Below, piece by piece: positions 1-64,000 of a stretch of DNA of 64,000 bases. The notes beneath the pieces were generated by a model. That model was not told the DNA's origin and made no database searches. It saw only the letters and a program-made list of their open reading frames with translations. Location of the stretch: the NCBI GenBank assembly GCA_035221665.1, contig CM069139.1, forward strand, positions 37,572,001 through 37,636,000. Reading direction: 5' to 3'. Made by a program: the position numbers and the translations under genes. This DNA comes from Okamejei kenojei. Taxonomy: Eukaryota. Position 1 is the first letter of the stretch. Each line of letters begins with the position of its first letter.

Positions 1-561
1 GATTGATTAGCAGATGGGTGGAGTAAGTGGCAAAGGCTGGAAACAATAGGGGGTCAGGAAAGGAGCGAAGAGGCAGAGTGAGATGTAATGCCGAATAGAA
101 GAATATGGGTGGAAGGGGGCAGGGGAAAGAGGGGAGTTAAAAGGATATATGGGTCTTGGGGATAGTAAAAAGTATACAGTATTATTTACTTATAATATAA
201 TATTATGCTGCACTATCACACTTGGCACCACTGCAAACACACATTATACTGCCATCTATTTGCCCATGACAACTACATGATCCGGCATATTGCACAAGTT
301 CACTTACATACTTGATTCTTGCAGAATAAGAAATTCTCTTCGTTCATTTGGGGGAGTAAGCCAGTATTTATCATCCATACTTATTTTTTCCATGAACTAA
401 GTAGTTTACTGTGCTGTTTTAGAGGTTATTTAAGAGTACACACGTAGATCGCTCAAATAGACCAGAGTAAAGAAGATCAATAAACTTCCTTCCATGATGG
501 ACAATGGTTTACCAAGCAGATGGTGGACAGTTGGAAGCTGCAACTAACTGGGCAGTAGGTA

Positions 562-1250
562 TTAAAGAAGGAACTGCAGATGCTGGAAAATCGAGGGTAC
601 ACAAAAGGCTGGAGAAACTCAGAGGGTGCAGCAGCATCTAAGGAGCGAAGGAGATAGGCAACGTTTCGGGCCGAAACCCTTCTTCAGACTGATGGGAGGT
701 GGGGGCGGGGGCGGGGAGAAGAAAGGAAAAAGGAGGAGGAGCCCGAGGGCTGAGGGAGAAGTGGGAACGGGAGGAGACAGCAAGGGTTAACAGAATTGAG
801 AAAATTCAATGTTCAAGCCCAGAGGATGCAGACTCCCCAAGCGGAATATGAGGTGCTGTTCCTCCAACTTGCGGTGTTGCTCACTCTGGCCGTGGAGGAG
901 GCCCAGGACTGAGAGGTTGGATGTGGAATGGGAGGGGGAGTTGAAGTGCTGAGCCACCGGGAGGTCGGCTTAGTTATTGCGGACCGAGCGGAGGTGTTCG
1001 GCAAAACGATCGCCAAGCCTCCGCTTGGTCTCACCGATATAGATCAGCTGGCATCTAGAGCAGCGGATGCAGTAGATGAGGTTGGAGGAGGTGCAGGTGA
1101 ACCTCTGTTGGACCTGGAAGGACTGCTTGGGTCCCTGAAAGGAGTGGAGGGGGGAGGTAAAGGTACAAGTGTAGCATCTCTTGCGGTTGCAAGGGAAAGT
1201 GCCCGGGGAAGGGGTGGAGCGGGAGGGAAGGGAAGAATTGAGCAGAAGGG
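562..1250 (-). mobile_element. Penelope-like retroelement 3' portion: GIY-YIG endonuclease remnant plus terminal repeat with hammerhead motif
   Basis: ORF 970-1266 has C-x4-C-x2-C followed by NLIY...YIGETKR...RFAEH. Reading through one in-frame TAA (970-972) continues ADLPVAQHFNS...KLEEQHLIFRLGSLHPLGLNIEFSQFC to the stop at 787-789. Confidence 0.85.
657..690 (-). ncRNA. Minimal hammerhead ribozyme motif (PLE-associated)
   Basis: Minus strand reads AGT CTGAAGA A GGGT TTCG GCCC GAAAC GTT GCC: core CUGANGA, 4-bp stem II with UUCG loop, GAAA, palindromic ACGU, NUH site. Confidence 0.65.
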
Positions 1251-4200
1251 ATGGGTATACCTGCATGTCCTAACTCCAGGAAACCATGAACTAGTGGCCA
1301 GCACTATCAACACACATTGTACTGTATTTGAGAAGGTTAGTCAGCTCTGGCATTTGACGATGCACCAAAAATGTGAGGTAACTAACAATCTTGCAGCAAT
1401 ACTTCCTGGTGCTCATTGCTTTGCGGGGATCTTGGGTTTCAAACTGGAACAAACTGTGCAACAGGCAAGAGGATAAGAATGTGTGATTAAGCCAATCTGA
1501 GAAATGCGGCCCCCAAAAGACTGTGGAGTGCAAATCTGGAGGAGTTTCCAGGTCTCTGCAAAAACTGGTTCCTTTCCGTCTCCTGAAACAAGACCTGCAG
1601 TGCAGCACAGGAAAGCCACGGAACCCATTTTGGACCATCTCCTTGGTTAGCTTCAGCACAGACCAGCATTCTTTTAAGAGGTGCAGGTTAGCTTTAACTG
1701 GTGCTTCCATTCACTATATTGATCACTAATACAGAGTCCAGCACTACCAACACCCTCCTCCTTCCCCCAACACCCGTGATTCCCTGCCAATGGCCACAAT
1801 GGTTTGCAGTGGCTGTCTTTTGAAACCATCATGACCAGAAAGCATATTTTATGAATGGGGAATTTATTGGCTTGACTTCATCACACATCTCCAACCTCTT
1901 CTCTGTTTCCTTTTCATTTGACCTCCTCATCTGCCCTTGTTCACTCTCTTAATCAAATCACTCCATATATTTTGTATTCACACTATCAGTACCACACATC
2001 TAGCCCCCTGTCCTAACACTCCCAACATCACATTCCGTGTGGAAGTAAATTGCTTGTTAATACTATGACTTGGGGAGCCTGTGGTTTGGGAATATTACTA
2101 ATATAATTTGTTTAACCCTTACACACTCAGCTCCCATAATTTATATTTTTTCAAAGGGGTGAAATTTGGTACAATTCTGCCTCTCACATGTGTTGCTAAA
2201 GCACGGAGCCAAGGTCCCCCAAAACCAAGCCAATTGCTTTAACTCCACTTTGATGGGCCAGAGATTCCTGGGAATCAGTGGTAATGTTACATTTGTTTAA
2301 AGGATGTTTTAAGCATACTGTTGAATCTCTTCCTCTGTCTACCTATAACACTTTTCTCATGGCAGAGTATCTGTATTTTGGAGCCAGGTGTCAGCCATGT
2401 AAATGAAGTGACCTCCTTAGCTCAGCCGACTATTATAATTAGGGCCATGGTGCTGGGGATGTTGCCCCATGAGATGACACTGACCTTGGTTTGTTCATTC
2501 CATTACTAGGTCACCTGTAAAACACGTTTCCACAAATGACTCAACTCTATGCTTTTGCGATATTAATAGCATAGGGAATAAGCATTTTGCATTAATTATT
2601 ACTTTTAAGAATATGTCTTTGTCAGTAAGAGAATTAATTTGAAATTTAAATCTGAATGGCAATAATGAAAGAGACAAGCCAGAAACTGTAAAGGCCTTTA
2701 AAGGTAGAGAGCATTGAAAAGAAAAACACCATGACATTTCGGCTGCAAATGTGAAATGACTAATAAGGCTTTAAAGAGATTTAAAATATTTATATTTTAA
2801 GTTTATCGTCTGTCTGCACATCATCATTTTCTAATATGAGAAAGCCTCAAAGAACTATCGATGCCGTGAGGAGAATGTTATCAAAAGAGTGTTTGGCAAG
2901 ATATGTGTTTTTGTAAATGCAGAAGCTGTCTCCTTACTATGAACAGCCATTCCCTTTTATTCCATTTTTTAAAAAGGACTGTCAAGGGTTGACATAAATG
3001 TAGAAGCTGATTAGTCTGAACTATTCATTTTCATATAAAAAATGTAGTTGCCCTATTTTCCCTCCTGTTTTAATATTTGGTGATTCTTATAAAATGTCTG
3101 TCATAACGTAAATTGTTATTACTCACTATATCACATTTATAGTAATGTTAATAATACCCTATATATTAATATCCCATTCCTCTTTTGTAAAGTATGTATT
3201 TACCCTGAGATGAAGGTTTCATCTTTAAATATGAAAAGATGTATGATTTATGTGTTAAATGTCTACTGTTTAAATTAAATGAGTTAACATTAGGAAAGCT
3301 AAGGTTCAACATGAGTGTCACAACTTCCAGTTTAATGACACCGTATAAACGATTACTGTTTACATGGAAAATCTTTGAACTTGATTTTGTCATTTGTTGT
3401 CAAGTATCGGTCTCTTTAGAATCTGATCGATGGACAGCTCAGGTGAGTTTAGCTATTGTGTTGGTCCAATTTGGAATGAGATTTGAAAATATTTACTTAG
3501 ATATACTGGAAATAATTTACATATCTGATTTAAAATAAGGTGAGTGAGAAAACAAAGATTTAAGCAAGATTTCAACAACAATAACATTAATATCTCATTG
3601 AGCAAGAAGAAAACCAACCAGCCGTAGCTATGTATAATAGCAGTAATGTCTATAGTTCTTCCACAGACTCTGTAGAATTAGTATTATAAGAAAAATATAA
3701 TATTAATTTAAACTGTACCATCATTTTAAACCTTCGAAAATATTGTATTTTTTCTAACAGATTTCTGACTAAACCCATAATTACGTAATTCAGCAACAGT
3801 CAGAATTCCCCTTCCCCCAACTTTGTTTTGAGATTCTAAGAGTCCGGGAGAGAATGCTGTGTTCCATGGAGTTTTTGATTTCTTAATCTGTCAGAGTCTT
3901 CTCCAACATGACAGGTTGAATGATCATTTTGACATTCACGAATATCTAAATGGCATATTACTTATGAATTTGCAAAGCTTAATTTTATCAAATGATGATT
4001 CCGTGGTAAATAAATTACATTTAGTTGCATTTTTTTTGTATGTGTTTAAGTTTAATCTTTCTGCATTAAAATTCAAAAACACCACGTACAGTGTCCAAGA
4101 AAGATATGGACTATTCTATTGTTTAATTCCATGAATGACATCCTGTAGGAAGAAATGTGCCTGGAAGTCACAAGGTCCCTTGAATTAATATAGACGTGGC

Positions 4201-5349
4201 CTATTGTTTGGCTTTCTCATTTGTAAGATAAAATTCATTGATGGCTGCGTCACTGCCATGAAGTTGTGCATAGCTCAGACAGCAAAGGAACCGAGATCAG
4301 CATTTAATTCCGCATCCAAATTTTTGCAGCTAATGACTCAATGTTCACCACAGCCCTGGAATAAGAGCAGAAAATGCTGGAAACACTCCACAGGTCAAGC
4401 AACATCTCTGGGAGAAAAAAAATGTTAACGTTTCAGGTCCAAGAGCTTGAAACTGTGTGCTGTAGTTTGAGACTCTCCTACTTGCAGAAATATCTCAACA
4501 TTTACCCTGTCAATCCTCATACCTAATCCTTATTATATGCCCTTCCCTCTCAACATGTCATTTCTACTGACATACAAGCTATAGATGGCAGAAGGAACTC
4601 TGATTTTTCTCCATTCTAGTCACTATTTTTAGTTAAGTTTGCTTTATTATTGTGACATGTACCGAAAATGCAGTGAAAGCTTTGTTTTGCGTGGTATCCA
4701 GTCAAATCTCTATAATACTAAAACTCTTCCTATTGTTTGTGTTTATGCCGAAGTTGTGTCAATCTATTTTTCCTATCTTCTTCCAAACGCTAGGCCATGG
4801 TCTTCCCATTTTCACATATCCTACTTGCATTTTTCCCATTGTTGCGATAAACATCTTCCCGTCGCATTCCCATCTATATTTCCGATGATATTAATCCTTT
4901 AAATTTAAAAAACAGCACCAAAAACTCACCTATTTCTGAAAAAAAAAACCCGCGCCGAGCCCGGGGCTTGAGATGCGGCCGTGACCGGGGTCGAGAAAGT
5001 AGCCGCCACTGAAACCAAGGACGAGCCTGGGTCCGGGGTCACGGATGAGCCTGGAGATGAAGTTGGTGCCTGCACTGGAGCCCAGGCAGCGGCTAAGCTG
5101 ACGTCTGGAGTCTACATCCAGGGCCGGGCCTAGTACGAGAACCAAGCCGAGTTCCAGGCCCTGCAGCTGCTCTACTACCTGGGTAGGTCCTGAGGCAGGG
5201 AATGGGAGTGAGGGGAGGAGGAGGATGGAAATGAGGAGGAGGGAGATGGGGTGGGAGTGGGGTGGTAGAGGGGGGGGGGGGGGTTGTCACTCCATTTAAC
5301 ACAAGGGCAGCAGCATGGATACTAGTCAGTGTGTAAATGAGAGGTTACC

Positions 5350-5680
5350 TAGAACACTATAGCACAGCAAGAGGGCCTTTGAGCAATAATGTTTGTTCCA
5401 AATATGATGCCGTGTTAAACTAATCTTCTTTGCCTGCACCTTATCGATATCCCTCCATTTCCTGCATATTGCTTGGCCTATCTAAAAGTCTCTTACGCTC
5501 CACTATTGTATTTGCCTCCATAACCACCCCTAGCAGCACGGTCCAGGCACCCACCACCCTCTGCATAAAAAAAAGACTTGCCCCATTCATTTCTTTTAAA
5601 CCTTGCCTCTCTCACCCTGAAGCTAACTCCCTAGTCCTTGGCATTTCCAGCTTGGGAAAGGTTCTGACTGTCTACCCTTA
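5350..5680 (-). mobile_element. Degenerate CR1-type LINE 3' fragment
   Basis: Visible similarity to the 3' ends of the other CR1 copies (ACCACCCTCTG...AAAA, CCCTAGTCCTTG). Confidence 0.55.
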
Positions 5681-6300
5681 GGTTAATGGCAGTTTTTGCA
5701 TTGGTGGGACAATAGGGTTTGAGTTACTACAAGTAATGCAAGGGAAAAGAGCCTTGCAATTGCCAACTCCCAAAAGGGGCAAAGAATCACTTGGGTTTGA
5801 CTGCAGATGACTCAGCTGGTTGACATTCTCTACAAAATGTTTCATCTCTGGAGAACAATGAAAGATTATGTTTTCGGTCGCACCTGAGTCTGAAGAAGGT
5901 TAGGTCATTTCCACTAGAATGCCATGTTTGATAGCCAATGCCTCAGTTTTGGATGCAACTCCCTACTGAGGCTCTGCAATACAGGGGTTCCACGATGAAA
6001 GCCCAGGATTGTGCCCTGAAAGCTCAGATGGTGAGCATCATGAACCTGGATAACATTGGAGGCATCAGGATATATCTGCCTGTCCCACAGTTTGCTCTCT
6101 CACACGAGGATAGACAAGGTTTCACCTGTGGGAGCCGTAGTGGTTCCAGGAAGCACAAACATACTGTACATCATCAGGAGGCACACAGCCGCGGTTCCAG
6201 TGCCACTCGGTTAATGAGCCGCTTAGCTGAGAGCAAATAGCGAGGGTAATTCCTGAATTTGCCTTTGAAATTACATAGTCATTTGATTGCTCAGGAGTTG

Positions 6301-6903
6301 TAGAAACACAGAAACATAGAAAATAGGTTTTAGAAAACAAGTGTATGCTATTCGGCCCTTTGAGCCATTCTATATGATCATGCAAAATCGGTACCCCGTT
6401 CCTGCTTTCTCCCCATATCCCTTGATTCTGTTAGCCCTAAGAGCGATATCTAACTCTCTCTTGAAAACTTTCAATAAATTGGCCTCCGCTGCCTTCTGTG
6501 GCAGAGAATTCCACAGATTCACAACTCTGGGTGAAAAATGTTTCCTCATCTCAGTCCTAAATGGCCAACCCCTTATTCCTAAACTGTGACCCCTGGTTCT
6601 GGACTTCCCCAACATCAGGATTTTTTTTCCTGCATCTAGACTGTCCAATCTCTTAAGAATTGCATATGTTTCTATAAGAATCCCCTTCGTCCTTCTAAAT
6701 TCCAGTGAATATAAGCCCATTTCATCATATGTCAGTCCTGCCATCCCGGGAATTAACCTGGTGCACTCTCTCAATAGCAAGAATGTCCTTCCTGAAATAG
6801 GGAGACCAAAACTGCACACAATACTCCAGGTGCAGTCTCTTCAGAGCCATGTATAACTGCAGTAGGACCTCCTTGCTCCTATATTCAAATCCTATCCCCA
6901 TGA
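6301..6903 (-). mobile_element. CR1/HER1-type LINE 3' fragment
   Basis: Frameshifted ORFs with HLEYCVQFWSP, LGLYSLEFRR-like and RVVNLWNSLP motifs; (CATAGAAA)n-like tail. Confidence 0.85.
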
Positions 6904-7194
6904 GTCTATCTGAGGGTCTCTGCCAACTGTCTCCACAGTGCAGGACCATTTTAAACCACCTCCCTCTGGAAAAACTCATTTTATTTCTGCTGGAGAAAAA
7001 CAAAGGGAGGTTTGACAAGTAGGCCAGACTGCATCAATTGTAACCTTGGACCAACCTCCTTTGTACACTTTAAACCATTCACAGCATGTGGGTCGTACTG
7101 TCATGTGCATTCACAGTTGGCTTTGAGAAAGTTGATGGGCCATCTCCTTGAACAATTGCAATCCATGTCATCACTCAGGGGTAGGGAGACATCA

Positions 7195-7610
7195 TTAAGT
7201 TGGACAGGGTACAGATGAGATTCACCAGGACGTGACTTGGGGTTGCAGGCTTGAGTTATAGGAGGGGTTGGATAGGCTAGGACCTTTTCCTTTGGAGGAT
7301 TGGAGGCTAAGGATTGACCCTTTTGAGGTGTACAAGATCATGATGGTGGAGGATTCTAATACTGGAGGTTATAGGCTTAAGGGAAGAGATTTAGTAGAGA
7401 CCTCAAAGACAACCTTTTCACTCGGAGGGTAGTTCATATCTGGAACGAGCTGCCAGAGGAAGGTATATAAGACACTTGGACAAATATATGGATAGGAAGG
7501 GTCTAGGATATGGGCCAAATACAGGCAAATAAGTCTAGCCCAGTATACCAAGTTGGTCAGTATGAACAACGAGGGCTGAAGACCTGTTTCCATGCACTAA
7601 AGCTCTATAA
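7195..7610 (+). mobile_element. Degenerate CR1-type LINE 3' fragment
   Basis: AGGGTACAGATGAGATTCACCAGG, TGGAACGAGCTGCCAGAGG and GGGCTGAAG..CCTGTTTCCATG motifs shared with the other CR1 copies. Confidence 0.7.
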
Positions 7611-7819
7611 TGGTATGTAGTGAACTTGCATTAACCACTTAATTCAGAATAGGTTGTGGTTTGGAGGGGAAATTGTGGGTGGTGGTTCTGCCATGTACCC
7701 ACTGAACCTCCTACAATGCATGTGATTGCAATGCAGTGCATGGTGAGTCTCCTCAGTTGATCCTGTAGGTGGCCCGTGAATCTGATGCATTGTGGTGAAT
7801 AATTCGCGAATATGTGGAC

Positions 7820-8550
7820 CCAGATGCTGGAATCAGAAACAAAACAGAAATGCTAATATTGAAGACCAAAAGAACAGAGACATGGTTCTCAGGAAAGGCA
7901 ATTGACTGCCACGAGCATTCCATTAACTCTCCTCCCATCTTGGAAATGCCCTAAACTTCAATGATTATGAAGGGGGAGGGGGATGGGAGGGGAGTAAGTG
8001 GAAGTTACTTAAAATTAGAGAATTTAAATTTTCAAACCGTTAGGTTGAAAGCTGCCCAAGTGAAATCTGAGGTGCTGCTCCTCCAATTTTTGCTTGTGCC
8101 CTCACTCAGGGAATTGAGGAGGCTAAGGACGGAAAGGTCAATATTGGAATGAGAATTTCAAGTTTTAAGTAACTTCTACTAATTAGAAGTAACTTCTACT
8201 TACACTCCCCTCTCCCCCACCCTTGCCACCTTCCTCCACCCTAGCTGTTTTACTAGTTCCAGAGTTCTGCATGGTGTTTCTCTCTTGAGATCACACTTTC
8301 CCTAGTCAACAATGAGCCAACCAGGGCACCGCCCTGCGTAAGGGCATTTGGGGCCAGCTCTGATTGGTCCTGGGCTCTTCTCTCCACCAGCTCTTTATCC
8401 CATCTCCCCCCACTTTCATTCTGAAGAGCGGTCTCAACCCAAATCATCACCCATCCTTTTGCTCCAGAGATGCTGCCTGACTCGCTGAGTTACTCCTGCA
8501 CTTTGTGTATTATCTTTGGTATAAACCAGCACCTGCAGTTCCTTGTTTCT
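7820..8550. mobile_element. Degenerate Penelope-like element in inverted configuration
   Basis: 8000-8150 encodes a KLEEQHL.F.LGS remnant on the minus strand, homologous to 790-880. 8190-8550 is a plus-strand terminal repeat with a decayed CTGAAGA core at about 8421. Confidence 0.65.
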
Positions 8551-8829
8551 GACACAAAACATTAACTGGTTGCACTTTCTGCTGATGCTGCTTGACTGGC
8601 TGAGATCTTCCAAGATTTTTTTTTTTTAATTTCAGGCACAGGTTGGATTCCAGCTAAATCATCTATTTTGCCCGGAATTCTTTTGCACCTATTGTATCTT
8701 CTTGGATCTGCTTTCAAGCAAGAAGTTGATGGATATTTTGTGATGCAACTGACTTGTGCCTTGTTGATCGTGGACAATGTTTACGGTGTCAATAGGTGAA
8801 TCACTTGTGATAGAAAACTTAGCTTCTAA

Positions 8830-9264
8830 CTTGTCCAGGAGCAGAAAAGGATGCAGAAAGTTGTAACTACTGTCCAGTCCATCATCGGCTCTGACCTCCC
8901 CACCATCAAAGGATCTATCGCAGTCACTGCCTTAAAAAGGCAGCCAACATCATCAAGGACCCACACCATCCTGGCCACGCACTCATCTCTCCGTTGCCAT
9001 CGGGCAGAAGGTACAGGAGCCTGAAATCTATTACATCCAGGTTCAGGAACAGCTTCTTCTCCACAGCCATCAGGCGATTAAACTCGCCATCAAACAAACT
9101 CTGAACTATAACAGCCTATTGCACTTTATCTGTTTATTTATGTGTATATTGAACTGAACTGTTCTGTATTTTTGTTTACAATACTCTGTTATGCTGCAGC
9201 AAGCAAGAATTTCATTGTCCTATCTGGGACACATGACAATAAACTCTCTTGACTTGACTTGACT
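8830..9264 (+). mobile_element. Rex/Babar-type LINE 3' end
   Basis: Encodes a KAANIIKDPHHPGH..LPSGRRYRS...SRFRNSFF..AIR remnant; AATAAA followed by a (CTTGA)n tail. Confidence 0.75.
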
Positions 9265-10100
9265 ATGACCTCCAAAAAGATCTCGATACTATGGTTGAGT
9301 GGTGACAACAATGGGGCATGCAGTTCAACCCTTCCAAATGTGAAACCATGCGTGTCACCAGAAAGAGGAATCCAGGCGTCACATCTTACAACATACTTGG
9401 TGTCACCCTTGAAGAATCCAAACAAACCAAGTATCTTGGCGTCAAATTGCAGAATGATCTACGTTGGAACAGTCAGACTCATCATGCAACAGTGAAAGCA
9501 CCAGGTGTCCTAAACTTCCTGAGGTGCAACTTCCATCATTGTTCAGCTTCTGTCAAGGAGAAGCTGTATTTCACCCTCGTTAGACCTCATCTGGACTACG
9601 CAGTTGCAGCTTGGTACCCATACACAGATAAAAACATTTCATCCATCGAACGTGTCCAAAGACAGGCCGCTCGATTTGTTACTAACACCTACGAGAGAGA
9701 AACGAGTGTCACCAAACTTCTGAATTCTCTGGGGTGGAACCCTCTCCAAGACAGACGTGAAGCTCACCGTTTGACCTGTTTTTACAAAATGTTAAATGGT
9801 CAGCTAGACATAGATCACAAGACCTACACCAACCCCAAACCAATTAGGAGCAGACGAGTGCATTTGATCCAATTTGTGGTCCCAGCCACAAAGAGATGTG
9901 TACAGCAATTCGTTCTTCCCACGCACTATTAAAGCATGGAATAATCTCCACCAAACCACGGTTGCCCAGCCAGATGCAACTAAATTTAAAGTGGCACTTT
10001 CTTCCCAATAACCCTCTCTGGCTAAACCCCTCCCTTCACCACCTCCAGTTTAAATTCCAGTTGGAATATTTTGGAGGACCAAGTAACCAAGAACCAAGAG
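9265..10100 (+). mobile_element. 5'-truncated non-LTR retrotransposon of the CR1/L2 group, a different family from the local CR1s
   Basis: 204-aa ORF 9318-9932 with FNPSKC, KYLGV, LVRPHLDYA, ERVQRQAARFV and LGW..LQDRR (RT C-terminal region); (AACCAAG)n tail at about 10078-10100. Confidence 0.85.
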
Positions 10101-11308
10101 CCAATCCAGTCAAATTTCTAATTGGTACACTGCTGTTGAAGAATCCAACTATAATGATGCCGATGTAGTTCAAATGAGAGAAATTAGTCTCTAATGTGGA
10201 GTTTGTGCGCCAAAACTTGCTTACGACTTTTCAGCTTGTCTCTGAACAATGTCCTCGTCCTCCTGTATGTCAGAACAAACTGCTTTACAATCTGAGCACA
10301 CTTAGAACTCAACTTCATAACAGGATAGAAATAACAATTGATGGCATCAATGGTCAATGCTTCATTTTATGTTTTAATGTCATTATTTGTGTACCAAGAA
10401 AAATATTACAACTTACATCATTTATCTATCTTCAGTCAGAAGAAGGGTCTGTTCATTGTCGTCTGTTGTCAAATGTTGTCTGTTCATTCCCTCCACAGAT
10501 GCTGCCTGTACCATTGTTCCTCCGCCAGTCATTTATCTATCCATATGTGTACAGAGTACATTTGCTATGTTATATGTCACCCCCTTCCCTGTGGAAGGTT
10601 TGGAGCGGTATATAGTTTTTATATAGAGCGCCAGAGTTTGTTACGTAGTGCTAAATTCTGTACTGTACTATTCAACATTTACAGGATTCCATTCTCTTAA
10701 TATTTTGCTTGTTTGAAATCATCAACATCATCTTAATCCACCACTCATTGTTTTGTATAATTTACACAGTCATTGTGTCAATGTAGGCTGGCAGCACTGA
10801 ATTGTTCTCTGGGCAAGATAGCATTCTAAGCATCCCAGAGCTAAACATTGTTAATATGGTTTTATATAGTTGAATATGATGAGCTGCCAGTGTGGTCTTA
10901 AAAGCTTCTTAAAATGGTATGGTTTGAGTTACTCCCTGTTCATAAATGCCATCTTTGTTTCCCATTAATATGTCTGATACTCAGACTGAGATTCAAAACA
11001 CACTGTGTGATTAATTGTAAATAAAAGGCTTTCAAACTTCAAGATAATTTATTAATGTCATATGTACATCTTTCAATCTCACAATAAATTCTTTAAACTT
11101 TTATAGTTAGATTAAAGATTAATACCACAGCGACATGGTTATTTTTTTCAATAAAATCATTAATTAAAAGGACAACTTACAAACACTTGGCAATATTTGT
11201 GCCAACTAGATTGAAAATTATTAAAGAATTCTCTTCACGCATAAAGGTTGTTGTTACAATGAACAGAAGGCATCGTTTAATTTAATGAGGCAGCAATGTT
11301 TTATGGCA

Positions 11309-11403
11309 AGGTAGACACAAAATGCTGGAGTAACTCAACGGGACAGGCAGCATCTCTGGAGAGAAGGAATGGTGACGTTTCGGGTCGAGACCCTTCTTCA
11401 GAT
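11309..11403 (-). mobile_element. Solo PLE-terminus mini-element with intact hammerhead core (11371-11403)
   Basis: Minus strand CTGAAGA A GGGT CTCG ACCC GAAAC GTC ACC; homologous to 590-690. Confidence 0.75.
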
Positions 11404-14400
11404 TGAATATGGCATCTATTTTGTTATTCGTTGTCATAATAGCTATTAACACTTTACTCAAAGTATGTACTCCATAGAAACATACAGAGCATAAATCAGA
11501 AATAATACAGACTAAGACAGATATTACCGATTTGTTTACTGCTTATGTATTATTCTTAATCTTGATATGTAATTTATGTAAGTGCCCTGTTTCTGCTGCA
11601 CATACACTTTGACATGTAATTTTCAGTTTTATAACATACATAACAGAATTAATATTTATTTTAATTTCTGATATGACTAGAAGCTCAATATATCCTTTGC
11701 TATCTCTAAATCATTTCTAGGTTGTATGCATTAAAGTACTTTCAAAATTGGTGATTTGTAATTTATACTAAGAATTCTAAAGCATTTGTGGATTTTAAGT
11801 TAACTTTATTCTGAATATTTTGTAACAAAATGTGGCCTTAAAAGAATGGTTTGAGTTGCTGCTAAAGAATCGATCCTGTTCACAAATTGCTTCTTTGTTT
11901 CATGTCAATATGTTTCTCTGATACTGGGGTATGATTGTTTTAAAAATTACGATAAAGTAACAATTCAACATAGTATTAATCACAACAGAATAACATAAAT
12001 TTACAGAATTCTATGCAACACTTCTCAATGCAGAATGGAACGCATGGCATTTTTTTCAAATTTATCTCCAGGTCTGGTAAACATTCGCCTACATCTTGTA
12101 ATCTTGCAATTTATGTATTTTTACTCTGGAAACAAATTCCTAACTATTCTGCTGTAATCTACTTTGATTTGTATGGGTTAAAACAATACTGCTAAAATGG
12201 GGGGGGGGGGGGGGGGGATGCACAACAGAGAAAATTAATATGTAATCATCTGCATATTTATAATATAATGTTTTTAATTTTTTCCTTCCAGAGTAGCCCA
12301 ATATTTCATCCAGTCGCCCAGGTTTATCATTCGAGGTATATAAATGAACCCAAAAGTCCTGTGTAACTTGGAAATCGGTTTCTAAATCAGTAAATATAAA
12401 ACTCCTATATTGCTCATTATGTTGTGGTATTTTAAAATGCACTTGACTATTATTTGGACATGGTTCAAACGCATAGTCAAGAATATGAACACATTACATA
12501 TTGCAGGCGTGTCCATCTCGACGTGTACTTTTGTTTTAAAGAGTACAGGCAATAAGTGTAAAGGTTAGGAAACATGTTCTACCGCAAATGTTGCTTATGG
12601 AATTAAGGCAAAACGCAACAAGGCAGGTTACCCTGGGTTTGGGGGAGAGCCTATGCTCTAATCCTATAGTTCCACCTAATTAATTTCTCTTTTATGGAGC
12701 TGCATTTCATGATTGTATCTTGTTTGAAGGAGATTAGGAGTCGCACACTTCATTAACAAGGTGTAAATGATCAGAGCCCCTCTCCATCCACCTGCCTAAT
12801 TGGGTTAATGAAGTGTCTCTGCGGAATATGCTGCAGAAACAAACCGCCCAATCCTCACAGATTTACCGCTCTGCAACATCCAATCCTTCAATTGCACAAA
12901 GACCACACTAACTCGCAGCGAAGATCGCAGGTTTGCTTTTACAATTTCGATGTCTGTAAAATAATCTTGGCTCTCATCAAATTATACCAAACTGCGGAAT
13001 GAATTCATTGCACCGAATCACTCAACTCCACTCTAGTTTTTTTTTTAATTATCTAAACATTATCAATCTAATTAATATGGTCTGTGCTTAACCTATGTCA
13101 TTTCTTTCATATCTGTTAGCTGTAGAACTGGGCAACTATTTTCCCTCTGCCAACTATATCGCAGTAAAAAGCGCAAAGCATGGTGTACTGAAATACCGGA
13201 ACGCTTCTAATTCAAACTATAACGCGCAGAATTCGTGATTCAATTCCGCTCTCGACCGATAGCATAATTAGAAAAGTATCGATTTTCGCCTGACTAAATA
13301 TACTTTGACCATTATATATTTTCCAAAGAAAATGTGTTAAACACTATATATTATTCCAAAGAAATATCTTCCAAACGCTTGGGTACTGTCCAATTCGCCT
13401 CCACCCCGCGACGGATATTGGGCTTTGCGTTTGGTACTGATGCGCTAAAATGCAGAGAACTATTTTTTGCGCTCGGAATCTTTCCCTTCGCTCTGCTTGT
13501 TGTACTTAAGTTTGGCTTGATGGCACATGTACAATGTTACCTAATTTGAATGGATAACACACAAAGTAAAACTTTTCACTGTATATCGGTAGACGTGACA
13601 ATAATAAACCTAAACTTAACCTAAATCAACGTTGTCTTACAGCAGGCATTCTGAATGGTCAGTGTTTGCTATTCTATGAAGGGAAATCTGAATCCCACTT
13701 TAATAGCTGGAGCTTAAACAATGTTCCGATGAGAACAAAACTTACTTATCAACGTTAGGGTTTATTCGTGAACCTGGGGCCACACTGGCACGAACAATAC
13801 TTAAATCCAATAAACACACCTATAGCATGTGCTCCAGAGGTGCTACCAGACCAGCTGAGTAAATCCAGCACATTGTGTTCTGCATCTGCAATACGTAAAT
13901 CTAGCCTCGATTAGGAACACCAGATTTAAAATTGCGATAAGATGATAATCAAAAGATAGGGTTTAAAACAGTTTAAAGCTCTCGGAGAATGTTTTATCAT
14001 ACGGCACTAGAAGCCTGTAATCCGCATCAAAGTAGGTTACAGCAGTTTACATTCCCGGTTGCATTTCAAGTAAAAGCTGATATAGTGAGAGCGTGGATAT
14101 TGTGTTAGTTTGGGAATGTGTTCATTTTTTCCAAGATTTGATGATCCAAGATGGTTGTTGTTCCATACATTCAGTAAATGCCAGCTTGGATAAGGATAAA
14201 ACCTCAACTGCTGCGAGAGAAAGCTGTTGTTTCCTAACACTCTTGTTGGAAATGTTGACTCTAGATGCATTGTAACTCGGGACACCACACGCCTTTTCGG
14301 TGGTGTTAAAGGCGTTCGATTGCACTTAGTTTGACAATTAGTTCGGGGAAGTGCACGGTTAATGGCGCATTTGCAGCAGGACCAACTAACTGGAAATGAC

Positions 14401-16111
14401 ATGATATTCACACGTTCAGCAGTGTGTTACAGTCAACAGATGCTGTCGGTGTCCACACTTTCGCCCAGAATATTCCCATGATGCATGTAGGAGGAGCATT
14501 CTCACCTCCGTGTGATGTTTAACTTGTACGTGTAGCTATATATGTATGGCTGCCACATCCGGTGTTCATTTGAAATCGAAATATATATTTATTGGAAAAA
14601 ACAAAATTCGATTGAATGTACTCTGATTAAGAGTGTCGCAGTCACTAGTCAGATTGTAATCACACACGTTGCATCTTGTTCATGTGCCTACCAATCCTAA
14701 TTCGAAAGGTAAAAAATTAAAGTTAACGACTCTGTATCAGGTATGACAATGGGGACATGAAACATAACAAAATAACAATCAAACGCTTAAAACAAGCCAA
14801 TCCCATTTAAATCACAGACTCGATTGAAGTGTGTTATTTTCAGATCTTGAAAACGAAACATTTTTGTCTTAATCATGTTAAGATTATAATATACATTGTG
14901 AAATAACATGATTCTCAATGTAGTCGTTCATTTTGAAAAATGTATTACCTAAGCAAGCCCACTCCGTCTCATCTATATATAACATACATATTTATAGCTA
15001 CCATTCCTAATTAAATGATTTGGACAGCGAATACTTAAATATTGAATTCAGATTGCGGTAAATCAAAATGCCATCGGGTGATTCCTAGACAATACATCTG
15101 GCTGGACTCCATCCCCTCCTCTGCGGTGAAGATCTCACGTGCAGTCGGAAATTGCGGGCAGACTGATCTAAAACCTGTCCTATTCCGGATCTATACCGGG
15201 TGAGACTGCAAGTTGTATCATTTCTGTGGAGTTTCTGGTGGCAGTTGTTCGATCGGTCTCGAATATGTTTCGCAACAATAAATTACAAAATAGTGTGAAA
15301 TTGTGAACAGCCGCCAAAGAACGGCCTCCGCCCCACCAGAACGAATATTTATTTAGTTAAAATTAACGCATTTCTTCCGCTAAATGTGGACGGCAGGATA
15401 CCTTTTTAAGTAACGATTTAATTCAGAGTGAATGAGTCTGACTAATCCGGTGTGATTTTATAATTGAAGATGGCCAATATCCTAATGTCTAATATTCTCA
15501 ATCCGACACAACTTTGAAAACTATCAAATGCAACTGTTCGTGTTGTTAACTTGTTCGTGGTCAGCAGGCGCGGTTGAAAATGAAACCTTAAACTCTTCTT
15601 TGTAAAGTTAGAAATATTTTGTTGAGTAAACAAATTAGAAATATTGTTGGACTAAAATGTGTAAGTGGTTTATGTCAGATAAATTTCGGTGATCAGAACA
15701 GGTTTACAATATTCACGTGGCTCCTCGGGCGTGTCGGAGACGTAGATTCGTTTCAGCGGTACCACCAGTCGCCAGAGAGTTCGAGTTTCATAACTTGATG
15801 GGGTTTGTGAATAGGGGCGGGATGGTAGGATCGGGACAGGGACTGGAAGGTGTAGAGACTCGATGCTTTGTGGTGTGCAGCGCATTCAGCTACAACCTAT
15901 CGACCATTGCAGCCTTCTTGTTCGTTGTGCTAAGGGGAAGGGAAGGGACGGGATGGGATTCCTAGTGAGTCATGCAAAGAAATGTTAAAATATTAGTTTC
16001 CCAATCAGTCAATAGTACTTCATTGCCAGATGTACTGACAAGGAAACGATTACATTCTTACTTGCAGCAGCATATTAGGCCTGTAAACACAATACACATA
16101 GATTAAAACAT

Positions 16112-16209
16112 AGGGTTACACAAAAAGCTGGAGAAACTCAGCGGGTGCAGCAGCATCTAAGCAGCGAAGGAGATGGGCGACGTTTCGGGTCGAGACCCTT
16201 CTTCAGACT
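16112..16209 (-). mobile_element. Solo PLE-terminus mini-element with intact hammerhead core (16176-16209)
   Basis: Closely similar to 595-690; core CTGAAGAAGGGTCTCGACCCGAAACGTC on the minus strand. Confidence 0.75.
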
Positions 16210-16229
16210 TCAGTGTGTCAGAGGAACTG

Positions 16230-16370
16230 CAGATTGGAAACAGGCCCTTCGTCCCACCGAGTGCACACCTACCATCCATCACCCGTTCACACTCGTTCTA
16301 TGTTCTCCCACTTTCGCAACCACGCCCTACACATTCGTGGAAATTAACAGAGGCCAATTAATCGACAACC
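16230..16370 (-). mobile_element. HE1/V-SINE 3' fragment
   Basis: GGAAACAGGCCCTTCG.CCCACCGAGT and AGAGGCCAATTAA motifs, shared with the copy at 57540-57860. Confidence 0.55.
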
Positions 16371-19300
16371 CCAAATATATAATAAATAAAATATATATAA
16401 TAAACTAAAAGTCAACAAATTGTAATATCAATACCAGAGCAACAAAAAAATATTCAAGCGAACGTGCCCCCAAATGGTTGATGTGTTATGAGTCGAAATG
16501 TCAAATTTGACTGGGGCATGAAAACAAAGACAGAATATGTTTACTTTACGTACGCATTTAATCACATAGCATTGAAAATTTCACATGGCAATTTTGCATA
16601 AGATTGAGACAAGATTTAAAGCATGGTGCCATGTTTTACCCGATGGTTGTAGTGTATGCGATTAGATCGGACTTTTTCAGGCGCTTTCTGTGCGGTTTAG
16701 GAGAGGCACCTACACATGCCAAGAGATGCCAGTTTCACTGGAGGCGCCGCGCACATATCCCAACACGTTAGGCGGGGTAGTTCTGATTGAAGAGATAACA
16801 TCGAATACTTGAAAAAAATAACTAAGATTAAAAGAATTATTTGTAGAATAACAGAATAAATTCTCAAAGTGGCCGAATGAAAAGATGAATGAAATGAGGC
16901 AGCCGGAGCAGCACTTACATTTTATCAGACCGAACTGATTTTTTCTAAGCATTTACTTCTAATCGCAATTTTCCATTCTTGCTTTAAGAATACTTTCTAA
17001 TTAATTTTCACGGCCCGCCTTATTCAAAGGAGCAAATCGTTTTGTCCAATGTTTTTTTTTGTGTGTTTACACTTCCTAAAATGTGTTCGCACTGTCCATT
17101 CCTGTCAGCCAGTCTCCGCGTAGTGCCTGCCTTTGGCACTGTATGGCAACTTTACGAGCAAGGGAGGGCGAATTCACCTTTAAAAAAATTATTCCGATTC
17201 TGCGCCGCTATCTGACATGTATTCCGACCCCCGATGCAAGAACAGTAATGACAAATGAACCCTGTCTCCTGCCCAAATATAAATTACATAAATAATTACA
17301 CTAGCACGACGTATACCGAGTTTATGTCAGAAATTAGACATCCCTGTCATTTCAATGTACAATAATCTACAAGGCAACCGTGAGACATACCTGACAATGT
17401 TTGGGCTGATTGTATTTTTTAAATTTAATACACTGCCATATCTCCAGTGTACTGGATGTGCGAAACATTGCCGACTTACTGCTGATCAAGTGCAGACGGG
17501 AAAGCGGCGCTTCGATTCCAGATTCCATGATGCATGTTTTTTTATGGATGATTTAAGAATACGGGGACAACAATACAGAATAATCTTTCTCCATTGGCCA
17601 TTTTAGTTCAAAAATTCCCCCCGTACGAAATAGAGATTTAGGAACACATTAAGAAACCTTAAAACACCTTCAATGAACACCTTAAATATTACCTTGGCTA
17701 TTGCGTTACCTTTAAACATTGAGGAACACTTCTCTTATGGTAGGCACTGGCCTCTCCTGTCGGGTATTTGCGCTGACTGGTTGGCCTAGTTTAACGTTAG
17801 TTTGTTGGAATCGCTTAGGATCGCATGCGTGCAACGATGGGACTGCGATTGTCTGTCCCAATTGCTTTCCTGGAGTTGTTCGCAGCGATGAATCTTCTGC
17901 AAAATGTTTGCACACTTCGTTCACGTGAGATTCATTATTCATGTAAAGGCTGCCGAAACAAACATAAATTGTTGCTCAAACTTCATCAAATAGAGCCCAA
18001 CGTTTCCCATGTGTTGTGTTTGCCTGGATGAAGAGCGAGATGCTGCATTATGTAACATCTTACTACATTTCGTAGAAAGGACAATCTGCCAAAGAACGGC
18101 CATATATCCAAAAAGTGGTCAATTCAACATCATCTGATTCGGATAAAGATAAATAAATAATAAGTGGAACGTCACCCCACATCGAATATATTAAACTGTT
18201 TGTGTCTCGGGAGACCAGTCATCCTTCAGTATCCAATATTTAGGCGTAGATGGATATATTAATATGGCGTGTTACTTAATCATTGGCTTTCGGATGTCCA
18301 CATTTCTGAGGTGTTATGCAATGGTACATTGAGCTCGAAAGAATCCGTGTTCAGGGTTTACTTATCACATGCATTGAAATCATAATTTTCAATCTTCCTG
18401 AAATATTCAATATGTTGTAATGATATTTGTAAGTATTTTAATGTTCTGCGTTGTATTAGACACAGCAGAACGACGATTACATGTCCACGATCCTTTTTTA
18501 TTGAGTGGTTATTAATGTATTACATTTTCTTTATTATATATTTTTTTTTTCTGTGCGTATCGTGTTTACGGGCCTATTAAGCTGCGGCAAGCAAAATAAA
18601 TAATGTTATTGTTCCAGTGTCGGCACCTATGACAATTAAACATTTTTGATTTTTAACGTGCGTGTACTATCTTACACGTTGCAAAGCACCACAGTCTGTG
18701 CCTGTTCTTGAAAATAAACAATGGCTTAGCTGAAGTTAATGAATTTCAATCACATACTTTTTGGGATTATTTCACTCCTTCCCCAAATGTTATATCAAAC
18801 TTGCCAATTCCACAGGTCGAGTAGCAAAATATTCTGTTCACCTTGATTTCTAAACTCAAGCGCCCAAACGGATGCGCCTTGGGACTATCTTCTAACTCTG
18901 CGGAGGCTACCTCAATGCAGGTTGTTGTTGCACACAACAGGCTGTAGATTTTCCGCAAAAAGGGAACCGGAAGTCAGGCACAGCTCATAAGATACAGTAA
19001 AATAAAATTGAAAGACACTCCTAAACACTCAGACATACATACAGACAGCTTTATAAATATATATCTGGGTACTTGTGGCGGGGAAGGGTCAGGGAAGAGA
19101 TAAGATGGGCGAGACTCAGAGAAAATCTCACCTGGCCACGCCGTTCGTTGAAAGACTAGCCATCCATTCAATCACACAGACACCGACACCGGTATGTGCA
19201 GAAGCGGGTGGCGAGAGGCGGGGAGTGTATAGGTTAGGACATCTTTTACAAATGCTGGCTACCATTCCCAACTTTCTGCGTTTGTTGAGCTTGCTCCAGT

Positions 19301-20609
19301 TTGTTCACAAAATAAATCAGAAACGTGAAAGCGGGAGAGGTCAGGAGATGAGAGACATGGTGGATGGGTCGGTCTGTTGCTACGAAAGTACATTCTCTGA
19401 TTTATTATCGTTCATATCGTCAACAAATACAAACCTACTAATTGGCAGCGTAAACGGAGCGTGAACTTCGTCTGTGTGGCCCAGAGAGGCAATCGCTGCT
19501 ACTCATATCAAGCTGGTCTGAAATTGTAAATGTATTAACCGAATACGAGTGTCTTGGCAATTAGTTGTAAGAAACTTTTCACCAATTGACTATACTAGCT
19601 AATTCCCACCATTGCGCGTGTGATCTTAAACGTGAAATACAATTGAGATTGAAACGATTCCAACTCCATCACAATTCAGTTGATTCAGAAAAAGGCGATG
19701 CAAATGTTTATTAACTGTGTATATTTGCAGAAATATTTAAAGTTCCAGCCATTTGTTCTTAATTTCTAGTGTGTTGCGGAGGCTAATTCCGAGGCAGATC
19801 AAAAAGGAACATTTTGACTGAAATACGTTATAGATTATACATCTAGACTTATAAAACAGGCCCATAAATTTTCTTCTATTAATTAAAATTAAAACCAGTT
19901 TGATTTGCTTTGAGTCCTAGTGGTACTTGTATTACATAAAGACCAAGAGCTCGATTGTATCCGGGTTTTAAGACCGAATGTTGGAAACCAAATTGAATAA
20001 CTAGACCGGTGTGCAATATGTTTTCACTACGCCAAAGGTGTTCTATATGTTCCAAAGTTATGATGAGATATTGCAATGTGGTTATTTCAAGGAGTTACTA
20101 GCATCGCAATGCAAACTGACGTTTATACCCTAAAATGAATTTCTTGTGGAAGGAGGAATTAATTTTAATGGCCGTACACTTTTTGAACACATCTGTAATC
20201 TTGCTAATCCTTTCCCCATGTTGGTAATGATTGCACCAAAGAACACGCTCTTTGACGTGAAGACTGACGTTTAGTTTGATGCACACTTATTAAAATAGTG
20301 TAGAGTGTGTGCTGCCTGGATGTGATTTTGATGTATTGATAGGAGATACATTGTAATTCTGTTTGAAGGAGATCCTGTTTGAACGAGATTTTGCGTCAGG
20401 TTACATTGTTTGCATTCAGACACTTGATATGTGCTGTCATCTTAATGTAAGTCAAGATTGAAGTTAAGTCTCTGCATTATTACTTGTTAGGAAGTATAGC
20501 ACACGGGGGTCATATTAAAGCCTCCTTAATCGGCAACTAAATCAGGAGAGTAACAAAATAGTGGGTGGGATCTGCTTGTAGAATGGATATGGGGAGTTAT
20601 CAACCAGTT

Positions 20610-22282
20610 TAGCAGCAAAAGTGATATTTATTATGAAGAAATGATCGAAATTTCACAAGACTTTTTTATCTATCATAAAATAAACACTGTACATAACCGA
20701 ATATTTATATGAATTAGTTGGACAATAAATATTTGAAATGGACAAAAAAAAATCACTTGTAAAAAGCACAATTTATGAATTATTTTGCCTCACCTCATTT
20801 ACATTGAAAACACTTACAATACCCACTAAAAAAAAGAAAGTATGTTGCAGAGACTAGTTTCCAGGTCTAACCCCAGTCCTTTTTTTTTACATAATAAGAA
20901 ATACTAACTACAAAAGTATCCTGTACATAACAAATTTGATAAAATTTCAGAACTTTCAGGGAGAATAAACAAGTAAAGCGCCTAGCGTGTTTAGCTTCAG
21001 AATTTGCTGGTCGGAGTATGTATAATATATATAAATATATCTACACATATTCTAATTCAGGCATCATCTGCGCATCATTTTCTACAATAATTTGTTTTCC
21101 TCTCGTTGTAAAACTTATAAACAGAGGACGTGTATCTGTGCCTCTAAAATGGAAAACCAAAATGGAAAAACAGGATAACAGGATACCTGGTGCAGTGCAA
21201 ATTTTCACCACTCCAATGTAACAGACCGGCTGCCAGCTATAAAGCATGTAACTATCCTTATGTTTGATTATGGGAATATCAAGGGAGGGGTATTATGTGT
21301 GTGTGTGTGTGTTGGGGGGGGGGGGGGTGCAAAGGGGAAAAAGGACAGATCACCTGAACATACATTATTTGGTAAACTGATGGACCCTAATGGCAGACTT
21401 GATGTCGGCGCACTTTTTTGTACACACTCGTTGTAAGTGCCAGCAAGCGGCGTGGTTTCTTCTATAGTTTTTTTTATCGGATATTGTTTAAGATTGAACC
21501 GTGGAAGACAAATCAAAAATTGTGCTTGAATGACTTTAATGTAGCCACGCGGATCTGTCGACTCCAGTATGGTTAACGTTTATGCATATATAACATTATT
21601 AACATCTGCAAACAATTTAGAGCTAATTTCTGAATACTTGATCCTCCATGGGACCAATACAACTGATCACATTTTAAAGATATTGGCATCAGTGTGATAG
21701 AACCATAGCGTCCATGTGAAGTCTGTAGTCAGGATGATGCAGTCACAGTTCAATTTATGTTTGAAGGCGCTCGTTTCAAACGATGGCGGGTATTTTGTTT
21801 TTTTTTTCCAGCAGATTTTGGCTCCATTTGAATTCAGCAGAACCTCCACCATCCCCCACCACACACCAGCCAGTCTCTCTTGTCCAACAGCATCAAGCGG
21901 TTCACATACTTGCATACAGTACAGCAAATCATACTTGTTTTTTGAGTCTAACACAAATAAAAACACAGATGTACCACTGATATAAGACGCACACTGATTG
22001 TCTCTGAGGACTACATATGGAGACCCTTATAAACATTTTTAAATAAAGTAGTGCATCTGTGACAACCAATCGCACAATTCACACAGCCCTGATGGTCCTT
22101 TATGTTTTAAATGCCAACCTTTAAAAAAAATGGCTAACATTGGAATAATCACAAATATTGTCCTGTCCATTCCAAAGTGTTCAACCTCCAGACTTGGCCA
22201 CAAGCATGGGAATTATGTCGTTTCGTGCTCGAAGATCTGACATTGGAATGATTTGTCCAGGTTCAAACAGAGTCCCAGCACT
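20610..22282 (-). other. Probable otx2 3' UTR with polyadenylation signal
   Basis: AT-rich, transposon-free sequence after the stop. Minus-strand AATAAA at 20632-20627, preceded by UUUUAU (20680-20675) and UAUUUAUU (about 20731-20724). Confidence 0.55.
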
Positions 22283-22906
22283 TCACAAAACTTGGAACTT
22301 CCACGAGGACGTTTGATCTTTGTAATCCAAGCAGTCGGCGTTGAAGTTGAGTTTCCATGAAGCTGTCTGGTCTTTATAATCCAAGCAATCGGTGGAATTA
22401 AAACCTAATCCGCCGGCCGGGTAGCCTTGGGCGGAGAGGGAGGCCGGAGACTGGTTAAGGTGGCCAGCGGTGACTGCGTTTGTGCCCATGGGACTGAGCC
22501 CCGTGCCTGGGGCGGGGAGTTGGTGATGCATCGGGGACAGGTAAGAGCCGCAGTCCATTCCCCCGAAGTAGGACGTGGATCCGGCATATCCCTGCGTGTA
22601 ACCCGAGGCTTGGCTGTAGGTCATGGGGTAGGAACGCTGCATGCAAGACGAGGACGTGGAGAGGCAGTCGGGAGCGATGGGTGATATGGAAGCGGGGCTC
22701 CAGATTGACACCGGGGCTGTGCTGCTCGAGATGGCCGTCGCCGAGGTGCTGGAGGGCGGCGTGAATTGGCCGCCGGCCACGCTTTCAGAACCCAGCTCCC
22801 GGGCAGGAGAACTCTTCTTCTTCGCGGGTCTAACTTTATGCTGCCCTCCGTTCTGCTGTTGTTGCTGCTGCTGGCGACACTTTGCTCGGCGGTTTTTGAA
22901 CCACAC
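22283..22906 (-). CDS. otx2: otx2 coding exon 3 ([11 protein letters not shown], polyQ, SIWSPA, duplicated Otx tail, stop TGA)
   Basis: Polypyrimidine tract and GAAG|GTG acceptor at 22908-22907. K50 recognition helix WFKNRR. C-terminus [35 protein letters not shown] is typical of Otx2. Spliced product is 290 aa. Confidence 0.97.
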
Positions 22907-23258
22907 CTTCAAAAACAAAAACAAAAAAAAGTTCAACCGTAACACAAAAAAAGTATTTACTGAATCAATGCAATTAATTAATGTGAGATAAAATGACTGC
23001 AAATACAAATATCTTTGTTTGTCCCTTCGCTGAGTTCCCGGCGTTAAGATAACTAGTTCCCATTCTAATCGATAAACAATATTTCTTATCAATATTAATG
23101 ACCATATTCTTCAGGACGAAAATCGAATATGAGTTTTTGGATTTTTTGCATCAGTTCCTATTTTGTACGTGAAGGAGGGGCATGATCCTGCATCATTTTA
23201 CTTTGAATAATTACATGTACAGGATGAAATCTTGTTACACGCACCATAACATTATCTC

Positions 23259-23372
23259 GGAAAAGACACAAAATGCTGGAGTAACTCAGCGGGTCAGACT
23301 GCCTGACAAGCCGTGTTAGTCTAACACTTTGTTTTATTTGGTAAACCGGCAACTGCAGTTCCTTGTGTCTAT
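23259..23372. mobile_element. Decayed inverted pair of PLE termini in otx2 intron 2
   Basis: ACACAAAATGCTGGAGTAACTCAGCGGGTCAG followed by the oppositely oriented CTGCCTGAC...AAACCGGCAACTGCAGTTCCTTG. Confidence 0.6.
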
Positions 23373-23540
23373 ACACCTATCTCACCGAGTTTACGACCGT
23401 TCGTTAATAATCCCTTTTAGAAAATCGCAGACCTATCACGAGTTCCCCGCACAGCGACTGACCCCCTGGTTCAATCCGAACCCATTTTAAAGAATTCCCT
23501 CCTCAGTGAAGCCGAATTGGCGCCGGGCGTGCTCCCGTTA

Positions 23541-23801
<261 letters not shown>

Positions 23802-24015
23802 TCACTCTCCAGGCAAAAAGGATTTAGGCGTCATTCCTTTCTCACAACCAACGCCACTCTCGCTTTAATGTTTGCCGCAGAGAGAAATAATTCGGCTAGT
23901 TAGAATTTTAATCAAGAGAGAGAAATGTCGCCCAAATGTTTTACGCTCATGGCAAAACACATTTTTCAAAGGGAATGGGACATGAGAATGTGTCTGCTGC
24001 CCTTCAATAAATTTA

Positions 24016-24375
<360 letters not shown>

Positions 24376-24562
24376 TTACGAGGAAGGATCCCGAAGAGCT
24401 GTTGTAACTCCGATCACTCAAAGTATCTGATCCCTCTATAGATCCCAGCCTGTCCCTTTAAAGCATCCGGGGACCCCCAGCTGCCTCTTGAACCAAGGGA
24501 TGCTGAACGGATAAATATGTCCCCCCAAAACGTGCTACACCCATTCTTCCAACACGCCCTTC

Positions 24563-24565
<3 letters not shown>

Positions 24566-24598
<33 letters not shown>
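24566..24598. repeat. (CA)n microsatellite
   Basis: Read directly. Confidence 0.95.
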
Positions 24599-24599
<1 letters not shown>

Positions 24600-25695
24600 C
24601 AAATAATTCAGATGCGCACACCACATTGTTAGCATTGCAAAATTTGCATAGATCCCATTCGTTAGCATCAAGCTGTTATCACGCTAATTGGTTCAAACAA
24701 AAAACTTGATTGGGACCATTTGCAAAGACAGTGGCTGGCCCAGAGAGAGAGAGGGAGAGAAATCGGCGAAGTGCTGGCAACAACAGAAACAGAGAAAAAA
24801 AAACAATGCTTAAGAAGATAGGTAATTTGCAACCTGAATGAAGTTTGTAGTTTTATATTGCATGTTTGACAAACGAGAGGTTAGATTGTTTCTAGATTGT
24901 TCGAATACGCCTTTGAGCAGGAAGATTATGTTTTCTCCGACGCTTTCATCGAATCGAGTGCCTGTATTTTTGGGATAGAGAATGTATCTCTACGCCTTTG
25001 AAACTACGCTCTCCAGAACCAGTAAGGGGAAGCAAACAATTAATTGATTCTTATATCAGGGGGAAAAAAAAACTTTGGGAAGGCAAATCATTTGCGCCTA
25101 ATTGTATTGCAGGTGAATGTAAAACCCAACATTATTTAATGAAAAGCTTAGAGTGCAGATTGCACAAACAAGAGGCAGGATCCCTTGTTGATTATACAAC
25201 TTTGCCCATTGTTTGGCCGCGGAAGTCACATATTGTCACCTGATTACATGGCCCAAGGAATGGCAGATAAACCCCCGCGAGGCGACAATATTGAAGATAT
25301 TTTTTACTGACTTTGAAACAAAGCGGCCGTGTGTTAGCGGCGATCTACATCCCACTTTACAGAGCGCTGTTTAACAGGGGCACGCACACCTTCAACATGG
25401 CGGCGTTGCAATGACAAACTTTGACCAGCGCTGGATAGTCTATTTATTTTTAAAGACCAGTATTTTTAAAAAAAAGGGTTAAAATAAATCACAAGACCGT
25501 CCCGTCGTTAAAAGCTATGCTGCGCCGCAATCGGAATGTGAACTAGTTTACCGAACGTCAAATTTAGCAAAGGATTTTTATTGCAGTCCAACCCGCTGTG
25601 CTGAGCAATGACTACTCCACACGCTGACTTGCAACATCAAACAACCAATAAACGCGCAAAATGTCGCTTCTCCAATTGCAAGCGTAAGTTCTTAC

Positions 25696-25826
25696 CTAAA
25701 ATAAAACTTCACCCGAACAATCAATGGGCTCCAATTGACTCACCTCCCTTCCCCGGCCGAGCGCCTCTTCTCTACCTGCAGGGAAATCGCGTCTCTTGGC
25801 TGCTCACTGGTGAGGCCAGTTATATA
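25696..25826 (-). promoter_or_regulatory. Candidate TATA promoter plus short non-coding first exon of otx2
   Basis: Minus-strand TATATAA at 25826-25820 in a GC/CpG-rich patch, and a strong donor TAG|GTAAGA after 25696, about 100 nt beyond the expected start site. Confidence 0.5.
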
Positions 25827-28338
25827 GAGCTGCCCGAATCTGTCGGCTTTCCAGCACAATCTGTCACTTTTTGCAAGAATCCCATCCACCAGTTGCTCGG
25901 TCCTTCGGTCGACCATAATTACCCGCCGTGCATGCGGCCGAGAATTAATTATAATAAATGTTTTCTTGATAAATTAACGAGATTATCCGGGTGGCACACG
26001 TTCCTTAATTACAGGGACGCTGCAAAAAAAAAACTGGGATGGCGGAGAACGCGTTCTCTCCCCCCATCCCTGCCGCATTTGTTCTGATTAATTTTATGCT
26101 TGATGGAAATGAAACAAAGCTATAGAGTCGAATTATATTTATTAAAAAGAAACACCATTAACCTTGGCCCTTGCAACTTTTAGACTCGCGGGACTTCTTT
26201 GAACAACGACACACACTTCAGCATTTGGTTTTATTTGTAACATGTAAAGGTCGCTGTCCAACGATTAAAAATGAGTGTATTAAAAAATTGGCTAGTAGGT
26301 TGCTTATCACAACGCTCATCTAATGAACATCCTCACCACCGCCTGTTTGTTACGAAGCGGAATGATTAATATTCGATATGTTGTTTTCGATGGCAGTTGT
26401 TTTTTAAAAATCGTCTTTAAAGCGAGCTGCACGCGTGAGCTGTCTTTGCCTCCACGTGTCTAGGAGTCTTTGAGATTTTGTTTCAAGACTTTGCAGTTCG
26501 TTCGAATTTGAGTTTCTACACTCAGGGGCGAGCAGCTGAGGTGGAAAGTGCCTCGCAAATCTCAGCAGTCACACACACGGGATAACCCTGCCTCGCTCGG
26601 GTCCAGTTTTTGCTTAATTTATACTAAAAGGCCTGTACTAATTTTACAAACTTCCGGCAGACTTGATCATTGTTTTCCGTGTCGTTTTTTAGAAGACTAG
26701 GTTTAAATACAAACTTTAAGTCGTTCGTTATTTGTGATATAAACAATTCAACTATTTAAACCTCAACACGAACTACCTGGACAAAAAGCGACTGAAAATT
26801 GCGTAAAACATCATAACACAAAATCAATCCCAAATAAGATTAAGGTCAAGGAGAGCGAATGTTCAATTAAAAATATTGTTTTAAAAATCAGTCTCTTAAA
26901 TGTCGTCCAAACTAAAATACGAACACACTAGAGACCATACAGTTACCAGTAAACGTTTAAACTTTAAACGCCAATGTTTCTTTTTTTCAGGATTTCAAAA
27001 TTTTCATTTTAGTTCAAGAAAACATGCCATTCTAATTGAAAAACTAGTTACTTCAAATGGGAAAACTTTAATTCAAAAAGTATTTTGTTGTAAACAAGCA
27101 TGTGGTCAGTAAAAGGAAAAGTAAAGTGAATTCAACTTTTTTTCTGTAACTTTCAAGTGCCTACACGACTAATACGAATGAATAAGCAATTGTGTTTTGC
27201 AGATGTAGTTAACTTTTTTATGTTTGGCTAGAAATGTTGCTAGGAAGTTTAATCTTAAGGCTCTGTTCCCACAACACCCCCCCCCCCCCGCCCCAAATCG
27301 TAAATTTGAACACATTTTGTATGAACATATTCTGACTTTTAAAATAAATTGAAACGCAGAGTGATTGTTCTAGGTTTTGTGTGCCACAAACTCTTCTCTG
27401 CGGACTACTGAACGGTCCACCTACTGCAAATGCTCTTGGTCAAAAATTTGGATACGATCGATTTCATTCCAGTTTATTTGAGCTGATAAATCTTTGACAA
27501 TAAACATCTGCAACCAGCGCTTCCCAGATGAGGATGTGATTTGCAAGAACTGATCGGCGATGTTGAAGGGGGTGGGGTGAGGGACCGAGAGAAATCCACG
27601 CCTCCTCAATTATCCCAGTGTTTGAACATTCATTGGGAAGTGGGTGGGGGGGTTACTGGGATTTAACAGCGATCCTAACACGGGCGAAAATGAAAGAGTT
27701 TTTGGTTCTAACCACTCAGGAATGGAGAAGCCAATAATTGCAACACATTTATCCGAAAGCCTACAGACAACTCGAGAAACAGCGAAACCCATTTTCCCAA
27801 CTTGAATAATGTTTAAGCAGAGAATTTTGTCTACCGTTCCCCACCCCACCAGCACATCTTCCCACACACATATTCACACATACACACCCCCAAACTAAAA
27901 ACATAAGCGAAAACAAACAGCATACAAATTCCGGACTCATTGCAACCACTTTGGAGAAAATAAAAGGAAAATGACTTATCAAGATTTGGAATCAGCGAAA
28001 AGTGTTCTCATGCACGCATATCAATATCAAACGGTTTCATTCCAGGGCGGGTACACTCGTCGATTTTTCCCCCTCTCGGAAAGGTTTCGCGCAATATTCC
28101 GTACCAAATCTCCAGTTCGTTGAAAAAATATTATCATCGGTTCCCAATCAAAAAGAAAGCGCGATTTGTCAAATAGGTCACCTGTTTCACTGGACTCTGG
28201 TCGACGTTAAACACCCTAAAATTCAGGCGTCCACGTTCCTGACGGCCTTTGTCCCTGAAAACAAAAATAAAATAAATAGGTTAGAAGTCTTCAGATTGTG
28301 GATTCAGAAAATACCTTCGCATGAAATGGATTTAATAC

Positions 28339-28900
28339 CTGCCGAGTGAATATTTCTGTTTTAGGAAGGAGATGCGCCCGTTTAAAGGCGGCGTGTGTTG
28401 TTTTCAGAGTGGGAAAATGGTTGAGATTGCTCAGTTGCACCGGTCTCTCTCTCCTTTCTCTGAGACTTGCTGAGAAAGCGCCTCTCTGGTAACTTTTTGA
28501 CGCAAACTCCGCAGCCAATAGCAAAGGGAGAGTGATTGACACATCTCAGCAGAACCAGGGGGAAAATAACACCCAGCGGGAAGAGAGAAACCCTACTCCA
28601 AGAGGGGAAAAAACAGAGCGAAGTCACCCAAAGCAGGAAAATAAAGGAAATAAAACCAAATCAAGCGATGGGAGCGACAATCCCAAGCAAAATAATAGAT
28701 TGCACAGTGAATACACCCAGTTTACAGTGAACTGGCATTAGCCAGCCAGCCAGGATAACAGGGCCAATAATCCAGTCATTGGAAGTAGTCTAGGATTAAA
28801 ATAAATATTACTAAAACAGGACCGATTGAAGAAAAACGGGTTAGGCCAAGGAGACATGGGCAAAGAAGAACAATTTAGAACGTGCGATGGAAAGCAGAGG
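28339..28900 (-). promoter_or_regulatory. Candidate distal otx2 promoter / non-coding exon region
   Basis: CCAAT at 28515, opposed CCAAT/ATTGG at 28764 and 28778, TAATCC at 28768, GGATTA at 28793, minus-strand donor CAG|GTATT after 28339. Confidence 0.4.
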
Positions 28901-28962
28901 GGAGGGGAGGAATGAGAGAGGGGGGAGAGGGGGGGGGAGGAGAGGGGGGGGAGAGGGGGGAG

Positions 28963-29008
<46 letters not shown>
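28900..29008. repeat. G/GA-rich polypurine tract ending in a (GA)n microsatellite
   Basis: Read directly. Confidence 0.9.
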
Positions 29009-29011
<3 letters not shown>

Positions 29012-29422
29012 GCGAAGGCATTAACCAAGAGAAGAGAGGGAGCAATCAGGTTAGAGATTCTGAGCTGAACCGGCAAGGGGAAGGAATCTCGATAGAATAA
29101 ACCAGAGCTGTACTGGCAGGAGTGACACAGTGAGGATGCATAAACTAGAATAATTCAGAATAGCTGGCACAGGGGGGAAAAATCCGGCTACAAATGCCAG
29201 AGAGCCAGAGAACAACCAGTGATGAACCAAAGTGCGGAAAATTCATAGATAGACATGGGACTGTACAACACAAGGTAAGAGAACCGCATTTAAAGTTGCC
29301 AAAAGAGAGGACTTAATCTAGCGACAAAAATAGTGTTAAGCAACATGTACCAAGGATGACAATTCAAAAGAAAAATTACATCGCAGTTAATCAGTCGGTA
29401 GTTAAAGTGAAAGACAAGTGAG

Positions 29423-29425
<3 letters not shown>

Positions 29426-29481
<56 letters not shown>

Positions 29482-29492
29482 GGGGAGAGAGA
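29426..29492. repeat. (GA)n microsatellite plus poly-G
   Basis: Read directly. Confidence 0.9.
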
Positions 29493-32400
29493 GGCAGACA
29501 GACAGACATAGATCGACATAGGCATTCATATAGACGGACAGACTGATTGATTAGAAAGAAACGAAGCCGATTGTAGTAACTCCACCCGAATAAAACGAGT
29601 TTTATCAGTAACCTGTGGCCTAGGATGCAATTTGCCTGCTTTGAAGAAAAGCATTTCGGATAAAAGCCCCTCGCACAAACGGAGAACAACTACACATTTA
29701 ATTCAAACCATAAATAAATTAGTTCCACTTATAAGGAGAATAACAATATTCTGAAATTGATTAGGTCGGGTAGGACCACTGATTTCATATTTTGCGGTCT
29801 GTTATCATATGCCTGTTTGTGTTTCTCGTTTGTAGAGTCCTCGATTATTTAAAAAAAAACCCAAAGCAAATGAGCCCACATGCTTCCTGGCCCTAAACAA
29901 GACTGTAATAATCGAACGTTTAAAAAATCGTAGATACGTTAATTGCAAACGTTTCGATTCTTGATAAATGTTGACAATACTGGATAAAAACAAAGGTGTT
30001 GGTTGTTTAAATAACACAATGTGAGCGTGAGGTGGAAGCTGCGAGACTGCAAAAGGAAATGTCCAAGAGGAATGCGGAGAAATTCTAATTAGAAAACTGA
30101 TGAAACTGATGGTTTGTCCCTTTTGAGGCTTTGTTCAAACCAACCGTTTAAAGGCCCACCTGAGCAAATGGAGTTCTCACAACCTGCTCTACACCGATTC
30201 TACGCAAAATCCATGTTTTACAGCAATAATAACATTCTACACAGAAAGTGATTCCTTCAGACATTAAAGGAATTACAATAAGACGTGTATGACTTTTCTG
30301 AACCCAACAAAGTGTCATTCTGTGAAATATTCAAGGCTCTAAACATAACCCACAACCATACAACTTTTAGGACCAACAAATGTATTTTTTTCTTTGAAGA
30401 AGTGTTTCTCCATCAATTAATTCGGGATATTTTCACAGCTATAAATAAAACAAATAACAAACTGAGACACACTCCTTCAAGATAATCAGTAATAAGTGTT
30501 CAAGTATCAAGGATGACCAAAAACAAAACACTCATTCAACTGCCACCAACTGATATCAGGAATTCTCGCCTCCGATTTTTACTTTTGACATTGATGATAG
30601 ATTTGAGTAGTTCTGAATAAATTGCTGGAACAACATCGCCTATTTTTTTTTAATCTATAAAAGCACAACAGCGCCACGCCGGTGAAAACCACTTCAGAAG
30701 GTCGAAGCCAATGCAAAAGGCGACAACAAAACTTGGTGTATCCACCATTGCAAACATCGCTGCAGCCAGGTTTCTGAGATGTGTTGCCTAATTGCAGAAA
30801 ACGCAAATGCTTCTTGCTCACGTTGGTATCCAATTCCTTACACAGGAACACAGCAAAATACAAATTGCATAACACCGAGATCACAGAGAAATATAATGTG
30901 GTTTGTGGCTTGACACTGATAATCGGTGAAATATTTTAAATTACATCAGAACCTTGGGCTGGATGTCTGATACACGATAAAAACTGGGAAACTGTTTGTT
31001 TACCGATGTTTCAGTATACTCCCCAGTGCGCTCCACATTAAGTTTGCCACCTTGTTTTACGAACACCTGTCTAAGTAACAAGTTAGTCGCTACAAACTAT
31101 CGAATTCGATTTAATATCGACGTGTTCTTACCTTTTATCGAATAGTTTTATAGTTCGATCTCAACTAAATCAATCAATCTTTATTTGCCCGAGCCATTCG
31201 ATCAGTGCGTAAAATGGCCCCCTCCCTATTAATTGTAAATGCGAACAAAAGCTGCCAAATGACTGGAAATCGTCTCCGAAATGTTCGCAGTTGTTTGTAC
31301 CACCGCGACCAGCGAGCACTCTGGCGGGGCTTAAACTCATGTCCCAGAAGGAAGCTTCGAAAACACTTTTAAATACATGAACATGTGTTCGCAGCTTTCC
31401 ACACTGAAAAAATAAATCGCCTCCAACTCCAAACCTTTTAGAGTGCGGCGGATACATTTGAAATTGTTTCTACTTTCAAATGATTTTATTTATCTAACCA
31501 AAATGCCATTTATTTAACCTATTGCCATTTGATAAGCGATGTAAGGATACATTTTCTTTAAAATACTTCATATTTGTATTATTTTGATCTAATGCATTGA
31601 CATTGAGATATATCCCTCCAAAGTTTTACTTGTTACGGTGGTTCCTACGTTGGCGAAGACTTGGCTGCGCATTTTTTTCTTCAAAATCGTCAACTAATTA
31701 TTGGAAATAATTGAGTTTTAAATGTTTTTATATTTAATATCTTTGTTTTAATATACCTAGACCGCTAACAGTTAAATTATAATATCGATAATGCTAATTC
31801 ATGGAAGTGCAATGGTTGATATTGGTAGCACCCAATTGGGATGTTAAATTGTGAAATAAGGATTTTACGAACTAGTGCCCAGGTTAAATACGGACACAGC
31901 TGTGGAAGTATTAGATCATAGCTTTGAGCTATTTAGAATATCACAAAGTTTTAAAATAATACACGACTTGCATTTTTGTAGCGTATTTCAGGACTCCCAG
32001 AAGTGATTTTATGTCGAAGTACTTTTGAAGTATCTTCACTGCCACAGTACAGGATGCATTGAAGGACCGCATCTTCTAATTAAAGAAAATATATTCTAGT
32101 TTCAGAGCCTTTAAACTTTTTTATATCTATGATAATAGTGACATGGGTGCCGGATATCTGTTTTCTGGATAATGGATCTGATTGACTGTTGGGTTAACAT
32201 TTTAGGTGTGCTAAATTAATCGAGGAAGGAAAATTTAAATTGGATACGATGGAAGAAATAGGTTTAAGCTCGTCTATAAATCATCATTGTGGGACGCTTT
32301 ATATATGGAAAAACAAAATCCTGCAAAAATACAAATTTGTACGGAAAACTGTATATCTACCAGACAGTATTTATATCTAATAAACTTTTATGTCGATACG

Positions 32401-33292
32401 GCATACTGCATTTTCTAGCATTTCTTAAACAGGCATAGGAATACAGATTATTTTGGTGCTTTTTTGACTAGAACATTTCACAAAATAACAACCAAGGAAT
32501 CAAAATACGCTGTTTTACCCGCTGCCTGACACCCAGTCAGTTGCCATCAATTGCAGTTCAGCTGATGATTTACTCTTACAGATGTTAATCTTCTGCCCAA
32601 CATTAAATAGAATTGATAGTTCGCTCCTTAAGTAGATCCGATCACATTTGCCCAGCACCTGTTATTTCGTAGTCCAGATGTACTCTTTGAACATACACCA
32701 CTTCCTGATCTGAAGAAAAGTAGGAGGAGTCGTTTAAATCAATGAAAATTTGGATGGTTTTATGTCTAAATCGGCTATCACCTCACCGCCTGTCAAAATA
32801 AGAACTCAAGGAACGTAAAGTCATCGAACGCCGTTCGATCAGAAGTATTAAAACGGCTTAAACCGGGTTCACTTTTTTCCTCCGGTAATAGAACGGGTGT
32901 TTCTCTTAGTTAATTAGTCCAAGTATCAGACACCATTTAATTAGTAGGGACAAAAACACAAAACCTCCCACCTCACCCGAGCAAATAGAAGAATGTCCTC
33001 AACAATAACAATAATTTCCCAAATTTCACAGGAATATTTCAAGAGAGGCAAAAAAAAAAAAAACCCAAATCAGTCGTCAAGCAAAATAAATGGGGAAAAT
33101 ACAGTCTTGTAATTCATTGCCATATAACATCCGAGGTAGGTAGGGGCTCGGGAGGATCAGCTGCCAGGAGGCAATTTTTCATTGCTTTAATCGGGATAAA
33201 GTTGTGTTGTGGACAACGCGGCGCTGCAATCAGTCTCTGACACAGCTCTGGAGCAGATGCCTCCTTTCCAAATTATACAGTTTAATCCCTTC

Positions 33293-33461
33293 NNNNNNNN
33301 NNNNNNNNNNNNNNNNNNNNNNNNNNNNNNNNNNNNNNNNNNNNNNNNNNNNNNNNNNNNNNNNNNNNNNNNNNNNNNNNNNNNNNNNNNNNNNNNNNNN
33401 NNNNNNNNNNNNNNNNNNNNNNNNNNNNNNNNNNNNNNNNNNNNNNNNNNNNNNNNNNNNN
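33293..33461. other. Assembly gap (169 N)
   Basis: Run of N. Confidence 1.
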
Positions 33462-36127
33462 GTGCAAAAATAGCAATCTAAGGCAGAACCAAGTGTGAGT
33501 GAGTGAGTGAGTGTGTGCGTGTAAGAAACAGAGGACTACTTCACACTCGTGCCTGCCCCTGCCTTATCACCTTCCATTCTCCGGCTTTGCCAGTTTCCCA
33601 TTTTCTAGGATTCTCGCCTGCACTGTTGTTATTCTTGTTTCCTTTGAAACAAGTTAACTCCTTCGAGGCAAGTGGCGCTTTTCAAAAGACCCGGCACTCG
33701 ATTTTTAGACAACTGGCATAACTTTCTCCTTAATGAATTGGCCATTCTCGGTGAAAGTTGATTTGTAAATTGGGCTATCAGTAACTCGTTTTGTTGCATT
33801 TAACATTCATTATTAATAACACATTGGTGGAATCAATGCAAATAAAAATACAACAGGGGCCAGTGTACTGTTCTTTTTAAACAAAGAGATCCCTGGAAAA
33901 CTGAAACTAAGAAAATGCATATATAACAGATCAGACAGCATCTGTTGAGATATTTCAGATAGGGCATATGCATATCTCTCTCCACAGATGCCGACTGACC
34001 TGCCAGAGCTTTTACTTTAAAAAATATATATATACTGAAATGCCAGCACCTTTTATTTTCATTAATGTGTAACAATTGGATAATAGTTTTGCGAGCGACA
34101 CTGTTTATTCATTAAGTTCCACACTAGAGATCAGACAATAGTTTAAAATATCAGATTATCTGTTACTTTAAATAAACAATATTTTGCTAATCTAGCGATT
34201 TTCTCGTCTTGGGGCGCCTCCTGCGAAAATAATTTACTTTCTTTGCAACACCACAAAGGGGCCAGCTGTCGATTATACACCGGTTTTTATTCTGGGGGTG
34301 TTATTGTGTATGATCGTGACATATGCGAATATTTAGCTTTGTATCTCACAGACTCATAGACTGATTAGGTTGGAATTTTACTACTAAAATTAGGAAATGA
34401 ATATAACTCACTTTTGACATGTCTTCATTATGGAAATTGACTGTTGAGCTGAAGAGATATTTTAATTGAAAATCCGCCATATTTCAATAGTAATGCAGCT
34501 GAAGAAGATTATATACTTTATCCAAACATTCGAACAATTACTGTTGGGATCGAGGATAACAACCAAATACCAGAAGGCATTAGTTCCAATATTACAGGTT
34601 ATATTAATTGCTGGGCGAATCTGATTTTATTAAATAAATTATTGAACAATATTTACAGGGCAGTATTACAATTTGAGTGAGACACTTAGTATATAAAACT
34701 TTTGAGTCAAGCCCGTGTGATTTTGTTTAAACTGATGAACTGAATAGAACGAGTGTGATGAATTCATCAGGGGATATTAAGCTTGAATTCTTTATATATA
34801 TATATAAGTTATGTTCTGATATGTAAAATGTATTTGCTTTAAATTCTGAATGGCAGCTTATTTACACCAGATCTTCAAAATAAACGTTTTCTCGCCGCTT
34901 TGAACACGGAATGCAAGTTATGGTGTAAATCGGAGAGGTTTTGTTACGTTTTGGGAAATTAAGAGGCGCAGAGTGAACAGCAGCAAGAACTTCATACATC
35001 AAGACAGATTACATTTAAATCTAACTCTGTTATTATGGATGTTTGCGAAATGTCAATTTTGAAATTTAGACAGAAGTGAGGACAACAGCATTCGCAAGTC
35101 GTCTAGCACAGACCCCTGTCAAACCCCGATGTCTAATATTCAGTTTCTCTTTATATGGATGTTGACCATTACTGCGAACATTCATTATCCCAATTCTGCC
35201 TTTATTTATCCTCGACCTTCTTTGCTGTCCATTTTGTGGCAAAAGAGCGGAGCTCCAGCCAAATTTCTTTTGTACTACCCATCGCATGAAAATAGTAAGC
35301 AACTTCTGTAAAGCCAACGTGACGTGTTCACCTTTTTATTTAAAATAAAACAACACAGGTTCTGACAATGTCGGTCGGTGAATAACAACATTAGAGGAGT
35401 CGCTCGAGTGGTTTGTGGCTGGGAATTTGTCGCCCTATCTGCCAACAGGAATAACTTGGAATATCAAAAGCACTTAAAGAAAAACAAACCCAGAGAACCA
35501 CAATAGACGCGAAATCCCTTCCATTACATTGGCATGTATTAAAAGAGCCTGAGAAAAATTACTATGCAGCTGAAACAAAGTTTATAAACAATTGTAGTGG
35601 ACCTGGGCGATGATTAACATACAAGTCTACTTTACCAATACACCTTTAATAGCAGTGCAGCGATGTCGGATTTTATTTGGTTTAGACTAAGTGTTTCCTC
35701 ATTTCCTCGGCAGTGGGTTACAACTAAACCCCAAGTAACAACTCCAGTTTAGGCAGTTACAAATCCGAGGAAAAAAAGATGTTGATACGTTAATCACATT
35801 TCCAAAATTTAAGAATTATAGTCTGGTATTACTCTGTAGATCTGAGCAAAATACAACTAAATTCACAAATGCAATCGAGATTTAATTCAACTCAATTAAG
35901 ACGAAGTTCGATTTATTTTTCGACAGTGACATGATGTAAACAATATGTTCGAAATTGTGATAAATAAATGCTCGCTACAGCGTTTATTTTTTGTTTAAAA
36001 AATAAAACAGCCCTAAACGTAACTTTAATTTACCAATGCTATTATCGAGAATCCCCTATCAATGACACGACTTGTAAACTTGCGCCGGGAAAAATATTTA
36101 TTGTGAGCTAACAAGTGCAGCACACAA

Positions 36128-36224
36128 AGGTAGGCACAAAATGCTGGAGTAAGTCAGCGGGGCAGGCAGCATCTCTGGAGAGAAAGAACGGGTGACGTTT
36201 CGGGCCGAGACCCTTCTTCAGACT
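36128..36224 (-). mobile_element. Solo PLE-terminus mini-element with intact hammerhead core (36191-36224)
   Basis: Minus strand AGT CTGAAGA A GGGT CTCG GCCC GAAAC GTC ACC. Confidence 0.75.
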
Positions 36225-38699
36225 ACAAATACAAATGCAGCATACAGTTGCAGGAAATCAAATAAAAGTGACTGCTTTTCATAAATACCCTCCTGAACAA
36301 CAACTTGCGTGTTTACCTCAAAGACGAACTGCAATGCAAAATTAGTGGTTTATTCTTGATGTCTTTCACGGAGAGGTCTACAAAGTAAAGTTTAAACTTT
36401 GCGTAATATTTAATTACAGAACCTTATTGGCGTCATCACAATTTGCAAATAGTAATCGTATTTTCCTCCGGAATTATGTTTTAAAATCCCTTTCCTTGTG
36501 CATAATGTACAGAACGAAACACCCCTCTTGTTCTAAAATAACGTTTAAAAAGACCTTCTCAGGTAATAAGCAACTGCCTGAAAAATACTAACATTGTGTC
36601 CACGAAGCAAATGGGAGGAAGCAACCCCCCCTCCCCCCTCCCACCCACCCCCCACCACACTGCCTCTCCTATCCCACCCATCTTCTCATCTTCCCTATGC
36701 ATAATTCCAGGCATGTAAACAAACTTGCGAAATGTCCATCAGGCCATTTTATCCTGGAAACAAGATTTAGGACTTAAAATTTAAACAAGGCCATTAAAGC
36801 ATCGCAGACATCCGAGTGCTGCGACTTTCGATGATTTGATACAGAGACAAGAGGAGTACGCGGCATTGAAGCGACCCACCTCCTGAAAGTTTCTCAGAAG
36901 CATTTAAAAGTAATACTCCCCCTTAAACTTAATACCTTTATTTTTACAGGCGGCGCAAATATTTCAGGTACCCTCTGAAAATACTGGACACATATTTACA
37001 GAATACCAAGTGAGAAATATTTCCAACCACAAAGCAGAGGGCATCACCTGTACATATTTTAAAACAAGCGTGTGTAGACTAGTTATCAGCAGTAAGGAAA
37101 GAGTATTAAAAATCCCATAGGTCTTCAATATCTTAACGAATAATTTGACCCAACAATTATTGCAGTTTATATGCTACTATATGTGCAAAGTAACTGTGGG
37201 GAAACAAAAAAAAACGACTATACGGCTGGCAATGTCCACATTACCAACGTTTACTTTAATCAATCGAACTGACTGTGACTTTTGCTGTCCAATATAACCA
37301 TTGGTTGCTCGCTGTGAAATAAAAAGTATGTTTCCTTTGCACAGTTCAATATTGGTCAGGTCACACCCGTGGAATTTGGCGGAGTGAACGCAACAAAATC
37401 CTCGCAAAACAAGTGCAGGGAAAGTGGAGACATGAGTTTCAGCGTAACATCTCCAGACCTGGACGTTAATTCAGAAGTAGGCAGTTATTGTGAGTGACGT
37501 CCTCTAATAACATATTGTACATGTTGCATGTCAATTGATGTCGGGCACTTGCTACATCAATATTCTGAAAGGTGAATTTTACATAGTGTCGCAGAACTTT
37601 AAAAAACATAAGGAGGAGCAGGAGGCGGCCATCCTGACCTTTGCGTCTGCTCTATCTTTACAGCATTTCGCTCTCTCCCTCCCCCTTGTTTCCATCCTCT
37701 CATATCCGGGCCAAGTGAATGTGAAGACATTGGATGTTCGAGGGCTGGAGAGAGGAGGTGACCTCTGACCCTTTGCCCACTGTATTTACCCGGTTGATCC
37801 ACTCACTCTCTGGGCAATGATGTTCCCCAAATATTAATGGTGGGTAAATGCACCAACGTTTTTGGAGATTGTCAATGTGTTTCACCCATGTGGTATGAGT
37901 TCTATGTGTCTTTGGTCATTGTCATATAGCATGGAAACAGGCATTTTTCCAACTCATCCATGCCTACTAAGATGCCCTATCTCGGTCTTTTAGCTGCAGA
38001 GTGCTGTATTACCTAATGGGTAGCTGACTGGAATTGAAAGTCGTCCCATTGATTACTCAACATTTATACCTCGTGACTGAAGATGGGTTTGCCTGGGACA
38101 CGATGGTGAGACACTCGTAGTGATGTATTGAGGTCGATATGATTTGGACTGGCTTATTAATCCATAATTCATACATATAAACTGTTAATCTTGTGATTGG
38201 AGGAACAATATATTTGTACGTTTCAGCCCCCCTTGTGTTTAACTCTCACACGTCCCTCTCACACTGCCCTCTCAAACCATGCAATTCGGCTTGAGGGCCT
38301 TAAACTTTAAGGTTTAACACTGCTGTTTGGCATATTATTCATTGGCCACGAGTAAAATATGCTTTCCTAAAACTTTGTCCCATTTTCACCTTGTAGAAAT
38401 AATTTGTGGCTCAGACCTCTGCATTATATTATCTCAGATTGCCATGAAGACCCTCTGACTCGAAATTCAAGGTAAAGTCCATTAATGCTGCACATTTCCC
38501 ACAGGTAACATCAAATATATTTCCTTCCAGTTGCTTTTACAAATGTACTGCTAATTAGGTAGAATTGAAATACTTAGGATTCTTTACAACATCACTGAAC
38601 TGAATCCTTCTGCCTAAGGACATTGTGCCTTAAAAGACTTCTAACGATTTTGCAACTGGTATCCTTGAATAAGACTGATACTACACAACACTTGCCAGT

Positions 38700-38840
38700 T
38701 TCTGCCCAGCTCCTACCTCTTCTTCAACTTTCTCCCTCATATTGCATTCCATCTGATGAAGGGTCCTGACCCAAAACGTCACTTATCAATGTTCTCCAGG
38801 GATGCTGCCTGACCCGCTGAGTTACTCCAGCACTTGTATT
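38700..38840 (+). mobile_element. PLE-terminus copy with a decayed hammerhead core
   Basis: CTGATGA A GGGTC CT GACCC AAAAC GTC ACT at about 38753-38783 (GAAA has become AAAA), followed by GATGCTGCCTGACCCGCTGAGTTACTCCAGCA. Confidence 0.7.
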
Positions 38841-39294
38841 TTGCTACAAAGAAACAATCGTGATTTGAGCACGAATCGTGATTTATTTTTAGGATGCCGG
38901 AAGAGAGTTTGGATATTTTTGGCCATATATTTAATTGTACAAATAGAATGTTCATGATATTTCATGTTTAATTGTGATAGTACAGTATTCATAATGTTGC
39001 AACCCCACACAAGCATCCCATTTTTATTTGTCAGACATTACTTTCACAATTTTAATAATGCTTCAATTAGAGATAATTATAAGTATAGAAACAAGGATCT
39101 GCTGATGCTGGTTGACAAAAAAGACACAAAGTGCTGGAGTAACTCTGCAGGTCATGCTCAATTCTAAGTATGTTCTTGATAAATAGTTATTATATCTATA
39201 TTTGATGAGTCATATTTCATCAGTGGGACCTGTCTACAGTTTGCAGACAAGATTTTTTATTCATGACTATTTCCAATTATCTTTTTCCAATGTG

Positions 39295-39840
39295 TAGGAA
39301 GGAATGGTTTAAACCGAAGATAGACGCAAAAAGCTGGAGTAAGTCAGTGGGACAGGTAGCATCTCTGGAGAGAGGGAATGGGTGATTTTTTGGGTTGAGA
39401 CCCTTCTTCAGTCTGAAGAACGGCCTCGACCCATGTGAGGAATGTGGAATCCACAGTGATGGATGTTTATGTTAACTTTTATGTGGTTGTGCGTCTTGTT
39501 AGATAGAGTTTCTAAAGATAGTGGTCAAGGTTTATGGGGAGAAGGCAGGAACAGGGTACTGATTGTGGATGATCAGCCATGATCACATTGAATGGCGGTG
39601 CAGGTTCAAAGGGCTGAATGGCCTACTCCTGCATCTATTGTCTATTCTCTATTGTCTATTGTTGCTTTTCACTTAGTATGGCTGTATGGTAACTCAAATT
39701 TCACTGTACCTTAATTGGTACACATGACAATAAACTGACCTTGACCTTACAATCTTGACTCGAAACGACACACATTCCTACTCTCCAGAGATGCTGCCTG
39801 TCATGCTGAGTTTCCCCAGCTTTTTGTGTCTATCGTTTTC
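39295..39840. mobile_element. Inverted pair of PLE termini interrupted by nested LINE tails (CR1 3' end at about 39520-39660)
   Basis: Junction CTTCTTCAG-T-CTGAAGAA at about 39403-39420; the second arm resumes at about 39758; (CTATTGT)n CR1-type tail inside. Confidence 0.65.
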
Positions 39841-41779
39841 CAATGATGTCTTTGGTCGGATAATGTGAATGTGCCTCAACTAACAATTTCAATTAGTTGT
39901 TGAACTATCCATATACAGCATGAGAAAATCTTGCCATCTATTCATCAAAGGCAGAATATACACTTGCATTTTGTTTTTCAATAAAACATTTGCATCTTGT
40001 ATACTTGAGCCTCAAAATTAACTTCTTATAGCTTGCATTCAACTAGTTCCCAGTCACTATGCTTATCGTTGATCTTGCCAATTAAATGTAGAGGGAATCA
40101 ATATCTTTATCTGTTTCCTCCAAAAGAATTCCAGGAATTATTTTTTTTTTAAATTAATGCAACAGAACAAAATGCACATTTGCAAGCAGTACATCGATTA
40201 TAATTTGGAGCTTAATCCATTTTGACTTTGCAAAATATGGTAAACAAGTATTGCAACAAAATTAAAAGTTTAAAGATAAGGGAAATGTGATTTTCCTTTA
40301 TCAATGTGAAAGTGTAAAGTATTTGCACAAAAATAAAGTCTGCAATAATATTTTGCATCAATATTGTCTATGCTATGCAGTAATAATATTTTCTGAAGCA
40401 TCTCAGACATTGAAAATGTCTCAAACAACAGGTTATTGTATTTCAATATAAATTTTACAATTGTAAATTATCGTTATGAGACCATCTTACGTTGGTGGCC
40501 AATGGACAAAAGCATCTGAATGTGGCAATATAAAATGTTTTTATGAAATTACATCAGTGTTGCAAGTTCTAGGATGAAATTACTGCATTAATAATCTAAC
40601 ACTTGAATTAACTGAACCAATAAATTATTTTAATCATACATGAAAAGATAGTTCAATTATTCAGAATATAATAAACAATTTTCAATGTAAATGGCAAATA
40701 CTCTATTGTTTCCATAGGCTTAACAGGAAAAAAATAACTCAATTGAATCATACAAAACTATTTACTCATTTGCTTCTTATGTTCCTGCATACTCCTGCAA
40801 TCACACTTCACTCTGGTACTTTTGATGTTTGCACATTTTTGCTAAATTATGTTCACCATGTACATGTAATATCAAACACTTCTTGATTTTATTTGACAAA
40901 ATGGAATTTCAAATCTTTTATACGTTGTTCAGGTTTACAACCCCTTTTCTATTTGTCCAGTTAGCCCACCTGAAGAACTACTATCCTAAAATATTTGATA
41001 TTATGAAAGTGTCATTATTTTATTTTATTTACATTATTTATTGCAGGTAATATGTTCACTTCATTTTCAAGTAAATTAAATCTCTTAGGAATTATATGAA
41101 AACTACTTGATTGAACACTATATTAAGGAACAATTATATCCTACCTCTCCCCTTTCTATATGATTATATTTTATTATATATCAGATGGATATGGACACTG
41201 GCTTTTTTATGGAATTCATTTTAACAACTTGCTCATTTTATGTTGCAATATTTAACTTCATGATGACAGCGATATTTAAGTATTTTTCAAAGGGAACAGG
41301 GTTTGGTTTCTAATTTAAAAAAGAACTAATTAAAATGTCTCTTGGAAATGTATGTAGATAAGTTCATTGTTCTCTCCTGAAATACTATTTCGATGTGCAA
41401 TCCCAGGTTATTATTATATATTGTTCTTGACTGTACTTTGCTGTTATTTTGTGTAGAAGCTGACGTATTAATATTTACTATTGCCGAATAGTGCAACTAC
41501 CCCTTCAATGTATTTTAAAAGTCTACAAATTGCTCCTGTGTTACTGATTGAAACAAGTTTCTCTGATGTTAAAAGTAGTCATATATTGTGCCTTAACCAT
41601 TGTCAATCATAAATTGTTCCCATGCCAATTATTTTTTTAGCTTTGTTCAGGTTATCTCTACATTGTTCACTATTCCAGACATTGGTTTAAATCCATGCAT
41701 TCACACAGATTTAATAATAAATACAATACATCTTTTTAAAAGTGTGATTTGTAGGTGAACAATTATAACATTTTCAGTT

Positions 41780-41935
41780 ATGGACATTGTGGGAAACAAG
41801 GGATGAAATTGCTTTGGCTCTGACAGAGATTGCTGTATCTTCATTATATACGGTTGAGGTAACAGTAGACTAAGAAGTGGCTAATGCTGTGTTATGTTTA
41901 AGAATGGCTACAAGGACAAGACAGGGAACTAAGAT
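41780..41935 (+). mobile_element. Degenerate CR1 ORF2 internal fragment
   Basis: GAAATTGCT...GACT..GAAGTGGCTAATG.TGTG..TGTTTAAGAA...CAGGGAACTA resembles the DW..ANV.PLFKKG...PGNY motif. Confidence 0.5.
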
Positions 41936-41940
41936 ATGGT

Positions 41941-42115
41941 AAAGGGGCTATCCCACTGCGGCAAATATTGGCGTGTTTAGAAGTGTTTAGGAAAGTTTGA
42001 AGAAATGTCATGTTGAAGACCTCCTTCGACTATGTAGAAGACCTCCTTCGACCTCCTTCGACTATGTTGAAGACTAGCTTCAACTAGCTTCATGAAAATT
42101 GGACACCTAATAGTG
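41941..42115 (+). mobile_element. Possible left end of a PIF/Harbinger-like non-autonomous DNA element with internal GACCTCCTTCGAC repeats
   Basis: TAA followed by AGGGGCTATCCCACT; short tandem GAAGACCTCCTTCGAC / CTAGCTTC units. No matching right end seen. Confidence 0.35.
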
Positions 42116-42734
42116 CAAAACCACTAACTTTTGTATCATCAGCAAACTTGCTAATCTTGCCCTGTATGTTCCCATCCAAATTGTTTGTTAATGATCCACG
42201 ACAACATACATGGTGAAAGATTAATCTTTATTCCATAATTAATCCAGAACATTTAAACTGCCAGCTATTCATATCCAGCTCGGCGTGGCTGCTGAGAGCC
42301 GGCTGACCTTGTTAGTGTAAAACCGTGTAGTACCGTAATACCATGTAATGGGTGGCATGCATAGATGTGTAGTGGAGATTATAAATAGCATGGATTAATA
42401 TGGGTTAATCTACTTCCTTCCTCTTAAAGAAGCAAAGAATATATAGAGTGGTTAGTGGAGCATATTGTAAACACTAGTATAAGGTGTGTGCATTTCTTAT
42501 CGTACTTGTACAAGCTTGTGCATATGTGAGCACATAAAACAAAACGAGTCATGCACAGTTCAAGCATAGCTGGTGAACTTTCCAATCAGTGGGTTTGGTT
42601 TGCAGACACGACCTGCACGTGTATGGAAGAACCCCTCGTGAGGGAAATACAGGCTGGTCAGTGGGTGAGTTGGGCTGGAGGGCCTGTCTCTCCATTGTAT
42701 AACTCCACAGCTCTTTTTGCTGTTTATTCATTAG

Positions 42735-42870
42735 TACAGGTGTCAGAGGTTATGGAGGCAGGAGAATGGGGTTAGGAGGGAGAGATAGATCAGTCATGAT
42801 TGAACGGTGAAGTAGACTTGATGGGCCAAATGGCCTAATTCTGCTCCTATCACTTATGATCTTATGAACA
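42735..42870 (+). mobile_element. CR1-type LINE extreme 3' end
   Basis: GATCAG.CATGATTGAA.GG...GATGGGCCAAATGGCCTAATTCTGCTCCT and a (CTTATGA)n tail. Confidence 0.65.
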
Positions 42871-43679
42871 CATCATACCTAAGTTAAACTGAATATTGCT
42901 TGAATTTATAGTAAATGTGTATTCATCAATTTTACGTTATTTCGGTGACATAATACATCCCATGATCATGTATATACAAATCTTCCTGTGTTAAGTTGGC
43001 CTCTCAAAAAACCTTTGCAATGATTCTTTTGCAGATAGACCTGGATTGACAGTAGTTGTAAATTAAGCATGCATTTTTGTCAGACTGGATGGTGCTGTGC
43101 AGACTCACCATCTGCCTTGCCTTTGCTATATGCAGAGTGCTGAATGAGTTAACTCTCTGCACCAAATAGACAAGAGGGACACAAGTGGAATATCACTTAC
43201 CAGAATCCCCTGACCATTTTTGACAATGGTTTAACAGCTGCATTGAACTAAAAACAGGATGAGAAATGGAGTTGATATCTCAGGTTAGTTCCTCTTCTCC
43301 CACCACAGATGCTGCCTGACCCCTTGAGTATTACCAGCATTTCCTTTTTTATTTCAGATTTTCAGCATCTAGACTTTTTTGTTTTTAGCTTAACGTTTTC
43401 TATACATTTCTTTTGTATGAATTGTTGTCACAAAATTCTGTTGTATTATTTTTATTATTAAATGTTTATCCATGAGGTTAAATGACTCACAAATTGTTAT
43501 AATACGGTTCATGGCAACATGTTGTTCTAGAGGCATAATGTTCACTGAACTCACTACTTGTGATGTTGGAATTTAGAACACAATCCTATCCTACAATATT
43601 CATTGCCACAAATTGATCCTCCAACAATCAAGGTAAGAAACTGTGCTGAGGTTTTTCAGTCATGGTACAATTCTATACT

Positions 43680-43980
43680 GTGAATGTTTTCTCGGGGTGG
43701 AGGATTCTAAGACTGCAGGGCATAGGCTTAAGATGAGAGGAGAGAGATTTAAGAGAGACCTCAGGGACAATTTTTCCACTCAAAACTAGTCCGTATCTGG
43801 CATGAGCTTCGAGAGGAAGTCGCAGAAGCGGATACCATTACGACTTTTAAAAGACATTTGGACAAATATATAGATTTGAAGGATTCAGAGAGCTAGAGCC
43901 AAATGCAGACAAACTAGCCCATGGAATAGCCCATGACAAAGGACATGTTTCTGTGCTTTACAGCTCTATAACTCTATGTT
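43680..43980 (+). mobile_element. CR1-type LINE 3' fragment
   Basis: GGCATAGGCTTAAGATGAGAGG.GAGAGATTTAA and TTTAAAAGACATTTGGACA motifs. Confidence 0.7.
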
Positions 43981-45029
43981 CATAGTTACAGACTGATGTT
44001 AGAGTATTCCTAGTTACATTTGATATAGCAGCATCTGGATAGGTGCAGTGCTGTACAATGCCACACTTCAATCATACACTACTTATAGTCATAGATTATT
44101 GTTATAATATTTATGTACAGGTTTGTCCTACACAGCACATGCTCACAGACTGATACTCCATTCTCATGAATGTTTCTAGAGAACCTATTTTCACAGTTTT
44201 ATCCCACAAATTACATCGTCACATATTGCAACCAGACTGCACAAAGTCACAAATTGAGCAGATTGATCCAATGCTGTATGTAGTTAACAAAAGATCCTAT
44301 GCCATGTACAAACCCAGTCAACAAGGAATCCTAAGGTGTTTACTTTCTAAAGTTGACTTGGGGATATCCATACTGGTCGATTAATCTTACATTGAACAGA
44401 GTCATGGATTAATTTGGCATTGTGTGCAGTCTAAAATGAGTATTATAATGTACTTTGTAACAATTGATCAAATGCAGATATAATTCACACCACACATAGT
44501 CACAGAGTGATTATATGCCTTAATTGTCATAGACTGATCATATGGTGTTTACATTTCCCTACTGTGACAGTATCTGCAGCATTCTTAGTCAAAGATTGAT
44601 CCACAATGCATGTTGTTGCAATTGATCCACTGCTGTTCATAGCGATGTTAAATGTGCATCGAGTAAGAAATTATCTTAAATTGACAAATTATTGAGTCTT
44701 CTGGGCCACACATTGTTGTGACACTGTTTAAACCTGCATGTTTGCAGGGCTCACAAAAAGCTGGAGAAATTCAGCGGGTGCAGCAGCATCTAAGGAGTGA
44801 AGGAGATAGGCAACGTTTTGGACCAAAACATCAGACTGATTGCTTGTAGGGTTGCATGGTTGATCTAACTACATAGTCACAGACTGACTTTACATAGAAT
44901 AGAGCCTCAGTTCGATCTTATGCTAATTCTTGTCAAAGATGAGCCTTGTGTTTTATATACATTGTCTCAGATACATGTAAAGACATTCAGGACTAAGATG
45001 AAGAGAACATAACCAATGGAAGCCACAGG

Positions 45030-45330
45030 AGCAGCAGAATGGTCACAGCTACAGAGTCCCGGGTTTGATCCTGACCTCGGGAGTTGTCTGCGTGGAGTAT
45101 CTAAGTTCTCCCTGTGACTGCATGGGTTTCCTCTGGTGCTCTGTTTCCTTTCACATCCCAAGGACGTGTTGAGTTTGTAGGTTGATTGGCCTCTGTAAAT
45201 TGCCACTAGTGAATAGGGTATGGATGCGAAAGTGAGTTAACATACAACTCATGTGGACGGGTGATCAGGTTGGTGTGATGGGTGGTGTGGACTCAGTGGG
45301 CCAAAAGGCCTGTTTCCATGTTGTATCAAC
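45030..45330 (+). mobile_element. HE1-type V-SINE
   Basis: tRNA-like B box CCCGGGTTTGATCC, V-core GTGGAGT...TTCTCCCTGTGAC.GC.TGGGTTTCCTC.GGTGCTC, and a CR1-derived tail GGCCTGTTTCCATG. Confidence 0.75.
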
Positions 45331-45337
45331 CCTACGT

Positions 45338-45725
45338 AGAAACATAGAAACATAGAAAATAGGTGCAGGAGTAGGCCATTAGGCCCTTCGAGCCTGCACC
45401 GCCATTCAATATGATCATGGGTGATCATCCAACTCAGTATCCCGTACCTGCCTTCTCTCCATATCCCCAGATCCCTCTAGCCACAAGGGCCACATCTAAC
45501 TCCCTCTTAAATATAGCCAATGAACTGGCCTCAACTACCTTCTGTGGCAGAGAATTCCAGAGACTCACCACTCTCTGTGTGAAAAATGTTTTTCTCATCT
45601 CGGTCCTAAAAGATTTCCCCCTTATCCTTAAACTGTGACCCCTTATCTGGACTTCCCCAACATCGGGAACAATCTTCCTGCATCTAGCCTGTCCAACCCC
45701 TTAAGAATTTTGTAAGTTTCTAAAC
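45338..45725 (-). mobile_element. Relatively young CR1/HER1-type LINE 3' fragment
   Basis: (CATAGAAA)n tail; collinear and highly similar to 6310-6675. Confidence 0.85.
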
Positions 45726-45951
45726 TGGACATGGTCCAACAGCCTTCACACCTGCAGGTGGTTTTCAAAATAAACATTAATACCCAAGCATCTTGCACTT
45801 TGGAAACTCAACATTTGATCTTGGACTGCTCACGTTCACGTTGAAGTTACTCTGTGCATAGTGACAGATTTGATTCATCGTTACAGTTCAGCCCTGCATT
45901 TCACAAAGATGCAAATTGATCCTAGACTATACAGTTACAGGTTGACTCCAT

Positions 45952-46093
45952 GGGGTGGGAGATTGCAACCTTCACGTGGTCCGCCCTTTCGACGAATGCA
46001 ATCAACCTGGCGTGCACAATCAAATAAGATCAAATAGAACAAGTTGTCCTATAACTTTAAGCTGTGCACGCCATACGCAAGAAGAAGAAGAAG
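45952..46093 (+). mobile_element. Unclassified retroposed element of about 140 bp with (AAG)5 tail and 11-bp target-site duplication
   Basis: Flanked by GTTGACTCCAT (45941-45951) and GTTGGCTCCAT (46093-46103); contains internal inverted repeats. Confidence 0.6.
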
Positions 46094-46565
46094 TTGGCTC
46101 CATACCGTGGTCACACATTGCTCATTATCACAATGACCCTCCAATATATCTAGCCGGACATTAACACTATACCACATGTGGCCACGGGCTGATATCACGT
46201 TTGTAGTCACAGATTGTGTGCAAACAGAGTGACAGACTGATCATATGGTATTCACAGTGATAGACTGATCCTATAGAATTCACGGTGATAGGCTGATCCT
46301 ACAATATTCATGGTGACCGATTGATCGTACAGTATTCATAGTAACAGATTGATCAGACGGTATTCCTGGTGACAGACTGATGATATGGTATTCATCATAA
46401 CAGATTGATTGTACAGTATTCACTGTGACAGACTGATCATACAGTATTCACTGTGACAGACTGTTCATACAGTATTCACTGTGATAGGCTGATAGTACGC
46501 CATTCACAGTGACAGATTGATGGTACAATAAACACGGTGACAGACTGATCATATGGTATTCATGG

Positions 46566-46770
46566 AAGGTAGACAAAAAATGCCGGAGAAACTCAGCATG
46601 TGAGGCAGCATCTATGGAGATAAGGAATTGGCGACGTTTCGGGTCGAGACCCTTCTTCAGACTGAACGCCGCCAATTCCTTCTCTCCATGGATGCTGCCT
46701 CACCCGCTGAGTTTCTCCAGCATTTTTTATCTATCTTCGATTTTTACAGCATCTGCAGTTCTTTCTTAAA
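46566..46770. mobile_element. Inverted PLE-terminus pair with hammerhead core and 16-bp target-site duplication
   Basis: Arms 46566-46633 and 46670-46737 are reverse complements. CATATGGTATTCATGG occurs at 46550-46565 and 46771-46786. Core at 46630-46663 on the minus strand. Confidence 0.85.
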
Positions 46771-46916
46771 CATATGGTATTCATGGTGACAGGTTGACCG
46801 CACAGTATTCACGGTGACAGGTTGACCGGATGGTATTCTGGGTGACAGATTGATCGCACAGTATATACTGTGACAGACTGATGGCACAGTATTCACAATG
46901 ACAGATTGATCCACAA

Positions 46917-47910
46917 TAACCATCAGCACTGGGGCACCTAAAATATGTAAGCTCTGTCCCCTGCCCTACTCACTCTATACCCATGACTGTAGCCAGACAC
47001 AGTCCCAACTCCACCTTTAAATTCGCCAACAACATCTCCGCTATTGGACAAATTAAAGATAATGATGAGTCAGAGTACAGGAGTGAGATTGATTGGCTGA
47101 CTGAATGGTGCCTGAACAACAACCTTGACCTCAACATCAGTAATACTAAGGAATTAATTGCTGAATTTAGAAGAGGAAGACTGAGGATCCACAAATCTGT
47201 CTTCATTTATGGGCTGATGGTGGAGAGAGTCAAAAACGTCAAGTTCTTGGTTGTGGATATCTCTGAAGACCCTGTCCTGGACCCAGCACATTGATGCAAT
47301 CAGAAAGGAAGGTCATCAACACCTCTACTTCCTTAGAAGATTCAGGAGATTTGGTATGTTGATGAATACTATCTTGAACATCTACAGGTGTGCAGTAGAG
47401 GGCATAATGACTGGTTGTATCACGACTTGGTTTGGCAACTCAAACGCCCAGGAACAAAGGAGATTACAAAAAAATGGTGAATACTGGCTGTCCATCAAGG
47501 GTTCTGACCTCCCCCACTATTGAAACAATCTATAAGAGGCACTGTCTCAAAAAGGTAGCCAATATCATCAAGAACCCACCACCATGCTCTCATTTCACTC
47601 TTGCCTTTGGGAAGAACAAGTAACATCCAGGTTCAGGAACAGCTTCTTCCTAACAACCATCAGGCTATTGAACACAGCGAACTCAAATTCAACTCTGAAC
47701 CACGAACTGCCTGGGTTGCACTGGGGACCTTCAGTTTTGTTTTTGTTTTTAAACTCTATTGGGTTTTTCATTTATTGAACTTGTTTTTTTGTTTGTTTAT
47801 TACATTATCTATTGAATACGGAGTTTACAACCAATTGTACTGCTGCTGCAAGAATTTCATTGTTCCATTTCGAGGCGTATGACAATGAAACATTCTTGAC
47901 TCTTGACTGT
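46917..47910 (+). mobile_element. Rex/Babar-type LINE, 5'-truncated, RT remnant
   Basis: Frameshifted TISTGAP..., FKFA(NN for DD), DESEYRSEI..LTEWC.NNNL.LNIS.TKELI, LYFLRR and SRFRNSFF motifs; CTTGACT tail. Confidence 0.85.
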
Positions 47911-48239
47911 ACTCATCTTGTACTCTGCCAGTGACAGATTATTGTACGGTATTATTGATGACAGATTGGTTGTACATTGTTCACGGTGACACTGATCTTA
48001 CAATATTCACGGTTACAGATCAGTCTTATGTATTCACGGTGACAGACTGGTCATATGTTATTGACGGTGACAATCTAATATACTGTATTTAACGTAACAA
48101 ATTGATCATAGATTATTTATGGTGGCATTGGTTGTACGGTATTCACAATGACTGCATAATCGTAATGGTATTCACAGTGACAGATTGATTATAGATTATT
48201 TATGGAGCTCTATTATTGATCGGAGAGTATTAAAGTGAC

Positions 48240-49620
48240 AGTCATACAGCATGTGAACAGGCCCGTCGGCCCAACTTGCCCATGTCGACCAAGATGCCCC
48301 ATTTACCCTGGTCCCACCTAGCCACGTATGACCTATATCCATCTAAACCTTTCCTTTATATGTACCTGTCCAAATGTTTTTTAAATGTTGTTATAGTACC
48401 TGATCAACTACCTCCTCTGGCCGCGGGTTCCATATACCCACCAACCTGTGTGAAAAATATGCTCCTGAAGTTCCTATTAAATCTTTCCCCTCTCACCTTA
48501 AACCTTTGTCCTCCGTTTCTTGATACCCCTACTCTGCGGTAAATGACTGTGCATCTACCCTATATATTCCACTCATGATTTTATGCACCTCTATAAGATT
48601 GCTCCACCTCCTCCTGAGCTCCAAGAAATAAAGACCTAGCCTGCCCAACCTCCCCTTGGTGCTTAGACATTCAAGTTCTGGCAACATCCTTGTAAATCGT
48701 CCCTGCACCCTTTCCTACCTAAGGGGAAATAAACTATCAAACATCTTTCCTATTGCAGAGTTACAAAAACTGAAAACAATATTCCAAATGCAGCCTCACC
48801 AACGTCTCGTATAAGTGTAATATAATATCCCAACTCTGTACTGAATACCATTGACTGAATAAGGTCAATGTACCGAAAGCCTTCTTGACCCTCCCTATCT
48901 CCCTGTAACACCACTCTCAAGGAACTGTGTACTTGCCATCCTAGATCCCTCTTCTCTACACCACTCCCTAGGGCCTGCCATTCACTGTGAAGGACCTGCC
49001 CTGGTTTGACTTTCCAAAATACAGTACCTCGCATTTATCTGCATTCAACTGCATTAACCATTCCTCAGTCCACTTGTTCAACTGATTATCCTGCTGATAG
49101 TCAAGTTCGCTATCTACTATACTGCCCACTTTAGTGTCATTTGCGAACATACGAATCATGCCTTGTACATTCTCATCCAAATCATTGATACAAACCACAA
49201 ACAACAATGGGCCCAGCACTGATCCCTGATGCACACCATTAACCACAGGTCTCCGGTCTGAAAAACAACCTTCTACCATCACCCTCTGGTTCTTTCCATG
49301 AAGCCAATTCTTTATCCAGTTGGTCGGTCATCTCTCTCTGGTTCCCATGCAATCTTATTTTCCACAACAGCCTACCATGCAGAACCTCATCGAATGCCTT
49401 GCTGAAGTCCATATAGACAATGTCTACGATTTTGTCCTCATCATCGGTTATGGTTACTTCTTCAAGGAATTTAATCAGATTTGTGAGATGATCTCCACAT
49501 ATGAAGCCATGCTGACTATCCTTAATCAGCCCCTGTCTAACCAAAGGCATACATATCTCATCCCTTGGAATACTCTCCAGTAACAGGCTCAGATGGTCTA
49601 TCGTTCTTAGGCTTCTCCTT
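48240..49620 (-). mobile_element. CR1-type LINE RT fragment
   Basis: ORFs with QHGF, VYMDFSKAFD, GV.QGSVLGPLLF..CINDLDE and FANDTK (decayed FADD). Confidence 0.9.
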
Positions 49621-49799
49621 ACAGCCCTTCTTAATAATTCTTCATACAGTTCAATGTCACAGATTCAACCAACACTCTGCTTAGTTGCATGTCAGTGTTA
49701 CAGCAGTAATAATCTCAGTGGTCCTACAGACTTCAAAGCCACAGACTGACCAAAGAGTACCTATATGAGAAATGTTACCTAAACTACGTGGAGTTGCAG

Positions 49800-52700
49800 G
49801 AGAATCGTACAGTATTAATACTCAGATTAGTCCTACCACATTAATAGTCATAGATGAATCCTATAGTATTAATAGTTACAAATTAATCATGCAGTATTAA
49901 TGGTCACAGATGAATCCTGCAGTATTAATTGATGTAGTTGAATCCTAGAATATTAATAGTCCAAGATGAACCCTGCCAATGTTATTAACACACAGATGAA
50001 TCCAATATTAATATTACATACAAAATTAATAGTCTAGGATGGATCTTACAGTATTAATAGTCACTGAAGAATCCTACAGTATTAATAGACACATATGAAT
50101 CTTGTAGTATTATTAGTCACATGAATCTTACAGTATTAATAGACACAGATGAATCCTACCTTATTAGTATTCACAGAAGAATCCTACCATATTAATACAT
50201 ACAGATTATCCCTACCATATTAATAGTCACAGATGAATTTAATAGTATTAATAGTCACATATGATCTATGCAGTATTAATTGTCACAGATTAATCCACCA
50301 GTACTAATAGTTGCAGATAAATCATGTGGTATTAATATTGGCAGATGAATACTATAGTATTAGTAGTCACAGATCAATTTAAGATTATTAATAGTTACAT
50401 GCATCCTACAATATTAATAATCTTAGATGAATCCTGCAGTATTAATACATATAGTTGATTGCTATAATATTGATAGTCACAGATTAATCCTGCAGCATTA
50501 TTAACACTCACATATGAATCCTACAATATTAACAGTCTCAGATTAATCCTACAGAATTAACCGTGCAGATGGATCCTGTATTCTTAATAGTCACAGATGA
50601 ATTCTGTAGTATTAATGGTCACAGGTTAATCCTGCAGTATTAATAGTTACAGATGAATTTAAGAGTATTAATTGTCACAGATGAAACCTACAGTGTTCAT
50701 AGTCATAGATGAATCCTACAGTATTAGTTGTTACTGAGTATTAATGATCACATTTGAATCCTACAACATTATTAAATCACAGATTAATCATAGTATCAAA
50801 AGTGACAGATTAATCCTAGAGTGTTAATAGTCACAGATGAATTCTACAGCATTTTTAGTCAGAGAGTATTAATAGTCTGATGAATTCAAGAATATTAATA
50901 GTCACTGAATCCTATAGTATTAATAATTACAGCTGAACCCTAGAGTATTGATAGACACATATGAATCGTGTAGTATTAATACATAGATGAATCCTAGAGT
51001 AGTAATCAATACAAATGAATCTTACAGTATTAAAGTTCACAGAAGAATCTGAGAAGCATAAGTAGACATATATGTATCCTAGAGCATTAGTAAACACATA
51101 AGCATCCTGCAGTATTAATAGTCACAAATGAATCATGCGATATTAATAATCACAGATGAATCCTATAGTATTAATAGTCATAGATGACTCATACAGTATT
51201 AATAGTAATGGATGAATCCTACAGTATTAATCCTGTATTAATCCTGTATTAATACAGACTGTTAAATCCCAGAGTATTAACAGTCACAGATGAATCCTGC
51301 GACATTATTAACACTCACAGGTGAGTTCTACAGTATTAATAGTCTTGGATACATCCTGCAGTATTAATAACCAAAGATGAATCCTGCAGTATTAATAACC
51401 ATAGATGAATCCCGCAGTATTAATAGATACAGTTGAATCCTACAATATTAATAGTTACTGATGAATCCTGTGGTATTAATAGTCATAGATGAATCTTGCA
51501 GTTGCAACTAGTTATAATGGGATTTTGCAACTAGTTATAAAGGGATCTTCTTTCCAGAGGCCATTAGGACTGTAAACTCCTATCGCACCAAGGACTAACT
51601 TTACTGTACCACAATACCGCCCACAATATTTAATATGTAAAAGAACATGTGATTCTGTTCCATTCTGTTTGTAGTTTGTTTGGTTGTTTGTTTGTTTGTT
51701 TGTTTTTTTGCACAAAGTCCGCGAGCACTGCCACTTTTCATTTCACTGCTCATCTCGTATGTGTATGTGACGAATAAACTTGACTTGACTTGATTTGACT
51801 TGGGAAGCAGCCTTTTAAACGTGCCCAGAAAGTTTGAGAAGGCTTGACAGGAAGTTCAGAGTTCCAGAGGGTAAGAGGAAAATTGAGCAGATTGGTGGGA
51901 TGAGGGGTTGTGTAGTTTGCATGCTGTGTGGGGGCTAGGCAAAGTTGAAACACAAAAAACTTAAACATTGAGCCAGTAGAGAGAGAATTGGACAAGGCTA
52001 AGGAGGGATTTCAATGTTTAGATGTAAACAAATTACTCTTTCGTGATGGAGGGATATGACCAGAAAGGGTGCTCGCCTCTCGCAATGCCATCTGTGGCCA
52101 CTTAGGGAATTTCAACTGAACCCTTGTAATTTTGTCCGGATAATATGGGTGGGCAGACCGTCAGTTGTCAGAAAATTGTTGTTCAACCTGTATTAGCCAC
52201 AAATTAATCCTATTATTAGTCATGGATGAATCCTGCAGTATTACGTCACAGATGAATCCAAGAGTATAGATAGTCACAGATGAATCCTACAGTAATAATA
52301 GTTGCAGATTAATCCTGTATTATTATTACACACCGAAGAATCCTAGAGTACTAATAGTCATGGATAAATTCTACAGTATTAACATTCACAGAACCATCCT
52401 GTAGTATTAATTGTCACAGATGAATCAGAGTATGAACAGTCACAGAAGAATCCTAAAGCATTAAAAGTTACAGATGAATCCTGCAGTATTAATAGTCACA
52501 GATTATTCCTTCGGTATTAATAGTTACAGACAATTCCCAAAGTATTAATAATCAAAAATGAATACTGCAATATTAATAATCACAGATGAATCTTAGTATT
52601 AATAGTCACAAACTATTCCTAGAGTATTAATAGTGACGGATGATTTCTGCAATATTAATACACAGACATGTCCTACAGTATTAACAGTTATAGGTGAATC

Positions 52701-53190
52701 CTTAGTATTAAGTCACAGATGAATCTTGCAGTATTAAGTCATATAAATTCTACCATATTAATTGTCACAGATGAATACCACAACATTCTTAAATACTACA
52801 CTAATAGTTAGAGATGAATCCTACAGTATTTATAGTCACAGATACACTATACTGTATCATTAGTCACAGATTAATAGTCATAGATGAATTTTGCATTATT
52901 AATAGATACAGTTGTATCCTAGTGTATTAATAGTCACAGCTGAATCCTGCAGCATTATTAACACTCACAAATGAATCCTAGAGTATTAATAAGCATGGAT
53001 GAATGTTCCAGTATTAATAGCCACAGATGAATCACGTAGTATTAATGGACATAGATGAATCCAAGTATTATAGTCATAGATGGATCCAAGTATTAATAGT
53101 CAGAGATGAATCTTACAATATTACTGGTCAAGTGAATCTGAGTAGTAATACAGAGATGAATCCTTCAGCATTGATAGTCCTGACTGATCC
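49800..53190. repeat. 28-bp minisatellite, type B units (GTATTAATAGTCACAGATGAATCCTACA), roughly 90-100 diverged units in two blocks
   Basis: GTATTAAT at 51361, 51389 and 51417 (period 28). Blocks at about 49800-51500 and 52200-53190, with degenerate continuation to about 53900. Confidence 0.92.
51535..51802 (+). mobile_element. Rex/Babar-like LINE 3' end inserted in the minisatellite
   Basis: SFFPEAIR-like remnant; AATAAA followed by a (CTTGA)n tail at about 51779-51802. Confidence 0.6.
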
Positions 53191-54019
53191 TGTAGCATTT
53201 CCAGATTGTTCCTAGAATACTTCAGGAGGCAGAATGATTTTAGTCTGTACACAGTCATTGATATTTCTTCCCCTGTACATTGTCACAGATAGATCCTACC
53301 TAGTACAAAGTTACAGCTAAATTCCATAGTAGAACAACATAAATCAATCCTACAGTATTCACTATCAAAGGTTGATTCTACACGATATGTAATTACAAAT
53401 TCTACACTATATGTAAACACAATTTTGATAACTGCTAATTGGTCCTAAACTATATATTGGTACCTCTTAATCCAACAATATTCACAGTCATGGATTAATC
53501 CTAAAGTACTCTGAACCTGAGCACTGTACTGTCATGGATTAATCCTGAAATAGACAGTCACAGATTGATTCTGAAGTATTCATTGTTGTAGACTGATCCT
53601 AAATTGTACAGTCAGACTGATTCCAGGCAATGTCACGTGCTGGTCCTCCAGTTTTCATGGACATGAACTGATCCAACCCTGTACAATGATGGTCGCTGAC
53701 TGATCTTTCACACTATACAGAAATAAATTAATATTACAGTATTTATTGTTGCACATTATTCTTATAATATATATGGTCACTGACTGATCCTTACAGAACT
53801 CATGGTAACAGATGAAATATGCAGCAGCAGCTTAATGCCACAGTGCACATTGTCATACACTGATTGTGAACATTCAGTCACAGATCGATGCTGCAAGATT
53901 CATTGATCTTCGAATGCGTAAAAACATATTCTCACAATATTCTTCTCACATCTTAATCCTGGAGTAGTCGTGGTCCTACTTTCATTGATAGACTGTTCAA
54001 CTTTCGAGATTGAAACAAC

Positions 54020-54340
54020 TCCAGATGCTGCTTTACAAAAAAAAAGAAAGCTGAGAAAAGAGGTGGGGGGGGGGGGGGGGCAAAGCCTGGCAAGTGATAG
54101 GTTGATACAGTTGAATGAAACCCTTGCATACTTGTATCCACCTATCATTTGCCAGACTTTGCCTCACCCCCCACCTTGTTTTCCTTTCTCCCCTCTACCC
54201 CCATTACAATGAATCTGAAGAAGGGTCACGAACCAAAACATCGACTATGCATGTCCTCCAGAGATGCTGCCTGACCCGCTCAGTTACTCCAGCAACAGAG
54301 TTCTATACAAAATTCCAGCATCTAAAGTTACTTGTGTATC
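54020..54340. mobile_element. Degenerate inverted PLE-terminus pair
   Basis: CAAAGCCTGGCAAGTGATAGGTTGATACA versus TGTATCCACCTATCATTTGCCAGACTTTG; decayed CTGAAGAAGGGTC core at about 54215. Confidence 0.65.
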
Positions 54341-55409
54341 CACGGATATATATTTTCCATATATTGTGTTCTTTTACTTTGCTGTTTTTCTTATTTTTAT
54401 AAATTAATCACTTTGAGATAACAATGTTGGATATAAATAAATGTACCTGCCAGAAGACAGGTTTTACTGTCATGAGATTTACTCTTGAATTATTATTGGT
54501 TGTTATCTTAGAGTCATTGCCATTACATTCTGTCACTTATGCCAACAGACACTGCATATCAACCGTTTAAATCTGACGGACATTTTGGCAAATGTTTCGG
54601 CAGTCAAAGTTGCAGTTAAAAGTAAAGCAATATCATGCAACACTGCCAATTTGTCTGTGCTTTCTGCCAAGTGAAGAGCCATTTTTGTGTCAGTCATCAG
54701 TCTGCCTTGTCTCGCTCTCCACGGCTGCGGCAGACTTTCTCAACTATCCCACCAAGTGTGACGCTGCCCATCAACTGCCCCTGTTGCCACTCCCCTATAA
54801 TTAGACAAAGTCAACACAGCAGTCATTCATTGTAAAGCCACAGTACCTGAAGCGTCAACAATTTCCAGTCCGAAGATTTAAAGAACATGGCTTCCTCCAT
54901 GAATGCATCAGCTACCGAAGTAAAACTGCAATTTACCCAACAAACTCTGATCAAACTGATAACCTGAACTTGTGCTTTCAGTTAGTCAAAATCTCCCGCT
55001 AAGAGGTAAGAGCTGCCACTCAGACAGCCTGTGCTCAGGAGCCAGTAACCATGCTTACTGGATCATTTGCTTGAGAATGTGCTGGCTCACATACAGAGCT
55101 TGCTGAAATGATGAAGAAAGTGCATGGGCCGCACTAGCTTGGCTGGGATGGTGGGGAATGTCAGACAGGACTGCTGGTACTCTGCATGCTATTTCTGAGT
55201 ATGTACACTTTGTGGCAAGTGATAGACACCCCCAATGGAACAAAAAGGTCCTGGGGGTGTAAGTAAGGATTCTAATAATGCGACCTGTCCAGGAAACCCA
55301 CTGTTTTGAAATGACAATTATAGATCCAGCTGTTTTTTTTATCAGTTTTACACTAATTAAAATCTTAAATAATACAAATACCTAAAATTCTAAATTACGC
55401 AAATTAGAC

Positions 55410-55645
55410 TCTGTGTGAGTGTGTGTGTGTGCGTAGTGTCTGTGTATGTGTGTACTTTTGTGTTTGTATGTGTGTGTAGTGTATGTGTGTAGTGTGTGTG
55501 AATGCACTGTGTGTGTGTGCGTGCGTGCTTTTGTGTTTGCATGTGTGTGTAGTGTGTAGTACGTGCGCATGTTTAAATGTTTATATACGTGTATGTGCAC
55601 TTTTATGTTTGTGTGTGTGTGTGTTTATGTGCGTTGTGTGTGAAT
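55410..55645. repeat. Imperfect (TG)n low-complexity tract
   Basis: Read directly. Confidence 0.85.
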
Positions 55646-57539
55646 GAATCATAGAGTCATACAGCTCATAAACATGCCCTTCAGCCCAACTTTCCCATGC
55701 CACTCTACACTAGTCCCACCTGCTCACGTTTGGCCTTTATCACTCTAAATCTTTCATTTCCATGCACCTATCCAAGTGTCATTTAAATGTCAATGTGTGC
55801 ACTTGTAAATTGTGCTGGTGTGTGAGTATGGGTGTGTGTGTGTGTGCAGTTTGTGTGTGTGTGCGCGCGCGGTGTGCATATGCGTGTGAATGAAGCTGAA
55901 GAACAACTTAAAAGTAATATCACACCAGCAATCAAATTTAGATTGTCTAATGCTTGCTCCTTGGCAATAGAATCCATTTCATCCCAGTGTACCACACATT
56001 TGTGAACTAACTATTATGTTATACCTTATTTGCCTCTAACATAATTTTTAAAAAAATCTTGATTAAAATGAGGCCAGGAGTAAAACAGAATTATCCAGAA
56101 TTCAGTTAAATACTAGATTTTTATTCTGATATAAATCATTGATGCAATCTAGTTATATTCACTAATGTTAATGCCTCTGAGGAGTTCTTAAAGGCAGTTA
56201 TTTTTCAGTGCAAACTATAGGCTTTTAATAGTTGCACCAACTGTAAAATTAATCATCATGCAAGTGATTATTTTTGTTGACTGATCACACCCCTGATAAC
56301 TGGATTCAGATGAAGATTGAAAGAAATCCTTTTTATTTATTCTGGTTTCGTGGAAAATCATGTGGCTTCTATTTATTTGACATCCCCGCTCTCCAACATG
56401 ATTTTGAGGATGGTGGCCTCACTATTAAGTCACTTTACAGCTTGGAATAGACTTAATGGAAACTATTCAAAATGCCTTTCCAAAACATCTGGCTTAAGCT
56501 ACGGGAGGAAATGTGGAAAATGTAGTGACTAATACAAAGTCCAATAATGGAGACTTGGAATGTAATCAGATGGATTGCTGACACTGCCTTATTCTTCTGT
56601 TATACACTGTAATGAAAGTCACAAACAGCCCGACTTCATGAACTATGCAATGCTCATTCTGAGCACAGAGCTATATGCAGCTTAACTACTTTTAGCAAGC
56701 TCCATAGCAACAGTAATACACATATAAAACAGCAAGAAGTAATTGGGACTTCATCCAGCAAGTACAAGATGGTCTTTAACAATGATCTCTTCTTGGCTTT
56801 TTCAAATGGGAAAATAAGCTAAATGCTGTAACATCGGCTTAATTGGGCTGGGAGTGCCATCTAATTCATTTAATGGTCATATAGTGATAATTAGTTCACG
56901 CACAAAGAAAACATTGCATCATCCCTTAATCTGAAACATCTTAATATGTGAATTTAAGATTAAAAACAAGTTTCTGTTTCAATTTATTTTACAAACTAGG
57001 GCAGAAAGGTACAAATTTCAAGTGAAATAATTTACATAAAGATTTTCACAAATCATGAAATGTATTTATTTCAGGAAAATATCATTCAGCTTTCGCTTTA
57101 TTGGAGTAGAACAGCTGTCTGGTTGATGCTATCATAATTGCATTGATGTATAATCCATCCTACATATGGTTTTTGCTTTATACTGTGACATATTGCTGAG
57201 CCTTCCTTCAAACGTATATACGTATGGCATCTGTTCCTTTGACATCACCAAGATCAATGTGGCAGGAATTCAAGGCAACATGAAAAGTTGCCTTTGCATA
57301 AGCTCGGCTCTTCAAGTCTTTATAGTTGACACTGGACCAAGCCACAGACAGATTTTGTTTTGTGGTATTCCTCATAAAATGGTTTACACTGGTGATACAG
57401 ATCATGATAGTGTGGAACCCAAAGCAATAATGAAAAGCATGATTCAGTTTAGTTTAGTTTCAGTTCAGACATACACCTTGGAAAAAGACCCTTCGGCCCA
57501 CTGAGTCCAGGCCGACCATTTCACACGAGTTTAGTTTCA

Positions 57540-57860
57540 GTTTTTGGTTTAGAGATACAGCATGGAAAGAGGCCTTTCGGCCCCTAGTCCACGCCATCTA
57601 TCATCACCAGTACACACTAGTTCCATGTTATTTTACTTTCTCATCCACTCCCTACACACTAGGGGCAATTTATTTAGGCCAATTAACATACAAACCCACA
57701 CGTCTTTGGGATGTGGGAGGAAACTGGAACATCTGGAGGAAACCCATGCGGTCACAGGGAGAATGTGCAAATTTCACACAGATAGCACCAACGATCAGGC
57801 TTGAACCTGGTCTACGGCACTATGAGGCAGTGACTCTACCAGCTGCGGTCTCTCTGTTGC
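57540..57860 (-). mobile_element. HE1-type V-SINE
   Basis: Reverse complement of the 45030-45330 pattern (GGGATGTGGGAGGAAACTGGA..CTGGAGGAAACCCA.GCGGTCACAGGGAGAA). Confidence 0.75.
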
Positions 57861-58449
57861 CTTTATTTAATTTATCATTCTTATTATTCATATTTCCTTT
57901 TGCAATCAGCAAACACAATGCCAAATGCTTTGATATGTTTAAATTAAGTTTTATGTCAGGTGGGAAATCCTTCAAAATGAAATGCAAAGAATAAGTATGT
58001 AGTTGGCGTGTGACATGTCAAATAACATAGCACGCAGCCAAGACATACATAGAGCATAGAACACAGAACAGTGCAGCCAGGAACAGATTATTTGGCCCAT
58101 AATGTCTGCGCTGAAAATGATGCCAAGATAAACTAATCTCCTCTGCCTGCACGTGATTCATATCCCTCCATTCCCAGCATCCGGGTGATACACAAACAAA
58201 AGGGGAAGGACAACATGTCATATATACTATTTTACAAAGATGTGTGTGTATATATATCATATATCTTCGGAATTTTCATTGCTGAGAATCCTATTCCAGT
58301 CATTCACTTACATTATTTACCAATGTCAACGAACAGCAGGATTTTACAATGTACAGTTTGTGAATGGTTTCCTAACACGACAGAAAAGATTACTTTTAAA
58401 TGAGAAATGCTATAATATTCATAGGCTATTATATGCTTCAATACAACAG

Positions 58450-58890
58450 GACTCGAGGGCCTGAACTGTGGTGAGAGGTTGGGCAGGCTCAGAGTTTATT
58501 CCTTGGAGCACAGGAGGCTGAGAGGTGATCTCATAGAGGTGTATAAAATCATGAGAGGAATAGATAAAGTGAATGCAAATAGTCTTTTATCCAGCATGGG
58601 GGAATCAAGAACCATAGGTTTAAGGTCATAGGGGAAAGATTTAACAGGAACCTGAAAGGCAACTTTTTCACACAGAGGGTGGCGGGTATATGGAATGAGC
58701 TGCCAGAGGATGTATTTGAGCCAGGTACAATAACAACATGTAAAATACATTTGGGCAGATACACAGATAGAAACAATTCAGAGAGATATGGGCAAAACGC
58801 AGGTAAATTGGACTAGCTTACACGGGACATTTTGGTCGGTATGGATGAGTCGAGCTGAATGAGCCAGTTCCTGTATTGTATGACTCTATA
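58450..58890 (+). mobile_element. CR1-type LINE 3' fragment
   Basis: GGAGGCTGAGAGGTGATCTCATAGAGGTGTATAAAATCATGAG and TTCACACAGAGGGTGG...TGGAATGAGCTGCC motifs. Confidence 0.8.
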
Positions 58891-59279
58891 CCTGTATGGC
58901 TATGTCAACAGATTTCAAAAAACAGTGACAAATAATCTACAGTGTAAATGTACAATTTAAAACGAGAGCATGTTAACTTTGAGTGGTGTATTCATTTAAC
59001 ATTTCAGTGATATGATACAGTCATTACCCCTTTCTCTGATTCCTCAATTCTCTGCCACAGTTACAATGACGGGTGATTTATGTTGAATTCTGTAAAAGGT
59101 TCCTCATACTTTGACCACGTTTGTGCACTGTTCCTCCTATTCTTTCAGAATGTGGCTGCACTTACAAAGTGTTGATTCTCTCCCCAGAGCCTTCTACCTA
59201 GAATACTTCTAGCTTGCACAGGGTATAATACAAATATTAATCTTCATATTTATTTTGTCATGGTTCGTATATCTAGGTG

Positions 59280-59500
59280 TGTAAAGCCATGAAGGGAATA
59301 AAGTGTAAGTTGTGAATGTACAGGATCTTTTTTCCCTAGGATGGGGGAACCAAGGACCAAACGGCATGGGGTTAAGTTAAGAGAGGAAAGATTTAATTGG
59401 AACGTGAGGGTCAGCTTTTTCACTCAGAGGGTGGTGGGTATAAGGAATGAGGTGCCAGAGGAAGTAGTTGAGGAAGGTACAATAACTACATTTAAAGGAC
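59280..59500 (+). mobile_element. CR1-type LINE fragment
   Basis: FFTQRVVGI.N..PEEVVE remnant. Confidence 0.65.
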
Positions 59501-59564
59501 TCCCAGCCTTTGTCCAGTTAGCCATGTAATTCTGCACTACCAGGACCGATCATAGAATTTATAT

Positions 59565-59686
59565 TTAAGAAGGAACTGCAGATGCTGGTAAAATCGAAGG
59601 TAGATAAAAATGCTGGAGAAACTCAGCGGGTGAGGCAGCATCTGTGGTGCGAAGGAATAGGTGACGTTTTAGGTCGAGACCCTTCT
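59565..59686 (-). mobile_element. PLE-terminus mini-element with a truncated hammerhead core
   Basis: Homologous to 562-683. Confidence 0.75.
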
Positions 59687-60609
59687 ATATTTGTCTCGCT
59701 GTTTTCTTTTCTTTGTCGATAATATAGGCAACGTTCTATTACTTTTATTTTTGGCAAATTGATATTAATTTTAGCAGGATTAAACATAGAATAGCAGACA
59801 AAACTAGCAGAAATTATTATGTTTTCTGGTTAAATGTTTCCCTTGTGAATGCCTGCATGGTTGGCCCTTATTACTTCTCACGTCAAGAGACGAACACTGA
59901 GAACTGACAGCAGAGTCAGTTTACGAGCTACGTAGGGAGCAGTATACTATCTGCAACAAACAATGCTTCAATTGGAGGCACTGTCGGCAGTGTCGATGGC
60001 CTTTCTGTAAGAGGTCCACTGCTCTGTCACTGTGCAGAATGATGAATCTTGATGGTTTTACGTATCCCATACGAAGCTTTGCACGTGACAACATTCAGAG
60101 TTAAAATCAATTGTCTATTAGATCCCGCATGCCACTGATTTATGGCTGAATCTTTTCATTCGAGATAATCATGGGAAGTGGCCCTTCAGCCCACCGAGTC
60201 CACACCAACCACTGTTCACATTAGTTTTATGTTATCTCACTTTCTTATTGACACCTACACATGAGGAACAATGTTACAGAGGCCAATTAACTTACAAACC
60301 TGCATATATTTGAGATGTGGGAGCTTTGTTTTGTGTGATATCCGGTCAATCATACCATGAGTATAATCATATACAAGTATATGAGTGGAATGATTGGAGT
60401 AGATAATGGTAGATCCTCTTCTGGGACTGCACACAAAAAGTCCAAAGCACCAGGACGAAACCCATGGCAGTCAAAGCTTTAACTTGAGTCTTTTAACATC
60501 AATGTTTTAAGGGAGTTCAATCTTGACTAAATATGTTGTTTATTTTCTTTTACTTTTTGACTTGTTTTTAATTTGAAGGCCATTGTCTTTTTTGTATTGT
60601 GTATATTAC

Positions 60610-60710
60610 CGCGGTCAAAGGGAGAATGTGCAAACTCCACGCAGACAGCACCTCAGGTCAGGATTGAACCTGGATCACTGATGCTGTGGGGCAGCAGCTC
60701 TACCATCCCT
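60610..60710 (-). mobile_element. HE1/V-SINE 5' fragment
   Basis: GGGAGAATGTGCAAACTCCACGCAGACAGCACC..AGGTCAGGATTGAACC. Confidence 0.6.
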
Positions 60711-61979
60711 AATTTATATCCACTGCAGTTATACATATGGTGACATAAGCCTATGCTCTTATTGTTCAGACAACAACACAGAAAAACAGTTCTTCGGAGC
60801 CCATTAATAGTATATCTGGATGTGAAATGGGTCAGAACAGCAGATAAATATATACTGTCAAAATGGTGCTCCTGGTATAGTTTCACTTTTTATGAAAGCT
60901 TGTGTAAGATTGCTTCCCCATCCTTTCTTCACCCTGATCCACATAATTCCTGAGGGTCATTTGCGGATGCAAACTCAGGTGCAGCCACATGTCAGATAAC
61001 TTCCTGGATTTCTTGTGAGCTGCACGGAAATCAGGAGACACGGCCACGGGGGTCAGCTGCCTAGCAAGGAACAACTTTCCTCCAGGTACGTTTATTATTG
61101 TCAAGTGTACTAAGATACAGTGTAAAGCTTTGTTGTGTGTGATATCCAGCCAAATCATAACATGAGTACAATCTTACATCAGTATAAGTGTTGAACGATC
61201 GTAGTGGTTTATGGTAGATCCTCTTATGAGACAGTACACATAAAGTGTGTGAAACCTGAGACCACCAGCACCTCCTCTTGAGGCGAGGGTGAATTGTAGG
61301 AAGAACCCTGAGATCGTCACTCCTCCTCCTTCGAAGACCAGGACTAAACTGCTGGGACAAGCCCGAGATCGCCAGCACATCGCACATGCGCTCTGACAGT
61401 GAGGTAGAGCGGCCCATGTGGTCCTGGATTTTCCTAAATACTGTAAATAAAATATATACGTGAATTCACCCTACTGCGAGTGTCAGTGTGGTCACTTCCA
61501 AACCCGGCATCATCCTCGCACCACAGTGTACAGTAAAAACGTTTAGAAGACATGGACAGGAGCACTGATAGGAAAAAATGTAGAGGGGTATGGGCCAAGC
61601 GTGGGCAGATGGGACTAGTTTGGATGGGGCATCATGGTCAGCATGGATGAGTTGGGCTGAAGGGCTTGTTTCCGTGCTGTATGACTCTATGATAATATGA
61701 TTATTAATTTTTGTTGATGCATCATAAGTATTTATTTGTTCGAGCCAGTAAAGTCTTTCATGCACAAATTGATAATTTTCAATTATGTTCACTGCCCTAT
61801 CCTCTTGAAAAAAAAATATATACTCTTCTGTATTCCTCTGTACAGATAAATTGAGCAATTTACATTGACATTATAACTAAAATTTGTGATTTTTTTGATG
61901 TGGGTCAGTTAATAATTTTAGTAGTTAACTCCCCATTGAAAAATCTTTACCTCAGCATTACTTTCAAATGAATATCCAA

Positions 61980-62320
61980 GAAAGCTTTTGACATGCTGGC
62001 CACCACTCATGGAATTGAGTATAGATGTTGGGACGTTATGTTTGCACAAGACATTGGTGAGGGCACACTAGGAGTATGGTGTTCAGTTTTGGTCATCCTG
62101 CTATAAGAAAGATTCCTTTAAACTGGAAACGGTACAGAGAAAATGTACTAGGATGTTGCCAGGCAGGTCTGAGCTATAGGGAGAGTTTAGGCAGGCTAGG
62201 ACTATATTCTTTGGAGCACGGAACACTGAGGATGATCTTACAGAAGGGTATAAATTCATGAGGGAAATAGATAGAATGAATGGACACTTTTAGCGTAGGG
62301 GAATTAAAAACTAGAGTCAA
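61980..62320 (+). mobile_element. Degenerate CR1-type LINE fragment
   Basis: GGAGTATGGTGTTCAGTTTTGGTC (LEY.VQFWS) and LSYRE.LGRLGLYSLE remnants. Confidence 0.7.
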
Positions 62321-62833
62321 TACTTTCCATGCTATATAATAGTAAGATTAAACGAGAACTTGCCAGTTTGAAGTTTCTTCATTTTATGAGGAGTTACAAT
62401 GAGGGATTACGTGAAGACGCCTGCCAGCCCGCATGCGCATCAACCTTCAAAGCAGCGGTATGAAAGCACAGAATGACAGTTGTTGAACTGAATATAGTAA
62501 GGTTCGAGAAACTAGAACTACCAGCTGACCTTTAAGAGGGTTGGGAGCGGAGGGCACGTAATCCCTCATCGTAACTCCTCATAAAATAAAGATCAAACTT
62601 CAAACTGGCAAGTTCTTGTTTAATCTTACTATTTTACTTTGGAGTCACGTGAGTGACCGTGAAGATTTTAAAGCTGTGTGATTTCATGCTGTGGACTCAA
62701 GTCCAAGCCACACACTGTATTGGTTGACCAAGGATGAGAGAATAATGCATTCAGACATGACAGATTTGTAAAACATGCTGATGCTTTTAATGGACAAATT
62801 ATAACAATAATGAACCCTCTCATCCAAGGGAAA

Positions 62834-63952
62834 TTATAAAACGGAACTTAAAATGGAGTTGGCAAACACCCCCAGTCTGGCGATAGGTTTATTATAGAAT
62901 GTCTGGAATGTGCGCTCCATGGGCCACCCTGCAGTTGCTAGGATATGGTCCAGCGGGACGTCCATAACCTTTGCTGCTGACGTAGATGCAGCCCTGGTGG
63001 AGTGAGATTTAAAAATGTCAGTATCTACTCCTGCATAAGTCAGAACCCATTTTACCCATCTGGAGATGGTCCGGACTGAAACCTTTTTGTGAGGTTTCTT
63101 GAAACTAACAAGTAGTGCTAGTTCCGAACCCCTGAGGCTCTTAGTGACCTGAATGTATTGTCGGATGTGTGTGACCACACATAACCGAAGGTCTAAGGGG
63201 TATGCCACAAAATGTAGTTAGAGGCCTGAAGTACCTGGTCCACTTTGCTTGACTAGGTCATGCACATAAAATGTGATACTATTAGCAGACTTAATCATGT
63301 TATCCAGCCACAGCTTATGTAACGACTGGACCCTTTGTGCTGACACCAGTGCCATGAGCATCACTACCTTGAAAGTGAGCTGGACCAGGGACAGAGATGT
63401 TGCCGGTGCCCATCTGCGAAGCAGTGTTAGTACCGTGCTAACGTCCCATATTTCTGAGTATCTGGGCCTGGGAGGATTTGAGTTGAAGACACCCTTCATA
63501 AATCTCGATATCAGAGGATGAGACCCATCAGAGTGGTGTCCTGACCCCAGCGATAAATATGCCGACAGTGCACTTCTAGCACAATTTAAAGCACTATAAC
63601 TCAACTTCTGATCAAAGTGCAGTTGAGAGAGGAACTCCAATACATTGGTTACATGTGTTAAAGAAGGAACTGCAGATGCTGGAGAAATCGAGGGTACACA
63701 AAATGCTGGAGAAACTCAGCGGGTGCAGCAGCATCTATGGAGCGAAGGAGATAGGTAACGTTTCGGGCCGAAACCCTTCTTCAGACTGATGAATTGGTTA
63801 CATGTGCTGTGTCGTACAACTGAAGAACCATTGGTTACATGTGCTGTGTCGTACAAAATATTAGATTGTGAACAGAACAATTCCCACTTCTTAATATAGG
63901 AAATGTACTGTTTTATCGTACTGTCTCTCCAGGCCACAGCGAGTACATCCAC
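62834..63952 (-). pseudogene. Disrupted tyrosine recombinase (phage-integrase family) ORF of the DIRS element
   Basis: N-terminal AWRDSTIKQY / LSYSALNCARSALS; catalytic R (SAQRVQ), HSTR, AGW and TFQTFY. In-frame TAA at 63218-63220 and a PLE insertion at about 63658-63830. Confidence 0.85.
63658..63790 (-). mobile_element. PLE-terminus mini-element with intact hammerhead core (63754-63787) inserted in the YR gene
   Basis: Differs from 562-693 at only a handful of positions; flanked by repeated target sequence ATTGGTTACATGTG. Confidence 0.85.
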
Positions 63953-64000
63953 TGTGTGATCAGATAATCCGAGTCCCCGGAAAGGTCTTCTCAGACTCTG

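Follow-up and report, generated by a model that had tools for sequence, protein, structure and literature searches.

Hammerhead-bearing repeats dispersed in Okamejei kenojei are terminal pieces of a Penelope-like element that tend to begin at the ribozyme's 5' edge

What are the short hammerhead-bearing repeats scattered over this part of the Okamejei kenojei genome, and why do so many of them stop within a few nucleotides of the ribozyme? The original prediction regarded them as dispersed mini-elements of about 100-130 bp forming a separate, non-autonomous, retrozyme-like family. Coordinates given below without a locus name refer to the window, i.e. the whole stretch of 64,000 nucleotides that was analysed. 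Within a unit the C of CTGAAGA is numbered +1 and the preceding bases 0, -1 and -2; the predicted cut falls after +28.

A pattern search of the window recovers all six intact minus-strand cores that had been claimed (663-687, 11377-11401, 16182-16206, 36197-36221, 46636-46660 and 63760-63784) and finds none in 100 dinucleotide shuffles of the window. Pattern and profile searches likewise confirm the decayed copies, located near 8415 (+), 38753 (+), 39411 (-), 54215 (+) and 59687 (-). A profile built from nine window copies gives 24 matches in the window at a threshold of E<=0.1, about 17 of which are separate clear copies. The family is indeed present in very high copy number, as the 2.76 Gb genome contains 60,464 exact 27-base cores, and a 32-base downstream block recurs in exact form 58,254 times. 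In a random genome sample of 80 evenly placed 10-kb tiles (800 kb) a structure descriptor yields 36 matches, compared to 0 in five shuffles, and the profile yields 336 unit fragments; extrapolated genome-wide, this corresponds to about 124,000 descriptor motifs and about 1.2 million unit fragments. A scan of the window with the Rfam models returns no hammerhead family at E<=1. Weak Rfam matches to miRNAs and snoRNAs in the window stay under the gathering scores, those to miRNAs being due to a long hairpin at 54053-54180, which arises because sequence upstream of a decayed unit is repeated there in inverted orientation.

The motif contains all parts of a minimal hammerhead (min-HHR), namely the catalytic boxes CUGANGA and GAAA, helix II, the extra base after A9, a palindromic 15.2-16.2 and NUH. 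Helix III is, as predicted, the palindrome ACGU, which needs a partner, and the short helix I amounts to 2 bp (U0:A/G29 in 134/168 and G-1:C30 in 118/168 copies). The closing pair of stem II does vary among the 168 spanning copies (138 U-A, 16 U-G), but the change is one-sided and not compensatory. Other frequent core variants concern loop II and position 17. Among the majority sequences of four subfamilies 28 of 28 core positions are invariant, compared to 41 of 55 downstream (14 differ), with a p of 0.002 which is optimistic because the clusters were defined on the downstream part; other blocks are as invariant as the core. In individual copies G12 is replaced by A in 23% of cases, as CpG decay predicts, and the copies are therefore not maintained. 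In predicted folds of five units the hammerhead is never the lowest-energy structure, the core strand pairing with the tail or with downstream pyrimidines (z -0.2 to -2.3, which is weak). In tailed units (63655-63790 of the window and L285:1050-1185) predictions pair the end of the tail with the catalytic core's GAAGAAGG strand, so that the whole 130-nt unit is closed. As a monomer the ribozyme is predicted to be off, activity requiring either a dimer or the protein. Dimer cleavage is reportedly treated by Lunse et al. (2017). A min-HHR tested elsewhere is described as inactive in monomeric and weak in dimeric form (PMC4209133).

The sequence context of the core flagged at 657-690 reveals the origin of the repeats. 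Rather than being a mini-element, this unit forms the 3' end of a 5'-truncated Penelope-like element (PLE) of 680 bp on the minus strand (562-1241), which consists of a linker with GIY-YIG endonuclease fragment, a 3' UTR and a hammerhead unit with tail, as evident from its translation and from 92-95% identity to loci L061 and L285. The translated Cys linker (CNRKRCYTC) and the GIY-YIG fragment, which a stop breaks further on, occupy 973-1241 on the minus strand (Pfam PF01541, E 8.8e-5, above the curated cut-off). On the same stub and strand they are followed by the pyrimidine-rich UTR, whose tract at 688-760 ends in ATCAGT. This ending, which we liken to an initiator motif, is also splice-acceptor-like, both putative functions being read from the sequence. 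Next comes the minimal type I hammerhead core found by the pattern search (660-687, minus), predicted from hammerhead numbering to be cut between 660 and 659 (GUU), and finally, at 562-659 (minus), a conserved stem-loop region with a 34-bp tail, the ends at +93 and +127 representing putative start sites of reverse transcription. The assignment to the PLE type of min-HHR holds; a GIY-YIG domain is encoded upstream of the flagged core.

A first look yields 81,627 candidates for the GIY-YIG fragment, of which the best 150 are 91-97% identical to it if the window's own is left aside. At L061 a single open frame of 701 residues encodes both a reverse transcriptase (RVT_1, E 4e-6) and a GIY-YIG domain (E 7e-4), each under the Pfam curated cut-off, with a C-X4-C-X2-C linker and the GIY-YIG at the C-terminus. 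The linker CNRKRCYTC agrees with the CX2-5CxxC criterion of the Neptune clade; linkers of this type are described as common to Neptune and Nematis (PMC8557442), and the assignment to Neptune is based on the linker. At 4 of 12 loci walked upstream of the N-terminal region, the hammerhead unit runs through its tail into the ORF; these tandem, leader-to-ORF loci (L285, L286, L288, L289) point to a pseudo-LTR arising from partial tandems. In the tandem copies the long ORF opens at +163, and no complete ORF within a single copy was seen among the loci examined. With protein-coding PLE copies the unit shares about 95% identity at their terminus. It serves the element as 3' end and as 5' leader alike and is therefore a pseudo-LTR. 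An optional tail (ends at +90..94 and +127), inverted 5' copies (40/255) and short target duplications (8-25 bp) are all present. The repeats are not a retrozyme; they represent a Neptune-type PLE's pseudo-LTR, which is also its 5' leader. At L285:1055-1220 an acceptor-like CAG in front of the core and, at the main start codon, a donor-like AAG/GTATG flank the leader, and an out-of-frame ATG at +51 opens 57 codons; control by splicing or at the level of translation is possible.

Solo insertions with target duplications are real. Tailless solo units with an intact core are found by pattern and profile at 11309-11405 and 16103-16210, and a further one, flanked by a 12-bp target duplication with one mismatch, is present at 36127-36226 (all minus). 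A solo unit with tail at 63655-63792 (minus) starts 8 nt before the core and has a 14-bp target duplication. The core predicted at 46630-46663 is intact, but it belongs to one arm of a head-to-head pair (46562-46770, minus) in which an intact tailless arm faces an inverted tailed one between 16-bp target duplications. This pair is inserted in a long tandem-repeat tract (46187-46923); another such tract covers 49631-53958. Older remnants comprise a PLE stub at 7968-8548, in which an inverted tailed unit (8415-8548, +) lies beside an endonuclease fragment (7968-8154, -), a copy at 38663-38847 (+) with a core broken at G12, an N7 variant and a pyrimidine-rich upstream region, and a decayed tailed copy at 54053-54338 (+) whose upstream region is folded back. 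The profile adds a decayed copy with a short inverted arm joined at the palindrome preceding the core (39313-39432, -), a copy with a core deletion (44744-44851, -) and two copies which start inside the core, one at 39753-39842 (+) and a tailed one at 59560-59687 (-). From about 19 to 43 kb the window has hardly any units other than those at 36.2 and 38.7-39.8 kb. Such scarcity is to be expected of a developmental locus, and an Otx homeobox gene (Pfam TF_Otx), which we take to be Otx2-like, has exons at 22283-24375 on the minus strand. Two minus-strand frames at 62834-63715 resemble a tyrosine-recombinase (DIRS-like) remnant (weak Pfam match, E 0.087), and 33293-33461 consists of 169 N.

To locate the unit boundaries we used 223 copies not selected for the core, which were drawn from the window and from 25 block-centred loci in addition to the random tiles by matching the downstream block. 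Among the copies at risk, meaning those which reach the core, 79/137 stop at -4..0 (0.115 per base), which is about 20 times the rate at the predicted cut site (+26..+35; 12/208, 0.006 per base). Elsewhere the rate per base is 0.004-0.013 (+45 to +6), 0.024 (+1..+5), 0.031 (-9..-5) and, beyond that, 0.001-0.018; in all, the 5' ends are distributed across some 10 nt. The 86 youngest copies behave alike, with 28/58 ending at -4..0 versus 3/83 at the cut site. Truncation points thus cluster at the core as anticipated in the original prediction, and no excess of ends is present at the predicted cleavage site among the 223 copies. As the boundary coincides with the ribozyme's 5' edge and thus precedes the cut by about 30 nt, it was not made by cleavage; the templates held the whole core together with the cut site and were therefore uncut. 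Since the first count was made without upstream references for the older D-type subfamilies, the peak could have been an artefact of missing references. Upon a rerun with 125 upstream references and tolerant scoring, in which 5' ends are no longer base-precise, the excess stayed: 118/170 core-bearing copies still end near the core (control 3/60), 71 of the 170 being solo, 47 ending at an inverted junction, 47 continuing upstream and 5 remaining ambiguous, while 52/222 copies are without a full core. Genome-wide, 12,882/25,144 exact subfamily-A cores retain the next 9 upstream bases, point mutation being part of the loss.

These counts bear directly on the proposal of non-LTR retrozymes, according to which monomers would be excised by the ribozyme, circularised and reinserted. 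Animal retrozymes do derive from PLE pseudo-LTRs and are reported from one chondrichthyan genome tested (10.64898/2026.07.22.740005). Yet, the ends avoid the cut site, merely 7/255 cores are in tandem, mostly by partial duplication, the hammerhead is minimal instead of canonical, the units continue into the ORF of the PLE, and the tandem arrays that do occur repeat a ribozyme-free part. The retrozyme reading is largely refuted, and we consider it most improbable; a separate non-autonomous family of retrozyme type is not supported. In the arrays just mentioned, the part lying downstream of the ribozyme is repeated as near-identical 54-bp units (up to 19); they follow diverged cores at L083, L095, L096, L103, L106 and in other tiles, mostly on contig 1 at 1.4-4.0 Mb. 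While 75 runs are present in 80 selected tiles, none is found in the 80 random tiles. They could stem from a short direct repeat allowing slippage, from re-priming of a telomerase-like kind, from local gene conversion near a chromosome end or from an assembly effect.

Target duplications of 8-25 bp within 12 nt of the core are adjacent to 17/56 near-intact solos collected from all loci of the analysis, in contrast to 0-2 if the flanks are swapped. The 3' ends of these 17 solos lie at +90..94 (11), +99 (1) and +127 (5). Of the 39/56 solos without an adjacent duplication three have one further upstream (28-43 nt). Neither a shared 5' exon nor a captured host exon precedes the core in any solo. 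Overall the unit has two fixed 3' ends at about +93 and +127, i.e. copying starts 34 nt apart, which match the known PLE tail. In 42 head-to-head pairs one tailed arm is found 32 times, two tailed arms once and none nine times, where 20, 7 and 15 would be expected (p 1.7e-4).

Could the solos constitute a SINE-like family in which some members undergo transcription of their own and are copied again in trans by the PLE protein? They contain both priming sites and the putative start, mobilisation in trans by pseudo-LTRs has been described (PMC3846280), and subfamily D is devoid of long copies, with none reaching -150; its source element is unseen for this reason. The solos, however, possess neither a common 5' extension nor private sequence, and they agree with the ends of the long copies in subfamilies A/B, C and E; this makes a non-autonomous family of this kind improbable, albeit less so than retrozymes.

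We favour the explanation that the repeats are pieces of the Neptune-type pseudo-LTR, and that the solos of 95 and 130 bp are probably run-off cDNAs made by the element's own enzyme from uncut RNA likely starting just before the hammerhead. Most units begin ahead of the motif and not at the cut site, likely because the RNA of the element starts there. Transcription would start at the AGT/GT preceding the core, where TCAGT or CCAGT at the 5'-end peak resembles, as we assume, an initiator. The combined reverse transcriptase-endonuclease would then prime internally at +93 or +127 and run off the capped 5' end of the RNA. Priming of both target strands, at one site each, may give rise to the head-to-head pairs. 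RNA starting in the pseudo-LTR would yield cDNA of 95 or 130 nt only, longer copies presumably needing read-through RNA; cutting, if it occurs, would strip the first 30 nt from the RNA, and inserted copies would decay as passengers. An internal promoter in the pseudo-LTR is described for Penelope (PMC2377424). As to a downstream promoter element like that of Penelope, AAACGTC is similar to the one given in the same source, yet its spacing does not fit cleanly and we do not claim it. AGT is preceded by G in 992 copies, by A in 787 and by T in 455; with 44%, G is 1.3-1.6-fold more frequent than expected from three backgrounds (28-35%). Letters separate the duplication from the core at 14 junctions; 8 of these begin with G, and in 4 of the 8 the G is templated. 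An untemplated G is regarded as a mark of capped templates in L1 and SVA (PMC4859970). The G excess is compatible with a cap being copied in a minority of cases, although other junction chemistry could explain it. Among public RNA data, where all 24 runs are assembled contigs and most are only presumed to be RNA, four compared with the element yield neither starts nor ends nor usable splice joints, contigs being unable to reveal starts.

The peak site is at the same time a textbook splice acceptor and a palindrome, each of which is a rival cause of the peak. In the main rival explanation, which concerns the same element, the boundary would reflect a strong stop which the reverse transcriptase meets on long read-through RNA. 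The pyrimidine tract could impose it, as could splicing factors bound to the CAG acceptor or a fold-back at the TCAG-N-CTGA palindrome. Indeed, a pyrimidine tract and CAG directly precede the core in every long subfamily seen, some pairs have their inverted junctions at the palindrome, the intron of D. virilis Penelope ends at helix I (PMC4209133), and self-priming has been proposed for PLE palindromes (PMC3846280). A stop signal, however, does not predict the G excess, half of the young cores read through, and the peak is present in all five subfamily groups in spite of upstream sequences which differ between them. We therefore judge a stop to be the less likely cause, though a considerably more serious contender than a SINE-like family. 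Returning to a transcription start as the preferred cause, an extended version of it is somewhat more doubtful than not: the mini-elements might be strong-stop-like products, with capped transcripts beginning exactly at helix I, a dimeric enzyme priming two internal sites, one per target strand, and hundreds of thousands of run-off cDNAs resulting, while the hammerhead, instead of excising monomers, might be a switch by which the mRNA decaps itself within its first 30 nt.

Both the element type and minimal ribozymes in PLE ends are already known; the signatures of start site and twin priming are a testable refinement. What PLE hammerheads do, and how the later steps of PLE insertion proceed, are named as open questions (PMC8557442, PMC11167929). 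The present family offers a very large natural sample for counting 5' ends, 3' ends and tail pairing. Its end counts argue against cut RNA as template and point to one candidate transcription-start site, and they illustrate that some 10^5 hammerhead motifs can accumulate without the ribozyme driving the spread.

A literature search found no account of this family or of its end peak, repeat libraries and paper supplements, which may contain either, being outside its scope. The family compares with known systems as follows. EN+ PLEs of the Neptune/Nematis type (Craig et al. 2021, PMC8557442) share the reverse transcriptase, the Cys linker C-X4-C-X2-C and the C-terminal GIY-YIG, as well as 5' truncation, partial tandems, inverted 5' copies and a 30-40-bp tail at one end; a sharp 5'-end peak at the ribozyme edge is not found described in the accessible text. 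In the anole PAc Poseidon element (Frangieh et al. 2024, PMC11167929) two internal start sites of reverse transcription likewise bound the tail, both target strands are nicked and extended, the RNA template is uncut, and a hammerhead, protein-dependent there, is located at the start of the coding region; in vitro, the product of the anole PLE protein shortens if the template is shortened at its 5' end. The clade, however, differs, the family described here is known from sequence alone, and its long ORF opens at +163 with an out-of-frame ATG at +51. Non-LTR retrozymes (PMC7229834; 10.64898/2026.07.22.740005) are also short, non-coding, hammerhead-bearing and related to PLEs, but they are tandem repeats in which every unit has its own hammerhead and from which processing at the cut site produces circles, whereas the units studied here are dispersed and not bounded by cuts. 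The closest resemblance of the ribozyme itself is to the min-HHRs of metazoan PLE pseudo-LTRs (Cervera and De la Pena 2014, PMC4209133), with which it has in common the extra base after A9, the G10.1-C11.1 pair, a palindromic 15.2-16.2 without loop III, a 2-bp helix I as in D. virilis and the occurrence mostly as single dispersed motifs, ascribed there to truncated PLEs, while helix II comprises only 4 bp here. In number, the motifs of O. kenojei (60,464 exact, about 124,000 by descriptor) exceed the 4,000 of coelacanth and the 9,000 of Xenopus (PMC4209133), and the descriptor-based figure comes near the 126,247 canonical motifs of axolotl (PMC7229834).
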